Part shown: positions 1 to 64,000 of the stretch, piece by piece | Layout: each line of letters begins with the position of its first letter | How positions within the stretch are numbered: the first letter of the stretch is position 1 | IMG/VR virus record: IMGVR_UViG_3300036770_003657 | Span: 335,797 to 399,796 of that record | Reading direction: 5' to 3' (one strand) | DNA: 64,000 bases | Made by a program: the position numbers and the translations under genes | Notes under the pieces: model-generated | Database searches by the model: none | What the model was told of the DNA's origin: nothing | The model's input: the letters and a program-made list of their open reading frames with translations, nothing else

Positions 1-424
1 TAATGTCACCATCAAGATAAGTCAGTGTGTAGTCTGTGCTATCGCCAGTAAAGGTATATGTGTCAATGTCTAATTCATCACCTTCAACATCAACTAGGAT
101 GTCAATAACCCCATCACCTTTACGACCAGTACCTACAGTACCAAAGGTAGCAATTTTGCCACCCAAACCAACTGTGCCAACTGTTACGATTAAGTTGTTG
201 TCTGGTGCTACTCCACCTAAATTTGTACCAGCGATAGTAATAGTATCACCTGCTACATAATCAGAGCCTTGACTGGCAGTATCCAATGTAACTGCATATG
301 CCCCGTTAGTTTTAATAACATCAAACTCGGCACCTGTTCCAGCACCGCCACCACCAATCACTCCTGATACATTTTGGTAGGTTTCATTTATTGCTTTATC
401 TGTCACTGTAATTCTTACTGTCAT
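1..424 (-). CDS. Partial gene running off the window edge; Gly/Thr/Asp-rich virion or adhesin-like protein
   Basis: Not in the ORF track. ATG at 424 with AGGA upstream; open for 141 codons: MTVRITVTDKAINETYQNVSGVIGGGGAGTGAEFDV... The GxGAxFxV motif resembles one in the giant fibre (GTGARADL). Confidence 0.7.
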   Translation of the reverse strand, partial: MTVRITVTDKAINETYQNVSGVIGGGGAGTGAEFDVIKTNGAYAVTLDTASQGSDYVAGDTITIAGTNLGGVAPDNNLIVTVGTVGLGGKIATFGTVGTGRKGDGVIDILVDVEGDELDIDTYTFTGDSTDYTLTYLDGDI

Positions 425-525
425 ATTATTTTCCTTTCTGTGGGCTGTTACGCCTCTCTGTGTTTAATATATAGCAAACTAGGATAAAAAAGCAAGTAAA
501 ATGGCTAGATTTTAGTCATTAACTG

Positions 526-1143
526 CTAGTTTATTAGGCTATTCTTAATATCTTCAACGGTCCACAACGCCATACTCTTATCGTATGCGTCGCCCACTAA
601 ACCCTCATTTATAATGAATAATGGCTTAGGCAAGTTAAATGGCTCCGCCTCAAGATTCAATGCTCGCCACTTTCCCATTTCTATATCATTATTATTTACA
701 TGGTCTGGGAATGTGGTCATCAATACGTATTTACAATCGCTAAGACATATATTGTATAGGCTTTTGAATACTAGATCATTGGGGAAATGTACTAAACAAT
801 CCCTTATTAATACTAGGTCAGCATATGGTAGTTCACTATCTATTAAGTCTAATTCAATGAATTCTTTTTCTGGATATTTTATACGATTGTCCTTAATAAT
901 CTCAGTGACTAAATCGGCTCCAGTATAATCTATACCTGCAAGGTCAACAATCTTCATCCAATTAAAATCACCGCATGGTATATCCAATACACTGGTAATA
1001 TTAAATTGTTTGAAAAGTACAGGTAGTTGATCGGCCAGTTTACGTGTTTTTACTATGCTAGATCCTGTACCGCTACGACTTTCCTGATCACGCCAATAAT
1101 TTGTATTGTAGATATCTAAAAATATATCTGTATAATTCTTCAT
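526..1143 (-). CDS. Class I SAM-dependent methyltransferase
   Basis: ESRSGTGS, SVLDIPCGDFNWM (motif I) and ADLVLIRDCLVHF motifs. Confidence 0.8.
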   Translation of the reverse strand: MKNYTDIFLDIYNTNYWRDQESRSGTGSSIVKTRKLADQLPVLFKQFNITSVLDIPCGDFNWMKIVDLAGIDYTGADLVTEIIKDNRIKYPEKEFIELDLIDSELPYADLVLIRDCLVHFPNDLVFKSLYNICLSDCKYVLMTTFPDHVNNNDIEMGKWRALNLEAEPFNLPKPLFIINEGLVGDAYDKSMALWTVEDIKNSLIN

Positions 1144-1279
1144 AAAATTACTTATACTAGTTCTAACCTGTTACAATCTTTTTTAACACACCAAAAATAA
1201 TACCGATCATTGGTATGATCAATAGACTGAATCCAAATAATGCAATTAATCCTAATAAATATTTCATAAATAATTATAC

Positions 1280-1846
1280 ATGATTCTACAGATATTCACA
1301 CAGATTAATCGGCCCAATTTAGCCGATTCTTATAGTATTTGGATACCTTGCTTACGCACTGAGCCTGTAGAAATTTGTCCTATACAAACCACAAACATAT
1401 TTATTACTCATATTAATGCTGTAGAATACTGTAATCAAGACCTACACGACTATAAAATATATTGTATCGGACCCATTACTGAAGGTAGACTACGTGACAG
1501 AGGATATAATGTACATAGACTAGCAGATAAGGCCAGTGATGTAGCACTACCCGATGAACCTATAACTTGGCTACACGGGGATACTTATAGTAGAGATTTT
1601 AGCAGCAATCATAATGTGACTAGTCTACAGGATTACACTACCGTAGTGGATGAGGAAGCTATAGATAGATTAATATATTTAGAGTATAAATTTTTACACA
1701 TTTACAGCCCTAAAGTATTACGTGCCTACGAGAGCAGAAATCCTGAGCGTAAAATTCATTTATACTATACAGATAGCTGCATACCTAATCCAGACTTATA
1801 TGCTAGTATTACACGCTTTTATCCGGGTACTGATAAATACACTTAA
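1280..1846 (+). CDS. hemD: Divergent uroporphyrinogen-III synthase (HemD)-like protein
   Basis: HemD-like motifs in the expected order: WIPCLRTEP, IFITHINAVEY (cf. FTSxNAV), IYCIGPITEGRLRDRG (cf. vGxxTaxaLxxxG), ITWLHGD, VTSLQDYTT, HIYSPKVL (cf. ftSpsav). TAAATA at 1267-1272. Confidence 0.6.
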   Translation: MILQIFTQINRPNLADSYSIWIPCLRTEPVEICPIQTTNIFITHINAVEYCNQDLHDYKIYCIGPITEGRLRDRGYNVHRLADKASDVALPDEPITWLHGDTYSRDFSSNHNVTSLQDYTTVVDEEAIDRLIYLEYKFLHIYSPKVLRAYESRNPERKIHLYYTDSCIPNPDLYASITRFYPGTDKYT

Positions 1847-1849
1847 CAT

Positions 1850-1930
1850 ACCCTAGGACCGTTAGGGTTATGTGGCTTACCCCAAGCCTCAGTAAAGGAC
1901 TCGCTACCCTTTTACTGTAAATGGGGCCTA
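1850..1930 (+). promoter_or_regulatory. Candidate structured 5' leader RNA with three hairpins
   Basis: Stems ACCCTA/TAGGGT (1850-1868), GGCTT/AAGCC (1874-1888) and CAGTAAAGG/CTTTTACTG (1890-1917), lying between TAAATA (1834-1839) and the AGGAG RBS. Confidence 0.4.
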
Positions 1931-1942
1931 CAAGGAGCACAA

Positions 1943-2251
1943 ATGAAAATACTACTAGCGGCCCTACTCTTGATACCCGCAGTGGTATCTGCTCAACAGA
2001 TCAAGCCGGTCAATAAAGTTGTTAACTGTGGCGATGCAAAATTAATAATTGGTGAACTACGCAAGGTAAAAGAAGATCCTGTATGGGTTGGTGACGTAGA
2101 TGACAATACCAACAGTCGTATGAGTCTATGGATTAGTAAAGAAAATAATACTTGGACTTTACTACAGAATAATGACAAAATAGCCTGTGTTATAGACTAT
2201 GGTAATAAGAATGTGTTTAGTTCAGAGTTGTTTGGCGGCAAAGGGGTTTAG
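1943..2251 (+). CDS. Exported hypothetical protein
   Basis: Signal peptide MKILLAALLLIPAVVSA; AGGAG RBS; two Cys. Confidence 0.75.
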   Translation: MKILLAALLLIPAVVSAQQIKPVNKVVNCGDAKLIIGELRKVKEDPVWVGDVDDNTNSRMSLWISKENNTWTLLQNNDKIACVIDYGNKNVFSSELFGGKGV

Positions 2252-2338
2252 TATAGTCACTACTAATACCCATTATTAAAAATGGAAAAAACCATAGCAG
2301 TATAAAATTTTTAACTATTTCATCAAACATTGTAATCA

Positions 2339-3880
2339 TTATACTGCTCCTTGAGGTTGTGTTGTAGTAATAGGTTGTGGAGCTACTGGTTGTGGAGCTA
2401 TAGGTTGATTTGAAGTTACAGATCCAGGAATTCTAGTGCTTTGACCTTTTGTTAATTTTGGTTTAAGTTGAGGAATACGTCTTTCTAATTCATCTATTAT
2501 GTCTTTTGTAGGAAGTTTTTCAACAATAATAAGTTTCATTGTTGTGTCAATAATCTTATGTAAAATCCTTTCATTATTGATATTCCTTAATTTAGCTAAC
2601 TTTTGAGCCCAAGGAATAAGTTTTTCTACAAAATCGTCACTCTGTATATCTTTTGGCTTCTTAGCAAACTTACCTAATTCTTTGGCACTAACTTCACCGC
2701 CGAATGTTGTCGGCTGTACATAGATTTGTGGATACGCGGTTCTACCAGGATCATTTACCCCAGTCAAATAGATACTGTCTGCATGGAATCTTAATCCTTG
2801 GCTTATTAGATCTTCTGCACTATTATACCAAATTAAATTCCTATCATAAAGGTTGACAAATAGTACACCATCATCATGTTTAAGTGCCATATAGTTGTTA
2901 AAACTGGCCTGTGAATAGGCTTGTTTAGCTGCCCCTAGATCTCCATCTTGTATGGTCAATAAAATTTCTTTTATATTTCTTTTTAATCTAGCAGTATATT
3001 CTTTTCTTTCTGTTTGAGCGTTACCAAATATTTTTTCAACAACACTTTTTAATTTCTGCATAAAAGTACTTTGAATTTCACCAGTAACATTTTGATGAAA
3101 CTCTATAGCCTGTGTAAGACTTAGCCCTGATTTAGTTAATTGAAGTTTAAAACCTTTTCTATTTTTATAAGGTCCAGTACCTCGTACAAAGTCATTTAAA
3201 TCACGAGCAGCAGGATCCCAACCTTCAATTGGCCTAACTTCCTGATCTCCAAAACGAGCTGATGCTTTACTGGATTTTTCCTTGCCAGTTTCAGGATCTA
3301 CAGTGGTGGTCATACTGGCTGTTTTTACTTCAACTTGCCACATCCTACCATTCCATTCTGCTTTAAGGTCACCCTTACCATCATTAGGTTTGTTTATAGT
3401 TTTACTAAAAACATTTAGGGCAAATTCGCCTTTACCATGTCCCAATGTAGCTACATTCATTAGAGTATCCACTAACTCAGTGGTGATTGGGTTAGATCCG
3501 TAAGTATTAAAAACTTCTTCAAAGGAAACAGACTCACCTGAAAATAAAGCGTCTTTGTTTACAATTTTATCCTGTTTCCATAAACTAAACAGTTGATTAC
3601 GTTCTTCAGGAGTGCCATCTATGCTAAGAATATATCTTGTCAGATCTTTTTGTACTGCATTGACTGCAGGGTCATTAATACTTTGTAGGTCCTTTGCAAT
3701 TAAGCCTTTTCTTCCACCAGCATTTACATCACGTAATAAATCCTCAATCTCTCTTAAGGTTTTAATAGTGGCATCATCAGAAGGAAGGATTTTGATTTGG
3801 CTCGCAATCTTCTCCTTCCAATTATCCACAGCATCAGCTGCCATTTCAGCCAATAGTAATCTAAATTCTTTATATCGCAT
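2339..3880 (-). CDS. Putative head-associated protein with a PD-(D/E)XK nuclease-like motif
   Basis: 513 aa; N-terminus MRYKEFRLLLAE; GKGE...GD...EVK spacing; TAAATA at 3888-3893. Confidence 0.5.
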   Translation of the reverse strand: MRYKEFRLLLAEMAADAVDNWKEKIASQIKILPSDDATIKTLREIEDLLRDVNAGGRKGLIAKDLQSINDPAVNAVQKDLTRYILSIDGTPEERNQLFSLWKQDKIVNKDALFSGESVSFEEVFNTYGSNPITTELVDTLMNVATLGHGKGEFALNVFSKTINKPNDGKGDLKAEWNGRMWQVEVKTASMTTTVDPETGKEKSSKASARFGDQEVRPIEGWDPAARDLNDFVRGTGPYKNRKGFKLQLTKSGLSLTQAIEFHQNVTGEIQSTFMQKLKSVVEKIFGNAQTERKEYTARLKRNIKEILLTIQDGDLGAAKQAYSQASFNNYMALKHDDGVLFVNLYDRNLIWYNSAEDLISQGLRFHADSIYLTGVNDPGRTAYPQIYVQPTTFGGEVSAKELGKFAKKPKDIQSDDFVEKLIPWAQKLAKLRNINNERILHKIIDTTMKLIIVEKLPTKDIIDELERRIPQLKPKLTKGQSTRIPGSVTSNQPIAPQPVAPQPITTTQPQGAV

Positions 3881-3890
3881 AGTTAAGTAT

Positions 3891-4574
3891 TTACCTTAAC
3901 TCTGGAAACAAACACTCCTGTATGAATATACGTACATCTTCCTCATTCAATCCCAAACTGGTCATTACCTTAGGCGTATGTGGGTTCATCTTTTGGTTCT
4001 GTGCGTAAAAATTCTGTTGTTCGCTAGTATTAAGTACAGTGTTATTAGTTTCACCTACTGTGCTTAAGTAATGATCTACACCCTTGCGAGCCATTTCAAA
4101 GATTTGATCTAGTTCGTGTTCGTCCTGTACATTACCTGCTGCCACCATGCTCTTGCTGAATATACGGGTAGCCCAATCTGGTAGTGCTCTTTCCTTACGC
4201 CATTCCATCTTACTTACTTCGTTGGCAAACCATTCACACATAGGATGATTAGCATCCCCTGTAGGACTATAATCATAAAAACAGCCGGTAATTTTATTCT
4301 TACCGGCTATAACATCAAATCCAAAGATTGGGGCAGGGTTGTGTGTATGTGGAAATACGCAACAATGCATCATCCACAATCCCTTTTTCTCTCTAGCATC
4401 TACAACATCTACGTGAGCCCTACGATATGCTTCACTGGTCCAAACACGGTTTACCCATCCTGGTTGATTAAACCTATCCATACCTGGTTCAAATGCTTCA
4501 GTACCAGTGCGTTCAAAACTTTGCTCTAATAGGTGTTGTACATTAATTAGAGCGTCCCAAACTTTACTCTCCAT
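3891..4574 (-). CDS. pcyX: Ferredoxin-dependent bilin reductase, PcyX/PcyA type
   Basis: RRAHVDVVDAR, LWMMHCCVFP, PIFGFDVIAG and NQKMNPHT motifs; directly downstream of and overlapping heme oxygenase. Confidence 0.88.
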   Translation of the reverse strand: MESKVWDALINVQHLLEQSFERTGTEAFEPGMDRFNQPGWVNRVWTSEAYRRAHVDVVDAREKKGLWMMHCCVFPHTHNPAPIFGFDVIAGKNKITGCFYDYSPTGDANHPMCEWFANEVSKMEWRKERALPDWATRIFSKSMVAAGNVQDEHELDQIFEMARKGVDHYLSTVGETNNTVLNTSEQQNFYAQNQKMNPHTPKVMTSLGLNEEDVRIFIQECLFPELR

Positions 4575-5112
4575 TGTACAAATCCCTCATCATCTTAATG
4601 GCCCATTCAAAGGCCACACGAGCCTCATCACCTAACTCATCTGTGAGTTCGGCTCTGATTGCTACTTTAAGTTGATCAGGATTAGTAAACTCATAGAACT
4701 TGCCACTGCTAATGTGTGCTACTTGTTTCTTAATAATTAAGCCACCATTTAGGTCACCCATATGACGACAATACAAATGTGCCTTAAGTAAATGTCTACG
4801 TTCTAGGTCATTGGTTAGCTGGACCAAATAGTCATGATAGGCTAGGGTCTGTGGTAGCCAAACAAACTTGTGCTCTGGCCCAGCTAATTCCATAAAATCT
4901 TGATATATTGCTGGTAAACGCTCAATACCCTGTATGTTAGCAAAGTGTCCTAACATACGATTACCAAATTCAATTGGTCCGTATATGGGCAATAATTGGT
5001 ATAGATAATTTGCGTAATCTTCCTTACTAATTTTACCACTTAGTAATAGTTTAGCAAATTTAGTTGTTTCCGCCTCGTGATGTAAATCCTTAGTAATCTC
5101 TCTTAAACTCAT
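4564..5112 (-). CDS. hemO: Heme oxygenase
   Basis: TKDLHHEAE (proximal His) and HLYCRHMGDLNGG (distal helix). Confidence 0.92.
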   Translation of the reverse strand: MSLREITKDLHHEAETTKFAKLLLSGKISKEDYANYLYQLLPIYGPIEFGNRMLGHFANIQGIERLPAIYQDFMELAGPEHKFVWLPQTLAYHDYLVQLTNDLERRHLLKAHLYCRHMGDLNGGLIIKKQVAHISSGKFYEFTNPDQLKVAIRAELTDELGDEARVAFEWAIKMMRDLYNGE

Positions 5113-5438
5113 TCTTCCTCCATCTTCACTTGTAAGGGAAATCCGTTAGCCCTAGCCAAGCTAAATGTTTCACTTGATTTGACTTCTGCGATTTCATAAG
5201 TATATGTACCTGCAATACCACTTCCAGACTCGTGAATTTGAAGCGTAATATCTTTAGCTGTTTCGGGAGTATGTTTAAAAATTTCAATTAATATACTAAT
5301 TACAAACTCCATAGGAGTATGATTATCATTAAGGAAAACTACATGATATCGTTTGGGCTCAGACACCCTAATTTTAACTTTTTCATCTAGCACTACATCT
5401 GAGGTTACTTCTGTATCTACAGCCATTATTGACTCCAT
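5109..5438 (-). CDS. clpS: ATP-dependent Clp protease adaptor ClpS
   Basis: YHVVFLNDNHTPMEFV...IHESG...AEVK...ARANGFPL. Confidence 0.93.
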   Translation of the reverse strand: MESIMAVDTEVTSDVVLDEKVKIRVSEPKRYHVVFLNDNHTPMEFVISILIEIFKHTPETAKDITLQIHESGSGIAGTYTYEIAEVKSSETFSLARANGFPLQVKMEEE

Positions 5439-5444
5439 ATAAGT

Positions 5445-5462
5445 GGGGGAGTTTCCTCCCCC
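5445..5462 (-). other. GC-rich hairpin with GAAA loop between hsp20 and clpS (stabiliser or weak terminator)
   Basis: GGGGGAG-GAAA-CTCCCCC on the minus strand; no clear U-tract. Confidence 0.5.
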
Positions 5463-5468
5463 TGTTGA

Positions 5469-5906
5469 TCAAGCTACGTTGACTTGAATCTTCCTTGGCA
5501 ATAATGCTTCTGGAACGATTCGTTCGATTACTACAGTAAGTAATCCATTTTTAAGATCAGCACTCTTAACTTCCATATGTTCTGAAAGAGCAAATGTTCT
5601 ATCAAAACTACGATATGCTAGGCCCCTGTGAAGATATTCAATTTCTCCATCAGTTTCTACTGGCTTCTTTTCACCAGTAATGATTAACTGGTCCTGATCA
5701 ATACTTACATCAATTTCATCTCTACTAAAACCTGCTACTGCTAGGGTAATAGTGTAGATATCACCTTTGCGTTCTAGGTTATAGGGAGGATAGTTGTTAT
5801 TGGCCATACTGTTCCCCCAACTACGTTCCATAGTGTTAAAAATACGATCAAAACCAATCAGCGCTCTATTCAAAGCCGCTGTATCCATTCTAGCTAATTG
5901 TGTCAT
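5469..5906 (-). CDS. ibpA: Small heat shock protein (Hsp20/IbpA family)
   Basis: NYPPYNL, LAVAGF, YLHRGLAYRSFDRTFAL, A.LKNGLL. Confidence 0.93.
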   Translation of the reverse strand: MTQLARMDTAALNRALIGFDRIFNTMERSWGNSMANNNYPPYNLERKGDIYTITLAVAGFSRDEIDVSIDQDQLIITGEKKPVETDGEIEYLHRGLAYRSFDRTFALSEHMEVKSADLKNGLLTVVIERIVPEALLPRKIQVNVA

Positions 5907-5910
5907 AAAA

Positions 5911-5970
5911 TTTCTCCTTTATTAAGCAAGATGCGTGTAGCCTCACCTGAGCACTACACGACTATTTATA
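5911..5970 (-). promoter_or_regulatory. Late promoter TATAAATA plus ROSE-like RNA thermometer for hsp20
   Basis: TATAAATA at 5963-5970; 5' hairpin CGTGTAG/CTACACG; 3' hairpin UCUUGCUU-AAUA-AAGGAGA sequestering the SD. Confidence 0.7.
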
Positions 5971-5975
5971 AGGCA

Positions 5976-7853
5976 TTAGGCTGCGTTTTTAACTTCTGTA
6001 AAATCTACATCCGTAATGTCCTTATCCTGTTGTTGAGGCTGTGCGTTTTTAGCAGTGTAAATAACCTGTGCCGCAGCAGCTAGGTCACTCATCTTCTGTG
6101 TTATTGATTCCTTAGTACCTGTAGCAATCTCAGTTAATAGTGCTGTGATACTAGTTTCAATCTTATCTTTATCATCACTGCTAATCTTATCCTCAACTTC
6201 CTTCAAATCCTTACGAATTTGATGGACTTGTCCGTCTACGCTATTCCTTAAATCAACAATCTCACGCTGTTTGCGATCTTCCTCAGCGTTGGCTTCAGCT
6301 TCACGGATCATTTTTTCAATTTGATCCTTACTTAAACCACCATCTGATTTAATAGTGATCTTGTTTTCTTTGCCTGTAGTCTTATCCTTGGCACTAATTT
6401 TCATAATACCATTAGCATCTACATCAAAGGTTACTTCAATTTGAGGCATACCTCTGGGCTGTGGCATAATACCTTCTAGGTTAAACTCGCCTAGTAGTTT
6501 ATTATCCTTTACAAACTCACGTTCACCTTGGAATACCTTAATAGTGACAGCAGGTTGATTGTCATCTGCTGTGCTAAATGTTTGACTAGCCTTTGTGGGA
6601 ATAGTAGTATTCTTTTGAATGATCTTGGTCATTACTCCACCAAGTGTTTCAATACCAAGACTCAATGGTGTAACATCTAATAACAATACGTCATTGCGTT
6701 CGCCGCTTAGTACAGCACCTTGTACAGCAGCACCCACTGCCACTGCTTCATCTGGGTTAACATCCTTACGTGGCGCTTTACCAAATAACTTTTCTACAGC
6801 GTCCTGTACCTTGGGCATACGTGTCATACCACCAACTAAAATAATTTCATCAATATCTGCTGGTGTAACTCCTGCGTCTTTCATAGCAGTACGACAGGGA
6901 GCAATGCTACGTTCAATTAAATCTTCAACCAATGCTTCTAATTTAGCACGAGTAAGTTTTAGATTCATATGTTTTGGCCCGCTAGCATCAGCAGTAACAT
7001 ATGGTAGATTAATATCTGTTTGTTGGCTGCTACTTAATTCAATTTTAGCCTTTTCCGCTGCCTCTTTAAGACGTTGTAGAGCTAATACATCTTTAGTCAA
7101 GTCAATACCTTGATCCATCTTAAAAGTATCAACTAAGTAATCCATAATACGTTGGTCGAAGTCTTCACCACCTAAGAAAGTATCACCATTAGTGCTTAGT
7201 ACTTCAATTTGTTTGTCATTACCCAAGTTAGCAATTTCAATAATGCTAATATCAAAAGTGCCACCGCCCAAGTCATATACTGCTACCTTACGATCTTTTT
7301 TATCCGTCTTATCAACGCCGTAAGCCAACGCGGCAGCAGTCGGTTCATTAATGATGCGAAGAACTTCCAAGCCAGCAATACGGCCAGCATCTTTAGTAGC
7401 TTGACGCTGACTATCATTAAAATAGGCCGGAACAGTAATAACAGCTTGGGTAACATCATAACCTAAATAATCTTCAGCAGTCTTTTTCATTTTACGCAAT
7501 ACTTCTGCGCTGATTTGAGGAGGTGCTAACTCCTTGCCCTGTGCCTTAACCCAAGCATCACCACTTGAGTTTTCAATGATTTCATAGGGCATTAGATCTA
7601 AATCTTTTTGTACAGCCTCTTCTTTAAACTTACGTCCAATTAAGCGTTTGGCTGCGTATACTGTATTCTTTGGATTAGTAACAGCTTGTCTTTTAGCACT
7701 GGCACCTACAAGAATTTCTTCATCTGTATAGGCTACTATACTGGGAGTAGTACGTGCTCCTTCGCTGTTTTCAATTACTTTGGGATTGCCGCCTTCTATA
7801 ATGGCGACGCAACTGTTAGTAGTACCGAGATCGATACCGATTACCTTACTCAT
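5976..7853 (-). CDS. dnaK: Chaperone DnaK (Hsp70)
   Basis: [35 protein letters not shown]; 625 aa; betaproteobacterial-like segments ([25 protein letters not shown]). Confidence 0.98.
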
Positions 7854-7858
7854 ATGTA

Positions 7859-7913
7859 TCTCCTTAAATTAAGCAAGAATTAAATGGTCTTAGTTAAGCA
7901 CCATTATTATTTA
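7859..7913 (-). promoter_or_regulatory. Late promoter TAAATA plus ROSE-like RNA thermometer for dnaK
   Basis: TAAATA at 7908-7913; 5' hairpin AATGGT/ACCATT; 3' hairpin UCUUGCUU-AAUUU-AAGGAGA. Confidence 0.65.
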
Positions 7914-7915
7914 TT

Positions 7916-8446
7916 TCAATCAAATTTTCTACCCAGCTTTTTAAACATAGTTTGAACACCAATGACCTGCCTCAGAGCATCTTCAAGAGCATGATGCTTA
8001 TTGGCCTGAGGCATTTCAGGATCCATACCCAAATCAAATAGTGTGCGAGTATCTCTTACTTCCCAAAATTTCCAAGGATATGGTTTATTGACTTGTCTAA
8101 AATAGTGTTCTAATATGATAATATCAAATGTACTACCATGACTCCAAAATTTACTAGAGCCCATACAGAACTTGTAGAATTCGTCTAACATCCAACGAAC
8201 GTCTACTCTATCATTGGGATCGAATGCTTCCTCTTGAGCAGCAGGGTCTTGTTTACTCCACCACTCAATAGTATTATCATCAATAAAGCTATCCAATCCT
8301 TCAAAACTTTCTAATTCAATTTTGTAGTAGAAAGTATCGTAGACTTTGGAACTATTGGGGTCAAATGTAGCCGCTCCAATGCTCAATATAGTGGCATTAG
8401 GAGTGGTGGCTAAAGTTTCTAAATCTACCATCAGATGTTTTGTCAT
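7916..8446 (-). CDS. DEDDh 3'-5' exonuclease (Rv2179c / exonuclease VIII-like)
   Basis: HLMVDLETL, WSHGSTFD, RDTRT and HHALEDA motifs. Confidence 0.85.
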   Translation of the reverse strand: MTKHLMVDLETLATTPNATILSIGAATFDPNSSKVYDTFYYKIELESFEGLDSFIDDNTIEWWSKQDPAAQEEAFDPNDRVDVRWMLDEFYKFCMGSSKFWSHGSTFDIIILEHYFRQVNKPYPWKFWEVRDTRTLFDLGMDPEMPQANKHHALEDALRQVIGVQTMFKKLGRKFD

Positions 8447-8474
8447 AATAGTGATTATACAACTAATTTAAGAT

Positions 8475-8702
8475 TTAGTAAAGCTTTGTTGGTAATCTTT
8501 CTTTTTCTAATTTCTTTTTGTACCTATTAACAGCAGCACCATGACGACGTTTGCGTTCGGTAGTTGGTTTTTCAAAAAATTCACGTTTACGTAATTCGTC
8601 TAAAATACCACTATCTTCTACTTTATTTTTAAACTTGCGTAGAGCACGGTTGATATCTTCACCGTCTCTTAATTCCACTTTACGACCATTAAAATTATTC
8701 AT
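8475..8702 (-). CDS. rpsU: Ribosomal protein bS21
   Basis: GEDINRALRKFKNKV...ELRKREFFEKPTTERKR; start moved to the ATG at 8702 overlapping the upstream stop. Confidence 0.9.
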   Translation of the reverse strand: MNNFNGRKVELRDGEDINRALRKFKNKVEDSGILDELRKREFFEKPTTERKRRHGAAVNRYKKKLEKERLPTKLY

Positions 8703-9102
8703 CTTCACCTTCTTGTGTATCATCTACTCTCTTAAAAAATGGTATGCTATCTAAATCATAGATTCTGTTTTTACTTATCAGATGCCACGGAGTTATCTCA
8801 TCTTTAGTGATATAGTAAGAATCAGTCTGTGCTATCATAAATGTAACAAAACTCCTAGTAATTACATCACAATTGTCTATATCAATTATAGTAACATCTG
8901 CATAGCTATGTACACTTAATAACCAATCTAAATCCATTTCATTTTCGTCAAATACAAATACATTGAGTTCTTCAATAATTTCACAAATGTATTTTTGAAA
9001 AGCTTCTTTTACCTCGTTTGTTGGTTTAACCAAAAGTATACTAGGATTTTGATTAAACAACTTATCAGGTGGTGTAATTACGTTAATTTTTCCCAGATTC
9101 AT
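8695..9102 (-). CDS. Hypothetical protein
   Basis: 135-aa ORF tightly packed in the operon. Confidence 0.7.
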   Translation of the reverse strand: MNLGKINVITPPDKLFNQNPSILLVKPTNEVKEAFQKYICEIIEELNVFVFDENEMDLDWLLSVHSYADVTIIDIDNCDVITRSFVTFMIAQTDSYYITKDEITPWHLISKNRIYDLDSIPFFKRVDDTQEGEDE

Positions 9103-10603
9103 CTCTAGCTCTTATTCTTTCTAATTCATCTATTTGCCAAGGTAATCTATCTACTAAACCCATTTTTTTAAGTTTAATTTGTTGTTTGATAGTATCATTT
9201 GGATTAGAGTCTTTCCATGCTTTCATTAAATCTTTTTCACGTTGCTTTAGTTCATTTATATATCTTGTTTCATCATCTTCAACTAAAATAACACGATCTT
9301 CATCATCAGTAGCTACTCTTTTTTTTTCCGTATCGGTATCAGTCTCAGGCTTAGGTTCTGGAGCAGTAGCTACTGGAACAGGACTCAAATATGGTTTTTC
9401 TGTTTCTATTTTAATTTCAGTAGTATCTACAGTAATAATAGGTTGCTCTACTACTGGAACTATTTCTGGTTGTAAAACAATTGGTTCCTCTGTCTTAACT
9501 TCTATAATTGGTTCTGGGGGAACGATTATAGGCTCTTCTACTTTAATCTCCACAACTGGCGCTGGCTCGACGACGGGCTCTTCAATTTTAACTTCTTTGG
9601 CGGGTGCGGTTTCTTCATTAGGTGCTGGACGCCATTTAAAAAATACACCAGGTTTATCAAGATAACTTAATATTTTACTAGGTTCTGCTGGCTTAGGTGC
9701 AGTTTCCTTAATTTGTTCTATGACTTCTTCAGGTAAAGGCCCATCGTCCTTTTCGTACTTAGGTTCTTCAGGAGCGGGCTCATCCTTGCCCTTGGGACGC
9801 ATTTCTTCCTTGACCTTATCCCATAAACTGGCTTTTTCCTTACGTTCTTGGAAAGCCCATTGAAAACTCATTTGACTGGCTAGTAATAATAACACTGCCA
9901 AAGGATCAAATACAAATACAATGGTAAGAATTACCCAGACTACTGCTTTTTCTAGTAAATTAGTGTCAGGGTTATCACCATAGATTAAGGCTGCTATATA
10001 TTTGATTGGGCCAACTTCTGCTTCTACAGCACGAACTTCGGCACGTATTGGAGCAGCTTGTTCATTTAATTTTTGAATAACGCCCTGTTCAGTTTCAATC
10101 TCTTTTAATAGTCTTGCTCTATCTCTAGCCTGACTACGACGTATTTGATCTGACCTAGCAGCACCTTGTTCATTGGTACTACGGCTCATTACTTGATCTA
10201 CTGCTGCATCCAATTGTTTTAATTGATTTCTAGCAGATTCAATATTTTCTCTACTTATTTTGATCTTTTCGTCAATAAGGCTTATCTTGGCCTGTACGTC
10301 ACCACTGACTAGGCTTTGGTCACTATGTGCTTTACTAAGATAGCCAAAAATACCCATGCTAGTTATGAGCATTAGGGTAATGACTGCTATAGTAAGGTAG
10401 CCTTTTAAACTCCATGGAGTTCGATACCAATTAGCCTTAAGCCACCATGCTGTGACCAATTTACTAATTTCCAATACAGTGCCCATAATGATGACACTAA
10501 GGGCGGCGGCACTGAATATGCTAGCCAGCCCTAGAACCGAATAATATATAGCTATTGTTGAAATAGCTATACCTGTAAAGAATGTTAAAAATGCGAGAAC
10601 CAT
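9083..10603 (-). CDS. Membrane protein with coiled coil and Pro/Glu-rich tail
   Basis: Three N-terminal TM segments, a coiled coil, a further TM (VVWVILTIVFVFDPLAVLLLLA) and an EP-rich region; TAAATA upstream. Confidence 0.75.
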   Translation of the reverse strand: MVLAFLTFFTGIAISTIAIYYSVLGLASIFSAAALSVIIMGTVLEISKLVTAWWLKANWYRTPWSLKGYLTIAVITLMLITSMGIFGYLSKAHSDQSLVSGDVQAKISLIDEKIKISRENIESARNQLKQLDAAVDQVMSRSTNEQGAARSDQIRRSQARDRARLLKEIETEQGVIQKLNEQAAPIRAEVRAVEAEVGPIKYIAALIYGDNPDTNLLEKAVVWVILTIVFVFDPLAVLLLLASQMSFQWAFQERKEKASLWDKVKEEMRPKGKDEPAPEEPKYEKDDGPLPEEVIEQIKETAPKPAEPSKILSYLDKPGVFFKWRPAPNEETAPAKEVKIEEPVVEPAPVVEIKVEEPIIVPPEPIIEVKTEEPIVLQPEIVPVVEQPIITVDTTEIKIETEKPYLSPVPVATAPEPKPETDTDTEKKRVATDDEDRVILVEDDETRYINELKQREKDLMKAWKDSNPNDTIKQQIKLKKMGLVDRLPWQIDELERIRARDESGKN

Positions 10604-10612
10604 ATCAAATAT

Positions 10613-11074
10613 TTATTTGAAAAAGCTCCACATCCTTGTACTTTCATCTAGACAGGCCCAGTGTTCTTCTGTGTTACGACTACTGGTAGTTCGTATTTCA
10701 CTATATACTCTACGACATAGTCTACCGCTTAGACGTTGAGTCATAATAATTTCAATAATGCCGTGATTGTAACTGTCATCGCTATACCAACGTATGACCT
10801 CACCATTGTCCAAATTACCAAGAGCGGTAAACATTGCCTGTTGATGCTTTCTACGATCATCTTCATTTAGTCCATCCAACATTCTGATTACACTATTTTT
10901 AATAGACCAAATGCTCTCAGGTAAACGAATTGTAACCTGTGCATTAGCCTGTGTGCTAGCGATTAATGCCGCGGCCGTCAATAACTTCCCAACTACCATC
11001 ACGCTTTTGGCAAGCATAGTTAATTCCTTCAATAATACGCCCATTGGGCAATTGTTGTTTATAGGGATGTTCAA
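10613..11074 (-). CDS. Exported protein resembling the 17-kDa surface antigen (RT0821/Lpp0805) C-terminal domain
   Basis: Signal peptide, then ALGNLDNGEVIRW...LCRRV...WAC; start uncertain. Confidence 0.5.
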   Translation of the reverse strand: MNIPINNNCPMGVLLKELTMLAKSVMVVGKLLTAAALIASTQANAQVTIRLPESIWSIKNSVIRMLDGLNEDDRRKHQQAMFTALGNLDNGEVIRWYSDDSYNHGIIEIIMTQRLSGRLCRRVYSEIRTTSSRNTEEHWACLDESTRMWSFFK

Positions 11075-11288
11075 AGCACTTTGGGGCTACTCCCATTCTT
11101 TTAATAGGGATGGCTTCAATGGGATCGTCTGTACATCGCATAATGGTTTGACTGGCTACAGACTTACCATCTACTATAGTAACATCTTTAGTACCATAAC
11201 AAGCCGGTTTAGCCGGCTGGTGAATTTGTCTAGGAACAGAACCACAGCCAGCTAAAATCACTACTAAAGGTATTAGAATTACTTTCAT
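10956..11288 (-). CDS. Lipoprotein
   Basis: Lipobox LAGC; several Cys. Confidence 0.7.
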   Translation of the reverse strand: MKVILIPLVVILAGCGSVPRQIHQPAKPACYGTKDVTIVDGKSVASQTIMRCTDDPIEAIPIKRMGVAPKCFEHPYKQQLPNGRIIEGINYACQKRDGSWEVIDGRGINR

Positions 11289-11294
11289 TATAAA

Positions 11295-12056
11295 TCAACG
11301 AATAGTTGTATTCATTACTACAGCATTTGGATCCTTTAATACTTCGGCTACTCTTGCCTTTACTTTTTCATCTGTAATAGAATTAGTAATCATTCTACTT
11401 CGATCTAAACTTGCAACTGGAGTTACTATAATTCCATTAGAATTTTCCTTTTCATTTTTAGAAACTTCTTTAGGTTTTATCTCAGGTGTTTTTACTGGTT
11501 TTTTGTCTAATTCATTAAAAGCCTCTGTTTCAGCATCAACTTCTTTAACGGGCTCTTTAACTTCGACTTTTTGTTCATCTAATTTAATAGCCATAAGAAC
11601 AAATGCTCTATAAACATTAGTGCTTTCTAGTACGACTTTTGTATCTACAAGCTCTACACCAGTAAGACTTACGTTCTCAACTTTTTTTCTAGTAGCACTT
11701 TGATAACTTCCTACATAAGAGCCGTTTTTGTCTGCCTGGAACATTTTAGTTTGTTTATCAATTTTAGAATCCAATGTTTCTGCAATTTTAGATTGAGCAA
11801 GTGTTCTTGCTTTTTCCACAGCCATAGAATAATCTTGACTACGAGCACTTGCACTAGAATATAAAATACCTGGAGTCTTAGGCAACTTGTGCATCCATTC
11901 TGGAGAACTATCTATGGTTACGTTGGATGGATGTTTGTAGATTACTTTTTCAACTACTCTTTCAGTAACTTGTGGGACAGGAGTCTCTTTTTTAGTAACA
12001 AAAGTTTCACAACCTGCAAGAGCAACTACAATTGGCAAAATAACAAATTTTTTCAT
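11295..12056 (-). CDS. Lipoprotein, LPP20-like
   Basis: Lipobox LAGC; SPEW...SASARSQDYSMAVEKARTLAQSKIA. Confidence 0.6.
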   Translation of the reverse strand: MKKFVILPIVVALAGCETFVTKKETPVPQVTERVVEKVIYKHPSNVTIDSSPEWMHKLPKTPGILYSSASARSQDYSMAVEKARTLAQSKIAETLDSKIDKQTKMFQADKNGSYVGSYQSATRKKVENVSLTGVELVDTKVVLESTNVYRAFVLMAIKLDEQKVEVKEPVKEVDAETEAFNELDKKPVKTPEIKPKEVSKNEKENSNGIIVTPVASLDRSRMITNSITDEKVKARVAEVLKDPNAVVMNTTIR

Positions 12057-12178
12057 TTTGAAGCTTCCTGTAAAGTTGTCCCTGCCTTTTGGCTAATATT
12101 ATCTGTAAGTTTAAGTAAACCTGATATGTCTAATTTACCTACAACGAATCCAATTAGAAATACTGCAATATAACGCAT
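12053..12178 (-). CDS. Small membrane protein (41 aa)
   Basis: Not in the track. MRYIAVFLIGFVVGKLDISG...; ATGA overlap with the next gene; GAGGA RBS. Confidence 0.6.
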   Translation of the reverse strand: MRYIAVFLIGFVVGKLDISGLLKLTDNISQKAGTTLQEASK

Positions 12179-12259
12179 ATGATCCTCTATATCTGTGGGT
12201 TAATGTTTTACTACAAGTCAAATTATACAATCGTTCCTATATCTTGTCATTAATTTTGG

Positions 12260-12589
12260 TTATTTAAAAATGATCAATCCCATAAGTGTTGCTTGAACAA
12301 AGAAACCAAACCCAATTGTAATAATATTGAGTAAGTCCCTAGCAATTACACTACGGAGAAAGAACATAAACAGACCTAGCCAAACCAATCCAACCAAATC
12401 TACAGGTGGCATCTTTTCTGTTAATCCTGTTAATATGGCTATTAGTGTAGGAATAGTGGCCATATGTATTAGAATTACAGCTATCCAGTTCAATGTTTCT
12501 GCACTGATATGTCCAATATTTTCTACTAGATTATTTGCCATTTCCTTAAAATTGAACAATTCAAGTACTTTATCCCATTGTATTTTCAT
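12260..12589 (-). CDS. Membrane protein
   Basis: Three to four hydrophobic segments; GGAG RBS. Confidence 0.7.
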   Translation of the reverse strand: MKIQWDKVLELFNFKEMANNLVENIGHISAETLNWIAVILIHMATIPTLIAILTGLTEKMPPVDLVGLVWLGLFMFFLRSVIARDLLNIITIGFGFFVQATLMGLIIFK

Positions 12590-12597
12590 GTTTACTC

Positions 12598-13137
12598 CTA
12601 TTTGTAAAAAATATGTTGACCTATTACTGCTACTCGTTTACGATTCCACCGTGGATTCACATATTTGGCATGAAAGTACATGGCATCTTCCAAACTGGGT
12701 AATCTAAATCCTTCAAGTAAAACCATTTTGGCTACTTTTTCACTTTCCCTATATGTTTGCTCATGTTTAGGAATACGCTTAGAAGGATGTGTACAATACC
12801 AACTAAATTGGCAAAGCACTTTTTCATATACTACGTTCTTTTGGTAAACTACTTGACACAGGTCTGCTGGAAATTGTCCACTGTTGGCTCTATTCAATGT
12901 TACCTGTGCTACTGCTACCTTACCCTCAAATGGTTCTGTGCCTGCTTCATAATATACATTACGTGCCAAACACTCTAGTTGTCTACTCATTGACTCAGCT
13001 GGTATATGTTTAAAGGAACTCATTTTGATATTGATTTCCTTATTCTCATCCAACTTGAACATAACAACTTTATAACCTACCCACCCTAAACCAATTGCGG
13101 CAATAAGGATGGCTAGCATTTTAACAATGCGTATCAT
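12598..13137 (-). CDS. Cell wall hydrolase, SleB/Hydrolase_2 family, membrane-anchored
   Basis: CLARNVYYEAGTE...AVAQVTLNR...CQVVYQ...QFSW...YFHA...IGQHIFY. Confidence 0.9.
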   Translation of the reverse strand: MIRIVKMLAILIAAIGLGWVGYKVVMFKLDENKEINIKMSSFKHIPAESMSRQLECLARNVYYEAGTEPFEGKVAVAQVTLNRANSGQFPADLCQVVYQKNVVYEKVLCQFSWYCTHPSKRIPKHEQTYRESEKVAKMVLLEGFRLPSLEDAMYFHAKYVNPRWNRKRVAVIGQHIFYK

Positions 13138-13167
13138 TTTTATCTCCTTTACGCTGGATAATTAAGG

Positions 13168-13563
13168 CTATCTACGCATACTAGCAATGTCTTTAGCCTC
13201 ATCATCTGTAAAGATGGGCACAGCATTACTCTTATGCATGGTTCCAATACCCTTAATTTTAGTGCCGGTATAGAGCTTGGGTGCTGCCTTAGTAGCGGCG
13301 GCACTGTCTATACCTTTATTTAGGCTGGGAATACGTGGAGCATCCATTCCACGATATGTCAGTTTTGGTGGCTGATATACAGTACGATCCATGGCGGCAC
13401 GTTGTTTACGTTGCTCCTGTTCAATACCATATTTCTTTTGAAGCGCATGCCAATCCGCTTCAAGTTCCCTTGCCTTCCGTGCTTCATCGGCGTTGCGGAA
13501 TTTAGTTTTACCCTTACGCTTGCCTGTAGTACTGAGCCACGGACCTTCAAGATGCATACTCAT
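13168..13563 (-). CDS. Conserved phage hypothetical protein
   Basis: C-terminal YTGTKIKGIGTMHKSNAVP motif, recalled from T4-like phage hypotheticals. Confidence 0.7.
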   Translation of the reverse strand: MSMHLEGPWLSTTGKRKGKTKFRNADEARKARELEADWHALQKKYGIEQEQRKQRAAMDRTVYQPPKLTYRGMDAPRIPSLNKGIDSAAATKAAPKLYTGTKIKGIGTMHKSNAVPIFTDDEAKDIASMRR

Positions 13564-13709
13564 TAGTCTTCCCTTGTATAGTTTAACACATTGCCAACAC
13601 CATATTGTGCTTCTCCTAGCATTTTGGCAGCATAGTCATTCTCTGCGTATACAATGGTATTCACTGTTTGATATTCATTGATACGAACCCAAAGTTTGTA
13701 CTTGTACAT
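13563..13709 (-). CDS. Small hypothetical protein (48 aa)
   Basis: Not in the track. MYKYKLWVRINEYQTVNTIVYAENDYAAKMLGEAQYG...; GGAGG RBS; TTGACA-17-TACAAT promoter at 13734-13762. Confidence 0.7.
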   Translation of the reverse strand: MYKYKLWVRINEYQTVNTIVYAENDYAAKMLGEAQYGVGNVLNYTRED

Positions 13710-13772
13710 GGTACCTCCTATAGTAATTTATTTATTGTAGTAGAACTGTAATCAAATGTCAACTAAAAGCGA

Positions 13773-14108
13773 TTAAATGGCTGGCATTTGTTTACTTACT
13801 AGATTTAGTAAGTCCTGTAGGTCAAAATCCGCTAATTTCGCCCCTAATTCTACTGGTGAGTCAGGCAAATCTTCCCAATCTTTAATACAAAGTATTTCAA
13901 ATATTTCCCTACGACTTATAGGTTCTTCTCGCATATAACTTACCCATAAAACTGTAAGAAAACTCAGTGTGAATACTGTTTCATTGTTTATAATGTCGTT
14001 ATCTTCACAGTATTTTACAGTTTGGTTTAGGTAATAATCTATATCTTCAATACGATTTTCTAATTGATTAATCCAAAGTTTAGTATCGTATATATTCCAA
14101 TGTTTCAT
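13773..14108 (-). CDS. Hypothetical protein
   Basis: 111-aa ORF coupled to the upstream gene. Confidence 0.7.
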   Translation of the reverse strand: MKHWNIYDTKLWINQLENRIEDIDYYLNQTVKYCEDNDIINNETVFTLSFLTVLWVSYMREEPISRREIFEILCIKDWEDLPDSPVELGAKLADFDLQDLLNLVSKQMPAI

Positions 14109-14281
14109 TTTTGGTTATTCACATTTTGATATACATTACCTGCTATATAAGCACTGATGGCGGCCACTGCCACAACTGAATAGACTCCTGGATCTATTTT
14201 TCCAAACCATACCAGTAATTGGTTTCCAAGAATGGCCAACACGGCTACAATAAACTTGCGTTGTCCTATTAATTTATCCAT
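14105..14281 (-). CDS. Small two-TM protein, holin-like (58 aa)
   Basis: Not in the track. [50 protein letters not shown]...; overlaps both neighbours. Confidence 0.55.
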   Translation of the reverse strand: MDKLIGQRKFIVAVLAILGNQLLVWFGKIDPGVYSVVAVAAISAYIAGNVYQNVNNQK

Positions 14282-14607
14282 TAAACATTAAAACTTTCGC
14301 CACAACCACATTTGGCTTTTTCATTTGGATTGTTAAATTCAAAACCTTCGTTTAGGCCTTGTTTAACCCAATCCATTTCTAAACCATCTACATAGACTAG
14401 GCTACGTCCATCTACATATACTTTGACACCATAGTTATCATAGACAAATTGATCTCGTGTTACAGTCGGATTATCTACATATTCTAACACATAGGCTAGT
14501 CCACTACACCCTGTGGTTTTTACTCCAATACGTATACCAATACCTTTACCTCTACGTTCTAAATTATTTTTAACTTTTTCAGCGGCACGTTCAGTCAGTG
14601 TAATCAT
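14281..14607 (-). CDS. iscA: Iron-sulfur cluster assembly protein IscA
   Basis: [12 protein letters not shown]...EGF.F.NPN...CGCGESF; TATAAATA at 14613-14620. Confidence 0.95.
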
Positions 14608-14621
14608 AAAAATATTTATAT

Positions 14622-14642
14622 AAAAAAAGGGCCCTAAGGCCC
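14622..14642 (-). terminator. Rho-independent terminator
   Basis: GGGCC-TTAG-GGCCC followed by a T7 run on the minus strand. Confidence 0.75.
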
Positions 14643-14660
14643 AATTTGTAAAAGGCTAAA

Positions 14661-14789
14661 TTATTTTTTAGCTTCTTTTTTCTCTTCTTTCTTATCTACC
14701 TTCTTGTCATCCTTCTTAGCATCTGCTGCATAAGCGGTACCTACGGTTAAAGCAAAAAGAGCTGTCATCATTGCTGCAACGATTTTCAT
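14661..14789 (-). CDS. Small exported Lys/Asp/Glu-rich protein (42 aa)
   Basis: Not in the track. MKIVAAMMTALFALTVGTAYA then ADAKKDDKKVDKKEEKKEAKK; AGGA RBS. Confidence 0.65.
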   Translation of the reverse strand: MKIVAAMMTALFALTVGTAYAADAKKDDKKVDKKEEKKEAKK

Positions 14790-14854
14790 ACATGTTCCTT
14801 TCTAGTTAGTATGTATATATATTAACGCCTGTGTGTGTAAATGTGCTGACTTAT

Positions 14855-15250
14855 TTATTGAGCAGTTTGCTCAATCATATGTTTTTGTTTGTAGTCTGTT
14901 ATTGCGGCCTTAATGGCATCCTCTGCCAAAATGCTACAGTGAATTTTTACAGGTGGCAGAGCCAATTCTTCGGCTATATGCGTGTTTCTAATTTCCCCTG
15001 CTTGTTCAAGACTGCGTCCTTTGACCCATTCTGTAACAAGACTACTACTGGCTATGGCACTACCACATCCATATGTCTTAAACTTTGCGTCGGTAATAAT
15101 GCCATCTTCCACCTTGATTTGTAATTTCATTACATCACCACAAGCAGGTGCTCCCACCATGCCTGTTCCTATGCCAGATTCGTCTTTGGCAAAACTGCCT
15201 ACATTACGTGGGTTTTCGTAGTGGTCTAATACTTTTGTTGAATATGCCAT
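14855..15250 (-). CDS. iscU: Fe-S cluster scaffold IscU
   Basis: VLDHYENPRNVG, GAPACGDVMKLQ, YGCGSAIASSS, LPPVKIHCS. Confidence 0.97.
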   Translation of the reverse strand: MAYSTKVLDHYENPRNVGSFAKDESGIGTGMVGAPACGDVMKLQIKVEDGIITDAKFKTYGCGSAIASSSLVTEWVKGRSLEQAGEIRNTHIAEELALPPVKIHCSILAEDAIKAAITDYKQKHMIEQTAQ

Positions 15251-15373
15251 CTATAACTTTCTCCTCAATGTGTTTATGTGTTTTAGGGGTAGGTGGCAAT
15301 TTTAAATTCTCAAACTTCTTTAGAAACAATAACCAAGCCTCATCATCTTTCGAATCAGCATCAATTTTTGGAT

Positions 15374-15724
15374 CTATTGACATGAAAATACGGATCCGTA
15401 TATGGGACGACCGTGTTGGTCTTTAAACCAACCTTTTTCCTCTCTGAGCATGGTTCCTAATGGACAAGTCAATGTAGGAACAGCATTCATATCATAGATT
15501 ACACTAGGTTTAGGGTTCTCATTCATAATTATTGTTTGTGTATCGTTACGCTGATTGGCTATTACAGCACCAGCAATACCACCAATAATTAATGGGGCTA
15601 CCCAATGATGTGCGGGTGGACTATTCCAATGTCTATGGTGATGATGTCTGTGTCCATGATAAGGACCCGCATCTACACCAGTACTAAAAATTGTTAAAGC
15701 CAAACCTAGTATAATCTTTTTCAT
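15374..15724 (-). CDS. Exported His-rich hypothetical protein
   Basis: Signal peptide, HGHRHHHHRH, WVAPLIIGGIAGAVIA. Confidence 0.65.
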   Translation of the reverse strand: MKKIILGLALTIFSTGVDAGPYHGHRHHHHRHWNSPPAHHWVAPLIIGGIAGAVIANQRNDTQTIIMNENPKPSVIYDMNAVPTLTCPLGTMLREEKGWFKDQHGRPIYGSVFSCQ

Positions 15725-15749
15725 AATCTACCCCTTAAAGGTTGTAAAA

Positions 15750-15950
15750 TTATTTATCCTTGCTTTCTTTACGTGAGTTTTTGACTTCTGTAACGTGGTT
15801 TCTAACTTCTTTACATAATTTGGCTAATTCTTGAAGGTGTTTACGCACACGAGTTCCAGCGGCATTATTGCCTTTATTGTAAAACTTTTCAAAATCGTCC
15901 TGCATACCTTCCATTAAGGTCTTAAACTCATTAAATCTACTTGAATCCAT
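15750..15950 (-). CDS. Histone H1-like protein (Hc1 N-terminal family)
   Basis: FEKFYNKGNNAAGTRVRKHLQEL (cf. KGNKAAxxRxR); start moved to the ATG at 15950 after GGAG. Confidence 0.7.
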   Translation of the reverse strand: MDSSRFNEFKTLMEGMQDDFEKFYNKGNNAAGTRVRKHLQELAKLCKEVRNHVTEVKNSRKESKDK

Positions 15951-16006
15951 ATAAATCTCCTTGTACATAATTTAGCATAATCTATACTATAGTCAAAGAA
16001 AAACGA

Positions 16007-17482
16007 CTATTCCGCATCAAAAAAGAACATATGCCATAATCTACAATTGTCCTTGTTATAGCCAAAATATTCTTTAGCTGCGTGTATCAACCCACCATCA
16101 TAGATCACAAGTCGATTATATACATTGCCTACTACATCAACGTCTTCAAATCCAGTACCATCTAAAAATGTAATTTGATTAAAACAATCCATAATCCTAG
16201 GATCACTACAATGACGTACACGATTAGTTTTGTAAGCACTCATTCTTGTGCCTGCACTATAGGGAGCGTTTGGTGTAAGATATATTAGACCAGCAAACTT
16301 TTGAAAATCAGTGTGCCAAGTTATAGCTTCACCTGCTACATTATGTTGAAATCTGCCATTCATTCCATGGCTTTCCCAATTGGTTATACGCATACCCATA
16401 ACCTGTTCAAACTTTTCTTTCATTCCTGGAAAGAAAAACTGCTGTCTAGTACGTTTACCTATAAAACCAGGATCATCAAAGTAATGTTGATTTAAAGCGA
16501 ATTCACGCACACTATCGGGATCATCATAAAAATCCTCTACAATCCATAACCTAGGCTTTTTGTTAGCTCCCATAGTTACTCCACCCATCTGTGGGAAACT
16601 CCATACCAAGGATTGATGAGCGCCTTCTAATGTAGGTAAAAAGAACTCATTATTTCTAACAACTTCAGGTAACTTATCTGTATTGTAGGGTTTAAGATGA
16701 TGATCACGTACTGCTACAGGATCTTGACCATTGTCCGTAGGAACAAATGTGTTCATATAACTTTTACGTAATTCGTGCCCTAATGCGCTATGTTCACTGT
16801 AAAAGTGGCTATCTTCGTACATCTTCCACTTAAGTTCACGATTTCCCATCCATTGGAATTTCCAGCCTGCGTCCTGTATTTCGTTATTGTCTTGTAGGTA
16901 CATTCCAGGGAAGTCTACCCAAGTCCATTTACCGTCTCTAGTCTTTTCTCTACGAAAGTCGCTTAAACTATATATGGTAAAGTGTTCACTGCGACAAACA
17001 TAACCCTGACGATTTTGTACCATCTCTCCACTTTCTGCCTGTAATTGCCAAGCACTATGTCCGCTTAGATGTGCTAATGGTAATCTAATATTATGTACTG
17101 GACTATTATAGCTTATACTACGATAATAATCAACAAACCCATAATTAGGTATTTCATCTTCGTAGTTTACAAATACTATGCTATTTTGTGGTATGTGTTT
17201 ACGCATACAATCAAACAGCCAATCGCTGCGTTCTTCTACGCTATGTCCAAACTTTGGTAAATCGTTACGTTTAACTTGAACAATTTGAATTTTATCTGTT
17301 GGTAATCCAAGGTCAACTATATCTTGTTCTAGGGTAAAAGGTTTATCTTTCCCTGATAGTGCATAATCGGCTTCTGCTATAATAAACAAATCAAAGCGAT
17401 CATACAAGTATTCAATTCTTAATTTCAATAATTCCTTAACGCCAGTATAAACTGAGCAATTTACAACTGGTTTATCGTACAT
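16007..17482 (-). CDS. Fusion of a GT17-like glycosyltransferase N-domain and a DUF6445 / 2OG-Fe(II) oxygenase-like C-domain
   Basis: ELLKLRIEYLYDRFDLFIIAEA...SG..KP; IVEDFYDDPDSVREFAL...G.RT, HTD, NRLVIYDG..IH. Confidence 0.6.
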   Translation of the reverse strand: MYDKPVVNCSVYTGVKELLKLRIEYLYDRFDLFIIAEADYALSGKDKPFTLEQDIVDLGLPTDKIQIVQVKRNDLPKFGHSVEERSDWLFDCMRKHIPQNSIVFVNYEDEIPNYGFVDYYRSISYNSPVHNIRLPLAHLSGHSAWQLQAESGEMVQNRQGYVCRSEHFTIYSLSDFRREKTRDGKWTWVDFPGMYLQDNNEIQDAGWKFQWMGNRELKWKMYEDSHFYSEHSALGHELRKSYMNTFVPTDNGQDPVAVRDHHLKPYNTDKLPEVVRNNEFFLPTLEGAHQSLVWSFPQMGGVTMGANKKPRLWIVEDFYDDPDSVREFALNQHYFDDPGFIGKRTRQQFFFPGMKEKFEQVMGMRITNWESHGMNGRFQHNVAGEAITWHTDFQKFAGLIYLTPNAPYSAGTRMSAYKTNRVRHCSDPRIMDCFNQITFLDGTGFEDVDVVGNVYNRLVIYDGGLIHAAKEYFGYNKDNCRLWHMFFFDAE

Positions 17483-17523
17483 AGTAGTCCTTTAGTAGTA
17501 TAAGCTATTTACTATTCTATGCT

Positions 17524-17820
17524 TTAGTCACCTGCATAAACGTTAGGACTGCCCTGTGCTGACGCACTTCCACAAGCCACAGGGTCACCTACTCTACAAA
17601 CATCCAAATAATTGGCAAATACTGTTCCACTACCTTTAGCTAAATTACTAGAATGACAACTTGATCCGCAGCAGTGTACAATCCAGTGATCAGTTCTTCT
17701 ATGTACATTTAAAAAATTTGCATAAACATTAGGACTACCTTGACTATTTGGTCTTGGAGGCCAACATCCATGTCCCGTACAAACGTCGCCTAATCTTGTA
17801 ACATTTTTACTATTAGCCAT
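17524..17820 (-). CDS. PAAR-repeat spike tip protein (T4 gp5.4-like)
   Basis: TRLGDVCTGHGCWPPRP...GSPNVYAN...RVGDPVACGS...GSPNVYAG. Confidence 0.9.
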   Translation of the reverse strand: MANSKNVTRLGDVCTGHGCWPPRPNSQGSPNVYANFLNVHRRTDHWIVHCCGSSCHSSNLAKGSGTVFANYLDVCRVGDPVACGSASAQGSPNVYAGD

Positions 17821-17821
17821 T

Positions 17822-18706
17822 TTACCATGTAGTAGTATTTTTACCACTATCTCCTATTATTTGTCCAATACTATATGCAGCAGGAGCAGCTACAAATTCC
17901 ACTGGATTATTATGATGTTGTGTTACCCAATCTCTTATTCTAGTCCAGTCTTGAAATAAGCTTTGTGTAGTTGTATATGTTCTTTTAGTACCTTTATTAG
18001 TCGTTAATTCGTAGCTATATGTAATTGTGTAAGTTAAATCATTGGTCCAATAATATATTTCAGATTCAGGTCTTGTTGGACATTCAGTTATATCATACTC
18101 TGTTAAAATTCTAGGAGTAGTGTGTGGAGCAGAGTCAGAAGTAGTAGCACTTGATAAATGATCAACATATTTCATTGTTCCAGTCGGTATCATATCATAA
18201 AATCCACTGGCTTCACAATTATCTGCATTGATAGTCAATGTAATATGATCTAAAAATCTTGGGCGTCTTGGCATACTAATATCAGTACATTGTACTTCAA
18301 TAATTTCTTCATCTTCTTCATCATTATACCATAAGTAAGGTATAGGATCATAATCTGGATTTGGTACTTCTCCTGCATAATTGCCATCACCATCATATGC
18401 AGCTATAGTTTGGGGTAAAAAATGTGCTGGGTTAGGGATATGTGGTGGTTTTACTATTGATGCTCCAACTGTAAAACTAAAATTAGCATAAATTTCTACA
18501 CTGCCTCCAGAACCAGACCAATTAAAAGTATTTCTATAGTCATAGCTATAACTAACACTGTCTCCAGGTTTATCATTACTAGAAGGAGTAAATGTTTCTG
18601 GAGCACGCCACTCTGCTCCATTTTTAAATGGAAAAATAAATGGAAAATCTGTATTAGGTGGAGGAGGTGACTGTATCAGTGTATAGCCATCTATTATCAC
18701 ACTCAT
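17822..18706 (-). CDS. Hypothetical protein, probably baseplate/tail-associated
   Basis: 294 aa, coupled between the giant fibre and PAAR genes. Confidence 0.6.
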   Translation of the reverse strand: MSVIIDGYTLIQSPPPPNTDFPFIFPFKNGAEWRAPETFTPSSNDKPGDSVSYSYDYRNTFNWSGSGGSVEIYANFSFTVGASIVKPPHIPNPAHFLPQTIAAYDGDGNYAGEVPNPDYDPIPYLWYNDEEDEEIIEVQCTDISMPRRPRFLDHITLTINADNCEASGFYDMIPTGTMKYVDHLSSATTSDSAPHTTPRILTEYDITECPTRPESEIYYWTNDLTYTITYSYELTTNKGTKRTYTTTQSLFQDWTRIRDWVTQHHNNPVEFVAAPAAYSIGQIIGDSGKNTTTW

Positions 18707-21700
18707 TATAGTCTCCCTACAACTACTTCAATAACGCCTTCATCACCATCAAAATCTTCTAGTGCTTTACCTATTACCATACCCATACGTGGATCATCAT
18801 GTGCCTTGGCATAGCCATCTCCTGCACTGACCAACATATCACCTTTGCTTATCTTACCACGTACCTTAACTGGTACACGACCTTGTAGAGCAACTGCTAC
18901 AACGTGTTCACCTTCTAGTTCACTGTTCATTAAGTGTGCTGGGTTCTTACTAACTACACCTACTACTTTACGTGTTAAATCTGTACCTATGGTAACTTCA
19001 TTTACTCCACCAATCATTAGAACTGTGCCTTCTTCGTATTTTGCATCAGCAAGATAGTTCTCTGCCAAGTCAGCATATTTTGCTTGTGTAGCTACACCAT
19101 TGAATACAGAAGCATATAATGTATCAGTAGCAGGATTACAGTATATACCACCTGTTCCATAAACACTGTTACCGCTACCCCATAGCATTTGGTATGTAGA
19201 ATTACTATCGTTATTGTAATTGATAGTAACTTGCGAGGAAGTGGAAGCTGAAGCAGCATTACCTGTACAGCTTCCTGAACTTCCACTTACATTACCTGTT
19301 ACATTTCCTGTTAGATTACCAGAAAATGTGGCAGTTATAGTACCTGCACTGAAATTACCACTTGCATCACGTTTGACTAATGTACTTGCTGTATTTGCTG
19401 TAGCACTTGATACATTAAAGGTAGTTCCACTTAATGAAAGATCGGTTCCGGCACTGTAAGTAGTATTAGTATCTGGATTAGCTGGCATAGTCAATGTTAT
19501 TGAACTAGTTCCTGTGATGTGTCCGTTTGCATCATAAGTAACACTAGGTATTTTAAATGTACCACCAAATGCCAGTGTTCTTGTTGCTCCTCCATCACTT
19601 ATTGTACCAGCTGTTACTGAATTACTATGATTAAACGTAGTTCCACTTAGAGATAATCCAGTTCCAGCACTATAGGTAGTATTAGTATCTGGATTAGCTG
19701 GCATAGTCAATGTAATAGTATTGGTACCAGTAATATGTCCATATGCATCATAAGTAACACTAGGTATTTTAAATGTACCACCAAATGCCAGTGTTCTTGT
19801 TGCTCCACCATCACTTACTGTACCAGCTGTTATTGCACTATTGGCATGCCCTAAAGTTATTGTACCTGCTGTACTTTGATTAGCAGTAAACGTACCGGTA
19901 CCAGTTAATCCATTATTACCCTGTACAGTAAGTGTACCATTGCCTATACTGACTGTAGCTGTAGCTACACTAGCAGCAGTAACGTGACCATAACCATCAA
20001 ACTCAAAACTAATATCTTGTATAAATGTATTATCACTGTTATCACTGCTTAAATTACCTACACTGCTAGTGTCAGCATGACTTAGTGTAATAGTACCTGC
20101 TGTACTTTGATTAGCTGTAAATGTACCACTACCAGTTAATCCATTGTTACCCTGTACAGTAAGTGTACCGTTACCTATACTAACTGTGGCAGTAGCTACA
20201 CTAGCACTAGTAACGTGTCCAAATCCATCAAAATCAAAACTAATATCTTGTATAAATGTATTACCACTATTATCACTGCTTAAATTACCTACACTGCTAG
20301 TGTCAGCATGAGAAATATTAACAGTGACACCTTCACCACTTCCTGAAATAGTTAACCCACTAGTTCCAGTTTGACTACCTGGAGTTCCAGAACTTACTGC
20401 TGCTATATAATTACCAGTAGTATCAGTTCCTAGTGCTACACTATCAATTCCAATAGTTGTAGTCATGCTAACATTGTTAGATCCATCAAATGTCACACTA
20501 CCACTAACATCACCAGTTAAGGCAATAGTTCTGGCTGTAGCTAATTTTGTAGCAGTGTCAGCGTTCCCACTCAATCCACCACTTACACTACCTTGGAAAG
20601 TTCCTGCGATAACAGTTGACCCTGCTCCAAATGTCCATTTATCAACACTTTCATCCCATAATAAACTTACGTTGGTATCAGTACCTCTTTCTATTTCTAT
20701 ACCAGCATTTTGTGTTGGTTCAGCAGTTTCGTTACTATTCAGTACAATGATATTATCAGCTAACTCAATAGTTTCAGTATTGATTGTAGTAGTTGTGCCA
20801 CTTACTGTTAGATTACCACCAATAACAGTATTACCTGTAACGTTAAAGTTTCCACCAACATTAAGGTTTTCAGTTACCGCTACTCCACCAGTAACAATTA
20901 AAGTACCAGTTGACGTATTTGTACTGGATATATTACCTGCCATTTCAATACGGCCAGTCCCAAATACCTTAAACTTATCTGCACTGGCTAAATTAGTAGG
21001 TCCACCATAAGTAAAGGCTATGTAGCTGGTAGTATCAGTTACCGTAATAACCTTATCTATAGCCCAATGACTCTTTAGGTTATTATCCTTTACAAACGCA
21101 CTACCATTCCAATTTAAATTAGTTAACCAACTAAATCTATTGGTTGTTCCTACACTAGTAAATCTAGTTTTAAAATCTGTAGTATAAGCACTTTGTAAAG
21201 TAACACTAGTTAATGCCCCACTGCCATTGTAGGTAATATTAAAAGTTGGATCATCTATAGTAGGTGCTGCTTTATAAATCACCTGTCCACCAGTAGTAAA
21301 GTTAATAGTGCTACCATCAGTGGCTTGGAACGTCATGGTGTTACTTGCTGTTAATGTCTTAGCATTAGCCAATGTAAATGTACCTGTGCTGTTGGAAATA
21401 GTCATTCCATTTACAGTCTTATTGGTCAATGCTTCTGTACCTGCCAATGTAGCCAATGTACCTGTCGTTGGGAAGGTTACACTGGTTGCAGCAGTCATAG
21501 TAAATGTGCTGGCATATGCTCCTGATGTAGTTAAGTTACCTCCTAAGGTTATAGTCTTTGTACCATTGTTAACACCAGTGCCACCATATGTTGGGCTAAT
21601 TATGCTGGCTTGCCAAGTACCTGTACTAATAGTGCCTACTCCAGTTAGACTACTATTGACAACACCTGAACCTAATGTTGTACTACTCAATACATCTACA

Positions 21701-24700
21701 CCGTTGATCTTATAAGTTTTACCTGTGGCAAGATCCATGTTCTCACTACTGGTCCAGCTACTTGTAGATTGTATCCAACGGAAAAGTTTATCAGTGGTGC
21801 CTTTTATTGTTATACCACCTCCAGCTGCTGTAGCATCAGTAATTCCACCAGTGTTGAAAACTACAGCCACTCCATTTGGACTAATTTGATCTGGTGGTGT
21901 ATCAGCTGTAAACGTAAACAAATTAGCACCATTAATAGCAGTTACTCTTGGATTGGCACCTAATTGACCACCACTTACTCTACTCAATGTCATCCCAGGA
22001 ATCATTCCTGCTGTACTAGCAGTAATTGTAGTTGTCAGTGCTCCAATAGCGGTAAAGTTAATATTGCCACTACGACTTGATATTGGTTCTACTGAGCCTA
22101 ATTCAATATTGTTATCATCCATTTGGATGTCATATGCATTAAGAGTGCTGGCAGCACCGGTAATATTAACATTACCATTTACAGTGAGCCCGTTTAAGGT
22201 TATGCTGTCGGTCCAAACTGGACGTTTATTAGCACTGCCTAAACTCACTGGCTGAACATTTAACACAGAATTAGTATCACCTATAGGTAATTTTTGTATT
22301 ATGGTGGAGCCACTGGCATATAACATGTCCCCGACAGTATAACTGGCAATATTAGTACCACCCTTATCTACAGGAACTTGACCAATAATATTACTTGGTG
22401 TTAGATAATATAATCCATCTTGTCCATCTAGAGTACCTGCATCTACTACACCTGATTTAATACCAACAGCACCCTGACTACCTCCGGTACCTACTTCAAA
22501 TTGACTCTTATTAAATGACGCTACACCTAAGTTTGTATGGCCAGGGATATTTGCATTTTCCTGTCCTCCACTGACTACATCCACACCAACAGTAACTTCA
22601 TTGTAGAATTCTTGTATGCCTCCAGGTCCTGGATCAAAGAATGGGCCAGTTATAGTAATAGCACTATCAACACTTGGTTTTTTGATCTTTTGTACGGCCT
22701 TGGCCCATGTACTATCGCCTCTTAAAAAGGTGTTACTATTAGCAGTACCAATAGCTAATCTAGTAGTGCTCATTATACCACTAACAATATTAGTTGTATC
22801 TATATTACTGGCGCTTAGACTACTCCAGTTTTCTGCCAGTATACTAGCATTATCTACAACACCAATAATTTTAATGCTTTGCTTTCTAAAACTAGCAACC
22901 CCAGTACCAGTATTAGTAAAATTAAATGCACCAATAGTAAGACCTAATGTACTGGCCACTGCATCAGCTCTACCTTCATGTATAGTAAAGGTGTTAGTAG
23001 TCACACTTCCTACAAAGAATATGCTGTTAGTTAGTATACCGTATGGTGGATCTGCTGCAATAATTTTTACTGCATCACCAGTAGCAAATCCATGATCTGG
23101 AATATAAACTGTATCTTTGGTGATATCTAATATAGATAATGTTAAAGTTTGATTACCTGCACCAGAGTTAACAATTGTTAACTTGGTTGATAGACTATAA
23201 GTTGTATAAAGTTCAATAGTATCAGCATCAATACTTTTCACATAATAGATGCTATTATTAACAATCCCACCTAATGGTGTTCCAAATCCTGCATTATATT
23301 GTACAGCATCACCATCATCAAATGGGTGACCAACGATAGTTATACGACTTAGCGCAGTATTAACATTGCCTCCTGAACCTGTACTAGCAGCATTAAATGT
23401 AGCAACTACAGTACTGTCTAATTGATCAGTTGTTTTCGTTACAACATTTGCATCTTCTGTAAATTCTGGGGCTATACTATTTGCATTAAACTTCAATGCG
23501 CCAACAATATCAACATACACACGATTTTGTATTTGGCTAACCTTAACACTAAATGCGCTTCCACCTGTACGTCCATTCAAATTTGCATCATTTGCACTGA
23601 GTCTATCTACTGTGGTATACCCACTTCCACCGGCAGTTAGTACTACATTAGTAACGACTCCACCACTTAGGAACAGGTCTGCCCTAGCTCCAGTTCCTGA
23701 TCCTCCTGTTAAAGGCACATCAGTATAAAATCCTGAAGGTGGTTGAGTATATCCACTACCCCCTGCTAATCCTGTTACTGGATCATTGCTATTATCTAGT
23801 GCATTAGCAACACCTTCTACAATATATTCTATAGTGCCTTGTGCTTGACTATTACTACCTGTTACACTAGTTACTCCTGTAAAATCATAAGTTTGAGTTG
23901 GGTCTAATAGTAATATCTGTTTACTATCTAATTCACTTAAAATGTAATTGGTATTTTGATCTGGAATAATACCTCCTACTAGGGTAGGTGTTAATCCAGT
24001 GCTTGCACCATTAAGAGTTATTTCTCCTACAGTATCAAATGTATCGTCAAAAAATTCACCTAAACTTCCAATGACTACAGTAGTAGAATTATTGCCACCG
24101 ACTACTCGACCAGTTGCTCCAGAACTGGCTTGTAGGATTAAGTCACCATCAACGGCCACTAATACACCATCTAGAGTCAACGATACTCCACTATATGTTT
24201 CAATGGCTAAATCACCATTTAAAATACTAGTAGGAGGTACTGTATTGACCAAGTTTAGTCTACTACGATATCCATTACTTCTATATACTAAGAAGTTTCT
24301 TAATGGTGGTATCTGATCAGCACTTAATTTTCCTAGTGCATTTAACTGAGGGATACCACCTGGTTGAGTAGTAGTTGTAAGTTCTTTGTCAATAAAGTCT
24401 CCTAGTCTATTTTCTAAGAAACTTCTAACAGCCAACTGTGTGCTTAATCTATTATGACTTGGTCCGCCTACTTCATTATCACCGAGATCAATATCAGCAC
24501 TAAATTCTTCAATAGTAATATTACCAACAGCCAACTTCAACGCATCTAAAGCAGCAATACTAACAGTGTTTGTAAATTGTACATTACCTGTTTTGTTTTC
24601 AGCTTTAATAAAATCACCAACTTTAAAGTCACCAAGTTCATTGGTTCCTGAACTATATACACGCCCTGGTAATTCACTGACTTGTTCATATTCAACTCTA

Positions 24701-27700
24701 GTACGTCCACCGTTTTGTGGTAATGCATTATAGTCAGTTCCGCTACCTGCATATTCCCAAGTGTGGCTACTGCTGTTAACAATACTAGGTCTATGCAACC
24801 ATATCTGTTTACTTGGCAGTGTTTCTAAATTGATTAGTTCATTACCACTGGTAGTGGCCAATATCTTAAATGTTGCCGTGTATAAGTTATCTACGTTTTG
24901 GACATCAGTTACATCAATATTTAAAATAGCAGGGCTACCATTGTCATATTGAATAACAGTATCTAAGGTAAAGTTATTTCTAATAAAATTTTCCCCAACT
25001 AATACTTTTTCTACGCTAACAACTAGGCTTCGTGTTGTTGGATCCCAACTGAATATATATGCTCTATTTGGTGTTATACCACTGGTTGTACCTTCGATTA
25101 CTCTACCTGGAATAAATGTATAACTTTGTCCTATAGGAGGAGGTTCTACTTGTAATTTTTGATATACAACGTGACTTTCAGTGAGATCATCAATAAAAAA
25201 TTCTTTAATATTCTTTAATAAAAGATGTTCACCTGTTGGTAGTGGAGCAGTAAATTTTGCCTTTATTTCAAAACCATCGTCCAAATATAATTCAAATTGA
25301 TTGGCATTTAAAATTTTAATTACATAAGTTTGTTCGTCATAAAGACCTTTAATTAAACTATTTCCATTAGCTCTATAAACTATTTTCTCTGTATTTTGAA
25401 AACCGTGAGCAGGAATTGTTATGACATTAGTATTGACATTTATAACTGGTTCGATTTGTGCAGGACTAGTTCCTGGAATGGTGACATTATTACTTGGTGT
25501 AAAAGGTACCTGATCATCCACCTGTTTGTAACTATTAGTTACATCTCCAATATTACTATAGTCAACTATTTCTGGAACATTAATGATACTGTCAATAATA
25601 TCTATAATGATATCAAATAAATCACCAACTCTACTCTGTGCATCAGGATGTACTAGCGCAATAGTTAACGATTTTAGTTCTTGGAAGGCAGCAATATTTT
25701 GAGTTCTTTGATTTATTAGAGCTGCCACAGTGCTTGTAGAATAGGCTACACCAGCTTCAACGCTTTTACTATTGCCTCCTGTTAGTACATCATATGCTAC
25801 TGCCTCTAATACTAGTAAAGTATCTCTTCTACAAGTATCTTGATCATATGTAAATCCTGTATAATATGGCGCTGTGTTGGCAGTTACTTGGCTGTCAATC
25901 CAAGTTATTAGTGCATCTCTTAATTCTTCTTTGTTATTTAAAATTGTACTATATGTTTCTCTATATACAGGATTTCTAAATCTTATTACATAGTGCTGTA
26001 CTGGTAGGTCCCCAAAACCAATAGCAGTAATAGTTTGTTGTGCTCCTGCGCTGCCTGTAGCAACTACAATACCTTTATTAAAATCAAAAGCATTAGGACT
26101 ATAACCATTGGCCCTTAAAGCAAATTGACCAAAGTTAGTAGCACTATTGGTAATACTTAGATATCCACCGCTTTGACAATAACTACCATTTAAACAGAAG
26201 ATCTGGAAACAGCTAACAATCTGTGCATATGCATCATTAATAACACGATATCCTGTACCCCCAAAGCTCAACATAGTAAATGCATTACCTACCATTGATT
26301 TACCTTGTTGCGGAGCAGGTCCTTCTACTGGGTTCTCTGCTTCAATTTGATTAACAGGTATATTTGGTGTACGTACTTTACTACCATCAACCAATACACC
26401 ATTACCACCTAAGAAGCTGATTATACTACAGTTCTGCACATATGGGCTAATACTAATAACTGGTTTATTATTTGGTAGTCTAGTATATCCTACACGACTA
26501 CATTCTGGATCAGCTGGATCATCAAACGCCACTGCATAGTCAAATGTAAAGCTAGGTATATTGTTTACATCCAGTGCATCTCTGAAAGTTATCTCTGTAA
26601 AATAACAGCCATTACGTACACGTAGCATATCCTTACCAGCATTAAGTGGTCTAATATTACAGGCACGTAGACCAGCTCCTACTACACTAACGTTATCTGG
26701 AATAATAATTGGATTATCTTCGTAATAGTCTCCACTAGCAACTGCTATAACAATACGCTTTTCGTTTGGAATGTAGTCAGCAACAAAAGCTACAGTTTCG
26801 GTTTGAATGATTTCCTTGTCTGCTAGTAATGCTGCTCTAGCATCACTCTTAGTTGGACTTATTGGTGTAGCATTAGGATATTCTGTATTTGGTGCTTGAC
26901 TGGGTCCTTGATCTATAATTGTTACTACATATCCTAAAAGTTCCTGAGCTTTATCTATGGCAGCACTGCTGGCTGGATCTCCTACACCAAATGCGTTGAG
27001 ATCATTTTCTAATACTAAATTGATTATTTCTTCTTTCAAATATCTATATGTTATTGCACTGGCTTGTCTATCATTGAATATAGGTAATCCCATTCCATAA
27101 CTAAAATATTTTTTAGCAGCATCTATAGTTTGACTATTGCCACCATACATTAGGTCATAGGCTAAACTGTAGACTAGATATCTTATATCACGAGCGCACT
27201 TTTCTTCATTATAAGTAAAGTTATTAAACTCAACAGTAATAAATTGACTTACTCCAGTAATAATAGCAGCTTTGTTTTCCTGTATCAGTCCAAAATTAAG
27301 TTGCGTTGTTGGATTAGCCGAACTAATGTCTGGAAATACTTTATTGTTTAAAGAACTAGTATTTTCATCTGTAATAACATCAATGATTATATCAACTAAA
27401 TCTTGGCATTTGATAGTTTGTTCAGAATTAGTAGCAGGATATAATGAAGTATCTTGTGTAAGAAGATTGGTACTAGATTTAGTAATTGGTACTGCGTTAA
27501 CAATATCACCAATAATCTCTTGTAGTCTTGTATATGCTGCTAGTGTTTGTGCCTTCTCACCAGCACCTAATTGTAGCACGGCTCCAAATATATAAGCTTC
27601 TGCATTAGAATAGGTTGCACTATTACCGCCATATAATACATCGTATGTTATAGCATCAACTATAAATTCTACATCACGTCTACATTTATCTATTATACTT

Positions 27701-30700
27701 CCTGGGGTGCTGGCATATGATGGATAAGTATCAATTAACCAAGCAATGACTTCCTCTCTAATAAATGCTTTATTTGTTTGTAATTGATTTTTAGCATTTA
27801 AAACTGCAACTTCTGCATTACTGGGATCAGTGAAAGACACTGCATCAATAGCAGGATAACCTTCCTCAAGAAAATCAATTATTTCCTGTACTTTATTTTT
27901 ATAGCTTAAGAAGAATGTGCCACTGGTTACATATTGTTCACTTTCTCTGTATAATTGTTTTAATGCTGCTGCTGTCTGTATCTTTTGATTATAGAAAGTG
28001 CCTAATTGATTCTGTCTATCATAACTATATTGATTTTGTCTAGTATTTAAGTTAGTTCCCAGTACTATGTCATATATAGCTCCTTCAATGACTAGACTCA
28101 TATCTCTTTCACATTTGGTTACTGTGGGGCCAGTATAACTAAATCCTAAAAATGTATTATTGACATAGTTAGTACCTTGATCAACTATATATTCAATATT
28201 ATCTAATAATAAGTCTTTGGCATTGACATAACCTACTGGCAATCCTGCAGGAGTTGGCATAGTAATTGCAGGTAATATTGTAGGTATTTTAGCAATACCA
28301 TCTCCAGTACCAGGTACAGCGGCTACAAAGGTATCTCCTACTGTATAAGATTCACCAGTAGTACCAGCTACAGCGTTCCAATCAGTGCTTCCTAATACTT
28401 CAATTTCATACGTAATACCCGCAACTAAATCTGTTACAGGATATGATACATCAACTACGTTGATTAAGTCACCAGCATATGTATTCGCCAGTATGTTTGT
28501 AATACTTTGAATACTGGCAGCTACTTCAGTTGCCTCAGTTCCACTTTGAGTATCTACAGCCTTTAACAATAGATAGTTTAAAGCTCTAATGGTAATATCT
28601 TTTTGACTAATTAGTACTGCACTGGCTGTGGCATTGCTATAGGTAAATCCTGCCTTTACGCTTTGCCAATTACTGCCATAGATAAGATCATATCCAATAG
28701 CATCAATAATTAAACCAACATCTCTAAAACAAGTTTGATCATTAAATTCATTTCTTTGTTTATAGACTAAATTACTGGCTATTTGTAGGGCACGTTTAAT
28801 AGTTTTTACTGGTTTATTAATGCCATCAAAATTATCATCACCATTAGTTGCACTAACAGCTACTTGTCCACCACCAAATAAATCAGCACTAACAAATTCT
28901 AATTTATTTCCATCTCGATTAAGTGATAATATTGATCCATCTACACCTAAAACTCTTGGAAATGTTAATGTATAACTGTTTACAAACTCTTCCGGTGTTG
29001 TTCCTGCTGGGGCACGTAATCCTACATAGTTATTGCCGTTTGAAGTTAACTCTTTTAATCTAATCTCGCCTTGATTATTAACATTAAGACCGTCAGTGTT
29101 GATTAAGGTAGATCTTATTGTAGATGGAGTTGTCTCACCTATCCTAGTATTATCAATAGTTCCACTGTTGATATCTACGTTGGCTAATGTGCTAGTGCCA
29201 TCTACAGTAAGATCTTCAGCAATATACACATTGTTGTTTACTGTAATATTATTTACTGTAATATCATCTAATAACAAACTGCCTAAAGTTGCTTGGCCAG
29301 TAACATCGAGGTCACCACCAATATTAACATTACCAGTAGTATCAAGTGTATTGGCATCAATGTTATCAGCATTTATATCATTACTTGTTATTGTGCCTGT
29401 GAAATTACTAGTACCAGTAACATCTAGATTGCCACCTACATGTAAGTTTTCGCTTATTCCTACACCACCTGTTACTACGACGGTTCCAGTAGTTGTATCG
29501 GTAGAACCTATATTAGCCTTTGCATATACCTGTCCATCTAAATTAGTCTCTAAATTAACTGTTAAGTTTTCAATAGTAGCATTATCAAGTACATCTAATA
29601 TATCAGTTTCTATATTAGTGGCATCAACGTCACCAGTCAAATCACCTGTAACATCACCTGTAACATTACCAGTATACATAGCATCGGTACCTGTAGTACC
29701 TCTATCCAATATTACAGTTTCAGTGACTACACCACCAGTGTCCTTATAAAGAATAATATCTGTGTATGCTTTTGCATCAAACCCATTAGTACCATTTTCA
29801 AAAACTTTTACACTTACATTTTCAGCAAATATATCACCAGTGCTTGGTCCAATAATAGTACCTTCAAACTCACCAATAAATCTTTCAGTGGCTTCGATTA
29901 TTGTTCCTGTTATGGCTCTAGGTTCTTCTGCTCCAATTACAGTGGCATCAATATTCCCACCATTTATATCAACTTGATCTAACCTACTAAGCCCATAACT
30001 GGTTATATTACCACTTACCTTACCGATAAACTCAGCTTCTACATAACCTGAATCTAAGGGTGCTCCACCTGTACCATTCTCCAATACTTTTGTAATACCA
30101 TCTTCAGCATAGATATCACCAGCAAAATTTCCGCTTATGCTACCTTCAACATTACCATAGAATACAGGTGGTTGATAACTTAATACATTTGTTGGGCCAC
30201 CTGTTCCATTATCTAATATTTTAGTAGTGCCATCAGCAGCATATAAATCACCAACTACATTACCTTCTAGTTTACCAACAAATTTTACACTGGCAGTAAT
30301 TACAGTTCCTGTGATTAAGGTAGGACCGCTATTACCAATTATAGTGCTGTTAATAAATCCACCGTTTAATAACAAACTACTTATTTGACTGGTTCCAGTA
30401 GTTTGAGTTATTCGACCTAACAATTCACCTGTAAAAGTTGCATCTGTTCCATTGGTGCCATTCTCTAAAACTTTTACTCCACTATCGCTATAAATATCAC
30501 CAAAAACATCACCAAACAAGTTACCAGTAATATTGCCTTGAATGTTAGCTAGAATTTCTTCTTCTACATTTATACTATTGGCTACTATATCGCCAGCTAC
30601 ATTAAGATCGCCTCCAATACCTACTCCACCAGATACAATCAATGTTCCTGTATATGGGTCTAAACTAGGCGTATTATCAGAAAGTATTGTTTTAACATTA

Positions 30701-31035
30701 ACAGTAATTATTTCTGGATCAGCTACTAGGGTTTCTACAGTATTGTTTGTCATGACAATACTATTGATTCTATCTTCAGGGCCAATGCTTAGAAAAGTAT
30801 AGGGATTGAATTCGGAAACAACTTCACCTAAAGTAACAATATAGGATAAGTTGTTCCACCTAGTAAAACCATCACCTATTTTAAAGTTTTTTTGATCTAG
30901 GTCAACCCCAATCTCGCCCTGTGCAAGAATCGGGTTAATATCTATCCAGTTTTGTCTTGAATCTCTTCTTAATTGAATCCTTTTGGCCATTATTGTCTCC
31001 AACTGTAGTTTGGAGATAGCCTCCAAACCGCCCAT
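18706..31035 (-). CDS. Giant tail fibre / receptor-binding protein (4,109 aa; alternative start at 30990)
   Basis: Mtd_N-like RIQLRRD...W...NPILAQGEIG...KIGDG; G/T/N-rich beta repeats; pectin-lyase-like beta-helix; C-terminal ADLAENY...VALQGRVP fibre tail; TAAATA at 31041-31046. Confidence 0.9.
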   Translation of the reverse strand: MGGLEAISKLQLETIMAKRIQLRRDSRQNWIDINPILAQGEIGVDLDQKNFKIGDGFTRWNNLSYIVTLGEVVSEFNPYTFLSIGPEDRINSIVMTNNTVETLVADPEIITVNVKTILSDNTPSLDPYTGTLIVSGGVGIGGDLNVAGDIVANSINVEEEILANIQGNITGNLFGDVFGDIYSDSGVKVLENGTNGTDATFTGELLGRITQTTGTSQISSLLLNGGFINSTIIGNSGPTLITGTVITASVKFVGKLEGNVVGDLYAADGTTKILDNGTGGPTNVLSYQPPVFYGNVEGSISGNFAGDIYAEDGITKVLENGTGGAPLDSGYVEAEFIGKVSGNITSYGLSRLDQVDINGGNIDATVIGAEEPRAITGTIIEATERFIGEFEGTIIGPSTGDIFAENVSVKVFENGTNGFDAKAYTDIILYKDTGGVVTETVILDRGTTGTDAMYTGNVTGDVTGDLTGDVDATNIETDILDVLDNATIENLTVNLETNLDGQVYAKANIGSTDTTTGTVVVTGGVGISENLHVGGNLDVTGTSNFTGTITSNDINADNIDANTLDTTGNVNIGGDLDVTGQATLGSLLLDDITVNNITVNNNVYIAEDLTVDGTSTLANVDINSGTIDNTRIGETTPSTIRSTLINTDGLNVNNQGEIRLKELTSNGNNYVGLRAPAGTTPEEFVNSYTLTFPRVLGVDGSILSLNRDGNKLEFVSADLFGGGQVAVSATNGDDNFDGINKPVKTIKRALQIASNLVYKQRNEFNDQTCFRDVGLIIDAIGYDLIYGSNWQSVKAGFTYSNATASAVLISQKDITIRALNYLLLKAVDTQSGTEATEVAASIQSITNILANTYAGDLINVVDVSYPVTDLVAGITYEIEVLGSTDWNAVAGTTGESYTVGDTFVAAVPGTGDGIAKIPTILPAITMPTPAGLPVGYVNAKDLLLDNIEYIVDQGTNYVNNTFLGFSYTGPTVTKCERDMSLVIEGAIYDIVLGTNLNTRQNQYSYDRQNQLGTFYNQKIQTAAALKQLYRESEQYVTSGTFFLSYKNKVQEIIDFLEEGYPAIDAVSFTDPSNAEVAVLNAKNQLQTNKAFIREEVIAWLIDTYPSYASTPGSIIDKCRRDVEFIVDAITYDVLYGGNSATYSNAEAYIFGAVLQLGAGEKAQTLAAYTRLQEIIGDIVNAVPITKSSTNLLTQDTSLYPATNSEQTIKCQDLVDIIIDVITDENTSSLNNKVFPDISSANPTTQLNFGLIQENKAAIITGVSQFITVEFNNFTYNEEKCARDIRYLVYSLAYDLMYGGNSQTIDAAKKYFSYGMGLPIFNDRQASAITYRYLKEEIINLVLENDLNAFGVGDPASSAAIDKAQELLGYVVTIIDQGPSQAPNTEYPNATPISPTKSDARAALLADKEIIQTETVAFVADYIPNEKRIVIAVASGDYYEDNPIIIPDNVSVVGAGLRACNIRPLNAGKDMLRVRNGCYFTEITFRDALDVNNIPSFTFDYAVAFDDPADPECSRVGYTRLPNNKPVISISPYVQNCSIISFLGGNGVLVDGSKVRTPNIPVNQIEAENPVEGPAPQQGKSMVGNAFTMLSFGGTGYRVINDAYAQIVSCFQIFCLNGSYCQSGGYLSITNSATNFGQFALRANGYSPNAFDFNKGIVVATGSAGAQQTITAIGFGDLPVQHYVIRFRNPVYRETYSTILNNKEELRDALITWIDSQVTANTAPYYTGFTYDQDTCRRDTLLVLEAVAYDVLTGGNSKSVEAGVAYSTSTVAALINQRTQNIAAFQELKSLTIALVHPDAQSRVGDLFDIIIDIIDSIINVPEIVDYSNIGDVTNSYKQVDDQVPFTPSNNVTIPGTSPAQIEPVINVNTNVITIPAHGFQNTEKIVYRANGNSLIKGLYDEQTYVIKILNANQFELYLDDGFEIKAKFTAPLPTGEHLLLKNIKEFFIDDLTESHVVYQKLQVEPPPIGQSYTFIPGRVIEGTTSGITPNRAYIFSWDPTTRSLVVSVEKVLVGENFIRNNFTLDTVIQYDNGSPAILNIDVTDVQNVDNLYTATFKILATTSGNELINLETLPSKQIWLHRPSIVNSSSHTWEYAGSGTDYNALPQNGGRTRVEYEQVSELPGRVYSSGTNELGDFKVGDFIKAENKTGNVQFTNTVSIAALDALKLAVGNITIEEFSADIDLGDNEVGGPSHNRLSTQLAVRSFLENRLGDFIDKELTTTTQPGGIPQLNALGKLSADQIPPLRNFLVYRSNGYRSRLNLVNTVPPTSILNGDLAIETYSGVSLTLDGVLVAVDGDLILQASSGATGRVVGGNNSTTVVIGSLGEFFDDTFDTVGEITLNGASTGLTPTLVGGIIPDQNTNYILSELDSKQILLLDPTQTYDFTGVTSVTGSNSQAQGTIEYIVEGVANALDNSNDPVTGLAGGSGYTQPPSGFYTDVPLTGGSGTGARADLFLSGGVVTNVVLTAGGSGYTTVDRLSANDANLNGRTGGSAFSVKVSQIQNRVYVDIVGALKFNANSIAPEFTEDANVVTKTTDQLDSTVVATFNAASTGSGGNVNTALSRITIVGHPFDDGDAVQYNAGFGTPLGGIVNNSIYYVKSIDADTIELYTTYSLSTKLTIVNSGAGNQTLTLSILDITKDTVYIPDHGFATGDAVKIIAADPPYGILTNSIFFVGSVTTNTFTIHEGRADAVASTLGLTIGAFNFTNTGTGVASFRKQSIKIIGVVDNASILAENWSSLSASNIDTTNIVSGIMSTTRLAIGTANSNTFLRGDSTWAKAVQKIKKPSVDSAITITGPFFDPGPGGIQEFYNEVTVGVDVVSGGQENANIPGHTNLGVASFNKSQFEVGTGGSQGAVGIKSGVVDAGTLDGQDGLYYLTPSNIIGQVPVDKGGTNIASYTVGDMLYASGSTIIQKLPIGDTNSVLNVQPVSLGSANKRPVWTDSITLNGLTVNGNVNITGAASTLNAYDIQMDDNNIELGSVEPISSRSGNINFTAIGALTTTITASTAGMIPGMTLSRVSGGQLGANPRVTAINGANLFTFTADTPPDQISPNGVAVVFNTGGITDATAAGGGITIKGTTDKLFRWIQSTSSWTSSENMDLATGKTYKINGVDVLSSTTLGSGVVNSSLTGVGTISTGTWQASIISPTYGGTGVNNGTKTITLGGNLTTSGAYASTFTMTAATSVTFPTTGTLATLAGTEALTNKTVNGMTISNSTGTFTLANAKTLTASNTMTFQATDGSTINFTTGGQVIYKAAPTIDDPTFNITYNGSGALTSVTLQSAYTTDFKTRFTSVGTTNRFSWLTNLNWNGSAFVKDNNLKSHWAIDKVITVTDTTSYIAFTYGGPTNLASADKFKVFGTGRIEMAGNISSTNTSTGTLIVTGGVAVTENLNVGGNFNVTGNTVIGGNLTVSGTTTTINTETIELADNIIVLNSNETAEPTQNAGIEIERGTDTNVSLLWDESVDKWTFGAGSTVIAGTFQGSVSGGLSGNADTATKLATARTIALTGDVSGSVTFDGSNNVSMTTTIGIDSVALGTDTTGNYIAAVSSGTPGSQTGTSGLTISGSGEGVTVNISHADTSSVGNLSSDNSGNTFIQDISFDFDGFGHVTSASVATATVSIGNGTLTVQGNNGLTGSGTFTANQSTAGTITLSHADTSSVGNLSSDNSDNTFIQDISFEFDGYGHVTAASVATATVSIGNGTLTVQGNNGLTGTGTFTANQSTAGTITLGHANSAITAGTVSDGGATRTLAFGGTFKIPSVTYDAYGHITGTNTITLTMPANPDTNTTYSAGTGLSLSGTTFNHSNSVTAGTISDGGATRTLAFGGTFKIPSVTYDANGHITGTSSITLTMPANPDTNTTYSAGTDLSLSGTTFNVSSATANTASTLVKRDASGNFSAGTITATFSGNLTGNVTGNVSGSSGSCTGNAASASTSSQVTINYNNDSNSTYQMLWGSGNSVYGTGGIYCNPATDTLYASVFNGVATQAKYADLAENYLADAKYEEGTVLMIGGVNEVTIGTDLTRKVVGVVSKNPAHLMNSELEGEHVVAVALQGRVPVKVRGKISKGDMLVSAGDGYAKAHDDPRMGMVIGKALEDFDGDEGVIEVVVGRL
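19420..20313 (-). repeat. Two in-frame tandem duplications in the fibre gene (2x231 nt and 2x216 nt)
   Basis: cactgctagt at 20061 and 20292 (231 apart); atctggattagctggcatagtcaatgt at 19471 and 19687 (216 apart). Confidence 0.9.
25580..28780 (-). repeat. Five phycobiliprotein-like helical repeats within the fibre
   Basis: Cys codons of the C-x-R-D motifs at 28729, 28111, 27682, 27196 and 25831; each followed by I/L..A/S..YD...G[GST]N. Confidence 0.75.
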
Positions 31036-31074
31036 AATAGTATTTATTAGGAACGATTTGGATAGTAAACTAGT

Positions 31075-31365
31075 TTAATTCAATGCGATTCCTGAGGTTT
31101 TACTTAGATATTGCTTGGCAATCTCTGTGTCTGTTATAGCATGTGTGATAATTCCACTTTTATTAATTGCATATTCATCATCTGGATTTACTGTAAACAT
31201 AAAAGGAACCATGCCCATTCCTTGTTGATTCATCATTAATACACTGGGTTTAGTTATGTACATTGTAGTGTCATCCTCACGTACAAACCTACCTAATATT
31301 TCTTCACCGCTGCTTAATTTAAAGCTTACTACGTCATTATCTTTGTATTTTTTTGCTAATAGCAT
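31075..31365 (-). CDS. Conserved phage protein, possibly Sm-like fold
   Basis: VVSFKLSSGEEILGRF...YITKP. Confidence 0.55.
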   Translation of the reverse strand: MLLAKKYKDNDVVSFKLSSGEEILGRFVREDDTTMYITKPSVLMMNQQGMGMVPFMFTVNPDDEYAINKSGIITHAITDTEIAKQYLSKTSGIALN

Positions 31366-31595
31366 TATGCCGCCTTTTGAAAGTATTTTGCTAGTTCATT
31401 ATAACCACCAATATGTTGTTCATCTAAAAATATTTGTGGTACCGTACGAGCTGTTGGTACTGCTTCTAATAACTCTTCCTTAGTCCATCCATCACCAATT
31501 TTACGTTCTTCAAACTCAATGCCTTTTAATTCTAATAGGCTCTTGGCCTGATCACAATAGGGGCAATGATACTTACTCCAGATAATAGCCTTCAT
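31365..31595 (-). CDS. nrdC: Glutaredoxin
   Basis: CPYC active site, TVPQIF, IGGY; downstream of nrdB. Confidence 0.92.
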   Translation of the reverse strand: MKAIIWSKYHCPYCDQAKSLLELKGIEFEERKIGDGWTKEELLEAVPTARTVPQIFLDEQHIGGYNELAKYFQKAA

Positions 31596-31607
31596 CTTAG
31601 TTCCTTT

Positions 31608-32705
31608 CTAGAATTGAGGAAGTTCATCATAGTTAATAGCATCACTCATGACACCAATAACATAGTTAGTTGATTCGTTTTCCTGTAATGCTGTTTGTTT
31701 CTTACTAGTATCGCTATGTTTGTTAAACCACGGAATAGGATTGGTCTTGATGTGTGTAGCATATTTTAATCCTATTTCCTTTAGTGCTGATACTGCTGTA
31801 TAATCAACAAAATCCTTTAGAATGTTAGCATTAAGTCCAATAACAGGTCCACGCTTAAACAAGTAGTCAGCCCAAGCCTTTTCTTCTCGTATAACATCCA
31901 TATATAAGGCATAGACTTCTGCTTCACATTCTACTTTGGCCTGTGCGAACCTTGGATCTTCCTTGACCACTTGATTGATCAACCAGCCTGTCCATCCCTT
32001 GTGTAATAATTCATCCTGTAGGATAAGACTGATAATGTTGCCATTTCCAATAAAGATCTTGTTCTCTACCATGGCTAGGCTAGTAGCAAAACTTACCATA
32101 AATCGTAGTGCCTCAAGAGCATAACTGGCATTAAGTGCTAGCCAAATTGCTTTGATATGATGGTCTACAGCGACTTCTGTACCTGTTTCTTTGAAGCAAT
32201 TTAATTGATGTAACTGCTCATAGTATCGACCTACACTAGCAGCCATATCCACAATCTCTTGTGTGTCATGTATGGTGTTAAACACATCTTTAGGTACATT
32301 ATAAATGTTACGAATGATATGACTGTAGCTACGACTATGTATATTAGTCTCGAAGAATGTCCAGTTGTACACTAATGCTTCTAGTTCAGGTAAACTTACT
32401 ACTGGAGTAAAGATTTGACTGGGCCCACGTCCTTGTAAACTATCCAATGCTGTTTGACGCAATAAGTTACTAGTGAAAATATGTTTTACTGCTTCACTGG
32501 CTTCTTTAAAATCCTGAGCATCTTTAACTAGGCTGATCTCCTCTGGTACCCAAAAGAAACCACGTGCTGTTTTTTCAAAGTCTGCTATTTTATTATATTT
32601 GACTTCTTCAAATCGTTGTATTGTCACTGGACCTGCTGGGTCAAGGAACATTTTACGATGTAGGTAGTCTGTCTTTGTGTGTAAGTTATATTGTTGTTTG
32701 CTCAT
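31608..32705 (-). CDS. nrdB: Ribonucleotide reductase class Ia beta subunit
   Basis: FFWVPEE, D/E/H iron ligands (ETNIHSRSY, EALRF, QDELLH), ENESTNY. Confidence 0.97.
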   Translation of the reverse strand: MSKQQYNLHTKTDYLHRKMFLDPAGPVTIQRFEEVKYNKIADFEKTARGFFWVPEEISLVKDAQDFKEASEAVKHIFTSNLLRQTALDSLQGRGPSQIFTPVVSLPELEALVYNWTFFETNIHSRSYSHIIRNIYNVPKDVFNTIHDTQEIVDMAASVGRYYEQLHQLNCFKETGTEVAVDHHIKAIWLALNASYALEALRFMVSFATSLAMVENKIFIGNGNIISLILQDELLHKGWTGWLINQVVKEDPRFAQAKVECEAEVYALYMDVIREEKAWADYLFKRGPVIGLNANILKDFVDYTAVSALKEIGLKYATHIKTNPIPWFNKHSDTSKKQTALQENESTNYVIGVMSDAINYDELPQF

Positions 32706-35035
32706 AATACGCAGGAATCGCAGTCCTCCTCCATTTCTATCTCTGTGTAATCCATTTTACTTTCTATACTAGCACCATTGGTATACTTAATATCTGCCTT
32801 GGCGCCTTGTTTATCTATTAGGCTGTAATAGAATGTTTTGATTCCCCAAATATGTGCCTGCATAAGGTTTTTCGCTATCAATGTACTAGGTACTTTACGA
32901 TCAGGAAAATGTTTGGGACTATAAAATGTGTTTGTACTAATGCTTTGATCCACATAGGCTGCTAGAACTGCTGCTGTTTTAATATAGCCAACGCAGTCTG
33001 TTTGTTCCCACATTAGTTGATACTTGTTTTTAAGTTTGTGGTATTCTGGAACTACCTGTGTAAAACTACCTGCCTTACTTTCCTTAGTACTAATAAGGCT
33101 CATGGGTAATTCTATACCATTAGTGCTGTTGATTACTACACTGCTAGATTCAACAGGAGCAATAGCCATTAAGGTAGCATTACGCACACCATACTGTATC
33201 ATATTTTGTCTAAGTGGTTCCCAGTCTAGTTCTGGAGTAAAGTCTGCTAGTTCATTAACACCCTTGGCTCTACGCTCCCACGGAAAGACTCCTTTGCCAT
33301 AGTGGGTTAGTCTACTATCCTTGCATGGACCACGTTCTTTGGCTAATTCAACTGTGGCTTCTGTTAGATAAAATGCTTGATGTTCCATCCAACTTTTAAC
33401 TTCTGCTAGAGCATCCTTATCACCATACTTTAGGCCACGTTTGGCATGCCAGTAGGCCAAATTAGTAACACCAATACCTAATGGCTGTATTTCATCATTG
33501 CTTAATTTGCTCTGTATGCTTAAGTAATCTTGGTAATCAAGAATGTTACAAAGGCTACGCTGGAGTATACGGCAAGCACGACGCATATCCTCAGGGTTGC
33601 GGAAGCAGCCCCAGTTAATTGACCCCAAGGTGCATAAAGCGATGCGGCCTTCTTGATCATCAAGTCTTTTGAATGTGCGTGTAGGAAGCAGGATTTCACA
33701 GCATAAGTTACTTTGGTATATGGGATGATGCAGGGGATCAAATGGTCCTTGGTTCAATACGTTATCTATGAACACAAGGTATATGCGTCCTGTATCAGTT
33801 CGTTCCTTAAGTATGCCTCCCTTAAATACTTCCTCGGCACTCATAGTCTTTTTGCGTAGACCTGGTGTCTTCTCGTATTTAACATACAATTCTTCAAATA
33901 GTTCAACATCTCTATAAAATGCTTCATAGAGATCTGGAACTTCATTGGGGTCAAAAAATGTTATGTCTTTTTGTTCTCTGAATCTTCGCCAGAAGAAACT
34001 CGAAAGCACAACCCCATAATCCATATGTCGTACCCTGGTTTCCTCTGTTCCTTGGTTGTTTTTGAGAACAATGAGATCATCAAACTGATGATGCCAAATA
34101 GGATAAAACACAGTGGCACTAGCATTGCGTATTCCACCTTGACTGCAACTCCTTAAATCGCCGAACCACTTTTTGAGGAAAGGTAGCATGCCTGTATGCA
34201 TGATCTCTCCACCCCTAATCGGACTACCTAATGGTCTGAGGCGTCCTATTTCCAAACCTATACCAGCACGTTTGCTGGCATATTTAGCCATCATTTCGCC
34301 GCTAGCAAATATACTGTCAAGATCATCGTCACTGCGGATAAGCACACAGCTAGAAAACTGTTTGGTAGGAGTACCAAGACCAGCAAGCACAGGAGTGGCA
34401 AGAGTAAAGAGCCCATCAGAGGCAGCATTGTAATATTCCCTTATGTAACGCATACGAGCAGTGTTAGGTTCTTCCTTATGAAATATAGTGGCAGCGGCTA
34501 CCATATAACGTACTTGTGGAGTTTCGTAGGTTTCTTTTGTACTACGATTCTTTACAAGATACTTTTCAATAAGTTGTTCAATAGCAGCATAGCTATATTG
34601 GAAGTCTTTGTCGTGATCAATCATATCATTCATACGATTCCAATCAGCTTCAGTATACCACTCTAGTAGTTCTTTAGTATACAGACCAGTAGCTATGTTG
34701 CGTTTAATGATTTCATAAAGATGAGGTATTTCGCTACTACCATATACATCTTTACGTAGCATATGGTATCGTTGACGACCTGCTACATATTGATAGTTAG
34801 TGTTACCAATGTCTGGATTTGACTCCACATCAATAAGATCAACAATAGCACGTAAGGTAATTTCATCTATCTCTCTAGTAGTAATACCATCATAGAAATG
34901 AGGGTTACTACGTATTTCAATCATACTTTGGCTTACATCAGCAATGCCATTACATATTCTTGATACTTGGGCTTGCCATTTTGTGAGATCTAAAGGCTCT
35001 CGGCTACCATTACGTTTTACTACAGTTATATTCAT
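32702..35035 (-). CDS. nrdA: Ribonucleotide reductase class Ia alpha subunit
   Basis: ATP-cone VVKRNG, QFSSCVL, QSNLCCEI, C-terminal CDSC. Confidence 0.97.
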   Translation of the reverse strand: MNITVVKRNGSREPLDLTKWQAQVSRICNGIADVSQSMIEIRSNPHFYDGITTREIDEITLRAIVDLIDVESNPDIGNTNYQYVAGRQRYHMLRKDVYGSSEIPHLYEIIKRNIATGLYTKELLEWYTEADWNRMNDMIDHDKDFQYSYAAIEQLIEKYLVKNRSTKETYETPQVRYMVAAATIFHKEEPNTARMRYIREYYNAASDGLFTLATPVLAGLGTPTKQFSSCVLIRSDDDLDSIFASGEMMAKYASKRAGIGLEIGRLRPLGSPIRGGEIMHTGMLPFLKKWFGDLRSCSQGGIRNASATVFYPIWHHQFDDLIVLKNNQGTEETRVRHMDYGVVLSSFFWRRFREQKDITFFDPNEVPDLYEAFYRDVELFEELYVKYEKTPGLRKKTMSAEEVFKGGILKERTDTGRIYLVFIDNVLNQGPFDPLHHPIYQSNLCCEILLPTRTFKRLDDQEGRIALCTLGSINWGCFRNPEDMRRACRILQRSLCNILDYQDYLSIQSKLSNDEIQPLGIGVTNLAYWHAKRGLKYGDKDALAEVKSWMEHQAFYLTEATVELAKERGPCKDSRLTHYGKGVFPWERRAKGVNELADFTPELDWEPLRQNMIQYGVRNATLMAIAPVESSSVVINSTNGIELPMSLISTKESKAGSFTQVVPEYHKLKNKYQLMWEQTDCVGYIKTAAVLAAYVDQSISTNTFYSPKHFPDRKVPSTLIAKNLMQAHIWGIKTFYYSLIDKQGAKADIKYTNGASIESKMDYTEIEMEEDCDSCVL

Positions 35036-35076
35036 AATTTATTTTAACAACTTTACTAGTATAATACAAGAACAAA

Positions 35077-36816
35077 TTAAGTCAAAACCTTATATGTATA
35101 GGTCAATGTGCCTTCTTCAAAAGGTTGTTGATCAACACTAAGTGATTGATGTTGGTATGTCAATACAATTTCCTTTTGGTTCTGTATTGAATTTATCTGT
35201 TCTACAGCCCTAAAGATTAATTTTTCATCCTCAGGAGTAATATTTCCAGTAGCGTTAGTAGTTAATCCATACCCTATATATTCATAATCATCGTATAAAT
35301 TAATAATAGGAAGCGTCAAAGTGTTAGCTCTAAAATCTACAATTACTGTAAGAGTTCCTTTTCTTATTCTTCTTGATTTTTCATATATTGCAGGACTACC
35401 TGATGTGGTGTCAAAAGTTTTACTTTGATACAAATAATCTATTTCTATACTCATAGATTCTGGACCAATACCAGTGGTATTGCTCAAAGGAATAGGAAAT
35501 CTTACAAAATTAACAGGATTAGTAGAATAGGTAATCTTTTTTGTTTGGGTAATAAAGTTTTGATTTAATCCATAGCCAGTAAATTCACTAACATATGGTC
35601 TAGTACTTAGACTGTTGGCTCCGTATTTTGATAATTCTTTATGTCTTAAACTGCTATAATCTAAATTAATATTTCCTGGTACGTCAAATTCAATTTGTCC
35701 GTAAGCAGCATTTTGTATTCCACCATATATATTTCCCACACTTAGAAGATTATTGCTAGAACACATATTACTATATCCTTGTCTAATCTTCACAGCCTGT
35801 TTTTCAATATTGTCAAAGAAGCATGATTTTATTAAATTATGTCTAGGACCTTCATTTGAATTTGCAGATCCTAAAACAACACCTTGACTTAGCGTGATAA
35901 ATCGACTTTCTGATATTGAATTTTTATTGATTGGTCTTGAAGCATAAAACCCAATTTTAAAATTTTTAAATGTTACATTATTTATAGAGCATAAATTAGT
36001 ATAGGTAAAAGGTGATAGATCATTTACGTTTCCATTTCTAGGTTCATCAACTCGAAAAGCTATACTATCTATAGCATCTGGAACTACTGCACTTGTTACT
36101 AACGGCCCAATCAGTTCTAGATTACTAAATTCACATTTGGTTACACCGTAAAGATCAAATATTACTGATGGAGTATCAAGATACGATTGAGTTATTGGGT
36201 TTGGTCTAACAATTTCAATAGTTAAATTTGAAATACTTAAATTTCTACATTGATTTACTATCTCAATAGCATTGTTATCATCATGTATACTTTCAAATAC
36301 ATTTCCTGAACCTATGTATTTTAATATAGTATTTCCTTTTCCTGCACCTTGAATTCTAGTAAAGCTTGGTAATTGTACTGTACTATCAAATATAAAAATA
36401 CCTGGACCAATATCTATAACATTTTTACTATCATTTGATGTACCTATGTATAATTTTTCCATTAAAGCATTTAATACATCAGTATTTCTTGATGCATAAC
36501 TTAGGTTATCTCCTTCTAATAATCCAAAGTCATTGGCACTTACTCTATCTTCTAGTCTATCAGTAAAACTTCTAAAGATTCCATTATTTTTATAGGTATA
36601 TCTTCCTAGGCTAAAGATATCACTATTCTCTGTTAAAATTTCAACATTTTCTAATTGACTAGCACTTCCAATAATGGAAGATCCTATATATAACTGTTTG
36701 GTATCTATACACCAAGCGAACTCACCGTTGCTTAACTTGATAGGAAGATCACTACTAGGGCTAGCATCTTTAATATCTCTACGTATTTGTATTTTACTTA
36801 TTTGAACTACGGCCAT
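35077..36816 (-). CDS. Virion structural protein with a beta-helix domain
   Basis: MAVVQISKIQIRR...GEFAWCIDTKQLYIG; RLEDRVSANDFG; TAAATA at 36836-36841. Confidence 0.7.
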   Translation of the reverse strand: MAVVQISKIQIRRDIKDASPSSDLPIKLSNGEFAWCIDTKQLYIGSSIIGSASQLENVEILTENSDIFSLGRYTYKNNGIFRSFTDRLEDRVSANDFGLLEGDNLSYASRNTDVLNALMEKLYIGTSNDSKNVIDIGPGIFIFDSTVQLPSFTRIQGAGKGNTILKYIGSGNVFESIHDDNNAIEIVNQCRNLSISNLTIEIVRPNPITQSYLDTPSVIFDLYGVTKCEFSNLELIGPLVTSAVVPDAIDSIAFRVDEPRNGNVNDLSPFTYTNLCSINNVTFKNFKIGFYASRPINKNSISESRFITLSQGVVLGSANSNEGPRHNLIKSCFFDNIEKQAVKIRQGYSNMCSSNNLLSVGNIYGGIQNAAYGQIEFDVPGNINLDYSSLRHKELSKYGANSLSTRPYVSEFTGYGLNQNFITQTKKITYSTNPVNFVRFPIPLSNTTGIGPESMSIEIDYLYQSKTFDTTSGSPAIYEKSRRIRKGTLTVIVDFRANTLTLPIINLYDDYEYIGYGLTTNATGNITPEDEKLIFRAVEQINSIQNQKEIVLTYQHQSLSVDQQPFEEGTLTYTYKVLT

Positions 36817-36841
36817 TGACTTTCCCCTTATCGGGTATTTA

Positions 36842-37558
36842 TCATAGGCTGGTGTAGTATTGCTCTACCCTATCAAACCAACGATGGCTCCAATAATCAA
36901 AGTCCTTAGCCCCTAGTATAAACTGTTGATATACAGGCTCACCCCATTGTCCAGGACTTGTTTCAGGGGGTCTAACACACATCATAATAACACCTTTACG
37001 TATATCAGTACCATATACAGCATTATGAGCCAGTGCGTAGGCAGTGATCTGTAGGTAATAATCCTCAATCCATTCTAGCTTTTTAGGCTTATTGGTCTGC
37101 TTGAAGTCTAATATACTAGGCTCACCATCATGTAATCCTACGCAATCTGTAGTACCTGCATACATTTCAGGATAGTATAAGGGAACTTCATTGCCCCATA
37201 TTTCATTAATGGCACCAAATCCTTCATCAATTACCTTACGTGCCATTAATAGGCTTTGTTGAGCATATGGGTTACTCACACTGTCCTTGATGCCTTCACC
37301 CTTAATGTAGCGTTCTAGGAAGGTGTGCATCCTTGTGCCACGAGCAGCGGCTTCTGTAGTAATGGCCTGTGCCTGTGCATGTCCCACACGATTACGCCAT
37401 TCCTTCAATGCCTGTTTGGCTTCTTCTGGTTTGGTACGATCAAGTATAGTAGTTACACTGGGTACACGATGTCCATCTGGTGTGGCGTATAAGCGTTTGC
37501 CTGATGATTCATCTCTGGTTAAGTTTTTATATTGGAATTTTTCTATTAGTAGTGTCAT
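36842..37558 (-). CDS. PD-(D/E)XK exonuclease (Cas4/MGME1-like)
   Basis: RLYATPDG..VPSVTTIL, RGT.MH, YAGTTDC, ILDFKQT, QITAYA; TTGACA-16-TATAAT at 37565-37592. Confidence 0.88.
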   Translation of the reverse strand: MTLLIEKFQYKNLTRDESSGKRLYATPDGHRVPSVTTILDRTKPEEAKQALKEWRNRVGHAQAQAITTEAAARGTRMHTFLERYIKGEGIKDSVSNPYAQQSLLMARKVIDEGFGAINEIWGNEVPLYYPEMYAGTTDCVGLHDGEPSILDFKQTNKPKKLEWIEDYYLQITAYALAHNAVYGTDIRKGVIMMCVRPPETSPGQWGEPVYQQFILGAKDFDYWSHRWFDRVEQYYTSL

Positions 37559-37588
37559 TAAGGAATTATAGCAGAAATTTTTATAATG

Positions 37589-37912
37589 TCAACGTCTTCG
37601 GTTAAGTGCGCTCTTTGCCATACTTTTTGTAAGATTGCCTTTTCCAGGATCACCACCTGACTGTTGTGGTTCTTCACTGGCTCTTGTCTTAAGACGTACA
37701 CCTTGTGGGTCAAAGCTACAAATTTCAGCAAAGCTTGGATTGGCTTCAAAGCGTGGACCAAATTTGCTAGGGCTGTCTATACGTTGCCCTAGCACATTTT
37801 GTGTTATATCTCCAAAAGCGGCCCAGTTAATAACTTCTGGGTTGTCTGCACTATCAGCAGAGTTACGCTTGGCTACTAGTAAATCAAATAACTTATCTTG
37901 GTTTTCAGTTAC
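37589..37912 (-). CDS. 107-codon C-terminal extension of the upstream gene, probably reached by -1 frameshift
   Basis: Open -1 frame begins at the A9 run, has two TAG stops just upstream and no ATG/GTG/TTG for its first 39 codons. Confidence 0.65.
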   Translation of the reverse strand, partial: VTENQDKLFDLLVAKRNSADSADNPEVINWAAFGDITQNVLGQRIDSPSKFGPRFEANPSFAEICSFDPQGVRLKTRASEEPQQSGGDPGKGNLTKSMAKSALNRRR

Positions 37913-38853
37913 TTTTTTTTTGTAAGTATGGCAGCAAGTCTACGGCTATAAGCAGCAGTTTCTCTCATAGCACGACCTGCTGGTTCCGCTGCCCCTGCTG
38001 CACCAAGTTCATCTTCCATACCTGCTGCTGCTTCTGGAGCACCTACTTCTGGAGCACCCATACCACCCATACCCATGCCTGCGCCACCTGGAGCTTCTGT
38101 GCCTGTTAATACTGCTACTGCCTGTGCTAGTGCTTGACGATTTTTCTCTAAGGCCAAATATATTTCATCTAGAGCAGGACGAACTGTTTGTTCAAAACTG
38201 CTACTAATATCGGTGCCCATCTCATCTCTTATAGAGTCTAATAAGTCTAACATGGCTTCGGACTTCATGCTTGCTACATCCTCTAGCCAGCCTGTGATAC
38301 GATCTGTCATGTCCTTAGCGGCCATGATTAACTCTGCCTTTTCTTCTTCGCCTTCTGTTAACATAAGGTCACGTACTACACCTTTAGCACTGGTCTCATC
38401 TAGGTCGTAACGAATGATTAGTTCACTAATGATTTCCTCGCCAGCATCACGTTCCATCATAAGACGTTGACGAGCATTGGTAGTCCATTGTTGTGGTAGT
38501 TTATGACTGCGTAGTCTACGCTGTGCCATATGATATTCTTTTAAGTTCTTTGCCTTGCGCTCTTTCTTTGCCTTCTTGTCTTTATCTTCTTCGCCTTTCA
38601 TTTCACGCTCAGCAATTTCTTGATTAATTACATCAAGCATTCTTTGATTCTTTTGGTATCTGTGATCACCTAATACACTGTCATAACTGTTGCTACTTTC
38701 AAATTGGCTTTGACTAGTACGTAGTTTATTACGAGCATCATGTAGTTGCTCCATTGTAAACTTTTCTAAGACTAGTTTATATCCAAACTGTTTACCTAGG
38801 TTTTCGTTTAATTTACGACTTGTAATGGGTTTTTGAAGATCATTGATATTCAT
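37909..38853 (-). CDS. Acidic helical protein, possibly prohead core / scaffold-like
   Basis: 314 aa; several L/I-x-E sites; Gly/Ala/Met-rich tail; ends ACA AAA AAA AAG TAA; TAAATA upstream. Confidence 0.6.
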   Translation of the reverse strand: MNINDLQKPITSRKLNENLGKQFGYKLVLEKFTMEQLHDARNKLRTSQSQFESSNSYDSVLGDHRYQKNQRMLDVINQEIAEREMKGEEDKDKKAKKERKAKNLKEYHMAQRRLRSHKLPQQWTTNARQRLMMERDAGEEIISELIIRYDLDETSAKGVVRDLMLTEGEEEKAELIMAAKDMTDRITGWLEDVASMKSEAMLDLLDSIRDEMGTDISSSFEQTVRPALDEIYLALEKNRQALAQAVAVLTGTEAPGGAGMGMGGMGAPEVGAPEAAAGMEDELGAAGAAEPAGRAMRETAAYSRRLAAILTKKK

Positions 38854-38878
38854 ACCGAGTTCCTAATATTTAAGATAT

Positions 38879-39346
38879 TTATCTAAATGAGTGATTAAAC
38901 GCCTGCGTTATTTCGTTGCGATACCACTGGCTTCTGTCTCTGGATTGCTCATATCTCCATAAGAACACATCCCTTTTAACTTCATCTTTGGTCTTGCCAA
39001 ATAATTCTTTAAAATGTACGCTGTCTGTATAACTACTCCAATAACGTTGATCTAGGTCTTTGGTTCTACTTAGTTCCATTATTCTATTATGTTTGTGCTG
39101 TTTAGCCGCTATTAATGCGCTGCTTTTTAAGTAGAAGGTGTATATGCTGTTCTTATAGCGTTTACCGTGTTGTATAAGATCCCATTGGCCATTACGATTT
39201 TTTCTTATTACATAGTTATAATAGCCTACACTGCCATCACTTAGTACCACTGTGGGCATAATGTTTTTAACTTCACCAAGTAATCGTTCAAACCTTTTAA
39301 CTGCTTTATCTATTGACATTGGCCACAACCTTTGGATTAACCTCAC
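38879..39346 (-). CDS. Hypothetical protein
   Basis: 155-aa ORF in a late operon; start uncertain. Confidence 0.65.
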   Translation of the reverse strand: MRLIQRLWPMSIDKAVKRFERLLGEVKNIMPTVVLSDGSVGYYNYVIRKNRNGQWDLIQHGKRYKNSIYTFYLKSSALIAAKQHKHNRIMELSRTKDLDQRYWSSYTDSVHFKELFGKTKDEVKRDVFLWRYEQSRDRSQWYRNEITQAFNHSFR

Positions 39347-39509
39347 CTATCTTGATCAGTAGGCTTTTACGTATTAGGCCTTCTGCTACTTGCTGATCTC
39401 GCTCAGGTAACATACTTAGCAGAGTAGGCCTAGTCAGCTTGGTCAATAAGGCACGCTCCTCATTAGTTGTCCAAATTTCAAAACTACGTACTAGTTCGTT
39501 TATTTTCAT
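39306..39509 (-). CDS. Hypothetical protein with MKINEL N-terminus
   Basis: 67 aa; ATGA overlap. Confidence 0.7.
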   Translation of the reverse strand: MKINELVRSFEIWTTNEERALLTKLTRPTLLSMLPERDQQVAEGLIRKSLLIKIGEVNPKVVANVNR

Positions 39510-40390
39510 AGTCCAGCTAATTTTTTAAGGTTGATAACATCCTGGCTTTGATTAGTATTGGCCTTTGGCTGTATGTTAGATACTCTGCGGGCTAGTGCGA
39601 CTATATCATTGGTCTCGCCGACAAATTTTTTGTCCTGTGTAATCTGTTGCATGGCCTTACGCATCATGGCCTTCTCTCTATTCTTATCGTTATAGCCTGT
39701 AGGCACATAATCTTCACGAGGTAAGCCCTGTTGGAATTTAGCAAAGGCTCTTGGATCAACTCCCATACGTTGAGCACTGGCATCTGTGCCCATTAAATGT
39801 GCTATATCATCTGGATCAGCTGCTTGTCCAACCATTTTAGTAATTCCCTTTTGACCGTTATTAAAAGGAGTATCTGTAGATATAGATGCGTTTTTGTTTA
39901 CTCTATAAGTACCACCGGTGTGTACAGGTTGTCCTTGAGCATTTTTAGTCATTGACATATCTATAGGCCCGGCTTGATATCTATCCGTAGTGTTACCTGC
40001 CTTATCAGTCCTTCTACTCAATCCTGCTATTGGTGTAGTTGCTTGGGGCTCATCAAATATTTCCTCTGTTGCTGCTTGATCCTGTGGTTTAGGATTAGGA
40101 GTTAATGGGCTTCCTGGCTGACTGGGAGCATCCGTTCCACCAGCCATGTTTACTTCACTGCCTGGCTGTAATTGCGGCATTGGTGATGGTGCATTTGGAT
40201 CAGCTGTAGGGTTTACCATTACGCCTTGTGGCCCTTGCTGTATAGTGTTAGGATTTTTACTAGGATCAAATGTAGTCTGTGTTTGGGGATTATTAGGATC
40301 CTGTAGTGTTACCTTATTAGGCGTAGCCTGTATTACCTTCATCTTAGTCATTTGCTGAGGTTGTTGCCCAGTTACTTCAAATATTTTCAT
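39506..40390 (-). CDS. Pro/Gln-rich putative internal head protein
   Basis: MKIFEV N-terminus; C-terminal DVINLKKLAGL. Confidence 0.55.
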   Translation of the reverse strand: MKIFEVTGQQPQQMTKMKVIQATPNKVTLQDPNNPQTQTTFDPSKNPNTIQQGPQGVMVNPTADPNAPSPMPQLQPGSEVNMAGGTDAPSQPGSPLTPNPKPQDQAATEEIFDEPQATTPIAGLSRRTDKAGNTTDRYQAGPIDMSMTKNAQGQPVHTGGTYRVNKNASISTDTPFNNGQKGITKMVGQAADPDDIAHLMGTDASAQRMGVDPRAFAKFQQGLPREDYVPTGYNDKNREKAMMRKAMQQITQDKKFVGETNDIVALARRVSNIQPKANTNQSQDVINLKKLAGL

Positions 40391-41087
40391 CGTTCATCTC
40401 CAGGCTTAAACCGCCAGCCTCTAATTTACTTATATGATTTCGTAGCTTTTCAATAAGACCTTTGGCACGTAATACCTTAAATGCTACATTCTCTACACCT
40501 AACTCACCTGTTTGGCTCAGTCCATGTTGACGCATCTTTCTAATATCATCATAGACATTTTGTACAGCATTGATATCTTTACTCTTTAGGGCCAGTTTAA
40601 TTTTACCCTTAAAATGTTTGTACTTTTCACCGACCAGTTGTCTATCTAAATTATCATGCACTGCTTGTGGAGTCTTAAGCCAACGATCATCTAGTATGCT
40701 ATATATTCCTGCACTAGTATGAGGCTGTTCGCTGTCCTGTACATATACTTCTACATCAATACCTTTGACTTGAATATCATAGGTAAAATTGTACAAGTTC
40801 TTCTTAGCATCAAATAGCTGCTTATATACTTCCTTGCGCTCGGGGTCGATGTCAACGATTAGGTGTAGGTCAATATCACTAGCACGACTATAAGTATACC
40901 CTGCATTACTGCCGCTTATGGTTATATCTTGTAAGTTAAGAGGTTTAATATCTATAAAGTTAATAAAGTTACGAGCTATTTTTAGTAATAGATATCTTAC
41001 TTCTGGCTTGAGTTTACCTTTACGCCATAGTTTACTGTTAAGTCTATTATGAAATATGACTGCTGTACTGACCAGGTCTTCGTGCAT
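40377..41087 (-). CDS. Nucleotidyltransferase (Pol beta superfamily)
   Basis: ITISGSNAGYTYSRASDIDLHL (GS...DxD) and DVEVYVQD. Confidence 0.75.
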   Translation of the reverse strand: MHEDLVSTAVIFHNRLNSKLWRKGKLKPEVRYLLLKIARNFINFIDIKPLNLQDITISGSNAGYTYSRASDIDLHLIVDIDPERKEVYKQLFDAKKNLYNFTYDIQVKGIDVEVYVQDSEQPHTSAGIYSILDDRWLKTPQAVHDNLDRQLVGEKYKHFKGKIKLALKSKDINAVQNVYDDIRKMRQHGLSQTGELGVENVAFKVLRAKGLIEKLRNHISKLEAGGLSLEMNDENI

Positions 41088-41094
41088 TCCATAT

Positions 41095-41490
41095 TTATCT
41101 TAACATTTCAAAACTAATGTTGACACCAGGCATCCATAAAGCTGGTGTACAATCAACTGTTTCTGTAAGGTTAGGTATATAAGGAACTAGTTTAAAGTCC
41201 TTTTTAAGCAGAGCGACATCATCATGTTCTTCTAAGAATACAAACTCCATTTCAACACGCCATTCAAATAGCCAAATATTGCTAAGTTTTTTTCCTACCA
41301 TACCGTATGTTTCAGGTATACCAATAATCACTTTAGGATCATGATCAAATTGGATGTTCGATCTCATTCCAATGGTATTGAGTAATGTGTCAAAGTTTTG
41401 TTGTTGGCTTCGAGCCTGTTCTTTGCCTTCTTCGTTACGATATTGTTTTGTATGGCTAATGTCTACAGTGGTATAAAGTCTATATTGCAT
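41095..41490 (-). CDS. Hypothetical protein
   Basis: 131 aa; TAAATA upstream. Confidence 0.7.
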   Translation of the reverse strand: MQYRLYTTVDISHTKQYRNEEGKEQARSQQQNFDTLLNTIGMRSNIQFDHDPKVIIGIPETYGMVGKKLSNIWLFEWRVEMEFVFLEEHDDVALLKKDFKLVPYIPNLTETVDCTPALWMPGVNISFEMLR

Positions 41491-41509
41491 CCACTATTTA
41501 CTACGTAGA

Positions 41510-41875
41510 TTATTTTCCCATTATCATCTTGATTATATTGTCACCATGAGCACCTACCCAACCAATAACAATAGCAGCGCCGCTTATAATGTATACCCAC
41601 TTCATCTTAAATTGTTCTAGGCTACTGATCTTTTTACTTAGAGCACGATCTGCTTCATCCTGTTCAAGTTTACGCTGGTCCAATTTTTGATAAAAGGCAT
41701 TACGATTAACTTCGTACTTTTCTTCCATGTCATCAAGCTTCTTCATCATGGTCTCATGATTATCCTTGATACTAGTTTTAGTATCTTTTACGTCCTGCTT
41801 GATGTCATCTACTTTTTCATTTAAGTGTTCGACTTTCGTCTCCACAACACCCATTCTTTCTTCCATGGTAGGCAT
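41510..41875 (-). CDS. Coiled-coil protein with C-terminal TM
   Basis: Heptad region, then WVYIISGAAIVIGWVGA; GAGG RBS; TATAAATA upstream. Confidence 0.7.
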   Translation of the reverse strand: MPTMEERMGVVETKVEHLNEKVDDIKQDVKDTKTSIKDNHETMMKKLDDMEEKYEVNRNAFYQKLDQRKLEQDEADRALSKKISSLEQFKMKWVYIISGAAIVIGWVGAHGDNIIKMIMGK

Positions 41876-41956
41876 ATGGTAACCTCTTTAATTGTTCTCC
41901 AAATATTTATAATGGTGATAGACAAAAGTTTTATACGCATAAAAGTTTTTTAAACA

Positions 41957-41981
41957 AATAAAAAGGGCTCCGAAGAGCCCT
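41957..41981 (-). terminator. Rho-independent terminator with a C(UUCG)G tetraloop
   Basis: AGGGCTC-TTCG-GAGCCCT-TTTATTT on the minus strand. Confidence 0.85.
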
Positions 41982-42015
41982 AGTTTCCCATCCCGAATGA
42001 GAATTTTAAATCTTA

Positions 42016-42489
42016 TTATACACCTAGTAGAGTTGTTAGTCTAGCTACAGTTAGTGTACCGTCTACAACTGTGACTTCATCACCAACGATTCCATCTACA
42101 CCACCACCAGCACCACTGCTGTAACCATCATCAATATAGTCATCTAACTCACCTGTGCCACCTAATGCTCTATTGGCACGACGTGCAATAATGTTTGCAT
42201 CTAATGCGTGTGCATCACCAACAAAGATCATTTGAGTTGATGTTACTGGACTACCAATACGCTTGAATTCAAGCAATGCGCCTGTAGTACCAAACTCTTG
42301 AGCTAGTTTTTCTAAATTACTAGCAATACCGCCTGTGCCTAGATCACCGTTATATGTGATTAACCATGGGCGAATTTGTAAATGATCATATAGTGTACCT
42401 GGTACTTGACCAATACCATTTTGTCTACCTGTTACTAGGCCGGGTGTTCCTGGAAATCCTTCCTCGGCCCACATTTTCATTTCTGGCAT
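42016..42489 (-). CDS. Probable abundant virion (head decoration-like) protein
   Basis: Own TAAATA, 5' hairpin (CCCGT/ACGGG), strong GAGGAG RBS and UUCG terminator; Gly-rich. Confidence 0.5.
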   Translation of the reverse strand: MPEMKMWAEEGFPGTPGLVTGRQNGIGQVPGTLYDHLQIRPWLITYNGDLGTGGIASNLEKLAQEFGTTGALLEFKRIGSPVTSTQMIFVGDAHALDANIIARRANRALGGTGELDDYIDDGYSSGAGGGVDGIVGDEVTVVDGTLTVARLTTLLGV

Positions 42490-42589
42490 AATATTCTCCT
42501 CGTTGCCTTTGCCCGTTAACTCTACGGGACTTGTAAATTTATTTATCGAATTTTGGAAAAACTAACCAGATAGGGTAGATTTTGGTAGT

Positions 42590-42850
42590 TTAAGATTTTA
42601 CCTTACGGCTCTCGTGTACTTTACCCATACCACGTTTGAACTTATCACTGTCACCACTACGTATAGCGTTGATAAAGCGTCTTTCTAATTCAGTAGCAGT
42701 TTCTAAATCATAGTTTTCACGTATGAGTTTGAGAAGATTGATAGCACTGGCTACTAGGTTTACACCTTTAGTCTCTATAAGGTGGTCCTTATTTCTTATT
42801 AAACTAATTTCGTTAAGCTCTTCTAAGATACTTCTAGTGCTTTTTTTCAT
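42590..42850 (-). CDS. Conserved phage hypothetical protein
   Basis: MKKSTRSILEELNE...ERRFINAIR; TATAAATA upstream. Confidence 0.7.
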   Translation of the reverse strand: MKKSTRSILEELNEISLIRNKDHLIETKGVNLVASAINLLKLIRENYDLETATELERRFINAIRSGDSDKFKRGMGKVHESRKVKS

Positions 42851-42881
42851 AGCATCCTCTCACCTTTTATTTATAGTTGAC

Positions 42882-42911
42882 TTGACACCCATACTAATAG
42901 TTTATTATAAT
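42882..42911 (+). promoter_or_regulatory. Sigma70-type promoter
   Basis: TTGACA (42882) -18- TATAAT (42906). Confidence 0.7.
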
Positions 42912-42963
42912 GCTGCATTGCCACATAAATACACATATAGACATATACACATGGAGAATAACA

Positions 42964-43137
42964 ATGACTATTTCCTCTTTCATGCTCAATATCCTTGAGC
43001 GTCTGGTAGAAATGTTTCCAAAGGATGGTTACCAAAGTCGTTTGGAACGTTATCTTAGTACCAAAAGCATTACCGATGCTGCAACTCTTGACACATACAT
43101 CAAAGAGTTTGAATATAAATCTCACAAGGACAATTAA
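42964..43137 (+). CDS. Small protein, DUF3563-like
   Basis: MTISSFMLNILERLVEMFP...QSRLERYLS.KSITDAATLD; GGAG RBS. Confidence 0.5.
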   Translation: MTISSFMLNILERLVEMFPKDGYQSRLERYLSTKSITDAATLDTYIKEFEYKSHKDN

Positions 43138-43138
43138 A

Positions 43139-43249
43139 ATGATCTCAATTATTACATCAATCGCATATCGTATTTTTAAGGCATTAGAGCAGAGTGGGCA
43201 AGCTCGTGCTCGTAGATACCTCAGTTTACATAAAGGAACTTGGCAATGA
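43139..43249 (+). CDS. Small hypothetical protein (36 aa)
   Basis: MISIITSIAYRIFKALEQSGQARARRYL...; AAGGA upstream. Confidence 0.55.
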   Translation: MISIITSIAYRIFKALEQSGQARARRYLSLHKGTWQ

Positions 43250-43353
43250 AAATTATTAACTTACTAAGAGAAGTCTTATGCCAGGCCTTACTAGCTAGCC
43301 ATCTTACTCGTAGAGGACGTTGGCAAAGTGCTGTTCGTCTAATGGGGAAATAA
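43246..43353 (+). CDS. Small hypothetical protein (35 aa)
   Basis: Not in the track. ATGA overlap; MKIINLLREVLCQALLASHLTRRGRWQSAVRLMGK. Confidence 0.55.
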   Translation: MKIINLLREVLCQALLASHLTRRGRWQSAVRLMGK

Positions 43354-43354
43354 T

Positions 43355-43489
43355 ATGATATTCTCTTTTTTAACTTTAAGTCTACTGGCTTTTGCTGCTT
43401 GGCTGGATGAACGATTGGAACACAAAGTTAATCCAGCATTAGGAGAAGAATGGGATTTCACTCATCCAGTTATTAAGAAAAAGCATTGA
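43355..43489 (+). CDS. Small hypothetical membrane protein (44 aa)
   Basis: Not in the track. MIFSFLTLSLLAFAAWLDERLE... Confidence 0.4.
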   Translation: MIFSFLTLSLLAFAAWLDERLEHKVNPALGEEWDFTHPVIKKKH

Positions 43490-43513
43490 CATAATTAAAT
43501 AATACTATATAAT
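43486..43513 (+). promoter_or_regulatory. Sigma70-type promoter
   Basis: TTGACA (43486) -16- TATAAT (43508). Confidence 0.65.
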
Positions 43514-43535
43514 ACACACACAGGGAGGAGTAGTA

Positions 43536-43814
43536 ATGATTTTATTTGGTCCAGATACAGTAATTGATGCTGTACAGAATATGAAACGCATGGTAGTAAA
43601 TCAGTTTATCACTGATGAAGTCGTGCGTACGGCTGCTCATAACTACATTGACAGTCAAACACAATTTGCCAGGATGTTGGTCAAGAATACATTTGATCTT
43701 GCTGCCAACACTCTAGGCCAATGCGGGACTTTGTTCCCAGAAGTAAAGGTATCCAAGGTGGATGCCGCCAATAATGACACACACTCAGAGGAGAATGAAA
43801 ATGTCAGAATTTAA
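43536..43814 (+). CDS. Phasin-like protein
   Basis: Amphipathic helical IDAVQNMKRMVVNQF...YIDSQTQFARMLVK, recalled from phage phasin-like proteins; GGAGG RBS. Confidence 0.5.
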   Translation: MILFGPDTVIDAVQNMKRMVVNQFITDEVVRTAAHNYIDSQTQFARMLVKNTFDLAANTLGQCGTLFPEVKVSKVDAANNDTHSEENENVRI

Positions 43815-44082
43815 CGGTTTACAACAAAAAATCAGCATGCCAGAAGTTAAGTTTAATAAAAATGGATATGAGATCCGCACAGAGATCTTAGGTATGGCCA
43901 AACAACTTGCCGAGTTTGAATACAGTGCTAAATTCCAAGGTTGGGAAATGAGCGCTACTCGTGATGAGAAGACAGGTCAAATCGTAACTACGGTAGGGAT
44001 GCCGCAGGTTCCAGGTTTGGAGCAGATTCTAACCACTGCACAGAAGATGTATGAATTTGTTAATCAGGGTACTAAACGATAA
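43801..44082 (+). CDS. Conserved phage hypothetical protein
   Basis: KNGYEIRTEILGMAK...ILTTAQKMYEFV; GAGGAG RBS. Confidence 0.7.
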   Translation: MSEFNGLQQKISMPEVKFNKNGYEIRTEILGMAKQLAEFEYSAKFQGWEMSATRDEKTGQIVTTVGMPQVPGLEQILTTAQKMYEFVNQGTKR

Positions 44083-44113
44083 AACAACTGCATAGCAGAT
44101 AAAATAATAATAC

Positions 44114-44135
44114 GGGGCCCTTGTGCCCCTTTTTT
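44114..44135 (+). terminator. Rho-independent terminator
   Basis: GGGGC-CCTTGT-GCCCC-TTTTTT. Confidence 0.8.
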
Positions 44136-44763
44136 ATTCGTAACTTACAGTGTTAGTATCACCCAATGCCCACTTAGGATTAGTTTCAACCCTATACACT
44201 TTGGTACATACCTTAAAGTCTGGAAACTTAAGTTCTTTTGGATTGCTGGCAGCGTCTAAAAATATACAACGATTGTTAGGCTGTGCCGCATATTGTCCGT
44301 TATCCAATTCTATAAAATTATAACTCTTGTGATCTTCTGGCCATTCACTATATGTAGTATCGATTACATTAGGATCAGCGTGTGCTTGATCCACTGTGAA
44401 CATATATGATCCACTATAGAATTGTTTATCCTTAGCATAGAACTTACAACTTAGATTTTTTAAAAAACTTTTTTGTATAACAGTCATATCGTAACTAAAG
44501 CAGTCCCATATCTGTAAAGTGTCTAATTCAAGTTGTGCGCCTAAGTTGTCTGTTCTACTTACAAATGCATTGATGGGCAACTTGTCATACAGTGCTCCAT
44601 AATTAGGCAAGTAAGCTTCTATCCTAAATGCCTGTCCTCTTATACTTTTAAGACTTACCCATATACAAGGCTCATAATCTCCTTGACCCTGTTCAAAATC
44701 ATATAAGAATTCACGTTTGATATAGCAGTGTATTGGAGGTATGTTGGCAACTAGAAAACTCAT
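44134..44763 (-). CDS. Conserved phage hypothetical protein
   Basis: 209 aa; LYDKLPINAF, LQIWDCFSY and QPNNRC motifs. Confidence 0.75.
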   Translation of the reverse strand: MSFLVANIPPIHCYIKREFLYDFEQGQGDYEPCIWVSLKSIRGQAFRIEAYLPNYGALYDKLPINAFVSRTDNLGAQLELDTLQIWDCFSYDMTVIQKSFLKNLSCKFYAKDKQFYSGSYMFTVDQAHADPNVIDTTYSEWPEDHKSYNFIELDNGQYAAQPNNRCIFLDAASNPKELKFPDFKVCTKVYRVETNPKWALGDTNTVSYE

Positions 44764-45461
44764 CTTAGTTTGGCCAAACCTAATAGCATTAGCATTTTAA
44801 GATATACATAGCCTATGTCTATTTCCCACCACTTTTCGCTGAGCTTGACACTGCTGGGCTTGTTATGGTGGTTGTTGTGGAGTTCCTCTCCTCCGATAAT
44901 GAATCCAAACGGTATAATATTTCTACTGCGATCAGAAGTTGAACTATTGCGATAGCCCCAATAATGCCCAATACCATTGATAACGCCCGCTGCCCAAAAT
45001 GGTATCCACGCCATCTGAATAAGCCAAATAAGAATACCCCAGCCATTAAAACATAAAGTGTTGATGATAAGAAGTGATAGTATGCCATGACAAGTATATT
45101 TACTATAAATGTTGCGTTCTACCCAATCATCAGGAGTACCTACTCCATATTGATCTATCATTGTACGATCTCTACTGGCTATATCATATAACCAAGCACC
45201 TTTAAACAGTACATTGCATATACCGTATACATGTGGACTATGTGGATCATTAAACTGATCTGTGAACCTATGATGCTTACGATGTATGGCTACCCATTCC
45301 TTAGTATTCATACCTGTTGTAAACCATAACCAAAAACGCATAAAGTGACTGACCACAGGATTGAACACTATACCCTTATGTGCCTGTCCACGATGTAAAA
45401 ATAATGTTACACATACTATAGTAATATGTGTAGCCGTTAAAAGATATAATAGTTCAATCAT
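44760..45461 (-). CDS. desA: Fatty acid (acyl-CoA delta-9-like) desaturase
   Basis: His boxes HRGQAH, HRKHH and HNNHH; TM segments. Confidence 0.92.
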   Translation of the reverse strand: MIELLYLLTATHITIVCVTLFLHRGQAHKGIVFNPVVSHFMRFWLWFTTGMNTKEWVAIHRKHHRFTDQFNDPHSPHVYGICNVLFKGAWLYDIASRDRTMIDQYGVGTPDDWVERNIYSKYTCHGILSLLIINTLCFNGWGILIWLIQMAWIPFWAAGVINGIGHYWGYRNSSTSDRSRNIIPFGFIIGGEELHNNHHNKPSSVKLSEKWWEIDIGYVYLKMLMLLGLAKLR

Positions 45462-46351
45462 AAGTGGTGTTTCACTCCAAGCTTGGCACCTAACATGTTC
45501 AAACTCATTAGGTATTTCTTTTGACTACTAGCAGCACGCTCTGGATCCCAACTGCTTTTATCTCCAGTATAGTTTTCATAATTGTCAGCATACTTAACCA
45601 TCATGGCTAATGGATTACCACTGTTAATTATAGCTTCTATATTTTGTCTATAGGTTAGGCTCTTGTTCTTTGTTAGTAGGCCCACTGCCTGTATGACCTG
45701 TGGTGTAAATTCTAACTTGGCCAGCTCATCTATACCAATATGTGTATCTTCTACCACATCGTGTAGGAAGGCTGTTTTCACTGCATCACTGTTAAACCTA
45801 CTGCCAAATATCTTCTTACCAGTTAAGGCCACTGCTCTAGGATGACGCCAATATGGTAGACTACCATATAGTTGATCACCGTGTGCTTGTTTAATAAACT
45901 TAAGAGTTTGTGCTACATTGAGTTCGTTAAGAGGTTCTATACTTTCAGCAAGTAGAGCAGCATGTTGAAATAGCTCTGGGTTCATCTTACCCCATAGTCT
46001 CATTATTACAGCAGCCTTAGCATTAGCTTCATTCTCATGTTCACTACCATCCTCTCCACTATCTGGAGTGAGCACTCCCATACTATCTTGTTTATAGTGG
46101 ACTAGTTCATGTGCTAGAGTTCTAAGTACATCCATAATGTGTCTATTTCCCACATTAAGCTCTATACGTCCACCCATATAGCCACCAAAGCTACGACGAC
46201 TACTGGCCAGTTTGGGATCACTATATAATTTAATCTTAGGTAGGTCGTTCAATTTTATGTGTTTACTAGCGAACCTTAAAAAGTTTTGAATAATAGACTT
46301 GGTTTCATCATCTACCCTAGGTGGTTTTTCTTTTAGCTCTTTAAAGTTCAT
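45458..46351 (-). CDS. Two-domain protein: HExxH zincin-like domain plus RelA/SpoT-type HD hydrolase
   Basis: TLAHELVHYKQ; PYWRHPRAVA...AFLHDVVEDT...VKYADNYEN. Confidence 0.75.
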   Translation of the reverse strand: MNFKELKEKPPRVDDETKSIIQNFLRFASKHIKLNDLPKIKLYSDPKLASSRRSFGGYMGGRIELNVGNRHIMDVLRTLAHELVHYKQDSMGVLTPDSGEDGSEHENEANAKAAVIMRLWGKMNPELFQHAALLAESIEPLNELNVAQTLKFIKQAHGDQLYGSLPYWRHPRAVALTGKKIFGSRFNSDAVKTAFLHDVVEDTHIGIDELAKLEFTPQVIQAVGLLTKNKSLTYRQNIEAIINSGNPLAMMVKYADNYENYTGDKSSWDPERAASSQKKYLMSLNMLGAKLGVKHHL

Positions 46352-46560
46352 ATGAATCTTTTATTCTTATTTTGTTCTATAAATGCCTGGTGCTTTATTG
46401 CTCTACAATTATCACAATCACATTCTTTACACTCACATTCTACACATTGTTCTTTACTACAATGATGTGCGTGTCCGCAAGTATGACATGGAGTAAACAA
46501 TCTCTGAGTATTTCCATCTAATGCATCTAATATAGTAAACATGCTCATTTTTAACTCCAA
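46348..46560 (-). CDS. Small Cys/His-rich metal-binding protein
   Basis: CHTCGHAHHCSKEQCVECECKECDCDNC (9 Cys, 4 His). Confidence 0.55.
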   Translation of the reverse strand: MELKMSMFTILDALDGNTQRLFTPCHTCGHAHHCSKEQCVECECKECDCDNCRAIKHQAFIEQNKNKRFI

Positions 46561-46751
46561 GGCCTCCCTTGTTCTAATCCTCCTATATTAGGATTATCTA
46601 CTATATCATTACCATCGTATTGTGTGGGCAATTTAGTTATATCATAAGTGCTAGGTCTGTCTGTTGCTGCTCTTTTTATTGCTGCTAGATCTAGTTTAGC
46701 TTTTTGACGTAGCTCTTTGGTAGCTAGTGTACTGATTCCATTTTGCGCCAT
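46551..46751 (-). CDS. Small hypothetical protein
   Basis: MAQNGISTLATKELRQKAKLDLA...GRPW; GGAG RBS. Confidence 0.65.
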   Translation of the reverse strand: MAQNGISTLATKELRQKAKLDLAAIKRAATDRPSTYDITKLPTQYDGNDIVDNPNIGGLEQGRPWS

Positions 46752-46768
46752 AGCAACTCCATTTTGAA

Positions 46769-46784
46769 TATTTATCAATAAATA
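46769..46784. promoter_or_regulatory. Back-to-back late promoter cores
   Basis: TAAATA on minus (46769-46774) and on plus (46779-46784, 8 nt before the hemA ATG). Confidence 0.65.
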
Positions 46785-46792
46785 CTAGTACT

Positions 46793-47989
46793 ATGATAGA
46801 TAAAATCCACTTCAAACGCTTAATCGGCGACTTAAAAGATTCGGGCAAATATCGTGTGTTCAACAATATAGTCCGTGAAAAAGGTAAATTTCCAAACTCA
46901 ATATGGTACGGTCCATACGCAATCAAGAACATCGTTAACTGGTGCTCTAACGATTACCTCGGAATGGGTCAGCACAAAGTTGTCATAGACGCAATGCACA
47001 CTGCACTAGATCAAACTGGTTCAGGGTCAGGTGGTACTAGAAACATCGGCGGGACCAGTACTTATCACGTTGCTTTGGAAACAGAACTAGCATTCTTACA
47101 TCGTAAGGATCGTGCTTTATTATTCAGCAGTGCTTATGTGGCTAATGAATGGAGTCTTATAGCACTGAGTAAAATTGTACCTAATATACACTTTGTGAGC
47201 GATAGTAAAAATCACAATAGTCTAATAGTAGGTATCAGTCATAGTAAGGCTCCGAAAACCGTGTTCACACACAACGATATGGAAAACCTTGAAAGCATAC
47301 TTAAAGCAGTTAGAGATGCTGGAGAGACTCCTTGCGTAGTGTTTGAAAGCGTATACAGTATGGATGGCGATGTTAGCACGATGACTGAAATATGTGACCT
47401 TGCTGACAAATACGAAGCCATTACCTATATTGATGAAGTACACGCAGTAGGCCTATATGGTGAACGTGGTGCAGGTAAGTTGGAAGAACTTAAACTACAA
47501 CATCGTGTGGACATTGTAAATGGTACATTAGGTAAAGCATATGGTGTACAAGGCGGATATATAGCGGCAGATAGTGAAGTGGTAGATGCTATACGCAGTG
47601 TAAGTCATGGCTTTATCTTTACTACAAGTATGAGCCCTGTTAGTTGTGCTGGTGCATTATCAGCAGTTAAATTTCTTAAAGAACATAATGAAATAAGAGA
47701 AAAGCATCAGGAGCGTGCCAATAGACTAAAAACATTATTGAAACAAAATGATCTTCCACTTATGAATACTAGTACACATATTGTGCCAGTGCTTGTAGGC
47801 AATGCTGTTCGTGCTAAGGCAATGAGCGATGCCCTACTAGAAGATCATAACATATATGTTCAACCTATAAATTATCCTACAGTGGCAGTAGGCACAGAGA
47901 GACTACGTTTTGCTCCAACTCCATATCATGATGATGGTATGATGGAGAAGTTAATTGTGGGATTGAAGGATATTTTTAGTCGGATTTAA
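46793..47989 (+). CDS. hemA: 5-aminolevulinate synthase (C4/Shemin pathway)
   Basis: [56 protein letters not shown] (PLP Lys), [15 protein letters not shown]. Confidence 0.93.
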
Positions 47990-48416
47990 GACTAGCACGT
48001 AACATCCATCCGTGTTTGTTATGTGCATCAATCCTACCAGCAATGAAGTCACTAAAGCCATATTCATTATGGCTTTCACTTGCTTGAAATACTAATTTCA
48101 ATAATTTTATAATTCTTAAATTATCTTCTAATAGAGTAGCCACCATTTGCTCTTTGGGCAATATACTGACTTCATCCTCTATTTGGGTTAACATACTAAA
48201 TCTGCTAAAACTAGCTGGTACGTATGTGCCTAATCCTCTGATCTGTTCGGCAAAAACATCTATACTTTCAAATACTTCCTCGTATATATCCCCAAACAAT
48301 TGATGATATTGAGCAAAATCAGGACCTTCTACATTCCAATGAAAGTTATGTGCCTTTAGGTAAAAGGCAAATGTAGTACTAAAAGCTACTTTGGCTGCTT
48401 TGTGTAGTTCGTCCAT
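47976..48416 (-). CDS. dps: Dps / ferritin-like protein
   Basis: [24 protein letters not shown]...D..AEQIR. Confidence 0.92.
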
Positions 48417-48848
48417 TTAGCACCAACTCTGCTTGGCCTCACCGTAATACTCACGGGCAAATCCGTTTTTAATTAATTGACTGCGTAGGCTTACACCATT
48501 TAGTACGATATCACCTAGTACACGACCACCATATTTGTCCCAACCATATAGTATGACTTGGTGCTTTTGCGTACTGGCCACAGCATTTTGTGTAAACTTG
48601 CTGGCTGCTTGTCCACGTTGATCTTCACTGGCACATTGTGCTCTATGTCCTTTCTCTGGAGTATCTACTCCAAATATACGCACACTTAATTGTGGCTTTA
48701 GGGGAGCGGGTAAGAAAGGTGCTTCAATGACCACTGTGTCACCATCAGTGACTTTTAATATTTTGGCATCGTAGGTTACGCCATTAGGCATCTTTTGTGC
48801 CATGGCCATTAAGGGTAAAAAGAATAGGGCTATTAGTAATTTTTTCAT
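48417..48848 (-). CDS. Exported thermonuclease (SNase family)
   Basis: Signal peptide; VTDGDT, VRIFGVDTPE, DKYGGRVLG. Confidence 0.9.
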   Translation of the reverse strand: MKKLLIALFFLPLMAMAQKMPNGVTYDAKILKVTDGDTVVIEAPFLPAPLKPQLSVRIFGVDTPEKGHRAQCASEDQRGQAASKFTQNAVASTQKHQVILYGWDKYGGRVLGDIVLNGVSLRSQLIKNGFAREYYGEAKQSWC

Positions 48849-48859
48849 AGTAATATTTA

Positions 48860-49279
48860 TTAAAAACTGTTATTGAACCATCCAACTTTGCGTCCTTCTG
48901 CTATACGGCGATCATGCTCTTCTGGTGTACTAGGATAACGCCAGGCCCATACAGCCACACAGAGCATAAACACACTAGTATATATTATGCCGCGTATGGG
49001 CACTCCTCCTGTGTACATAAGTACTAGGCTCAACGTCATACTGGCCAGCATAAAGAATTTTAACTTTAAGGGAAACACACGTTTAGTATTCCAGTCTGTT
49101 AGAAACTTACCAAATATACGATGATTCATAATCCAAGCATGTAAGCGTGGACTGGATCTAGCAAAGCAATAAGCAGCACCTACTACGAATGGACTATATG
49201 GTAATCCTGGAGTAATGACTCCTATATAGGCCATGCCTACGCTAATAAATCCCAAACACATCCATAGATACTTTTTCAT
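48860..49279 (-). CDS. ybaN: YbaN/DUF454 inner membrane protein
   Basis: GVITPGLPYSPF..AAYCFARSSPRLHAWIMNHRIFG. Confidence 0.88.
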   Translation of the reverse strand: MKKYLWMCLGFISVGMAYIGVITPGLPYSPFVVGAAYCFARSSPRLHAWIMNHRIFGKFLTDWNTKRVFPLKLKFFMLASMTLSLVLMYTGGVPIRGIIYTSVFMLCVAVWAWRYPSTPEEHDRRIAEGRKVGWFNNSF

Positions 49280-50145
49280 AATCTTCCCCAACTATTTTCG
49301 CTCTTGCGTGCCTGTAGATCAAAGCCATTTGAACATAAACGTCGCTGACACATTATAGGATCTGTAGGCCAGTTTATATTGTCCATATATAAATTACCTA
49401 TTGATCCACCTTGCTCACACCATCCTCGGTACACGTCACCAAACTTATCTATTACAAATTGTTCAACTCCGGCCCAACACATATGTCCGTGATACTCGTT
49501 TAATCTATGTAACTTTTTATACTCAATTTGATCAACTATTTGTTCTTCACCTACATCTTTATCTCTGTAATAAAAATTTAATTGTTGTTCGCTGTACTGA
49601 TAATAGTCATTATTACCTTTAGTAAAATTTTTATACAATAATTGTATTTCAGGTGTATATCCTCTGACTTCTAGTAAGTCTTTTATCTTTATGATGTCAT
49701 TCCAATATTTGGGAGTAATCGGTAGTTTCACTGTAACATCTACATTTTTCTCTTTAAGTTTTTCTAATACAAAGATCAAGTGTTCAACTGGTAGGAAGTG
49801 TAGATGATAACTTATGTTTACTCTATTGAAAAATTTACCATACTGATCCCACCAACTAATTTCTCTACTTCCGTTGGTTTCTAAAACAATTCGTTTATTT
49901 GGATTTGGTATAGAATTATTTAATGCCCATTCTAGTCCTCTGAACACTGTGGGCTCACCACCTATTAGGCTTAATTCAAAACTATCAAAATGGTCATAGA
50001 CTTTGGCAAAGCCTCTGACAAATACTAAGGGATCTGGTAGGCCAATACTGCCAGACTTTAGTATGTCTGGACAGTATTCGCAGTTGAAATTACAATGATT
50101 GGTAAAGTTCCACTGTATTCTTATTGGTTGATATATGCCAGCCAA
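49276..50145 (-). CDS. Radical SAM protein with SPASM/twitch-like C-terminus
   Basis: CNFNCEYC, GGEPT, CWAG...GDVYRGWC...C....C. Confidence 0.88.
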   Translation of the reverse strand: MAGIYQPIRIQWNFTNHCNFNCEYCPDILKSGSIGLPDPLVFVRGFAKVYDHFDSFELSLIGGEPTVFRGLEWALNNSIPNPNKRIVLETNGSREISWWDQYGKFFNRVNISYHLHFLPVEHLIFVLEKLKEKNVDVTVKLPITPKYWNDIIKIKDLLEVRGYTPEIQLLYKNFTKGNNDYYQYSEQQLNFYYRDKDVGEEQIVDQIEYKKLHRLNEYHGHMCWAGVEQFVIDKFGDVYRGWCEQGGSIGNLYMDNINWPTDPIMCQRRLCSNGFDLQARKSENSWGRL

Positions 50146-50633
50146 GAGTCCTGCCTTACATTGAATGGTATTGCTCTACGCTTATTTACCAATTCAAAGT
50201 ATGCTGGCTTGTAGGGCTTGACCTTAGGCTTCATCCTAGTATCACTGCCCTTGGCTGCATTGCAGGGTCCACAGGCTGTGACAGTGTTATCGAACACAGT
50301 CTTGCCACCTTGGCTCACAGGCTTAACATGATCCAATGTACAGTCTTTTTTCTGTAGGTGTTTGTCACAGTATAGGCAAGTATAATTGTCTCTTAGGAAC
50401 ACATTGCTCTTACTGAATCTTACATAGCTTTTTGGCTTAGTATATTCTCTGAGCATGATAATACTGGGCACAAAGGTTTCCCAATTAACACTGCGTACAA
50501 TCCAATTCTCATACCATTCAATCACAGAAGCCTTATCCAATACCATATAGCGGATTGACTCTTGCCAATTAATTGTGCTAAGAGGAAGATAGTTTAAAGG
50601 TTGTCCGTCTGCGTTAAGAACTAGTGTGTCCAT
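50121..50633 (-). CDS. HNH endonuclease
   Basis: RDNYTCLYC, TLDHVKP..QGG, TACGPCNAAKG; TTGACT-17-TATAAT at 50656-50684. Confidence 0.92.
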   Translation of the reverse strand: MDTLVLNADGQPLNYLPLSTINWQESIRYMVLDKASVIEWYENWIVRSVNWETFVPSIIMLREYTKPKSYVRFSKSNVFLRDNYTCLYCDKHLQKKDCTLDHVKPVSQGGKTVFDNTVTACGPCNAAKGSDTRMKPKVKPYKPAYFELVNKRRAIPFNVRQDSWLAYINQ

Positions 50634-50676
50634 AATTTACTACTCAAAAAATTGTATTATACTACCGGTCCTGTGT

Positions 50677-51225
50677 TTAGTCAAATATTGATTGGACGAA
50701 ATCGTTGCTACTACGTTCTAAACTTTGGAGCCATTGATCCTTAAGGTCGTGATGAAATACCAAATCATAATTAGCACTGCTTATTAACCAACTAGCATTA
50801 CGATCTCTAGGTGGAGCACCATCATATTCTTCTTGTAGTTGTTCTGGGCTCCAACCACATAGGCCTAAGAATAACCTAAAGTGTTTAGGAGCATCACCTT
50901 CACCCAATCTTGGCAATAGGTCATCACTGCTACTGATACTAAACTCTTTATTAATACGCATGGTATTAGATCCTGCCCATTCACTGCTATGCAACATGGT
51001 AAGTGCCTTAATATTAACAGGACCGCCCACATATATATAACCTGGTATGTTTAATCTTTCACCTATTTGCTCTGTAAACTCAGCAGTACTAACGCTACTG
51101 CGTTTGTTCAAAAGTAAACCCATACTGCCGTTTACGTGATCTTCTGTGACAAAAATAACACTTTTATACCAAAATCCTGTTTTCATTTTTGGTGGGGCAA
51201 TTAATAATTTTCCGGTAAAATCCAT
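50677..51225 (-). CDS. yqgE: YqgE/AlgH (DUF179) family protein
   Basis: LLIAPP, SVIF..E..GSMGLLLNK, GGPV, LGLCGWSPEQLQEE. Confidence 0.88.
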   Translation of the reverse strand: MDFTGKLLIAPPKMKTGFWYKSVIFVTEDHVNGSMGLLLNKRSSVSTAEFTEQIGERLNIPGYIYVGGPVNIKALTMLHSSEWAGSNTMRINKEFSISSSDDLLPRLGEGDAPKHFRLFLGLCGWSPEQLQEEYDGAPPRDRNASWLISSANYDLVFHHDLKDQWLQSLERSSNDFVQSIFD

Positions 51226-51227
51226 TG

Positions 51228-52049
51228 TTATCCTATATCACTTATATTAGAAATAAGAGCTTGAGCAAAGGCTATTCTTTGATTTTTATGTAATCCTGCA
51301 CTTCTTTCATAATGTTTATCAAAAATAATTGCTGCTTCCTCTGCTGTCCTAGCTGTACTTAGCATTGATGCTGCTTTCTTTTCAGTATTTTCTAATTCCC
51401 ATTGTACAAATGCTAATTGCTCGCCTAAACTACTCTGTCTAATATCCTTACCAAATGCTTTTCTAAATAGCTGTTGCCTATCTGGATGCCACTGAGCAAT
51501 CCCGTATGCTCTACCTTTATCACCTACAGCATCAATTTGTAAATCCCTTCCGCTCTCTGCCTGTAGATTACCCACTATACCTGCTGCTTGTTCTGGACTC
51601 CATCCTTTACTGATAAAATATTTTACTGCATCTTTAGTATTTTTTGCAGAGTCTAATGATGCCACACTGGCCTTGGCACGTGCTCTAGTATCTTTATCTA
51701 TTCTACTATTTGGACCTTGTTTTACTTGGCTAACAACCTTTCCTGGTTTGACATCTGCTTCAGTACTTTTGACAAAACTAATCTTTTGATCTTTTAATTT
51801 TTTATTAATTAAGTCAATCATGGCCTTGTCTGGACTACCATCTTGAGTAAGAGCATTATCCTTTTCAAATTGTTTTATAGCATTATTAGTTTCTGGACCC
51901 CTGAACCCATCTACTCCATGTATAGGCAACTTATATCCTAGGGCCAATAATGCCTTTTGTAAATCTGCCACTGCTGGACCGCGTGTTCCTCTTGGTACCA
52001 TAATTTGTGAAGTTGATTGTACAAAATCAACAAACTCTTTTAACCTCAT
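51228..52049 (-). CDS. Peptidoglycan-binding domain plus phage tail lysozyme domain
   Basis: VADLQKALLALGY...VDG..GPET..AIKQF; AAGIVGNLQAESG, YGIAQW...R. Confidence 0.88.
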   Translation of the reverse strand: MRLKEFVDFVQSTSQIMVPRGTRGPAVADLQKALLALGYKLPIHGVDGFRGPETNNAIKQFEKDNALTQDGSPDKAMIDLINKKLKDQKISFVKSTEADVKPGKVVSQVKQGPNSRIDKDTRARAKASVASLDSAKNTKDAVKYFISKGWSPEQAAGIVGNLQAESGRDLQIDAVGDKGRAYGIAQWHPDRQQLFRKAFGKDIRQSSLGEQLAFVQWELENTEKKAASMLSTARTAEEAAIIFDKHYERSAGLHKNQRIAFAQALISNISDIG

Positions 52050-52288
52050 TCCCCATTACCTTTCCAAACTGGCAATGGACCTCCATAATTGCCACCTTTG
52101 ACTTTTTTACCTTTAATGCTTTTACGCTTTTTGTTTATGGTAAATTGTTTTTCCGTATCCCTAGCACGAAACCCTTGGCTCTTACAGCTACTTAGTTGGC
52201 TGGCACCTAACTCACTATCAGGCTTAGTACTCTTACATAAGGTTCTGCTGGCTTTACCACTTTCTGTAATAATTTCATCTATTTTCAT
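52046..52288 (-). CDS. Basic hypothetical protein with MKIDEIITE N-terminus
   Basis: Start moved to the ATGA overlap at 52288. Confidence 0.65.
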   Translation of the reverse strand: MKIDEIITESGKASRTLCKSTKPDSELGASQLSSCKSQGFRARDTEKQFTINKKRKSIKGKKVKGGNYGGPLPVWKGNGE

Positions 52289-52581
52289 TCGCAATTCCAA
52301 CGGCGTAAAGCTTTGTTAATTGGGCTATTTGGATCTCTTTTAGTTTTAGCACTAGCATGGGCTTTTTTCATACCTCCCATTCTAGCACAAAAACTACTTC
52401 TACGTTTATCACTTTTACTACCTTTCTTAATCTTACTTGGCTTTGTTGTCACTGCTGTTTTTAACTTACTACCTGGATTTTCCCTACGGTACGCTTTTAC
52501 AGCCTTATTACTCATACCATCAGTATTGTCATTCTTATTGACTTTTTGCCAATCTTCGTTTAAGATTTCGTAGATTTTCAT
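52285..52581 (-). CDS. Basic conserved T4-like hypothetical protein
   Basis: MKIYEILNE; SFCARMGGMKK...SPINKALRRWNC; TAAATA at 52587-52592. Confidence 0.7.
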   Translation of the reverse strand: MKIYEILNEDWQKVNKNDNTDGMSNKAVKAYRRENPGSKLKTAVTTKPSKIKKGSKSDKRRSSFCARMGGMKKAHASAKTKRDPNSPINKALRRWNCE

Positions 52582-52585
52582 AACA

Positions 52586-53407
52586 TTATTTATCGTAGTC
52601 TAACCATTCGTATAGATTCAGCCAACTACGACGACCTATAGTTTCTTTAAGGTGTTTTAGATCAGCCTGTGCATTATCTCTATAAAAGGGGCGTAATTCA
52701 GCATCTACGTCGTTATATTCTAAAGTGGCTCCTTCTTGTTCGGCTATGTATTCCGCTATGTCCATGTAACTATGATTGAGTCCAGTGCCTACATTCCATA
52801 TACCACTGCCCTTTACAGTATTGATAAAGTCCCAATGTAGTCGTACAACATCACCTACCCATACCCAATCACGTTTGATCTTATCTGCCCCACGCCATAC
52901 TGTGATCTTGCCTTCTTTACGAGCCTGTTGACGCCATTTGTGTAGGGCATTAGGGTCACTCTTAACATTTTGCCATTTACCATATACAGTGAAATACCTA
53001 AAACCCTGTACAAAACTACTATGACTTCGACTAAAAGCGTATCTATCAAACAAGTATTTGCTCCAAGCATAGGGTCCTTGTGGCACACAGGCAGCACCTT
53101 CTTCAAAGTTATTAGTATTGCCATATACTTTATGTGAACTAGCATATTGAAGATTAACTCCATGATGCTGACATTCATCTAATAGCCAATGACTAAAATC
53201 ATAGTTCTGTGCTAGTACAGTTTCAACATCAAGGGTATGCGTATCTGTTATGGCACCCAAATGTATGACCCAATCATAATGTCTAACTATAGGTCTGTTA
53301 ATAGGATCCCATTCATATCCATCTACATGTACACCTTCTTGTTTATGGAGAAAGGCACACATATTACGTCCTATAAAACCAAGATGCCCGGTGACCAATA
53401 TACGCAT
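52586..53407 (-). CDS. hldD: NAD-dependent epimerase, ADP-L-glycero-D-manno-heptose 6-epimerase-like
   Basis: LVTGHLGFIG, YASS, YAWSK (YxxxK), RYFTVYG, KRDWVWVGD; start moved to 53407. Confidence 0.7.
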   Translation of the reverse strand: MRILVTGHLGFIGRNMCAFLHKQEGVHVDGYEWDPINRPIVRHYDWVIHLGAITDTHTLDVETVLAQNYDFSHWLLDECQHHGVNLQYASSHKVYGNTNNFEEGAACVPQGPYAWSKYLFDRYAFSRSHSSFVQGFRYFTVYGKWQNVKSDPNALHKWRQQARKEGKITVWRGADKIKRDWVWVGDVVRLHWDFINTVKGSGIWNVGTGLNHSYMDIAEYIAEQEGATLEYNDVDAELRPFYRDNAQADLKHLKETIGRRSWLNLYEWLDYDK

Positions 53408-53424
53408 TTTACACCTCCTTGGTG

Positions 53425-53453
53425 TTGACATATACTTTAATATATAGTAGTAT
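53425..53453 (+). promoter_or_regulatory. Sigma70-type promoter at the strand switch
   Basis: TTGACA -17- TAGTAT. Confidence 0.55.
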
Positions 53454-53460
53454 TTACAAC

Positions 53461-53943
53461 ATGGACAAATATAAAGACTTTCCAGAAAAGCCAAGGCGTA
53501 TGACCGACGCTGAGGGTGAGGAATACTTCGGTCGAATTGTTAGGGCTATTGAACACTTTAATCCCACAATGATCGTGGGTGTGGCACGTACTGGTTTGAT
53601 ATATGCTACTTGGGTAAGCCAGGTATTAGCAATACGTGATATAGGTATCTACTACCCAGGTAAGGATAAATTATTAATGCCAAATATGAATCCAGAACGT
53701 GTGGCCTTTGTGGATGATAACACGGTCACTGGAGGTAGTTATCTCAAGTGTAAACAGTTAATGGCACGTGATTATCCACAAACTGAATTTGTTTGGGCAG
53801 TATTGTATACAGATTGGAATACTCCTGAACACATAAGAAATGAATTAATACAAGGGACTAGGCTTCCTTATTTTGCCGAGGAACCTTTTTGGGGTAGTAA
53901 GAAAATAAGCAAAGACTATGGAGTAAGATTTAGAGATGAGTAA
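53461..53943 (+). CDS. Type I phosphoribosyltransferase
   Basis: IVGVARTGL; VAFVDDNTVTGGS (PRPP loop). Confidence 0.8.
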   Translation: MDKYKDFPEKPRRMTDAEGEEYFGRIVRAIEHFNPTMIVGVARTGLIYATWVSQVLAIRDIGIYYPGKDKLLMPNMNPERVAFVDDNTVTGGSYLKCKQLMARDYPQTEFVWAVLYTDWNTPEHIRNELIQGTRLPYFAEEPFWGSKKISKDYGVRFRDE

Positions 53944-54370
53944 AGGCAGCAATTTAACAGCATTTGATTTGGATGGAGTATTCATTCCTGATTGTGACCA
54001 AATTCCAGATTTAGGTGATCACGAAGCCTATTTGAATTTGACTATGTATATGCAACCCGTATTCAAACCAGTAGGTGAATGGATCCTACTAACAGGTAGA
54101 CCAGCAGAATATGAGCACGTTACCAAAAGTTGGTTGCTCAAATATTTTACTAATCAACCCAAAATGATCCTTCATCAAAGAGATGCTGAAAAGGAAACTA
54201 ACGAAGAATACAAATTGCGTATGATTAAGGAACATGATATTGATGTCTATATAGAAAGTGATAAAAAAATCGTGGATCACTTAAAAGGTAATTTGGATGT
54301 GGATAAAAAGACTATACAGCATTTCAGCGAGTTCTGTGAGTTGTATTTGAACTACAACGCAGGAGCTTGA
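53936..54370 (+). CDS. HAD-superfamily phosphatase-like protein
   Basis: AFDLDGV, LLTGRP, K...IDVYIESD. Confidence 0.78.
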   Translation: MSKGSNLTAFDLDGVFIPDCDQIPDLGDHEAYLNLTMYMQPVFKPVGEWILLTGRPAEYEHVTKSWLLKYFTNQPKMILHQRDAEKETNEEYKLRMIKEHDIDVYIESDKKIVDHLKGNLDVDKKTIQHFSEFCELYLNYNAGA

Positions 54371-54395
54371 CAATATCTAAGTTTTCGCATATAAT
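54367..54395 (+). promoter_or_regulatory. Consensus sigma70 early promoter
   Basis: TTGACA (54367) -17- TATAAT (54390). Confidence 0.85.
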
Positions 54396-54423
54396 AGACT
54401 ATGGTTAACAAATAGGTGATTGT

Positions 54424-54675
54424 ATGCGAAAACTTGCCGCTTTTTTACTATCAATGAGCATTACTGGATGCTCTAGTATCCAATTTAAAGAGCCATTATG
54501 TCCTGGCACTAGAAGCTATGATGTACAACTCTGTAGGGGTGAAAAACCTTATATCATTCCTAATCCACCTGGATTCGCTTTTCAACAAGAAGCCAAATGC
54601 AACAAGTGTATAGACATAGATCAAAACTGTGTCTGGGGTGTACCACAACATTGTAAACCCAAATGGAGACAATGA
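54424..54675 (+). CDS. Cys-rich lipoprotein-like protein
   Basis: Lipobox-like ITGC; several Cys. Confidence 0.55.
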   Translation: MRKLAAFLLSMSITGCSSIQFKEPLCPGTRSYDVQLCRGEKPYIIPNPPGFAFQQEAKCNKCIDIDQNCVWGVPQHCKPKWRQ

Positions 54676-55043
54676 TGAAAATTACTGTGCGTAATCCATT
54701 ATATCCTATTCGTGATCGTTATTTCTTTGACATACCAGAGTTTAGGGAATATGAAGGTGTGGAAACTACGCTCAAACACATTGACAGCGTACAATACCTA
54801 TGCCTCACTACAGGCATAAAAGATTTTCCCGTTCGTGTAATTGATAGGAGTACGATAGTGAATAGCGAAAAACAACCACTTTTCGCCCTTGATGAATTTT
54901 TTGGTGTCACCGAACGTCTTAAGGTGGAAGGTAGTAAAGGTGCTGTATACGAACTAACTAAGACCAATGGCAAATGGGCCTGTACCTGTCCTGGTTTTGA
55001 ATACCGTAAGGATTGTAAGCATGTTAGAAACGCCGGAACATAA
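54672..55043 (+). CDS. SWIM zinc-finger protein
   Basis: VEGSKGAVY...WACTCPGF...CKHV. Confidence 0.8.
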   Translation: MMKITVRNPLYPIRDRYFFDIPEFREYEGVETTLKHIDSVQYLCLTTGIKDFPVRVIDRSTIVNSEKQPLFALDEFFGVTERLKVEGSKGAVYELTKTNGKWACTCPGFEYRKDCKHVRNAGT

Positions 55044-55269
55044 AGACCTATTGGGTCGTAAGGTTGGGGTTGGATCATTTGTGGCCTTTACCCAAAACAA
55101 TAGACTGTTCGTTGGTCGTGTAATAAAATTAAACAGACAAATGCTGCGTATTGAACGTATTAAACATACCAAATGGATGGCTGATCAGACCAATAAGTAT
55201 TCATATGATTGTGTGGTCATTCCAGATAAGGATGTGGACTTTTATATACTGAGGAATATTACAAAATGA
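55021..55269 (+). CDS. Hypothetical protein (SH3/KOW-like)
   Basis: DLLGRKVGVGSFVAF...GRVIK. Confidence 0.6.
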   Translation: MLETPEHKDLLGRKVGVGSFVAFTQNNRLFVGRVIKLNRQMLRIERIKHTKWMADQTNKYSYDCVVIPDKDVDFYILRNITK

Positions 55270-55466
55270 AAATGAGTAGCGTGGAAGTTGGCCTATTCAA
55301 ACTGCCTGGTGTAGTATTTGAGCGTGATGTTCTCACTCCAGAGAAAGTAGAACAGATCAATGCTTGGTGTGCGGAAAATAACTGCGGCAAGCAAATGACT
55401 GACCTACTTTGGAGTTTTAAAAAGCCCACACAGCGTGACATGTTCATACTACGGTGGAGTGAATAA
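55266..55466 (+). CDS. WFxLRW-family small protein
   Basis: Central AWC; ends RDMFILRWSE. Confidence 0.75.
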   Translation: MKMSSVEVGLFKLPGVVFERDVLTPEKVEQINAWCAENNCGKQMTDLLWSFKKPTQRDMFILRWSE

Positions 55467-55654
55467 TGTATACGATTAAGTCTGAGCACATCTTACTTCG
55501 TGCATCAACACACTATTATTCAGAAGTATGGCAGGGTGGTAAGTTAGGAATGCTAGATTGGCTTGATAAGGAGTTTGGTGCTAGAACAAATGACGGTGTT
55601 ATTTATTTTAAAACAGAAGCCAAGCGTAATTGGTTTGCTCTAAGATTCTCATGA
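55466..55654 (+). CDS. WFxLRW-family small protein
   Basis: Ends RNWFALRFS. Confidence 0.75.
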   Translation: MYTIKSEHILLRASTHYYSEVWQGGKLGMLDWLDKEFGARTNDGVIYFKTEAKRNWFALRFS

Positions 55655-55941
55655 GCGGATCCAGTTTAAAAAAAGTTGTGGATGACCTTTATCGTATACT
55701 TAATCGTAAGGCAAGATATTATTGGAGTGAATCTGGGCTAGAATTGAAACTAATTGCCGAAATGGATTGGGAAGATGGAACTGGTATCCACGCACCAGAT
55801 CAGCACGTAGTTGAACGTATAGCAGAATGGTGTTATAAGAATCGTTGTGGACGTCGTACTAGTTATGATACATTTAAGTTTCGTAATCGTAAACAAATTA
55901 CTTTGTTCCTACTACGTTGGGGTGAAGTAAAGGATGAGTAA
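55651..55941 (+). CDS. WFxLRW-family small protein
   Basis: EWC; ITLFLLRWG; ATGA start. Confidence 0.75.
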   Translation: MSGSSLKKVVDDLYRILNRKARYYWSESGLELKLIAEMDWEDGTGIHAPDQHVVERIAEWCYKNRCGRRTSYDTFKFRNRKQITLFLLRWGEVKDE

Positions 55942-56134
55942 GGATTGGCAGGGTTGGGAAATAGTTAGTATACAACAACCCGCTAATAGTCTAGTTGGCT
56001 GGAGTGAATGCTTGGCTTGGTGTGACCATACCCTAAAGCCTCATACCTATTACTATATGGGCGAGGGTGTGTTTACTTTTAAAAATGAATGTGATGCTAC
56101 ATGGTTTAAACTAAGGTGGGATAATGGAAATTAA
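55934..56134 (+). CDS. WFxLRW-family small protein
   Basis: AWC; DATWFKLRW. Confidence 0.75.
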   Translation: MSKDWQGWEIVSIQQPANSLVGWSECLAWCDHTLKPHTYYYMGEGVFTFKNECDATWFKLRWDNGN

Positions 56135-56285
56135 AAGACTAATGATTCCTTTGGATGATGATAGAATTGCCAGTTTGCTATTTAGGCGAGTCAACGATGG
56201 CAATGATTGGGTATGTGTGATGAACGATGAGTTTATGACAGATCTATCTGATTTATTGGAAGTAGAAGAACATACACTACAATGA
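56124..56285 (+). CDS. Small hypothetical protein (53 aa)
   Basis: Not in the track. MEIKRLMIPLDDDRIASLL...; coupled at both ends. Confidence 0.6.
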   Translation: MEIKRLMIPLDDDRIASLLFRRVNDGNDWVCVMNDEFMTDLSDLLEVEEHTLQ

Positions 56286-56542
56286 ACTACGACGACGTTA
56301 AATTCAATAACAAATTAGATGAGATGATAGAGCGAGCAGGTGGTCGTCTATATCTTGCTCACTTGGATCGTCCAGCACTAGAACGCTTTGTTAGAATAAT
56401 GCTGGAGGATATTGAAGAAGATATTAAAGGTTGGCGTGATAGTAAGGATGATAGTATGTATGGTGACTACTGGGAAGGCTATGCTCAAGGCTGTGCGGAT
56501 AGTATAGTAGCGGTGAGACTATGGGCACAAGACATAACCTAG
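56282..56542 (+). CDS. Hypothetical protein
   Basis: 86 aa; ATGA overlap. Confidence 0.7.
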   Translation: MNYDDVKFNNKLDEMIERAGGRLYLAHLDRPALERFVRIMLEDIEEDIKGWRDSKDDSMYGDYWEGYAQGCADSIVAVRLWAQDIT

Positions 56543-56796
56543 ATCACTTGCCCAGACAGGGGCAATATGAATTATTCATCAGTGCCAATCATATCTATTG
56601 TTTTGATGATCTTGATCATGTTAAATGGCCTAATAACGAGCAAACTCAGAGTTGGCTAGCCAAGCAAAATAGTGTACTATGTAGAGCATACATAACTCAA
56701 GATAATAACAAGCCCAGTGCTTATTATTTGGATCCTAAATTATATTTTATGTGGAAATTGGCTTGGAGTGAATATGCGAAACCGATCCGGATATAG
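56521..56796 (+). CDS. Diverged WFxLRW-family protein
   Basis: SWL; YFMWKLAWS; start uncertain. Confidence 0.55.
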   Translation: MGTRHNLDHLPRQGQYELFISANHIYCFDDLDHVKWPNNEQTQSWLAKQNSVLCRAYITQDNNKPSAYYLDPKLYFMWKLAWSEYAKPIRI

Positions 56797-56974
56797 TCTT
56801 CCTGATTATGCCTTATATCGTTATAAGTGGCAGTATAACGGCATAGCACCATTTGAGGAAATAAGCGATTGGTGTAGGAATAATCTTAAAGGCCATACTT
56901 ATATACCATATGAAACTATTTGGTTCAGTAATGAGCGGGACTATCATTGGTTTTTATTACGGTGGAGTTCATGA
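56774..56974 (+). CDS. WFxLRW-family small protein
   Basis: DWC; YHWFLLRWSS. Confidence 0.75.
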   Translation: MRNRSGYSLPDYALYRYKWQYNGIAPFEEISDWCRNNLKGHTYIPYETIWFSNERDYHWFLLRWSS

Positions 56975-57228
56975 AATATATAGAAGATCCTGACATCTGG
57001 TACAATCTACAGACACACTTTTCAAATAATTTTATTCCCCGCTTGGAGAATGATGATAAGGTTTGGGCAATGGCATTTAAACGGTGGCTAAAAGATCAAG
57101 GTGCTGACATTGAAATGAAATTGGGTTATAGATTAATTCGTAATAGTTTGGGCATAGCACCTCACTATGATCGATTGGTCTTTGAAGATGATCGAGATGC
57201 CACAATGTTTATATTGAGGTGGTCATGA
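56971..57228 (+). CDS. WFxLRW-family small protein
   Basis: RWL; DATMFILRWS. Confidence 0.78.
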   Translation: MKYIEDPDIWYNLQTHFSNNFIPRLENDDKVWAMAFKRWLKDQGADIEMKLGYRLIRNSLGIAPHYDRLVFEDDRDATMFILRWS

Positions 57229-57476
57229 AGCCAAGTGAATTACTGGCCATAGCAGAAAAATACTGGCTCACGGAGTATGATTTTAACAAGCCCGTAGCAC
57301 CGGATACGCCCTTTGTCACAGGTGACGGCCGCTATGATGCTATATTATATGACATGCTCGTTCAACATGGTGTAGAATTGATATTGAAACAGAGTAGACA
57401 TAGAAATTGGAAATTGGAAGATTACCGTGTGGTTGATAACAAAAAGTTTATGTGGTTTTTGATGAGGTGGTCATGA
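57225..57476 (+). CDS. WFxLRW-family small protein
   Basis: FMWFLMRWS. Confidence 0.78.
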   Translation: MKPSELLAIAEKYWLTEYDFNKPVAPDTPFVTGDGRYDAILYDMLVQHGVELILKQSRHRNWKLEDYRVVDNKKFMWFLMRWS

Positions 57477-57679
57477 AATTCCGTATGATCGATATGGGCT
57501 ATCGTCAGAGTCCCGACTATCCTTATAACTATAGGATTGAACTCTTTGATTATGGTTTCGAAGAACGCCGGCAGTTAAGTCTGTGGTTAAATGATCTTAA
57601 AATTCCCCATACCACAACTGGCAGTGTGATATACTTGGGCGAGAAATATGCTAATTGGTTTGCTTTGAGGTGGTCATGA
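57473..57679 (+). CDS. WFxLRW-family small protein
   Basis: LWL; ANWFALRWS. Confidence 0.78.
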   Translation: MKFRMIDMGYRQSPDYPYNYRIELFDYGFEERRQLSLWLNDLKIPHTTTGSVIYLGEKYANWFALRWS

Positions 57680-57894
57680 GTGAAAGAATTGATCATGTCA
57701 TTGACAAAAGAGGGTATGTGCTTATGGGAGATAGTAGGGGCATAGTCACACCATATGAACTAAGACAAGAGATTTATGAATGGGCTCAAAAGAATAACAT
57801 AGAAATAGAATACCATGGCAGTCTTGATAGAAAAGATCTATGGTATGTAAAAAACGATCAGCATCGTAATTGGTTTACTTTGAGGTGGTCATGA
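57676..57894 (+). CDS. WFxLRW-family small protein
   Basis: EWA; RNWFTLRWS. Confidence 0.78.
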   Translation: MSERIDHVIDKRGYVLMGDSRGIVTPYELRQEIYEWAQKNNIEIEYHGSLDRKDLWYVKNDQHRNWFTLRWS

Positions 57895-58232
57895 AAATAC
57901 AGGGAATAAAAAAACTTAGGGATGATCAAAAGATTTTTGTGTTGGGCAAGATTACTCCGCATGCGTTTCGTCAATATATGGATCGCTACTCAGATTTTGG
58001 TTGGGCTATGGAAACGAGAGCACATCATGCTATTAAACGTTTAATAAAACATGAGCATATGGAATTATACCAATGGTTGTTGAGTCAAAATTGTCAAACA
58101 ACCAATTGGATTGATGATGAAATATTTTCACTTCCATATCAATTCCGTAATCAGGTAGATTATTTTGATTGGGGTATAGGGTTTAAGTTTAATGATCCTG
58201 CAGAAACTTGGTTTACTTTGAGGTGGTCATGA
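57891..58232 (+). CDS. WFxLRW-family small protein
   Basis: QWL; ETWFTLRWS. Confidence 0.78.
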   Translation: MKIQGIKKLRDDQKIFVLGKITPHAFRQYMDRYSDFGWAMETRAHHAIKRLIKHEHMELYQWLLSQNCQTTNWIDDEIFSLPYQFRNQVDYFDWGIGFKFNDPAETWFTLRWS

Positions 58233-58462
58233 TGACTAGGTTAGTTTGTTTGCCTGCTCACGAAGGACCTGTGCTAAATGCTGCTATTTGGTTGAGACAG
58301 CACTTAAACATACCCCAGTATGAAACTATGGAAAGTCAGTTTGAAGAATATTTTAATTGTCGGGTGGTAAGAGAGCCACCACACGATTTGGTCTATGGTA
58401 AAATATTTGCTGTGTTTGACTGTGAGCGGGATGCTAATTGGTTCGTATTGAGGTGGTCGTGA
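58229..58462 (+). CDS. WFxLRW-family small protein
   Basis: IWL; DANWFVLRWS. Confidence 0.78.
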   Translation: MMTRLVCLPAHEGPVLNAAIWLRQHLNIPQYETMESQFEEYFNCRVVREPPHDLVYGKIFAVFDCERDANWFVLRWS

Positions 58463-58662
58463 GACAATTGAAGAAAGAACTATGGCCCTGTAGTGTTAGA
58501 GTAAACTTGCCACCCGAGGATATAACACCTGTTGAACTATGGTTAGCCCTACAGTTTGGTGCATTAAAGGATAGATGGAATGTGATTTATAGATTCAATC
58601 ATACAGAGTACTATTTTCGTAATCAAAAAGACGCTAATTGGTTCGCATTGAGGTGGGCGTAA
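58459..58662 (+). CDS. WFxLRW-family small protein (GTG start)
   Basis: LWL; DANWFALRWA; GTGA overlap. Confidence 0.75.
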   Translation: MRQLKKELWPCSVRVNLPPEDITPVELWLALQFGALKDRWNVIYRFNHTEYYFRNQKDANWFALRWA

Positions 58663-58925
58663 TGGCAGAAACTATACGCAAGTTCGCTGAACAAAGGAAA
58701 GTAAAGAACTGGGACCACACCACTGCCAAAAATGTACAAGAAGAATACCAAGCCTCTGGCTACTATCCTGTGCAGTTAGGCATGCTGGGCCTAGTGGGTG
58801 AATGGCAGGAATGCCATCGGTGGTGTCGTGACTATATAGGTGAGGATCACTATAGTTGGACAGGATCAACATTTTGGTTTGAAACAGAGCAAGCGGCTAT
58901 GTGGTTCGCATTGAGGTGGGCATGA
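58662..58925 (+). CDS. WFxLRW-family small protein
   Basis: RWC; AAMWFALRWA. Confidence 0.78.
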   Translation: MAETIRKFAEQRKVKNWDHTTAKNVQEEYQASGYYPVQLGMLGLVGEWQECHRWCRDYIGEDHYSWTGSTFWFETEQAAMWFALRWA

Positions 58926-59128
58926 GTAAAAGAGATTGGTGTAATATCGCTGTTAGTGTGCCTTGGCGTAGCCCTGGACAATGGCGTGACCTGCGTATTT
59001 GGCTACAGGAAAATGTCAACGATATGGACTACGATGCTGCCGGTGTAGATTTACAGCGTTACGATCAAAGAGTATTTTATTTTGCTAGACCGAAGGATGC
59101 AATGTGGTTCGCACTGAGATGGAGTTAA
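58922..59128 (+). CDS. WFxLRW-family small protein
   Basis: IWL; DAMWFALRWS. Confidence 0.78.
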   Translation: MSKRDWCNIAVSVPWRSPGQWRDLRIWLQENVNDMDYDAAGVDLQRYDQRVFYFARPKDAMWFALRWS

Positions 59129-59129
59129 T

Positions 59130-59519
59130 ATGATTGATAAAACAGTAGAAGAGTTCTGTAAGAGATATGAAGCAAGAATAGTACGCACCGGCCAGTATCA
59201 TCGTAGGGCAGAACCGAGTCCTTGGCGTATACCTGGCTATTATGAAACAAGTACCATAAAAAATGTCGACTTCTTCAATATTACTGAAGTGCCTATAACA
59301 AGTATTACCCTGCCAGAAGATCGGCTTGGTGCATTGGTAGAACACGAACAGCGTGTATCTGATTTTGTAGAACCTTTCCACCGAGGCCATGTTGGCAAAT
59401 ATCAACACATAGAAGCCCATATAGCAGAACAAGAAATTGAATGTCGCCTGCGTCATACTAATCCTGCACTGAAGAAGGCCTGGGACAATTATCAAATGCT
59501 ATTGAGGCTGGTAAGATGA
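59130..59519 (+). CDS. Hypothetical protein
   Basis: 129 aa; ends NPALKKAWDNYQMLLRL. Confidence 0.7.
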   Translation: MIDKTVEEFCKRYEARIVRTGQYHRRAEPSPWRIPGYYETSTIKNVDFFNITEVPITSITLPEDRLGALVEHEQRVSDFVEPFHRGHVGKYQHIEAHIAEQEIECRLRHTNPALKKAWDNYQMLLRLVR

Positions 59520-59746
59520 AGTGTGGCTGTTATGAGTGTGTAAAGAATGATTTACTTCTAGTTATGAGCACTATTATAGTGTGTGGTACCTGTGGTAATA
59601 AACGCTGTCCACATGCTACTAATCATTTACTGCCCTGTACCAATAGCAATGAGCCAGGACAATTAGGATCAAGGTATGGCACTTGGCCACATCCTGATCT
59701 GCCTTTTTATGAATTCATATCTAAAGGTCAAAAGGATAAAATCTAA
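59516..59746 (+). CDS. Cys-rich zinc-binding phage protein
   Basis: CGCYEC...CGTCGNKRCPHATNH...CTNSNEPGQ. Confidence 0.7.
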   Translation: MKCGCYECVKNDLLLVMSTIIVCGTCGNKRCPHATNHLLPCTNSNEPGQLGSRYGTWPHPDLPFYEFISKGQKDKI

Positions 59747-59756
59747 TATATAGTGT

Positions 59757-59975
59757 ATGAGCATACAAGTCACTGTGCCTAATCAACATACTGGTCAACT
59801 CATAGACATGGTAAGAGAATTAAAAAAACAGGGACTAGAACAAGGGCGGGATTTCGATTTTAGGTTTATGCCTGCTGTATATGATTTTGCTAACAATCAT
59901 AGTGAGCCAAGGCATGCGGTATTTGTTTTCTACGAGGAAAAATGGGCAACTTGGTTCACACTAAAATGGCTTTGA
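59757..59975 (+). CDS. WFxLRW-family small protein
   Basis: WATWFTLKWL. Confidence 0.75.
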   Translation: MSIQVTVPNQHTGQLIDMVRELKKQGLEQGRDFDFRFMPAVYDFANNHSEPRHAVFVFYEEKWATWFTLKWL

Positions 59976-60181
59976 ACAATTTAGGCTATCCTGATATATA
60001 TCCTGGTTGGCATTACTTACATAAGAAGTATAACATAAATCCTAAAGAAACAGACATTTATGAAATGTTTGCTTGGTGTGATGATAACATTGGTGAGTTT
60101 GGTGTAGACTGGGATTGGCACATTGATACCTTTTGCTTTCGTAGAGCCAAGGATGCTACAATATTTGGACTGAGGTGGTAA
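59972..60181 (+). CDS. WFxLRW-family small protein
   Basis: AWC; DATIFGLRW; TTGA overlap start (alternative ATG at 59966). Confidence 0.72.
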   Translation: MNNLGYPDIYPGWHYLHKKYNINPKETDIYEMFAWCDDNIGEFGVDWDWHIDTFCFRRAKDATIFGLRW

Positions 60182-60182
60182 T

Positions 60183-60485
60183 ATGGCTGGATTTAAAAGT
60201 AAACGAGCATTGTCATCAAGTAAGATGTTTAATATGCCTATGGTCATGGCTGACCCCAGTGTAAACATATTATATCGTACACCGGATGGTTGGTACACTG
60301 TGGCCTTTAACAAGGAAACTATAGACTGGTTCCGTAAAACCTATGATGACAAACAAGGAATAACCTGGCGTGAGACAGATGATGACAGTTATATCATATA
60401 TCGTCGTAGGTTAGAACTAACTGAAGAAATGGTCACTCTACTAAAACTAAAATACAGTGACACGCTGGATAATACAGATATATAA
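60183..60485 (+). CDS. Diverged WFxLRW-family protein
   Basis: DWF; VTLLKLKYS. Confidence 0.55.
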   Translation: MAGFKSKRALSSSKMFNMPMVMADPSVNILYRTPDGWYTVAFNKETIDWFRKTYDDKQGITWRETDDDSYIIYRRRLELTEEMVTLLKLKYSDTLDNTDI

Positions 60486-60491
60486 TACATC

Positions 60492-60776
60492 ATGTTAAAC
60501 AAAGTTAAAGCCTTTTGGCACCATAGTTATACCACAGATCGTAAGGCCTTCTATTTAGAAATGATGGCCAGTATATGTGTAGTAAGCACTACATTTGCCA
60601 TTGCTTGGATGGCCTATCATCCACCAATGCACTATATCTATCCTGTAAGTTTTGTAGGTGCTGTATTCAGTATCCTAGCATATTGGCGTAGACAATTGGC
60701 CTGGCCATTTTTACTTACTTGTTATTTTGCCTGTATTCATGTATTTGGATTTGGGCGTGCATTGGGGTATTGGTAA
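60492..60776 (+). CDS. Three-TM membrane protein
   Basis: Three hydrophobic segments. Confidence 0.7.
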   Translation: MLNKVKAFWHHSYTTDRKAFYLEMMASICVVSTTFAIAWMAYHPPMHYIYPVSFVGAVFSILAYWRRQLAWPFLLTCYFACIHVFGFGRALGYW

Positions 60777-61591
60777 TGCCTATAGCCATACAATTACCTG
60801 AAGTATTGAGTCGTGAGGAATTCGTTAATATGATTCCTAAAACAGCTCGCACTTTGGAAATAGGACCATATAACAACCCTACTCTTAAGCGTAGTGAATT
60901 TCCCAATGTCAAATATATGGATATGTTCACCGCAGAACAAATACTAGAGGATAAAGAACGTTATACTAATATAGGTGAGATGCCAGATCAAATAGATATT
61001 TTAGTTGATCCTGAACAGCGTCCTACATTTACTACTGATCTTAAGTTTGATTTTATCTACAGTGCTCATAACATTGAACATCATCCTGATATAGTATACC
61101 ATTTAAATGAAATAGCTAGCCTAGCACAAGGCATGCACAGTAGATACTTTCTCACTGTCCCAGATAAAAGATATTGTTTTGATTATTATCAACATGCTAG
61201 TGAATATACTGATATGATTGAAGCATATTTAGAACAGCGTCGCACTCATAGTTTTGGCAGCTATCTACGTCATACTGTATATGCTACACATAATAACATA
61301 TATGAGCATTGGATGGGTAGTCATGGATTGGATCCTAGAAGTATAGAAATTAATATTAATCATGCTACCACAATAAGACATAAAATTGATAATGCCAGAG
61401 ATGAACGTCATCGTAAGTTTGCTGACATACATGCTTGGTATTTTACCAATGAAAGTTTTATGTACACAATTAATATGTTGAATCAACTAGGCCTACAGCC
61501 TTGGAGGGTAGATGCTGTGACTCCTCCACAACATATGACACCAGAGTTCCACGCCGTTATGAGTCTAACACGCTATGTCAACAGAAGTTGA
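60776..61591 (+). CDS. Class I SAM-dependent methyltransferase-like protein
   Basis: LEIGPYNNP, YMD, FDFIYSAHNIEH, LTVPDKRYCFD; start moved to the TAATG overlap. Confidence 0.7.
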   Translation: MPIAIQLPEVLSREEFVNMIPKTARTLEIGPYNNPTLKRSEFPNVKYMDMFTAEQILEDKERYTNIGEMPDQIDILVDPEQRPTFTTDLKFDFIYSAHNIEHHPDIVYHLNEIASLAQGMHSRYFLTVPDKRYCFDYYQHASEYTDMIEAYLEQRRTHSFGSYLRHTVYATHNNIYEHWMGSHGLDPRSIEININHATTIRHKIDNARDERHRKFADIHAWYFTNESFMYTINMLNQLGLQPWRVDAVTPPQHMTPEFHAVMSLTRYVNRS

Positions 61592-61880
61592 AATTAAACT
61601 AACAGAAGGCATCACCCCTATGTATAAACTCATAGAGGGTGAATGCTATGACTGGATTGTATTGGCCCGTGTACCAATTGGTAATGAAGATCCAACCTAC
61701 TTTGCCCAAGTCTATTTAGAAAGCTTTAAAAAAAGTGACTATGGACGCTGGTGCATAAAACATATCAAAGATATAGAATATAAGTACAAACCAGGCAGTA
61801 AAAGTATATTTGACTTTGAGCTATTTGGTTATATCAAACCAATTAAGCTAACTGAAATGCGTATAAGATTCCAGCAGTGA
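61575..61880 (+). CDS. Hypothetical protein (possibly diverged array family)
   Basis: GRWC; LTEMRIRFQ. Confidence 0.6.
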   Translation: MSTEVEIKLTEGITPMYKLIEGECYDWIVLARVPIGNEDPTYFAQVYLESFKKSDYGRWCIKHIKDIEYKYKPGSKSIFDFELFGYIKPIKLTEMRIRFQQ

Positions 61881-62131
61881 AACGTCACTATAATTTCTTT
61901 TTTACAATGCTTAAGGCATTTGCGGATTATAAAAAAGAATATGACATTAAAGAAGGTGCTATGACAGCAAAATTCTTTACATATATGGAAGAACGTTATG
62001 GCATTGAAATATTATTAGAAGCACATACTGGTTATATGCGAGCTGCATATAATATCAAAGACCTTGCTAAACACAGCCTGTTTATATTAAAATACGGTGA
62101 TTATTTACAGGACACATATTATAATGATTAA
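61877..62131 (+). CDS. Diverged WFxLRW-family protein
   Basis: HSLFILKYG. Confidence 0.55.
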   Translation: MKRHYNFFFTMLKAFADYKKEYDIKEGAMTAKFFTYMEERYGIEILLEAHTGYMRAAYNIKDLAKHSLFILKYGDYLQDTYYND

Positions 62132-62486
62132 AACTATTAACTCAGGAAAATATATTACCGTACAACAAGCATATACTAGTCAACCATATATTAGCCCAGG
62201 ATCATCAGGCGCTGGTATGATACGGTGGAATCCCAATATGCAGTGTTTTGAAGTTAATGATGGTGCAGTATGGCAACAATATACAATGGCCAGCCCTACT
62301 ATTGAATTGAATACGGAAGCACAAGAACTGTTGGACTATGTTAGAAAACTACGTGATAGACAAAGACTAGTAGAACAAAATCCTAGTTTAGAAAAGGCTC
62401 TAGAGGCTATTACTCGTGCTGAGGATAACTTTGATACTTTGGCCAAACTAGTTGATACCAAACCAATAGATTATCATCATGTCTAA
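62124..62486 (+). CDS. Hypothetical protein
   Basis: GAGMIRWNPNMQCFEVNDGAVW; C-terminal helices. Confidence 0.7.
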   Translation: MIKTINSGKYITVQQAYTSQPYISPGSSGAGMIRWNPNMQCFEVNDGAVWQQYTMASPTIELNTEAQELLDYVRKLRDRQRLVEQNPSLEKALEAITRAEDNFDTLAKLVDTKPIDYHHV

Positions 62487-62799
62487 TTATTGGGTAAAAA
62501 TAGAAGGCGATGAAGCTGTAGAATATCGTAAAGTACACGTTCATACAATCACTATGGGTGATGTAGAAGATCCTGAAATATATATAGCAGGACCCATATT
62601 AGAATGGCAACAAAGTGAAGTGGGTCGTTGGATAATGGAACATAGTGCTGAACAGCCTGTATTTCATAGATGGGCTGATCCTCACCATTATGGCTATACC
62701 TATAAAATCACTGCTGTACTACGAGGCAGGGATTATACTTATTGGACATTGAAGTGGGGCAAGGCGACCAATCACAAAGATATCTTGAAGAGTATTTAG
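62479..62799 (+). CDS. Diverged WFxLRW-family protein
   Basis: GRWI; YTYWTLKWG. Confidence 0.6.
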   Translation: MSNYWVKIEGDEAVEYRKVHVHTITMGDVEDPEIYIAGPILEWQQSEVGRWIMEHSAEQPVFHRWADPHHYGYTYKITAVLRGRDYTYWTLKWGKATNHKDILKSI

Positions 62800-63023
62800 G
62801 AGCCTTCCACATATATCACGTGGATGACGACAGTGCTGAACGCATTAGTCTATGGTTGGCTCAGCAGGGTAGACAATATAGAGATTGGATAGTCATACAC
62901 GGTAGGATGTATGAAAGCAACACTTTTGTTCATATCAAAAGCCATAAGGTATGTTTGTTGTTCGAACTAGCATTTAGTCAATCAATAATACGCAGATTTG
63001 TTGACAGGAAAACAATGCCGTAG
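62742..63023 (+). CDS. Diverged WFxLRW-family protein
   Basis: LWL; CLLFELAFS; start uncertain. Confidence 0.45.
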   Translation: MDIEVGQGDQSQRYLEEYLGAFHIYHVDDDSAERISLWLAQQGRQYRDWIVIHGRMYESNTFVHIKSHKVCLLFELAFSQSIIRRFVDRKTMP

Positions 63024-63029
63024 TATACT
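63001..63029 (+). promoter_or_regulatory. Sigma70-type promoter
   Basis: TTGACA -17- TATACT. Confidence 0.7.
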
Positions 63030-63038
63030 TGCTGTATT

Positions 63039-63455
63039 ATGAATACACGAGAACCTTTATTCAGCGTGACCGCACGTGACTGTGAATGGTCTTATACCAG
63101 AGGTACAGGAGCAGGTGGTCAAAAACGAAACAAGACATCCAGTGCTGTGCATTGTAGTCATCGTCCGTCAGGTGCTCACGGATATAGTGAAGCCAGTCGT
63201 AGCCAATTGGACAATCGTCGTGATGCCTTTCGTAAAATGGGAGAGAGTGCTAAATTCCAAACTTGGGCTAAGATGGAAATGATGCGGCGTACTGGTGAAG
63301 CCTTGGAGATTGAGCGTTGGCTGGAAAATGAAATGCGTAAGGTTAAAATAGAGATTAAGGTGGATGGTCGTTGGCGTGAAGTTAAACCTCATATGCTGGT
63401 GGATGATCCAGATGATTTTAGAATTGAATACTTAGCGGAGATGGGCGATGAATAA
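63039..63455 (+). CDS. Class I peptide release factor GGQ-domain protein (ArfB/PrfH-like)
   Basis: YTRGTGAGGQKRNKTSSAVHCSHRPSG...SRSQLDNRRDAFRKM. Confidence 0.88.
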   Translation: MNTREPLFSVTARDCEWSYTRGTGAGGQKRNKTSSAVHCSHRPSGAHGYSEASRSQLDNRRDAFRKMGESAKFQTWAKMEMMRRTGEALEIERWLENEMRKVKIEIKVDGRWREVKPHMLVDDPDDFRIEYLAEMGDE

Positions 63456-63669
63456 TGAAAGTCAAGCAAGATGGTATGCTATAAGGTTAATCTTAGTATA
63501 CCTCAGCATCATATCAATCTTTGCTGTTATAGCATATATTGATCTATTTTGGTTGTTGGTTGTACTTGTGTCTATGTTTGTGTTTATGGTAACAGGTGCC
63601 ATATATAGTGAAGCATATGATCGTAAACTTATGGAGTTAGAAAGAAATGACCAATCAAGAACTAATTAA
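63448..63669 (+). CDS. Two-TM membrane protein
   Basis: Two hydrophobic segments. Confidence 0.65.
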   Translation: MNNESQARWYAIRLILVYLSIISIFAVIAYIDLFWLLVVLVSMFVFMVTGAIYSEAYDRKLMELERNDQSRTN

Positions 63670-63784
63670 TACTCTGCGTAAGGCCAGTGCGAGCCAAGAT
63701 AACATAGCATTGAAGATGTTATTGATTTATGCTGCTGAAAGAATGGAAAGACTACACCTTGCTCTATATGGAGATACAGAATGA
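63647..63784 (+). CDS. Small hypothetical protein (45 aa)
   Basis: Not in the track. MTNQELINTLRKAS...; ATGA overlap with the next gene. Confidence 0.5.
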   Translation: MTNQELINTLRKASASQDNIALKMLLIYAAERMERLHLALYGDTE

Positions 63785-63969
63785 ACGAACGAATTAAAGA
63801 ACTTGCTGAACAGGCTGAACAGTGGGCAGATAATCAAAACTTTTATGCTAGCGATTACCAAGATTATATGATGGAAAAGTTCGCCGAGTTGATTGTCAGG
63901 GAATGTGCCAGCAAGGTCACCCGCAATGAAGCATTGAATATCTTTGAACATTTCGGAGTTGAAGAATGA
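63781..63969 (+). CDS. Conserved phage hypothetical protein
   Basis: MNERIKELAEQA...EKFAELIVREC...HFGVEE. Confidence 0.75.
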   Translation: MNERIKELAEQAEQWADNQNFYASDYQDYMMEKFAELIVRECASKVTRNEALNIFEHFGVEE

Positions 63970-64000
63970 CAACGATTAAAAATCCATTTCCCGGTGTTAC

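What the first reader, a model, noticed from the sequence alone, without database searches (positions are those of the whole stretch)
5911..7913. ROSE-like RNA thermometers in front of both hsp20 and dnaK, under late promoters
Seen in sequence: both leaders (5911-5960 and 7859-7905) consist of TAAATA, an unrelated 5' hairpin containing GUGCU, and then UCUUGCUU-(AAUA/AAUUU)-AAGGAGA. This last hairpin pairs the SD with a bulged G. Established knowledge: U(U/C)GCU pairing with AGGA and a bulged G defines ROSE elements, known mainly from proteobacterial small-HSP genes. Inference: the phage gates chaperone translation by temperature independently of sigma32. A ROSE element on dnaK, and in a phage, is unusual.
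Basis: partly seen in the sequence, partly recalled or inferred. Interest (0 to 1): 0.68.

Follow-up and report, generated by a model that had tools for sequence, protein, structure and literature searches.

The report
ROSE-like leaders on phage chaperone genes
A 400-kb freshwater phage places the same two-hairpin, ROSE-type "RNA thermometer" leader in front of both its dnaK and hsp20 chaperone genes; this leader is conserved across hundreds of phages, including cultured cyanophages, and does not appear in the literature I could search.

Summary
On the minus strand, hsp20 (5469-5906) and dnaK (5976-7853) each have three things upstream:
- a T4-type late-promoter motif (TATAAATA / AATAAATA);
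- a hairpin with a bulged G;
- UCUUGCUU, a short A/U loop, AAGGAGA, then 5-6 nt and AUG.

The 3' module occurs only twice in the 399,796-bp genome. It is kept in about 110 distinct leaders from 80 related viral contigs, and it also precedes groES-groEL where relatives carry those genes.

The design is U.G wobble, bulged purine, C-G pair in both hairpins. It matches the experimentally validated short ROSE-like thermometers of Pseudomonas ibpA and the E. coli ibpA and ibpB leaders. Rfam ROSE scores are below threshold (17.7-28 bits), but validated ROSE elements score in that same range against ROSE models from other lineages.

All eight cultured phages I inspected have the same leader before hsp20: cyanophages, a pelagiphage, and Agrobacterium and Sinorhizobium jumbo phages.

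Temperature sensing itself is untested, and nearest-neighbour folding is uninformative here. One thing is unexplained: the bulged purine switches G to A in concert in every hairpin of a genome, together with an Ala-to-Thr change in Hsp20. This hints at a trans-acting reader.

The parts
5963..5970 (-). TATAAATA, a T4-type late-promoter motif for hsp20, 5 nt after the dnaK stop codon (5976-5978)
   Evidence: Sequence. ATAAATA occurs 90 times in the genome. 48% of copies lie within 100 nt upstream of a same-strand gene start, against 14% for the reverse complement and 8% for permuted words. Genes downstream of it include virion structural proteins, a baseplate hub and a head-tail adaptor.
5934..5960 (-). 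hsp20 leader hairpin 1: lower stem, U.G pair, bulged G (5952), C-G/U-A/C-G apical stem, AGGU loop
   Evidence: Folding. In 26 relatives, 8 of its 11 pairs show compensatory changes and 91% of cells are paired. Covariation is 0.365, against 0.145 for shuffles (0 of 500 reach it) and 0.127 or less for slid partners.
5913..5931 (-). hsp20 SD hairpin: anti-SD UCUUGCUU (5931-5924, unpaired G at 5927), loop AAUA, SD AAGGAGA (5919-5913)
   Evidence: 36.5 bits with model R1. 96.7% of cells are paired across relatives, but there are no compensatory changes because the SD is invariant.
5469..5906 (-). hsp20, an IbpA-like small heat-shock protein of 145 aa
   Evidence: PF00011, E 7e-17. 41% identical to E. 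coli IbpA, with the Arg equivalent to IbpA R93 retained.
7908..7915 (-). AATAAATA, a late-promoter-like motif for dnaK, directly after the stop codon (7916-7918) of the upstream exoribonuclease gene
   Evidence: 59 of 62 distinct dnaK leaders in relatives carry (G/T/A)ATAAATA 50-85 nt before the AUG.
7883..7905 (-). dnaK leader hairpin 1: AAUGGU[G]CUU-AACU-AAGACCAUU, bulged G at 7899
   Evidence: It aligns to the first hairpin of Rfam ROSE_2, including the bulge. It is found as part of the full-length match of model R2, which was built from hsp20 leaders only (39 bits, E 1.6e-6).
7859..7878 (-). dnaK SD hairpin: anti-SD UCUUGCUU (7878-7871, unpaired G at 7874), loop AAUUU, SD AAGGAGA (7865-7859)
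   Evidence: 28.5 bits with R1.
5976..7853 (-). dnaK (Hsp70), 625 aa
   Evidence: PF00012, E 1.7e-260.

Best explanation
Each leader is a short, two-hairpin member of the ROSE class of cis-acting translational control RNAs.

Shown:
- Hairpin 1 is a conserved, covarying stem with a bulged purine.
- The second hairpin can pair the strong SD AAGGAGA with the anti-SD (U)CUU[G]CUU, leaving the G unpaired next to a U.G wobble. This is the U(U/C)GCU/AGGA arrangement that defines ROSE.
- The same module precedes dnaK, hsp20 and, in relatives, groES-groEL.
- It sits downstream of a T4-type late-promoter motif, or inside the dnaK-hsp20 transcript.

Inferred:
- At low temperature the weak, imperfect SD hairpin limits 30S binding. 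On warming it melts, and the strong SD drives chaperone synthesis.
- Late-transcribed phage chaperone mRNAs would therefore be translated according to temperature (and perhaps protein-folding stress) without needing host sigma-32.
- The hsp20 gene and its leader were probably captured together from a proteobacterial ibpA-type gene, and the leader was then re-used on the other phage chaperone genes.
For: Specificity and conservation:
- Only two sites exist in the 400-kb genome, both at chaperone genes.
- NCUU[G/A]CUU, a 2-6 nt loop, AAGGAGA, 4-7 nt and AUG are conserved in about 110 distinct leaders.
- Substitutions are compatible with the structure: U.G to C-G, and variation confined to the bulge.
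- Third copies precede groES-groEL in L025, L027, L048 and L056.
- Hairpin 1 covaries.
- 46 of 62 distinct hsp20 leaders have no promoter of their own yet keep both hairpins, so the element acts on RNA and on translation.

ROSE-likeness:
- The dnaK leader aligns end to end (positions 1-73) to ROSE_2, with both hairpins and both bulges in register, at 17.7 bits.
- The L017 dnaK leader scores 20.9 bits against ROSE_3. Cultured-phage hsp20 leaders score 26.8-28.0 bits against ROSE_3, E 0.013-0.028 across all 4227 families.
- Calibration: the validated E. coli ibpA element scores only 20.8 bits against ROSE_3, and the ibpB leader 15.2 bits against ROSE_2. Only 4 of 20 bacterial ROSE-type leaders reach the RF00435 gathering score.
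- Reciprocal test: the phage-derived model R1 picks the E. coli ibpB leader as its best hit in the ibpAB region. That leader reads ACUCGCUU-CUUAG-AAGGAGA behind a UUCG hairpin.
- The closest bacterial Hsp20 homologues carry U(U/C)GCU..GGAGG in 66 of 80 cases and a bulged-G upstream hairpin in 72 of 80.

ROSE definition and the Pseudomonas two-hairpin thermometers of 61-62 nt: PMC3669281 and PMC6096418.

Other context: AAGGAG is a rare, strong SD in this genome, found at 14 of 319 long ORFs.
Against: - No phage leader reaches an Rfam gathering score. The window's hsp20 leader gets no ROSE hit at all at E<=10.
- ViennaRNA gives the isolated SD hairpins only -1.7 and -2.2 kcal/mol at 37 C, with z-scores near 0.
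- In full-leader context the SD is predicted paired with probability 0.4-0.5 (hsp20) and 0.1-0.2 (dnaK), with no decrease on heating. The two genes rank 136th and 239th of 278 for predicted SD occlusion. The same method also fails on the validated E. coli ibpA element, so this weighs little.
- The SD hairpin shows no compensatory covariation, because the SD is invariant. Its conservation could therefore reflect sequence-specific recognition rather than pairing.
- Temperature dependence was not, and cannot be, tested here.
Confidence: 0.62

Rival explanations
1. The two bulged-purine hairpins are operators for a trans-acting translational repressor. The most plausible candidate is the phage's own IbpA-like Hsp20, by analogy with E. 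coli IbpA, which binds the ibpA and ibpB 5'UTRs and is titrated away by aggregated proteins. On this reading the regulon (dnaK, hsp20, groESL) responds to protein-folding load during virion assembly. Temperature would be secondary, or a parallel input.
For: - The unpaired purine is G or A, and it is the same in hairpin 1 and the SD hairpin of both dnaK and hsp20 within a contig: GGGG in 30 contigs, AAAA in 23, and no G/A mixing. The remaining 19 contigs have an hp1(dnaK) call that is a mis-parse of cUUCGg apices. The same concordance holds for the groES leaders.
- Hsp20 residue 58, in the motif AV[A/T]GF, is Ala in all 38 distinct G-type proteins and Thr in all 23 A-type proteins. The flanking synonymous sites vary freely. 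No DnaK column separates the two types perfectly.
- The phage Hsp20s keep the Arg equivalent to IbpA R93, which E. coli IbpA needs for mRNA binding (PMC10474464).
- The SD hairpin is conserved in sequence rather than by covariation.
Against: - The G/A switch needs only 1-2 changes on the Hsp20 tree and 2-5 on the DnaK tree, so the perfect association may reflect shared history.
- That Arg is missing only in E. coli IbpB among the 14 sHsps aligned, and my recollection is that an arginine at this position is widely conserved in alpha-crystallin domains, so its presence discriminates little.
- No binding evidence exists.
- Bacterial ROSE elements have the same two bulged Gs, and ROSE-like elements of this design (the Pseudomonas ibpA leaders) confer temperature-dependent 30S binding in vitro (PMC3669281).
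Confidence: 0.22
2. The leader is an inherited but now non-regulatory 5'UTR. It would be a stabilising 5' hairpin plus a strong SD, carried along with a captured ibpA-type gene and copied to neighbouring genes, with no temperature or stress control.
For: Predicted SD-hairpin stability is marginal, and the predicted SD occlusion is unremarkable compared with other genes of the genome.
Against: - The anti-SD octamer and the bulge position are almost invariant across contigs whose DnaK is only 74-91% and whose Hsp20 is only 40-84% identical, while loops, spacers and stems drift freely.
- The element is restricted to chaperone genes and was recruited independently to dnaK and groES.
- A neutral relic would have decayed.
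Confidence: 0.08
3. It is a DNA-level element: a binding site for a transcription factor, or part of a promoter or terminator, rather than an RNA structure.
For: Conserved sequence lies close to a promoter motif. Hairpin 1 follows the stop codon of the upstream gene.
Against: - Compensatory base changes maintain hairpin 1.
- The motif is strand-specific and locked at 4-7 nt from the SD-AUG.
- It persists where no promoter motif is present.
- There is no terminator-like T-run and no excess of sigma-70-like sites.
Confidence: 0.03

Closest known systems
Short ROSE-like RNA thermometers of Pseudomonas ibpA (Rfam ROSE_3, RF02523; Krajewski et al. 2013, PMC3669281)
   Same: - Two hairpins in a 5'UTR of about 60 nt.
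- Hairpin I is GC-rich with a bulged G before CC..GG (model consensus GGAU[G]CCG..CGGGUCC).
- Hairpin II pairs ACU(C)GCU with AGGAG.
- The AUG is unpaired and the downstream gene is an sHsp.
- Phage hsp20 leaders give the best heterologous Rfam scores against this model: 20.9-28.0 bits.
   Different: - Scores are below the gathering score of 43.
- The phage versions are AT-rich, with CUU/AAG in place of CUG/CAG, so the SD stem is weaker.
- They are driven by T4-type late or phage promoters rather than sigma-32.
- They are also found on dnaK and groES.
- An A-bulge variant exists.
- They sit in phage genomes, including phages of cyanobacteria and SAR11.
E. coli ibpA (Rfam ROSE_2, RF01832) and the ibpA-ibpB intergenic leader of ibpB
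   Same: - The ROSE_2 consensus has two successive hairpins, each with a bulged G three pairs below the loop. The window's dnaK leader aligns to all 73 model positions.
- The ibpB leader (UUCG hairpin, then ACUCGCUU-CUUAG-AAGGAGA-N7-AUG) is nearly identical in layout to phage leaders such as that of L017.
- Like the hsp20 leaders of many relatives, it sits inside an operon transcript.
   Different: - E. coli ibpA has additional 5' hairpins in a UTR of about 100 nt.
- Sequence similarity is low: 17.7 bits, against 100.4 bits for ibpA itself.
- The host is an enterobacterium, with sigma-32 transcription.
Classical rhizobial ROSE (Rfam RF00435)
   Same: - The closest cellular homologues of the phage Hsp20 (40-49% identity, mostly Alphaproteobacteria) carry these elements.
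- They share the U(U/C)GCU-GGAGG hairpin and an upstream hairpin with a bulged G before CC..GGG.
   Different: - Three to four hairpins in about 100 nt, GC-rich.
- The AUG is often included in the last stem.
- No RF00435 hit on the phage leaders at E<=10.
Phage lambda cIII RNA thermometer (from my own knowledge, not checked here)
   Same: An RNA thermosensor encoded by a phage that controls translation initiation.
   Different: - It uses two alternative structures and acts in the opposite sense.
- It has no ROSE motif and does not control a chaperone gene.
Cyanobacterial hsp17 thermometers (PMC4152365, PMC4477652; titles and abstracts only)
   Same: A translational thermosensor on an sHsp gene, in the host group of many phages that carry the hsp20 leader.
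   Different: [quoted passage not shown]
- Not described as ROSE-like in the abstracts read; I did not compare the sequences.
- The cyanophage leaders follow the proteobacterial ROSE design instead.

Membership tests
ROSE / ROSE-like RNA thermometers | Located in the 5'UTR or leader of a small heat-shock gene | tested here: met
   Met for hsp20 (PF00011). Not met in the strict sense for dnaK and groES, which are not sHsp genes. The review PMC6096418 states that all known ROSE elements precede sHsp genes.
ROSE / ROSE-like RNA thermometers | Conserved U(U/C)GCU anti-SD opposite the SD in the 3'-proximal hairpin, with imperfect pairing | tested here: met
   CUUGCUU lies opposite AAGGAG in both leaders. 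Relatives have UUGCU, UCGCU, UUACU or UCACU.
ROSE / ROSE-like RNA thermometers | Unpaired ('bulged') G in the anti-SD strand | tested here: met
   G5927 and G7874 are unpaired in the predicted hairpins and align to the bulge column of ROSE_2. In one phage clade the base is A instead.
ROSE / ROSE-like RNA thermometers | Two to four hairpins, 60 to more than 100 nt, with a stable 5' hairpin | tested here: met
   Two hairpins. The distance from the end of the promoter motif to the AUG is 54-56 nt, slightly shorter than the Pseudomonas UTRs of 61-62 nt. Hairpin 1 is supported by covariation. Many relatives have three hairpins.
ROSE / ROSE-like RNA thermometers | Reaches the curated Rfam gathering score for RF00435, RF01832 or RF02523 | tested here: not met
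   The best scores are 17.7 bits (window dnaK leader, ROSE_2, gathering score 65), 20.9 bits (L017, ROSE_3, gathering score 43) and 28.0 bits (Atu_ph07, ROSE_3). Validated heterologous ROSE elements score 15-21 bits across models, and only 4 of 20 bacterial leaders pass RF00435. This criterion is therefore narrow.
ROSE / ROSE-like RNA thermometers | Temperature-dependent melting of the SD hairpin and of translation | not testable with these tools
   ViennaRNA profiles from 5 to 50 C show no melting-type behaviour, either for the phage leaders or for the validated E. coli ibpA element. Reporter, toeprint or probing experiments are needed.
T4-type late promoter | TATAAATA-like motif, oriented, intergenic, upstream of late (virion) genes | tested here: met
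   - 18 of 27 TATAAATA copies and 58 of 90 ATAAATA copies are not fully inside coding sequence, although 87% of the genome is coding.
- 48% of copies lie within 100 nt upstream of a same-strand start, against 14% for the reverse complement.
- The motif precedes virion structural, baseplate hub and adaptor genes.
T4-type late promoter | Presence of gp55/gp33-type late transcription factors, and a mapped transcription start | not tested
   I did not search for gp55 or gp33 homologues. The RNA-library contigs available cannot show 5' ends.
freshwater-2 RNA (Rfam RF02980) | Reaches the gathering score of 49.9 bits | tested here: not met
   19.5-22.8 bits on the L017 and L052 leaders. The score comes mainly from the AAGGAGAAAA-AUG part plus a generic hairpin, and the model has no CUUGCUU.

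The most novel reading that the evidence does not exclude
The leaders are more than thermometers. The tandem hairpins, each presenting the same U.G / bulged-purine / C-G motif, would be read by a trans-acting protein, most likely the phage's IbpA-like Hsp20. This would make dnaK, hsp20 and groESL a phage-encoded, self-regulating proteostasis regulon that senses aggregation load during assembly of a giant virion. The G-to-A switch of every bulge in a genome, together with Ala58-to-Thr in Hsp20, would then be RNA-protein co-evolution. Because bacterial ROSE elements carry the same two bulged Gs, this reading would also reinterpret ROSE elements in general as dual temperature and sHsp sensors.
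Probability: 0.2. Interest if true: 0.85.

Novelty: new variant of a known kind. Interest (0 to 1): 0.72.

Why it matters
- ROSE elements are described as 5'UTR thermometers of small heat-shock genes in alpha- and gamma-proteobacteria (PMC6096418, PMC3669281). Here the same design is phage-borne and runs from phage promoters.
- It controls an Hsp70 gene and, in relatives, a chaperonin operon as well as hsp20.
- It precedes hsp20 in all eight cultured phages inspected, whose hosts include Synechococcus, Prochlorococcus, Pelagibacter, Agrobacterium and Sinorhizobium. hsp20 is a core gene of marine T4-like cyanophages (PMC3037559).
- An RNA-only switch needs no host factor. That would explain how it travels across host phyla, and it would let abundant aquatic phages match chaperone output to water temperature.
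- The cultured phage-host pairs make this directly testable.
- I found no description of it in the held literature, and no Rfam family captures it at threshold.

Tried and rejected
- **Rfam at gathering threshold** on 16 related loci gave nothing.
- **freshwater-2 (RF02980)** gave weak hits. I considered it as a prior description of the element and rejected that: about 20 bits, a different pre-SD sequence, and nothing on it in the paper's main text or held supplements.
- **Nearest-neighbour folding and temperature profiles** give no support, but they also fail on the validated E. coli ibpA element, so I treat them as uninformative.
- **MAFFT alignment of the short SD modules (A1)** mis-placed the loop gaps and was not used for pair counts. 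I used a gap-free seed (A2) and anchored parsing instead.
- **Terminator or sigma-70 promoter explanation:** there are no terminator-like sites at the leaders and no more sigma-70-like sites than in shuffles.
- **RNA evidence:** four metatranscriptome runs hold contigs over the region, and two freshwater runs hold exact-match contigs spanning 5922-6013 and 5922-6028. Contigs cannot show 5' ends, strand or level, and DNA carry-over cannot be excluded.
- **Host identification** was not resolved:
  - No close cultured phage by blastn.
  - Leader-bearing contigs are binned into Polynucleobacter, Haliscomenobacter and alphaproteobacterial MAGs.
  - SD usage (GGAG upstream of 62 of 319 long ORFs) suggests to me an SD-using host rather than Bacteroidota, which I recall use few SD sequences. 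That differs from the host prediction for the freshwater 'moraphages' (PMC12619734). Whether this phage belongs to that lineage was not tested.
- **Alternative pairing of the anti-SD** with dnaK codons 2-3 (CUUGCUUA with UGAGUAAG) is the minimum-free-energy fold of the dnaK leader. I noted it but did not adopt it, because by eye the hsp20 start has at most a 3-nt match and the groES starts none.
Full report
**What is there**

The window is the last 64 kb of a 399,796-bp IMG/VR virus record, CheckV-complete and 36.6% G+C. The finding lies on the minus strand, in a run of proteostasis and translation genes:

| Gene | Coordinates |
|---|---|
| ribosomal protein S21 | 8475-8723 |
| Rv2179c-like 3'-5' exoribonuclease | 7916-8446 |
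| dnaK | 5976-7853 |
| hsp20 | 5469-5906 |
| clpS | 5109-5438 |
| heme oxygenase | 4564-5112 |

Read on the minus strand, the two leaders are:
- hsp20: TATAAATA-gu-CGUGUAGU[G]CUC-AGGU-GAGGCUACACG-ca-UCUU[G]CUU-AAUA-AAGGAGA-aauuuu-AUG
- dnaK: AAUAAAUA-au-AAUGGU[G]CUU-AACU-AAGACCAUU-uaau-UCUU[G]CUU-AAUUU-AAGGAGA-uacau-AUG

Only the promoter motifs fall slightly outside the stated leader coordinates.

**Is it more than chance?**

- The exact 10-mer CTTGCTTAAT occurs only at these two places in the window.
- The strict and relaxed anti-SD/SD patterns occur only at these two places in the whole genome.
- A covariance model of the SD hairpin (R1) scores 36.5 and 28.5 bits at the two leaders. The next best hit in the genome is 13.2 bits.
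- A DnaK-based search of IMG/VR returned 80 contigs with DnaK 74-91% identical, nearly all with dnaK followed by hsp20.
- In about 110 distinct leaders from those contigs the module NCUU[G/A]CUU, a 2-6 nt A/U loop, AAGGAGA, 4-7 nt and AUG is preserved before both genes. Loops, spacers and the upstream stems drift freely.
- The substitutions that occur fit the hairpin: U.G to C-G in ACUCGCUU, and G/A at the unpaired position.
- R1 also found third copies in L025/L026, L027, L048 and L056. These precede a 95-97-aa Cpn10 and a 539-541-aa Cpn60, that is groES-groEL, with the same two-hairpin layout.
- The window's own genome has no groEL. Its DnaJ gene, more than 110 kb away, has a different leader.

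**The upstream hairpin is not 'unrelated'**

- Across 26 hsp20 leaders, hairpin 1 has 11 pairs, 8 of them with compensatory changes. Covariation is 0.365 against 0.145 in shuffles (0 of 500 reach it) and 0.127 or less when partners are slid. It is a real RNA structure.
- Its invariant core is a U.G (or C-G) pair, a single unpaired purine, then a C-G pair and two or three more pairs below a 3-5 nt loop. This is the same local motif as in the SD hairpin: U.G, unpaired G, C-G, U-A, U-A.
- A model built only from hsp20 leaders (R2) finds the window's dnaK leader over its full length at 39 bits, E 1.6e-6.

**Comparison with ROSE**

ROSE-like elements are defined as two to four hairpins, 60 to more than 100 nt, upstream of sHsp genes. 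They have a stable 5' hairpin, and the SD is trapped imperfectly by U(U/C)GCU in the 3' hairpin. The Pseudomonas ibpA versions have just two hairpins in 61-62 nt and have been validated by reporter assays, toeprinting and probing (PMC3669281, PMC6096418). The phage leaders meet every sequence and structure criterion.

Rfam results:
- The window's dnaK leader aligns to all 73 positions of ROSE_2, with both hairpins and both bulges in register, but at only 17.7 bits against a gathering score of 65.
- The L017 dnaK leader gives 20.9 bits against ROSE_3.
- hsp20 leaders of cultured phages give 26.8-28.0 bits against ROSE_3, with E 0.013-0.028 even after counting all 4227 families.
- None reaches a gathering score.

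Calibration shows that this criterion is narrow:
- E. coli ibpA scores 100.4 bits on its own model but only 20.8 on ROSE_3.
- The E. coli ibpB leader scores 15.2 bits on ROSE_2.
- Only 4 of 20 bacterial ROSE-type leaders pass RF00435.

Reciprocal and contextual evidence:
- The phage-derived R1 picks, as its best hit in the E. coli ibpAB region, the ibpB leader GCGAAUCUUCGGAUUUGC-aggu-ACUUACUCGCUU-CUUAG-AAGGAGA-aaugacu-AUG. That is the same layout as the phage leaders.
- The phage Hsp20 is IbpA-like (41% identical to E. coli IbpA).
- Its closest cellular homologues (40-49% identity) are mostly alphaproteobacterial. They carry U(U/C)GCU..GGAGG in 66 of 80 cases and an upstream hairpin with a bulged G before C-G in 72 of 80, against 16% in shuffles.
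- The ROSE_3 consensus for hairpin I (GGAU[G]CCG..CGGGUCC) is the phage hairpin 1.

**Late promoters**

- ATAAATA occurs 90 times in the genome, and 58 copies are not fully inside coding sequence although 87% of the genome is coding.
- 48% of copies lie within 100 nt upstream of a same-strand gene start, against 14% for the reverse complement and 8% for permuted words.
- Genes behind it include several virion structural proteins, a baseplate hub and a head-tail adaptor.
- Typical leaders behind this motif are 15-30 nt. Those of dnaK and hsp20 are 54-56 nt.
- In relatives, 59 of 62 distinct dnaK leaders carry (G/T/A)ATAAATA, but only 16 of 62 hsp20 leaders do. hsp20 is therefore usually translated from the dnaK transcript through its own internal copy of the element, which argues for action on RNA.
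- I did not search for gp55 or gp33 homologues, and no transcript 5' ends are available. RNA-library contigs cover the hsp20 leader and the dnaK 3' end exactly but cannot show starts.

**How general is it?**

- tblastn with the Hsp20 finds 511 phage records, mostly T4-like cyanophages.
- All eight cultured phages I inspected have the same two-hairpin leader before hsp20: S-SKS1, P-TIM68, P-TIM40, S-RIM4, C48C1, Pelagibacter phage Mosig, Agrobacterium phage Atu_ph07 and Sinorhizobium phage Phosso.
Of the first 80 contigs, 62 have the motif directly before an hsp20 ORF and several more are cut by contig ends. A few precede a peroxiredoxin or unknown small ORFs.
- What distinguishes the window's lineage is that the element has been extended to dnaK, and to groESL in relatives.

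**Mechanism and its limits**

The most likely mechanism is the ROSE one. A weak, imperfect SD hairpin limits initiation in the cold and melts on warming, exposing a strong SD. AAGGAG is found at only 14 of 319 long ORFs in this genome.

This is inference. ViennaRNA gives the isolated SD hairpins only -1.7 and -2.2 kcal/mol and predicts no unusual occlusion or melting. It fails equally on the validated E. coli ibpA element. From my own knowledge, the ROSE SD helix has been reported to depend on non-canonical pairs, which nearest-neighbour energy models do not capture; that would explain the failure.

**An unexplained extra**

- The unpaired purine is G in one set of contigs and A in another. 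Within a contig it is the same in hairpin 1 and the SD hairpin of dnaK and hsp20: GGGG in 30 contigs, AAAA in 23, and no G/A mixing. The other 19 contigs have an hp1(dnaK) call that is a mis-parse of cUUCGg apices. The groES leaders inspected follow the same rule.
- Hsp20 residue 58 (AV[A/T]GF) is Ala in all 38 distinct G-type proteins and Thr in all 23 A-type proteins. The neighbouring synonymous sites are free, and no DnaK column separates the types as cleanly.
- E. coli IbpA is known to repress ibpA and ibpB translation by binding their 5'UTRs (PMC10474464). The phage Hsp20s keep the Arg that this binding requires.
- This suggests a trans-acting reader. However, the switch needs only 1-2 changes on the Hsp20 tree and 2-5 on the DnaK tree, so shared history cannot be excluded.

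**Verdict**

The leaders belong, by design and very probably by descent, to the ROSE class. The thermometer function is plausible but untested. A ROSE-type element in phages, on dnaK and groES, and spread through cyanophage, pelagiphage and rhizobiophage hsp20 genes does not appear in the literature I could search, and no Rfam family captures it at threshold.

Noticed in passing
L025:1410-1478, L048:5395-5452, L056:5405-5433, L027:3098-3120: In some relatives a groES (95-97 aa, PF00166) and groEL (539-541 aa, PF00118) operon sits next to dnaK. It carries the same two-hairpin leader, and the bulge type matches that of the contig. The window's own genome has no groEL.
   Followed up: yes
Related loci L003-L082, and window 5733-5735 (codon 58 of hsp20): The unpaired purine (G or A) is identical in all leader hairpins of a contig. 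It tracks Ala/Thr at Hsp20 residue 58 perfectly (61 of 61 distinct proteins). The trees require only 1-5 independent switches.
   Followed up: partly
L179-L186 (cultured phages S-SKS1, P-TIM68, Atu_ph07, Phosso, Pelagibacter Mosig, S-RIM4, C48C1, P-TIM40): All eight have a ROSE-like two-hairpin leader before hsp20. Several sit behind TATAAATA or TATAAT-like motifs. These are tractable systems for testing.
   Followed up: partly
L197:1910-2500, L204, L215, L240, L247, L254, L261: The same ACUCGCUU..AAGGAG module, often with the bulged-G hairpin, precedes an AhpC/TSA peroxiredoxin and several unknown 63-85-aa ORFs in other viral contigs. The regulon may extend beyond chaperones.
   Followed up: partly
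G000:C1:228768-228830 (L177:1678-1740, minus strand): The phage DnaJ gene, more than 110 kb from dnaK, lacks the ROSE-like module. A 9-bp hairpin (UUAAGGCUG..CAGCCUUAA) followed by UUUUU abuts its AUG, and the only SD-like AAGG lies in the 5' arm. This may be a different kind of structural control, or simply the terminator of the upstream gene.
   Followed up: no
window 7851-7877, minus strand: In the dnaK leader the anti-SD CUUGCUUA is also complementary to UGAGUAAG (the start codon and codons 2-3), and this pairing is the predicted minimum-free-energy fold. By eye, 4-6 bp of such complementarity exist in most relatives' dnaK leaders, while the hsp20 start has at most a 3-nt match and the groES starts none.
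   Followed up: partly
window 18706-30990, minus strand: A single 4094-aa ORF sits behind an ATAAATA motif with a 50-nt structured leader. It was not characterised.
   Followed up: no
window 4564-8723, minus strand: A co-oriented cluster of ribosomal protein S21, an Rv2179c-like 3'-5' exoribonuclease, DnaK, Hsp20, ClpS and heme oxygenase: a translation and proteostasis island in a jumbo phage. No tRNA genes were found in the window.
   Followed up: partly
L147 (Polynucleobacter MAG, 5.4-kb contig), L098 (Haliscomenobacter MAG, 70-kb contig), L140 (alphaproteobacterial MAG, 84-kb contig): These contigs, filed under bacterial MAGs, carry hsp20 with a leader of the phage type. L147 and L098 also carry an ATAAATA motif; L140 does not in the stretch read. 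None has an adjacent dnaK. At least the first two are probably phage contigs binned with bacteria, so they are weak and conflicting host hints.
   Followed up: partly
L017:5394-5463, L052:3446-3503 and 5382-5455: Rfam freshwater-2 RNA (RF02980) gives 19.5-22.8-bit sub-threshold hits on these leaders, driven by the shared AAGGAGAAAA-AUG style and a hairpin. That orphan motif may come from related freshwater phages.
   Followed up: partly
window 5922-6028: Two freshwater metatranscriptome runs contain contigs identical to the hsp20 leader, its promoter motif and the dnaK 3' end. This is consistent with read-through transcription from dnaK, but DNA carry-over cannot be excluded.
   Followed up: partly

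Follow-up and report, generated by a model that had tools for sequence, protein, structure and literature searches.

A giant tail fibre protein encoded by a 400 kb freshwater phage contains five domains that, judged from sequence comparison and predicted structure, are real, distant relatives of the phycobiliproteins and retain their Cys-x-Arg-Asp attachment site. In phycobiliproteins the Cys of this site forms a thioether with ring A of the bilin, and its Arg and Asp hold the propionates and pyrrole nitrogens. We lean slightly towards a fibre shaft with tandem phycobiliprotein-type globin domains that would each bind one bilin covalently; bilin binding can only be inferred, because a chromophore is invisible in sequence. 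Since the domain has kept the site and recurs in hundreds of giant phage fibres, pigment-carrying virions are plausible on the sequences and models. In a literature search, no description turned up of a phycobiliprotein-like domain in cyanophage fibre proteins or in phage fibres generally.

The fibre gene lies within the stretch of 64,000 nucleotides that was analysed (the window), features of which are listed in Table 1. Its 4,109-aa product matches three PHROG tail-fibre families (phrog_5342, E 2e-197; phrog_4527; phrog_19602) and has an N-terminal Mtd_N domain, which together identify it as a phage tail or virion fibre; this is evidence from the gene, and presence in the virion is predicted. 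The initial annotation described the protein as poor in cysteine, and the Cys content is indeed 0.37% (15 of 4,109 residues), with C-x-R-D motifs accounting for five of the 15. From the composition of the fibre itself 0.022 such motifs are expected, so the probability of seeing five or more is about 4e-11.

Table 1. Features of the fibre gene and of putative bilin-synthesis genes, in window coordinates
Feature	Fibre residues	Motif (Cys)	Codon of motif Cys	Position	Strand	Evidence
Ferredoxin-dependent bilin reductase (PcyX/PcyA-like)				3891..4574	-	PF05996, E 1.2e-15
Heme oxygenase				4564..5112	-	PF01126, E 5.5e-21
Giant fibre gene	4,109 aa			18706..31035	-	ORF list and PHROG tail-fibre families
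Phycobiliprotein-like repeat 5	1657-1819	TCRRD (Cys1735)	25831-33	25579..26067	-	PF00502, PDB phmmer, AlphaFold/Foldseek
Phycobiliprotein-like repeat 4	1202-1364	KCARD (Cys1280)	27196-98	26944..27432	-	Repeat HMM, alignment, two-domain model
Phycobiliprotein-like repeat 3	1040-1202	KCRRD (Cys1118)	27682-84	27430..27918	-	PF00502, 19.5 bits; two-domain model
Phycobiliprotein-like repeat 2	897-1059	KCERD (Cys975)	28111-13	27859..28347	-	Repeat HMM and alignment
Phycobiliprotein-like repeat 1	691-853	TCFRD (Cys769)	28729-31	28477..28965	-	Repeat HMM and alignment
N-terminal Mtd_N domain of fibre	20-57			30865..30978	-	PF18454, E 1e-10; 41.8 bits (cut-off 26.3)
5-Aminolevulinate-synthase-type aminotransferase				46793..47989	+	PF00155, E 3.9e-63

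The five domains, each about 160 aa long and carrying one C-x-R-D motif, are true repeats by their mutual similarity (pairwise blastp E 1e-4 to 1e-12). Scanned with an HMM of the five, the fibre shows exactly five full copies (aa 705-853, 897-1060, 1053-1202, 1202-1360 and 1658-1814), besides one weak half-copy (aa 1373-1420). The five 22-residue segments quoted for the repeats in the initial annotation are all present (at residues 768, 974, 1117, 1279 and 1734), as is the upstream segment LQTNKAFIREEVIAWLIDTYP (at residue 1085), and the five C-x-R-D repeats thus stand. The range originally given for them, 25580-28780, covers the repeats but drops the N-terminal half of repeat 1, which reaches to about 28965.

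Relationship to the phycobiliproteins is detected by several routes. The family profile PF00502, with a curated cut-off of 22.2 bits, matches the whole fibre at 41.7 bits. Taken singly, repeat 5 scores 30.7-31.6 bits over profile positions 72-153 of 155, and repeat 3 falls below the cut-off (E 1e-3; positions 30-99); repeats 1, 2 and 4 do not match PF00502, and repeat 1 alone has no match in Pfam. Of 39 copies tried one at a time, only 4 attain E 0.01 with this profile, and a precomputed match to it is present in 27 of 120 homologues. When the PDB was searched by phmmer with repeat 5, all 12 matches were phycobiliproteins, as were the best 60 of the 93 sequences returned by a profile of the five repeats. 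The top match of that profile is C-phycocyanin alpha (E 1.2e-4), with the motif aligned over K-C84-A-R-D. Local hhalign comparison of 400 fibre-domain copies with 207 cyanobacterial phycobiliproteins gave a probability of 85.5% (E 6e-6) over 101 columns with C-R-D in register, and at most 0.6% for reversed and shuffled controls. The motifs of all five repeats fall in register with Cys84, Arg86 and Asp87 of the phycobiliproteins, at a remote overall identity of 15-20%, and the pocket comparison comprises C, R, D and a few other positions.

Predicted structures point the same way. Repeat 5 as modelled by AlphaFold2 (template-free, from an alignment of 39 sequences; pLDDT 83, pTM 0.77) has seven helices, and its best 50 Foldseek matches in the PDB are all phycobiliproteins or their derivatives, including allophycocyanin B (TM 0.67), smURFP and the ApcE bilin domain. 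The best 50 matches of a two-domain model of repeats 3 and 4 (pTM 0.75, pLDDT 71.5) are likewise all phycobiliproteins or derivatives, and a globin-like helical fold of the phycobiliprotein type is predicted for the repeats. Residues 1-26 of the repeat 5 model are disordered, and the N-terminal X-Y helical hairpin, through which phycobiliproteins form alpha/beta heterodimers, is absent from this single-domain model. The tandem model has a long helix between the domains and its Foldseek alignments extend to 155-191 columns, suggesting that a neighbouring helix may fill the place of the hairpin. The repeat 5 model is also matched by BFVD models of cyanophage proteins of the S-PM2p091 and PHM2_096 types.

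The profile searches, hhalign and the models therefore agree on the homology proposed in the initial annotation, with the motif at the bilin-attachment site, and the predicted fold gives no grounds for refuting it. It is highly improbable that the likeness arose by chance or convergence among helical repeats. Single-copy E-values are modest (best 1e-4 in the PDB and 3e-3 with Foldseek) and most single copies leave PF00502 unmatched, as such an origin would allow; however, five independent methods indicate phycobiliproteins and no other family, the shuffled and reversed controls fail, and the motif is aligned in register.

The attachment site is strongly conserved. Among 1,423 copies from 120 homologues, Cys is present in 94%, Arg in 91% and Asp in 96%, and C-R-D is intact in 1,283 of 1,400 copies (92%). 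Among those of the 1,400 that bear Cys, Asp is found in 100%, Arg in 96% and a distal Tyr in 99.9%; in the 58 that lack it, the figures drop to 24% for Arg, 47% for Asp and 55% for the Tyr. Coupled loss of these four residues is, as read from the alignment, how a working ligand site decays. Motif cysteines make up 56% of all Cys in the homologous proteins, and all five C, R and D are unchanged in orthologues at 71% identity, where the x residue and the flanks vary. Cys conservation in homologous fibres, put forward earlier as a check on the proposal, thus provides no refutation.

These patterns bear on an alternative that we consider somewhat unlikely, namely that a helical bundle of phycobiliprotein origin was taken up as an apo structural module, a rigid shaft spacer with no chromophore. 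A similar degree of doubt attaches to its corollary, that C, R, D and the remaining invariant polar residues are kept because they hold the bundle or the repeat contacts together. A small buried residue with no role but packing would be replaced in time by Ala, Ser or Val, whereas 94-96% of copies have Cys at the site, against a background of 0.5% Cys in these proteins, and its commonest replacement is Phe (about 2%). The coupled losses are also those of a ligand site, and an unoccupied free Cys on a virion in oxic water would be unusual. Other observations suit a spacer: the domain occurs in 1 to 36 tandem copies that fill most of the length of some proteins (31 copies over aa 234-4660 in one of them, P0005), and the pTM of the two-domain model suggests a fixed, rod-like arrangement. 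Furthermore, 55 of the 58 Cys-less copies still have Asp +14, and so at least this residue looks structural.

A non-bilin role for the site – in binding a metal or small ligand, in receptor contact, or in Cys cross-linking between fibre subunits – is quite improbable. Homologues share, from helix E onward, family-specific invariants (Asp +9, 82%; Asp +14, 98%; Asn +20, 86%; Tyr +30, 96%) without counterpart in phycobiliproteins, and the P-HM2 copies have C-x-D-D with the Arg missing, both of which would fit some other use. Nonetheless, C-x-R-D is in register with a homologous bilin site, for which the ancestral function is the simplest account, no heme-ligand His or Met is conserved in the domain profile built on 1,423 copies, and none of the families matched is a known cross-linking or metal-binding one. 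A disulfide within the domain is impossible, because each has one conserved Cys.

The reading in which the domains bind bilin draws on the gene content of the window, where the fibre domains lie 14-27 kb from genes for heme oxygenase and a bilin reductase. These two genes and the 5-aminolevulinate (ALA) synthase-type gene named in the initial annotation are upheld by Pfam, but its HemD-like ORF (1280-1846, + strand) is a weak, sub-threshold match (20.9 bits over 38 residues, cut-off 27.5). The reductase has 335 relatives in IMG/VR and is adjoined by heme oxygenase in 79 of 79 related loci there; its closest cultured carrier is Pelagibacter phage Mosig (48% identity), where hemO is also adjacent. 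Fibre domain and heme oxygenase/reductase genes occur together on three independent contigs, and at one locus (L001) an ALA-synthase-like gene 75% identical to that of the window adjoins a fibre with 31 repeats. A scan of 40 window ORFs turned up no bilin lyase.

The initial annotation also suggested that the fibre would supply a missing acceptor for the bilins that hemO/pcyX make in phages of non-cyanobacterial hosts, which is not supported as a general statement. The Mosig genome has no copy of the domain though it has hemO and pcyX, and the giant fibre is absent at the syntenic site in one lineage of the window phage's close relatives. A tblastn search with the reductase matched only 23 phage records, against about 320-340 cultured cyanophage records that bear the domain (S-PM2, P-HM1 and P-HM2 among them), and most of the latter had no match. 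There is consequently no correlation between the domain and phage-encoded bilin genes among cultured phages, which, like the lack of a lyase among the ORFs scanned, is in keeping with an apo module.

Giant phage proteins with the domain form 1,397 clusters. In the 50,697 phage records searched, all occurrences are in phages of Synechococcus or Prochlorococcus, in those named 'Cyanophage', or in 14 marine or uncultured records, and every cultured phage among them is a cyanophage. Such hosts are full of bilins, which favours the bilin reading, but this restriction to cyanophages may instead come from common descent within a single phage lineage and not from function. No stand-alone homologues of the domain were found, the sole two small ones being on contigs under 1 kb. 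Freshwater phages related to that of the window are phylogenetic kin of cyanophages, and their hosts have been predicted solely by pmoC similarity (bioRxiv 10.1101/2020.02.13.942896).

If the domains do bind bilin, the fibre would be produced late in infection in a cell containing free bilin, made in the window phage by its own heme oxygenase and reductase and provided in cyanophages by the host; the ALA-synthase-like enzyme could raise the tetrapyrrole supply. Each domain would attach one bilin covalently, either unaided, like the BBAG globins and ApcE, or through a lyase, so that the released virion would carry a string of chromophores on its fibres. What the pigment does is speculative, with light sensing for adsorption as a first guess. 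Adsorption of cyanomyoviruses including S-PM2, P-HM1 and P-HM2 is light-dependent and independent of photosynthesis. That the fibre is a virion-borne biliprotein light sensor, in which the bilins alter the state of the fibre under illumination so that adsorption takes place by day, strikes us as rather unlikely. If true, it would account for the light-dependent adsorption of these three domain-bearing phages and give a virion-level reason for phage ho1, pebS/pcyA/pcyX, cpeT and alaS.

Phages have for years been known to carry bilin genes (ho1, pebS, pcyA and pcyX, joined now by alaS), yet there is no agreement on their purpose, a gap that is widest for phages of non-photosynthetic hosts. A repeated phycobiliprotein-type site on fibres makes both this purpose and light-dependent adsorption directly testable. 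With bilin bound, the fibre would be the first biliprotein of any virus particle and would open a new branch in the family of bilin-binding globins, and its domains would offer compact fluorescent or photoactive modules, possibly self-attaching ones. With no bilin bound, the fibre would still show clearly that a fold of photosynthetic antennae has been reused as a building block in phage fibres. A 2024 study of the Shemin pathway in phages writes that one 'can only speculate'; it names no phage-borne acceptor and mentions BBAGs as one possible partner of the bilin that phages make (PMC11480375).

BBAGs are phycobiliprotein paralogues outside light harvesting, present in heterotrophic bacteria and some cyanobacteria; some, bearing C-X-R-D, bind bilins without a lyase, and their genes are associated with heme oxygenase and ferredoxin-dependent bilin reductase (Rockwell, Martin & Lagarias 2023, PMC10151467). 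The likeness of the fibre domains to them is drawn from this published description. Whereas BBAGs are small cellular proteins that stand on their own, with genes in direct clusters with those of the enzymes, the fibre domains are part of a virion fibre encoded at a distance from them. With the phycobiliproteins (PF00502, including phycocyanin, allophycocyanin, phycoerythrin, the ApcE bilin domain and smURFP) the domains share a predicted globin-type fold (TM 0.6-0.7), K-C-x-R-D on helix E in register, and Tyr, Gly and Gly-Gly positions on that helix. Phycobiliproteins are free subunits of 160-180 aa in (alpha-beta)3 phycobilisome discs; the fibre domains instead form tandem arrays inside virion proteins of 1,000-7,000 aa, have no alpha/beta pairing or phycobilisome context, and carry the extra invariant Asp, Asn and Tyr. 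They are also phage-encoded, and for relatives of the window phage the predicted hosts are not cyanobacteria.

Other close counterparts are in T4-like cyanophages, whose homologues have been annotated merely as tail fibre, virion structural or hypothetical proteins. S-PM2p091 (T4-GC 830; 3,338 aa) is a true homologue with five C-x-R-D copies, and PHM2_096 (T4-GC 513; 3,677 aa) is another, with three copies of the domain. In both S-PM2 and P-HM2 the homologous gene sits between baseplate and neck genes.

The giant fibre gene lies on a contig of 399,796 bp (IMGVR_UViG_3300036770_003657), of which the window represents 16%. The five peptides that the initial annotation had quoted are all found in the fibre, with the cysteines of C-x-R-D – the bilin-attachment motif of phycobiliproteins (Cys84, Arg86, Asp87) – at residues 769, 975, 1118, 1280, and 1735. 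The protein contains 15 cysteines in total (0.37%), and five C-x-R-D motifs are observed vs 0.022 expected from its own composition (probability ~4e-11). Pairwise BLAST of fibre segments (E-values down to 1e-12) together with a repeat HMM established that these are true repeats of ~160 aa, of which the protein has five complete copies plus a weak half-copy. Repeats 2, 3, and 4 adjoin one another; ~45 aa separate them from repeat 1 on the upstream side, and ~300 aa lie between repeat 4 and repeat 5 on the downstream side. The N-terminus is an Mtd_N domain, there are strong matches to PHROG tail-fibre families, and from its sequence the remainder of the 4,109-aa protein outside the repeats looks like a phage fibre.

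Features of the window and their coordinates
Feature	Coordinates	Strand	Remarks
Giant fibre gene	18706-31035	-	ORF, 4,109 aa
Dec-like stretch of fibre	about 20449-20589	-	fibre aa 3483-3529
Spacer between repeats 4 and 5	26065-26946		fibre aa 1364-1657
Heme oxygenase HemO	4564-5112	-	same strand as fibre; overlaps reductase gene by 11 bases
Ferredoxin-dependent bilin reductase	3891-4574	-	PcyX/PcyA-like; overlaps HemO gene by 11 bases
Conserved block	3891-13563	-	contains the HemO and reductase genes
513-aa ORF	2339-3880	-	directly downstream of reductase
NifU_N and Fe-S_biosyn (IscA-like) homologues	14281-15250	-	between fibre and HemO
209-aa protein, PHROG 3704	44134-45461	-	adjoins fatty-acid-desaturase-like gene
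ALA-synthase-type gene	46793-47989		
Ferritin-like gene	47976-48416	-	directly after ALA-synthase-type gene

In PDB sequence searches the N-terminal 690 aa have no match, and the sole match of the C-terminal 1,210 aa is the short Dec-like stretch, which aligns with the C-terminal part of Dec, the decoration protein of phage L (PDB 6e3c_C, E 1e-7). In the spacer that separates repeat 4 from repeat 5 lie 7 of the 15 fibre cysteines (1459, 1477, 1512, 1536, 1609, 1614, and 1620), together with the weak half-copy. A 96-aa ORF upstream of the fibre was considered as a PAAR protein, as found upstream in the related locus L002, and was ruled out by BLAST, which gave no similarity.

Homology of the repeats to phycobiliproteins, as the initial annotation had proposed, is strongly supported both at the sequence level and in the predicted fold, with Pfam, phmmer, PDB profile searches, hhalign, and AlphaFold2/Foldseek all in agreement. 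The whole fibre matches PF00502 (Phycobilisome protein) with 41.7 bits vs a curated cut-off of 22.2; repeat 5 alone scores 30.7-31.6 bits (profile positions 72-153 of 155), and repeat 3 scores 19.5 bits (positions 30-99). When repeat 5 is compared with all PDB sequences by phmmer, 12 of 12 matches are phycobiliproteins and the motif cysteine aligns with the chromophore cysteine. A profile of the five repeats matches 93 PDB sequences, the best 60 of which are all phycobiliproteins, with C-phycocyanin alpha at the top (E 1.2e-4) and aligned from helix B through K-C-A-R-D-I-G-Y-Y...G-G. An hhalign comparison of 400 fibre-domain copies with 207 cyanobacterial phycobiliproteins gives a probability of 85.5% (E 6e-6); the alignment spans 101 columns and keeps C-R-D in register. 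Repeat 5 is predicted by AlphaFold2 without templates to be a seven-helix bundle (pLDDT 83, pTM 0.77), for which the best 50 Foldseek matches in PDB are all phycobiliproteins and their derivatives, including allophycocyanin B (TM 0.67), phycoerythrin, smURFP, and the ApcE bilin domain; a joint model of repeats 3 and 4 (pTM 0.75) likewise returns only such proteins. The relationship is remote (15-20% identity): just 4 of 39 single domain copies reach PF00502 at E 0.01, and a profile of 39 sequences performs less well against PDB (best E 5e-3) than the five-repeat profile, with two or three unrelated proteins among its weak matches. No competing family was found, reversed or column-shuffled hhalign controls give ≤0.6% probability, and a resemblance arising by chance is highly improbable.

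The domain is widespread: when 1.84 billion representative proteins are searched with a profile, 1,397 clusters contain it at E ≤ 1e-3, the best 150 of which are all large multi-repeat proteins (830-6,382 aa) with 5-35 matched stretches each. It is present in all 120 of the closest full-length homologues, with 1-36 copies apiece and 1,423 in total; PF00502 is already annotated on 27 of these. One homologue (P0005, at locus L001) has 31 copies filling residues 234-4660. Another, P0016, is a second giant protein (6,682 aa, in the 34-36-copy class) encoded outside the window but most likely on the same contig, in which case the phage carries ~40 such domains in two proteins. A DNA-pattern search recovered at least 120 loci, a sample and not a census, every one of them a true domain carrier, and a search for small, stand-alone homologues gave only two fragments, both on contigs shorter than 1 kb.

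Alignment of the 1,423 copies shows strong conservation of the motif cysteine (94%), arginine (91%), and aspartate (96%), and all three are intact in 1,283 of the 1,400 copies (92%) having all three positions. Almost as invariant are Asp +14 (98%), Tyr +30 (96%), Asn +20 (86%), Tyr -5 (83%), and Asp +9 (82%). Copies with the cysteine also have the aspartate (100%), arginine (96%), and Tyr +30 (99.9%), and these are retained in just 47%, 24%, and 55%, respectively, of the 58 copies that lack it. Cys, Arg, Asp, and Tyr +30 thus behave as a unit that is retained or lost jointly, as is typical of a ligand site. By contrast, Asp +14 persists in 55 of the same 58 copies and seems to have a structural role. 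In orthologues with 71% identity all five sites are retained, with variation in the x residue and the flanks. The motif cysteine accounts for 56% of all cysteines in domain-bearing proteins, and free cysteine is otherwise avoided in these extracellular fibres.

We propose that each domain would attach a bilin at its C-x-R-D motif; the attachment itself is inferred, as are the bilin type and whether a lyase would be needed. That the conserved site binds a bilin is the best explanation, plausible and somewhat favoured, and it is preferred for four reasons. First, the triad has a specific chemical role in the phycobiliprotein fold, the cysteine forming a thioether, the arginine binding propionate, and the aspartate contacting a pyrrole NH (PMC10151467). 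Second, the triad is retained at 92% despite very deep divergence, and its residues are lost as a unit. Third, free cysteine is avoided elsewhere in these proteins. Fourth, BBAG-1 and BBAG-3, which are C-X-R-D globins of the bilin biosynthesis-associated group and paralogues of phycobiliproteins, attach bilins without lyases (PMC10151467); no bilin lyase of the CpcS, CpcT, or CpcE/F type was found among the 40 window ORFs scanned. The main rival, an apo structural module in which the globin-like domain has no chromophore, would suit the behaviour of Asp +14 and is possible, though we think it less likely given the joint loss of the triad and Tyr +30. That the site serves another ligand or a cross-link is less likely still, the triad being that of bilin attachment; no heme-ligating His or Met is conserved in the domain profile of the 1,423 copies.

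Comparison of the repeat region with 50,697 GenBank phage records gives 339 matches – including S-PM2, S-RSM4, Syn1, and P-HM2 – whose names begin with Synechococcus (258), Cyanophage (51), Prochlorococcus (16), Marine (13), and uncultured (1). With the P-HM2 copies as query there are 320, all of them cyanophages, and predicted BFVD structures of cyanophage homologues match the repeat-5 model. The S-PM2 protein (S-PM2p091, 3,338 aa) has five C-x-R-D copies and is encoded between baseplate and neck genes, and that of P-HM2 (PHM2_096, 3,677 aa) has three copies, all C-x-D-D. Phages P-HM2, P-HM1, and S-PM2 adsorb to their hosts in the light only, and the domain is present in all three of these light-dependent adsorbers compared. 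This is the standout lead for a pigment role, although such a function is speculative. The P-HM2 copies (8569-9786 of locus L229; residues 1388-1793) have the motifs C-Y-D-D, C-V-D-D, and C-I-D-D, in which Cys and Asp are kept and Asp stands in place of Arg.

Among the bilin and tetrapyrrole genes that the initial annotation had listed, those for HemO, the reductase, and the ALA-synthase-type protein are present in the window, whereas the HemD-like match is weak. The HemO/reductase pair is 14 kb from the 3′ end of the fibre gene. The reductase has 335 relatives in IMG/VR, and ~70 of 79 fetched reductase loci (L007-L085) share a conserved block of Hydrolase_2 ... Rv2179c-like – DnaK – HSP20 – ClpS – HemO – reductase. 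The large freshwater phages of Chen et al. fit this picture: they are cyanophage relatives, harbour ho1, a pcyX-like gene, and ALAS, and were predicted on the basis of pmoC to have methanotroph hosts (bioRxiv 10.1101/2020.02.13.942896). A reductase from this group was shown to make phycocyanobilin, for which no acceptor is known (PMC11480375).

Three contigs combine the domain with HemO/reductase: that of the window, 3300022752_004384, and 3300023174_005575, the last encoding a 2,938-aa protein with one copy and the motif KCHRD. At L001, a gene 75% identical to the ALA-synthase-like gene of the window adjoins the 31-repeat fibre. No domain was found within ±10 kb of the 79 reductase loci, which is expected and not evidence of absence, because the spacing in the window is 14-27 kb. 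In one related lineage (L214; Ga0136644_10000363, 4498-10387; reductase 80% identical), the RNR genes and the Hc1/NifU block are immediate neighbours, without a giant gene in between, and the 12-kb fibre gene occupies exactly this position in the window; the fibre gene thus looks like an insertion or movable cassette. The closest cultured carrier of the window-type reductase is Pelagibacter phage Mosig (48% identity, hemO adjacent, host SAR11), in which a six-frame HMM scan of the whole genome found no domain copy, making it a useful negative control for bilin-acceptor hypotheses. Moreover, 23 phage records match the reductase vs more than 320 carrying the domain. The suggestion that the fibre is the missing acceptor for hemO/pcyX phages in general is therefore not supported, and on these grounds we limit the statement to bilin availability: it is defensible that all domain carriers examined to date have access to bilin, whether from host or phage.

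The fibre domain resembles the phycobiliprotein family in sequence, predicted fold, and motif, but differs in not being a free disc-assembling subunit. The most fitting description is a new branch of the bilin-binding globins that is carried by phages and arranged in tandem repeats. A full-text literature search found no description of phycobiliprotein-like domains in phage fibres or of pigmented virions, and the PF00502 match in fibres appears to be recorded in databases but not discussed in print. The finding makes two open questions testable using cultured cyanophages and simple co-expression.

Several other observations concern the genes in these regions. Mosig is classified in the cyanophage family Kyanoviridae despite its SAR11 host, and its hemO, pcyX-like gene, and a putative ferrochelatase gene (L003 39650-40886) lie beside neck genes. 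Within the conserved block of the window, Hydrolase_2 is a cell-wall hydrolase and the Rv2179c-like protein an exoribonuclease, and in this phage clade the bilin genes are thus in tight linkage with genes for chaperones and a protease adaptor. The 513-aa ORF matches no Pfam or PHROG family, and tblastn detects it in just 7 of 79 related loci; in the relatives L211 and L214 the same position is occupied by a gene of 519-560 aa, likewise without a Pfam match. The 209-aa protein matches PHROG 3704 'ferredoxin' (E 7e-90) without a Pfam match, and this annotation looks doubtful; if real, the ferredoxin could serve the bilin reductase. An iron/Fe-S theme surrounds the tetrapyrrole genes of the window, with a ferritin-like gene and homologues of the NifU_N and Fe-S_biosyn genes of L002 and L211; Hc1 histone-like and ribosomal protein S21 genes are present in the relatives.

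Follow-up and report, generated by a model that had tools for sequence, protein, structure and literature searches.

A circularly permuted array of phycobiliprotein-like domains in a cap loop of a predicted beta-helix module of a cyanophage tail fibre protein

The locus described here is related to several known systems. Phycobiliproteins (Pfam PF00502; allophycocyanin, phycocyanin and phycoerythrin subunits) are light-harvesting proteins of the host that occur as free subunits and have a bilin site comprising Cys84, Arg86 and Asp87. The same fold is found in the bilin-binding domain of the core-membrane linker ApcE and in smURFP, which are cytoplasmic light-harvesting or engineered proteins; neither has tandem arrays, an insertion into a beta-helix or a permuted frame. 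Right-handed beta-helix modules are found in phage tailspikes and fibres and in DUF1565/pectate-lyase-like proteins. Finally, the giant fibre proteins of T4-like cyanophages (such as S-PM2 p091, Syn1_101, S-MbCM7_083 and DSL-LC03 WJZ47903) are made of the same building blocks as the protein described below: the beta-helix module plus units carrying a CxRD motif. S-PM2, Syn1 and ACG-2014h have an uninterrupted cap, with their units elsewhere in the protein. DSL-LC03 and S-SCSM2R carry CxRD units directly upstream of cap element 2, and in DSL-LC03 cap element 1 was also seen upstream of the units, but the DSL-LC03 insert is in the canonical frame (helix B comes first and there is no orphan helix).

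We analysed a 64,000-nucleotide stretch (hereafter, the window; positions 335,797 to 399,796) of the 399,796-bp virus record IMGVR_UViG_3300036770_003657. The window contains a giant fibre ORF (P0001) encoding 4109 aa. A search for related proteins recovered 276 homologues at E<=1e-5 among large cyanophage or metagenomic fibre proteins, and tblastn gave hits in 123 cyanophage records. In P0001, residues 760-1422 lie within the N-terminal cap loop of a predicted beta-helix module and contain four tandem units of approximately 150 aa; a fifth unit follows the beta-helix. The features of this region are listed in Table 1.

Table 1. Features of the P0001 fibre ORF, with positions in the window and in the protein
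Feature	Window position	Strand	Residues	Observations
Giant fibre ORF (P0001)	18706..31035	-	1-4109	Mtd_N-type N-terminus at residues 20-57
Cap element 1 of the beta-helix module	28777..28896	-	714-753	Ends in VKTIKRALQIA; cap1 profile found in 92 of 120 homologues
Cap motif 1	28777-28809	-	743-753	
Unit 1 core (helices E-H, no helix B)	28426..28752	-	762-870	CxRD at 769-772; unit profile positions 26-136; AF2 pLDDT about 85-92, dropping to about 72 near residues 794-813
Extra segment at the end of unit 1	28246..28449	-	863-930	Beta-like in sequence and longer than in the closest homologue; AF2 pLDDT <50; gap between units 1 and 2 is 69 aa here and 29 aa in homologue P0002; no Pfam hit
Unit 2 (complete)	27781..28218	-	940-1085	CxRD at 975; profile positions 1-143; AF2 helices at pLDDT about 85-94
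Unit 3 (complete)	27295..27792	-	1082-1247	CxRD at 1118; profile positions 1-144; sub-threshold PF00502 match to profile positions 29-99 (18.8 bits, E 3.2e-4)
Unit 4 (complete)	26845..27288	-	1250-1397	CxRD at 1280; profile positions 3-142
Orphan helix B (proposed to complete unit 1)	26770..26841	-	1399-1422	Helix motif at 1399-1418 (26782-26841); AF2 models a helix-kink-helix at pLDDT about 87-90, like the N-terminal element of units 2-5
Cap element 2 (PNEKR, IVIAVASGDYYEDNPI) and beta-helix body	25972..26769	-	1423-1688	Beta-helix profile positions 1-261, found in 117 of 120 homologues; AF2 gives short strands at first (residues 1428-1473), then pLDDT <50 for residues 1528-1654
Cap motif 2	26707-26754	-	1428-1443	
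Unit 5 (complete, canonical order)	25558..25947	-	1697-1826	CxRD at 1735; PF00502 E 1.5e-10; AF2 pLDDT 89; a unit at this place also occurs in most uninterrupted relatives

The original prediction held that two cap motifs that are normally adjacent are separated here by about 670 aa, and that a fifth unit lies after the beta-helix. These statements are confirmed, with one correction: 663 residues are inserted, replacing about 4 loop residues. Thirty metagenomic homologues have a loop of only 15-16 residues between the two motifs, as do S-PM2, ACG-2014h and Syn1, whereas 61 homologues carry arrays of 2-11 units there. The closest beta-helix relatives (63-70% identical) read ...SGLVYD-VNGI-PNEKR... 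where the window reads ...SNLVYK-[663 aa]-PNEKR..., and in a quick beta-helix tree the window clade sits next to uninterrupted proteins. In uninterrupted homologues, one continuous match to DUF1565 (profile positions 2-61) spans both motifs and covers the cap signature (G-D-D-x-N-D-G, a helix with K-T-I-x-x-A, a short loop, then a rung with G-x-Y-x-E). These matches are marginal: they score 15.8-20.7 bits against a cut-off of 20.3, one relative just reaching it, with PF12708 scoring 18.1 against 27 and 5mqp_A matching at E 0.059. The window protein itself gives no hit because the motif is split. The body of the module gave no Pfam or PDB sequence match, only its first ~60 residues match known beta-helix families, and only marginally, and it was poorly modelled despite a 46-sequence alignment, so that its beta-helix structure remains a prediction.

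The units have the predicted phycobiliprotein fold, reduced to helices B, E, F, G and H. Unit 5 is the only one that passes the Pfam Phycobilisome threshold, with 41.7 bits on the whole protein and 31.4 bits on the excised unit (cut-off 22.2). Units 1, 2 and 4 have no Pfam hit on their own; among 81 diverse units, 6 match PF00502 at E<=0.01 and no other family recurs. The top 50 Foldseek matches of the single-unit AF2 model are all phycobiliproteins or proteins engineered from them (probability 0.99-1.00; these include ApcE, 4xxi_A), and phycobiliproteins also dominate the list for the whole model. VIA-align gives Z 13-14.7 with an rmsd of 2.0-2.8 A over 110-117 residues, aligning model residues 1-119 to chain residues 42/43 to about 160; for smURFP (6fzn_A and 7uqa_A), Z is 13.4-13.8 over nearly the whole chain. 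The unit thus has no equivalent of the first ~40 phycobiliprotein residues (by conventional numbering, helices X, Y and A, which build the alpha-beta monomer), and Pfam matches likewise start at profile position 29 or 73. Unlike the free phycobiliprotein subunits, the units occur as covalent tandem arrays of 1-36 copies inside virion fibre proteins. The CxRD motif, present in all five units of the window, aligns with KC(84)xRD of phycocyanin alpha 6jpr_A (residues 84-87). Over about 1270 units, the Cys is conserved in 96%, the Arg in 91% and the Asp in 97%.

The original prediction also proposed that tandem units had been amplified and inserted as a circularly permuted module, such that the first domain may be completed by the last helix. 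The insertion and the permutation are supported by sequence comparison, whereas completion of the first domain by the last helix is inferred. A canonical unit begins with the L..NK..I helix (helix B), which precedes the CxRD helix E, as in units 2-5 and in every array of 42 homologues that we term class B. In a unit profile trained on 1299 units from 120 homologues, unit 1 of the window lacks the positions corresponding to helix B and starts only 8 residues after cap motif 1. The orphan segment at the far end aligns to profile positions 2-24 at 10.0 bits, while the best of 380 shuffled segments scored 5.5. This frame is shared by the window protein and 18 others (class A): unit 1 starts at profile positions 24-27 in all 19, and a 30-40-aa segment precedes the beta-helix in all 19, aligning to profile positions 1-24 in 18 of them. 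The helix-B-only profile detected the orphan in just 3 of the 19 at its threshold, so that in the others the assignment rests on local alignments of 4-10 bits; many units inside long arrays also lose a detectable helix B, indicating that the detector is imperfect. The same pattern, a core without helix B followed by 3-5 full units and an orphan helix B, occurs after the beta-helix body in 16 other proteins, including a 6682-aa protein of this same genome, and after the second beta-helix segment in a seventeenth (P0022). In contrast, none of the 41 arrays detected as starting with a full unit has the orphan. The units are only 17-32% identical to one another and their number varies between 2 and 4 in this frame, so any amplification took place in deep time and is not recent.

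That the orphan helix packs onto unit 1 has only weak modelling support. Both elements have high pLDDT in the AF2 model. An ESMFold2 complex of the unit 1 core with the orphan helix gave an ipSAE of 0.52 (three runs, 0.50-0.53), compared to 0.00 for the best of 3 controls; the runs agree in at least 82% of their contacts and the partner pLDDT is at least 67. In calibration, the mark was reached by 58 of 80 solved complexes and 2 of 110 mismatched pairs, but scores of 0.60 or under came from only 7 of those 80 solved complexes and from both mismatches that passed. As our own alignments were used, these counts hold only roughly.

We consider, with reasonable confidence, that the region is a self-closing domain-insertion cassette. 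A segment cut out of a tandem array at a shifted phase would be expected to yield a permuted first domain whose missing element lies at the far end, and inserted domains generally need neighbouring ends. It is inferred that the spare helix docks into the open groove of the first core, bringing the two ends of the insert back together at the loop so that the beta-helix can still fold. The array would then project sideways from the fibre as a closed arm (three arms, if the fibre is trimeric). In this model the permuted domain is split across a four-domain (or two-domain) array, so that closing it also closes the whole array; we found no described example of this kind in our literature searches, nor any paper describing this locus. 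The arm is most likely a display or spacing module on a host-recognition fibre, although this function is inferred. Because the Cys-x-Arg-Asp motif is almost invariant, the units may also carry a ligand.

A further possibility, compatible with this topology but tentative, is that the units are chromophore carriers in which the conserved Cys binds a bilin covalently, as Cys84 does in phycobiliproteins. The motif is retained in units that otherwise share only 15-20% identity with phycobiliproteins, and the unit spans the same elements as smURFP, a bilin-binding protein. Heme oxygenase and a ferredoxin-dependent bilin reductase are encoded in this window. In 22 phage genomes, CpeT is present only where units are present (both, 14; units only, 4; CpeT only, 0; neither, 4; Fisher one-sided p = 0.0096, or 0.026 without the podovirus), although this count has no phylogenetic control, and cpeT lies within about 2 kb of a unit-bearing fibre gene in S-PM2 and S-RSM4. 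Adsorption is reported as light-dependent for P-HM2 and S-PM2, which have units, while P-SSP7, which has none, shows no light effect; P-SSM2, also without units, still adsorbs in the dark, though less than in the light. Other observations do not favour this reading. The genome described here has 42 units but no CpeT or CpeS, P-SSM2 has a bilin reductase but no units, and T-type lyases are described as serving beta-Cys153 rather than Cys84 (PMC10452541). Further residues are equally conserved (an Asp at 100%, Asn 89%, Tyr 98% and Thr 88%); these do not appear to be phycobiliprotein signature residues and could fill the pocket or bind something else. We are not aware of any report of coloured virions.

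It is less likely that there is no functional closure, with the first unit being a truncated domain that is stable without helix B, the last helix being a linker or packing on the beta-helix cap, and the shifted frame being an accident of where recombination cut a tandem array. The weak complex prediction and the common occurrence of units with no detectable helix B inside long arrays are consistent with this, as is the finding that the orphan helix is not specially related to the first-unit helices of unpermuted arrays (its nearest relatives are ordinary helices from many arrays). However, the first core lacking helix B and the trailing orphan helix co-occur in two different insertion contexts, and the pairing is kept across proteins only about 40% identical and across 2- and 4-unit versions. 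Convergence of a helical bundle, or an assembly or annotation artefact, is very unlikely: although Foldseek E-values are weak (0.017 or higher), helical bundles can reach a Z of about 13 by chance and three units lack a Pfam hit, the sequence-only Pfam match of unit 5 is above the curated threshold, its register puts the phage Cys on Cys84, the top 50 structural matches of the unit are all to phycobiliproteins or their engineered derivatives, and the ORF has no stops, with the same architecture occurring in 18 independent metagenomic proteins and in isolate genomes such as DSL-LC03.

If the units do prove to be real bilin-binding domains, which at present seems possible rather than probable, cyanomyovirus fibres would carry covalently attached host-type pigments and act as light-responsive adsorption devices, giving a physical basis for the light-dependent adsorption of cyanomyoviruses. 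Phage-encoded CpeT-like lyases and bilin-synthesis genes would then serve the virion at least in part, rather than only the host antenna, and the closed, permuted four-unit arm would be one way of mounting such chromophore domains on a receptor-binding beta-helix.

The finding lies in one open reading frame on the minus strand (P0001, the giant fibre protein). The 399,796-bp IMG/VR virus record, of which the window is the last 64 kb, is rated as complete by CheckV. Neighbouring genes include an exonuclease, virion proteins and ribonucleotide reductase subunits: class Ia small and large subunit genes lie directly upstream of the fibre gene, with only a 96-aa ORF between them. This placement differs from the structural-gene neighbourhood of the fibre in S-PM2 and Syn1. 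Relatives are visible only at the protein level, as a megablast search of the region against 50,697 phage records found nothing. In contrast, tblastn finds relatives in 123 phage records, of which 112 are by name Synechococcus phages, Prochlorococcus phages or cyanophages and the other 11 are "Marine" or "uncultured" records; the matches fall in genes annotated as tail fibre or structural protein.

Every sequence element named in the original prediction is present where it had been placed. To examine the arrangement more broadly, 120 homologues were collected with a word search and used to train three profiles: a 146-position unit profile in the frame "L..NK..I helix first" (1299 units found), a 261-position profile of the beta-helix body and a 40-position profile of cap element 1. 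The resulting order of elements in the window protein is listed in the table below together with the other features discussed here. The 30-residue remainder between unit 4 and the beta-helix aligns to unit profile positions 2-24 at 10.0 bits, while the best of 380 shuffled segments scored 5.5.

Coordinates of the features discussed (residue n of the window protein maps to window position 31035-3(n-1))
Feature	Sequence	Position	Strand	Residues	Remarks
Giant fibre ORF (P0001)	window	18706-31035	-		4109 aa
Cap element 1	window			714-753	
Insert	window	26770-28758		760-1422	663 residues
Unit 1	window			762-870	profile positions 26-136
Beta-like segment at the end of unit 1	window	28246-28449	-	863-930	
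Unit 2	window			940-1085	full
Unit 3	window			1082-1247	full
Unit 4	window			1250-1397	full
Beta-helix body	window	25972-26754	-	1428-1688	
Unit 5	window			1697-1826	full
Motif SSSHTWEYAGSGTDYNALP	window	24718-24774	-	2088-2106	
Two pairs of near-identical repeats	window	19528-20310	-	3576-3836	about 75 aa each
Ribonucleotide reductase small and large subunit genes	window	31608-35035	-		class Ia
Ferredoxin-dependent bilin reductase	window	3891-4574	-		PF05996, 57.7 bits
Heme oxygenase	window	4564-5112	-		PF01126, 74.1 bits
Two further unit-bearing ORFs	same virus record, outside the window	about 103-123 kb and about 252 kb			6682 aa with 35 unit matches (P0019) and 2381 aa with 2
Region with cpeT and a unit-bearing giant fibre gene	S-PM2 record	163961-170379			
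Region with cpeT and a unit-bearing giant fibre gene	S-RSM4 record	162121-177038			

The four-unit block is an insertion. In thirty homologues, cap 1 and the beta-helix are separated by only 15-16 residues, and S-PM2 p091, Syn1_101 and S-MbCM7_083 show the same. The closest such relatives read SGLVYD-VNGI-PNEKR, while the window protein reads SNLVYK, then 663 residues, then PNEKR. In uninterrupted relatives, one continuous match to Pfam DUF1565 positions 2-61 covers both cap elements; one protein just reaches the cut-off (20.7 against 20.3 bits) and the others score E 0.004-0.009. The original prediction that the two cap motifs are normally adjacent holds. The claim that the body itself is a beta-helix rests on weaker ground: neither a Pfam search of the body nor a phmmer search of an uninterrupted beta-helix against PDB sequences gave a match, and AF2 left residues 1528-1654 at pLDDT <50 despite 46 aligned sequences with many invariant columns. 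The module may need trimerisation to fold, or it may be an unusual fold.

With respect to sequence, unit 5 matches Pfam Phycobilisome (PF00502) at E 1.5e-10 (profile positions 73-153), unit 3 matches positions 29-99 below threshold, and units 1, 2 and 4 match no family. Of 81 diverse units, 6 match PF00502 on their own and no other family recurs. An AF2 model of unit 5, built on an 81-unit alignment, has a pLDDT of 89 and five helices. The top 50 Foldseek matches in the PDB for this model are all phycobiliproteins or proteins engineered from them (probability 0.99-1.00), although the E-values are weak (0.04 or higher). VIA-align gives Z 13-14.7 and an rmsd of 2.0-2.8 A over 110-117 residues, with model residues 1-119 aligning to chain residues 42/43 to about 160. 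An ESM-Atlas shape search with the unit was uninformative, with all TM values about 0.5 or less. By the usual phycobiliprotein helix numbering, the unit would equal helices B, E, F, G and H, with the L..NK..I helix as helix B, the CxRD helix as helix E, and helices X, Y and A absent. A profile search of PDB sequences aligns the phage motif with K-C84-x-R86-D87 of phycocyanin alpha (6jpr_A, E 0.031). Across about 1270 units, the Cys, Arg and Asp of CxRD are conserved in 96%, 91% and 97%, respectively, as are a further Asp (100%), an Asn (89%), a Tyr (98%) and a Thr (88%). The units are homologues of phycobiliproteins but are not members in the full sense, because the N-terminal dimerisation helices are missing.

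The family norm is helix B first: this holds in unit 5, in units 2-4, and in all arrays of 42 proteins that we call class B. In class B, the same cap loop holds 5-11 units, the first unit starts at profile position 1-3 (18-24 residues after cap 1) and, in 40 of the 42, the last unit ends 1-12 residues before the beta-helix; DSL-LC03 is an isolate example. The window protein belongs to class A, which comprises 19 proteins (12 with four units and 7 with two). In all 19, the first unit starts at profile positions 24-27, only 6-9 residues after cap 1, and a 30-40-residue segment precedes the beta-helix; in 18 of the 19, that segment aligns to profile positions 1-24. The same design recurs in a second context: in 16 further proteins, one of which is the 6682-aa P0019 of this same genome, the beta-helix body is followed by a core that lacks helix B, three to five full units, an orphan helix B and a short beta-like segment, after which the chain continues. 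P0019 has an uninterrupted cap, and its permuted cassette after the beta-helix body has four units. A seventeenth protein, the metagenomic homologue P0022, shows the same design after the second segment of a split beta-helix. None of the 41 arrays detected as beginning with a full unit has an orphan helix.

This pairing is the strongest argument that the orphan helix and the first core belong together, as had been suggested in the original prediction that domain 1 may be completed by the last helix. Direct modelling adds less. In a 1121-residue AF2 model, the unit 1 core and the orphan helix-kink-helix are both confident (pLDDT about 85-92 and 87-90, respectively). In place of measured contacts between the two, a fragment-complementation test by complex prediction was made with the unit 1 core and the orphan helix, each with a 19-row alignment. 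It scored ipSAE 0.52 (runs 0.50-0.53) against a best control of 0.00, with the runs agreeing in at least 82% of contacts and a partner pLDDT of at least 67. A score of this size is rated as only weak support: in calibration, the mark was reached by 58 of 80 solved complexes and 2 of 110 mismatched pairs, but scores at or under 0.60 came from only 7 of those 80 solved complexes and from both mismatches that passed. As our own alignments were used, these counts hold only roughly. We also tested whether the permuted frame arose by moving the first helix of an unpermuted (class B) array. The nearest helices to the orphan come from ordinary units of many arrays and not from first units of class B, so there is no evidence for that route.

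Units within the window protein are 17-32% identical to each other, and each is closer to the unit at the same position in other class A proteins (unit 1, 39-51%; unit 3, up to 57%). The two-unit form corresponds to unit 1 plus a unit-4-like unit. DNA-level repeats are limited to a 54-nt stretch at 61-72% identity. The amplification inferred in the original prediction is therefore ancient, and a recent amplification is rejected. In contrast, two pairs of near-identical repeats in the C-terminal third of the fibre, one pair starting HADTSSVGNLSSDNS at residues 3576 and 3653 and the other containing TRTLAFGGTFKIPSVTYDA at 3746 and 3818, look much more recent than the phycobiliprotein-like units. 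The beta-like segment at the end of unit 1 is about 40 aa longer than in the 72%-identical homologue P0002, is modelled at pLDDT <50 and has no Pfam hit.

In a quick beta-helix tree, which we use only for the coarse statement that permuted and uninterrupted forms are intermixed, class B is separate, while class A and uninterrupted proteins are mixed and class A needs at least 3 changes. The window clade sits in one well-supported clade with three groups of uninterrupted proteins. The insert has thus been gained, lost or exchanged repeatedly. Unit arrays also enter this module at several loops: in three metagenomic homologues (P0022, P0034 and P0074), arrays of 10-14 units flanked by small beta segments are inserted inside the beta-helix body, between profile positions about 141 and 147, which is a second insertion site in the same module. 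The motif SSSHTWEYAGSGTDYNALP has a counterpart in homologues such as P0003 and P0019, where it sits at the very C-terminus after 31-36 units; unit 5 and what follows it may therefore themselves be an insertion between the beta-helix body and a closing segment.

A phycobiliprotein-derived domain array sits in a surface loop of a conserved fibre module in a rotated frame. We infer that the terminal helix B clasps the first core, bringing the ends of the insert together so that the array hangs off the beta-helix as a closed arm. A display or spacing role for this arm on a host-recognition fibre is the conservative reading of its function, which is only inferred.

The near-invariance of the bilin-contacting triad invites a second idea, that the units bind bilin, which we consider possible but unlikely. 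In its favour, a heme oxygenase and a bilin reductase lie side by side about 14 kb from the fibre gene. In 22 phage genomes, CpeT occurs only where units occur: 14 have both, 4 have units only, 0 have CpeT only and 4 have neither (Fisher one-sided p = 0.0096, or 0.026 without the podovirus), although this count has no phylogenetic control. In both S-PM2 and S-RSM4, cpeT lies within about 2 kb of a giant fibre gene that carries CxRD units. Light-dependent adsorption is reported for P-HM2 and S-PM2, which have units, while P-SSP7, which has none, shows no light effect; P-SSM2, also without units, still adsorbs in the dark, though less than in the light (PMC6628666). Against this idea, the present genome has 42 unit matches (including 5 in the window ORF) but no CpeT or CpeS lyase, P-SSM2 has a bilin reductase without units, and T-type lyases are described for beta-Cys153 and not Cys84 (PMC10452541). 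The other highly conserved polar residues could also fill the pocket.

Full-text literature searches found no paper describing phycobiliprotein-like domains in phage fibres, and the papers that came closest say nothing of it, although databases already carry the automatic PF00502 label on some of these proteins. The fold, domain insertion and circular permutation are each known; what looks new to us is their combination, a host antenna domain as a fibre building block mounted as a permuted array that is inferred to be self-closing. With respect to protein architecture, the insert appears to be a clean natural case of a tandem-domain array made insertable by a circular permutation, in which the split first domain is inferred to act as a clasp, and uninterrupted, unpermuted and permuted versions are all available for comparison. 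With respect to phage biology, the finding makes it testable why adsorption of some cyanomyoviruses needs light and what phage cpeT and bilin-synthesis genes are for, especially in phages of hosts without phycobilisomes. A domain derived from the host's light-harvesting proteins, which retains the pigment-holding residues, is a major building block of cyanophage fibres, with 1299 copies in 120 proteins and 42 in this genome alone.
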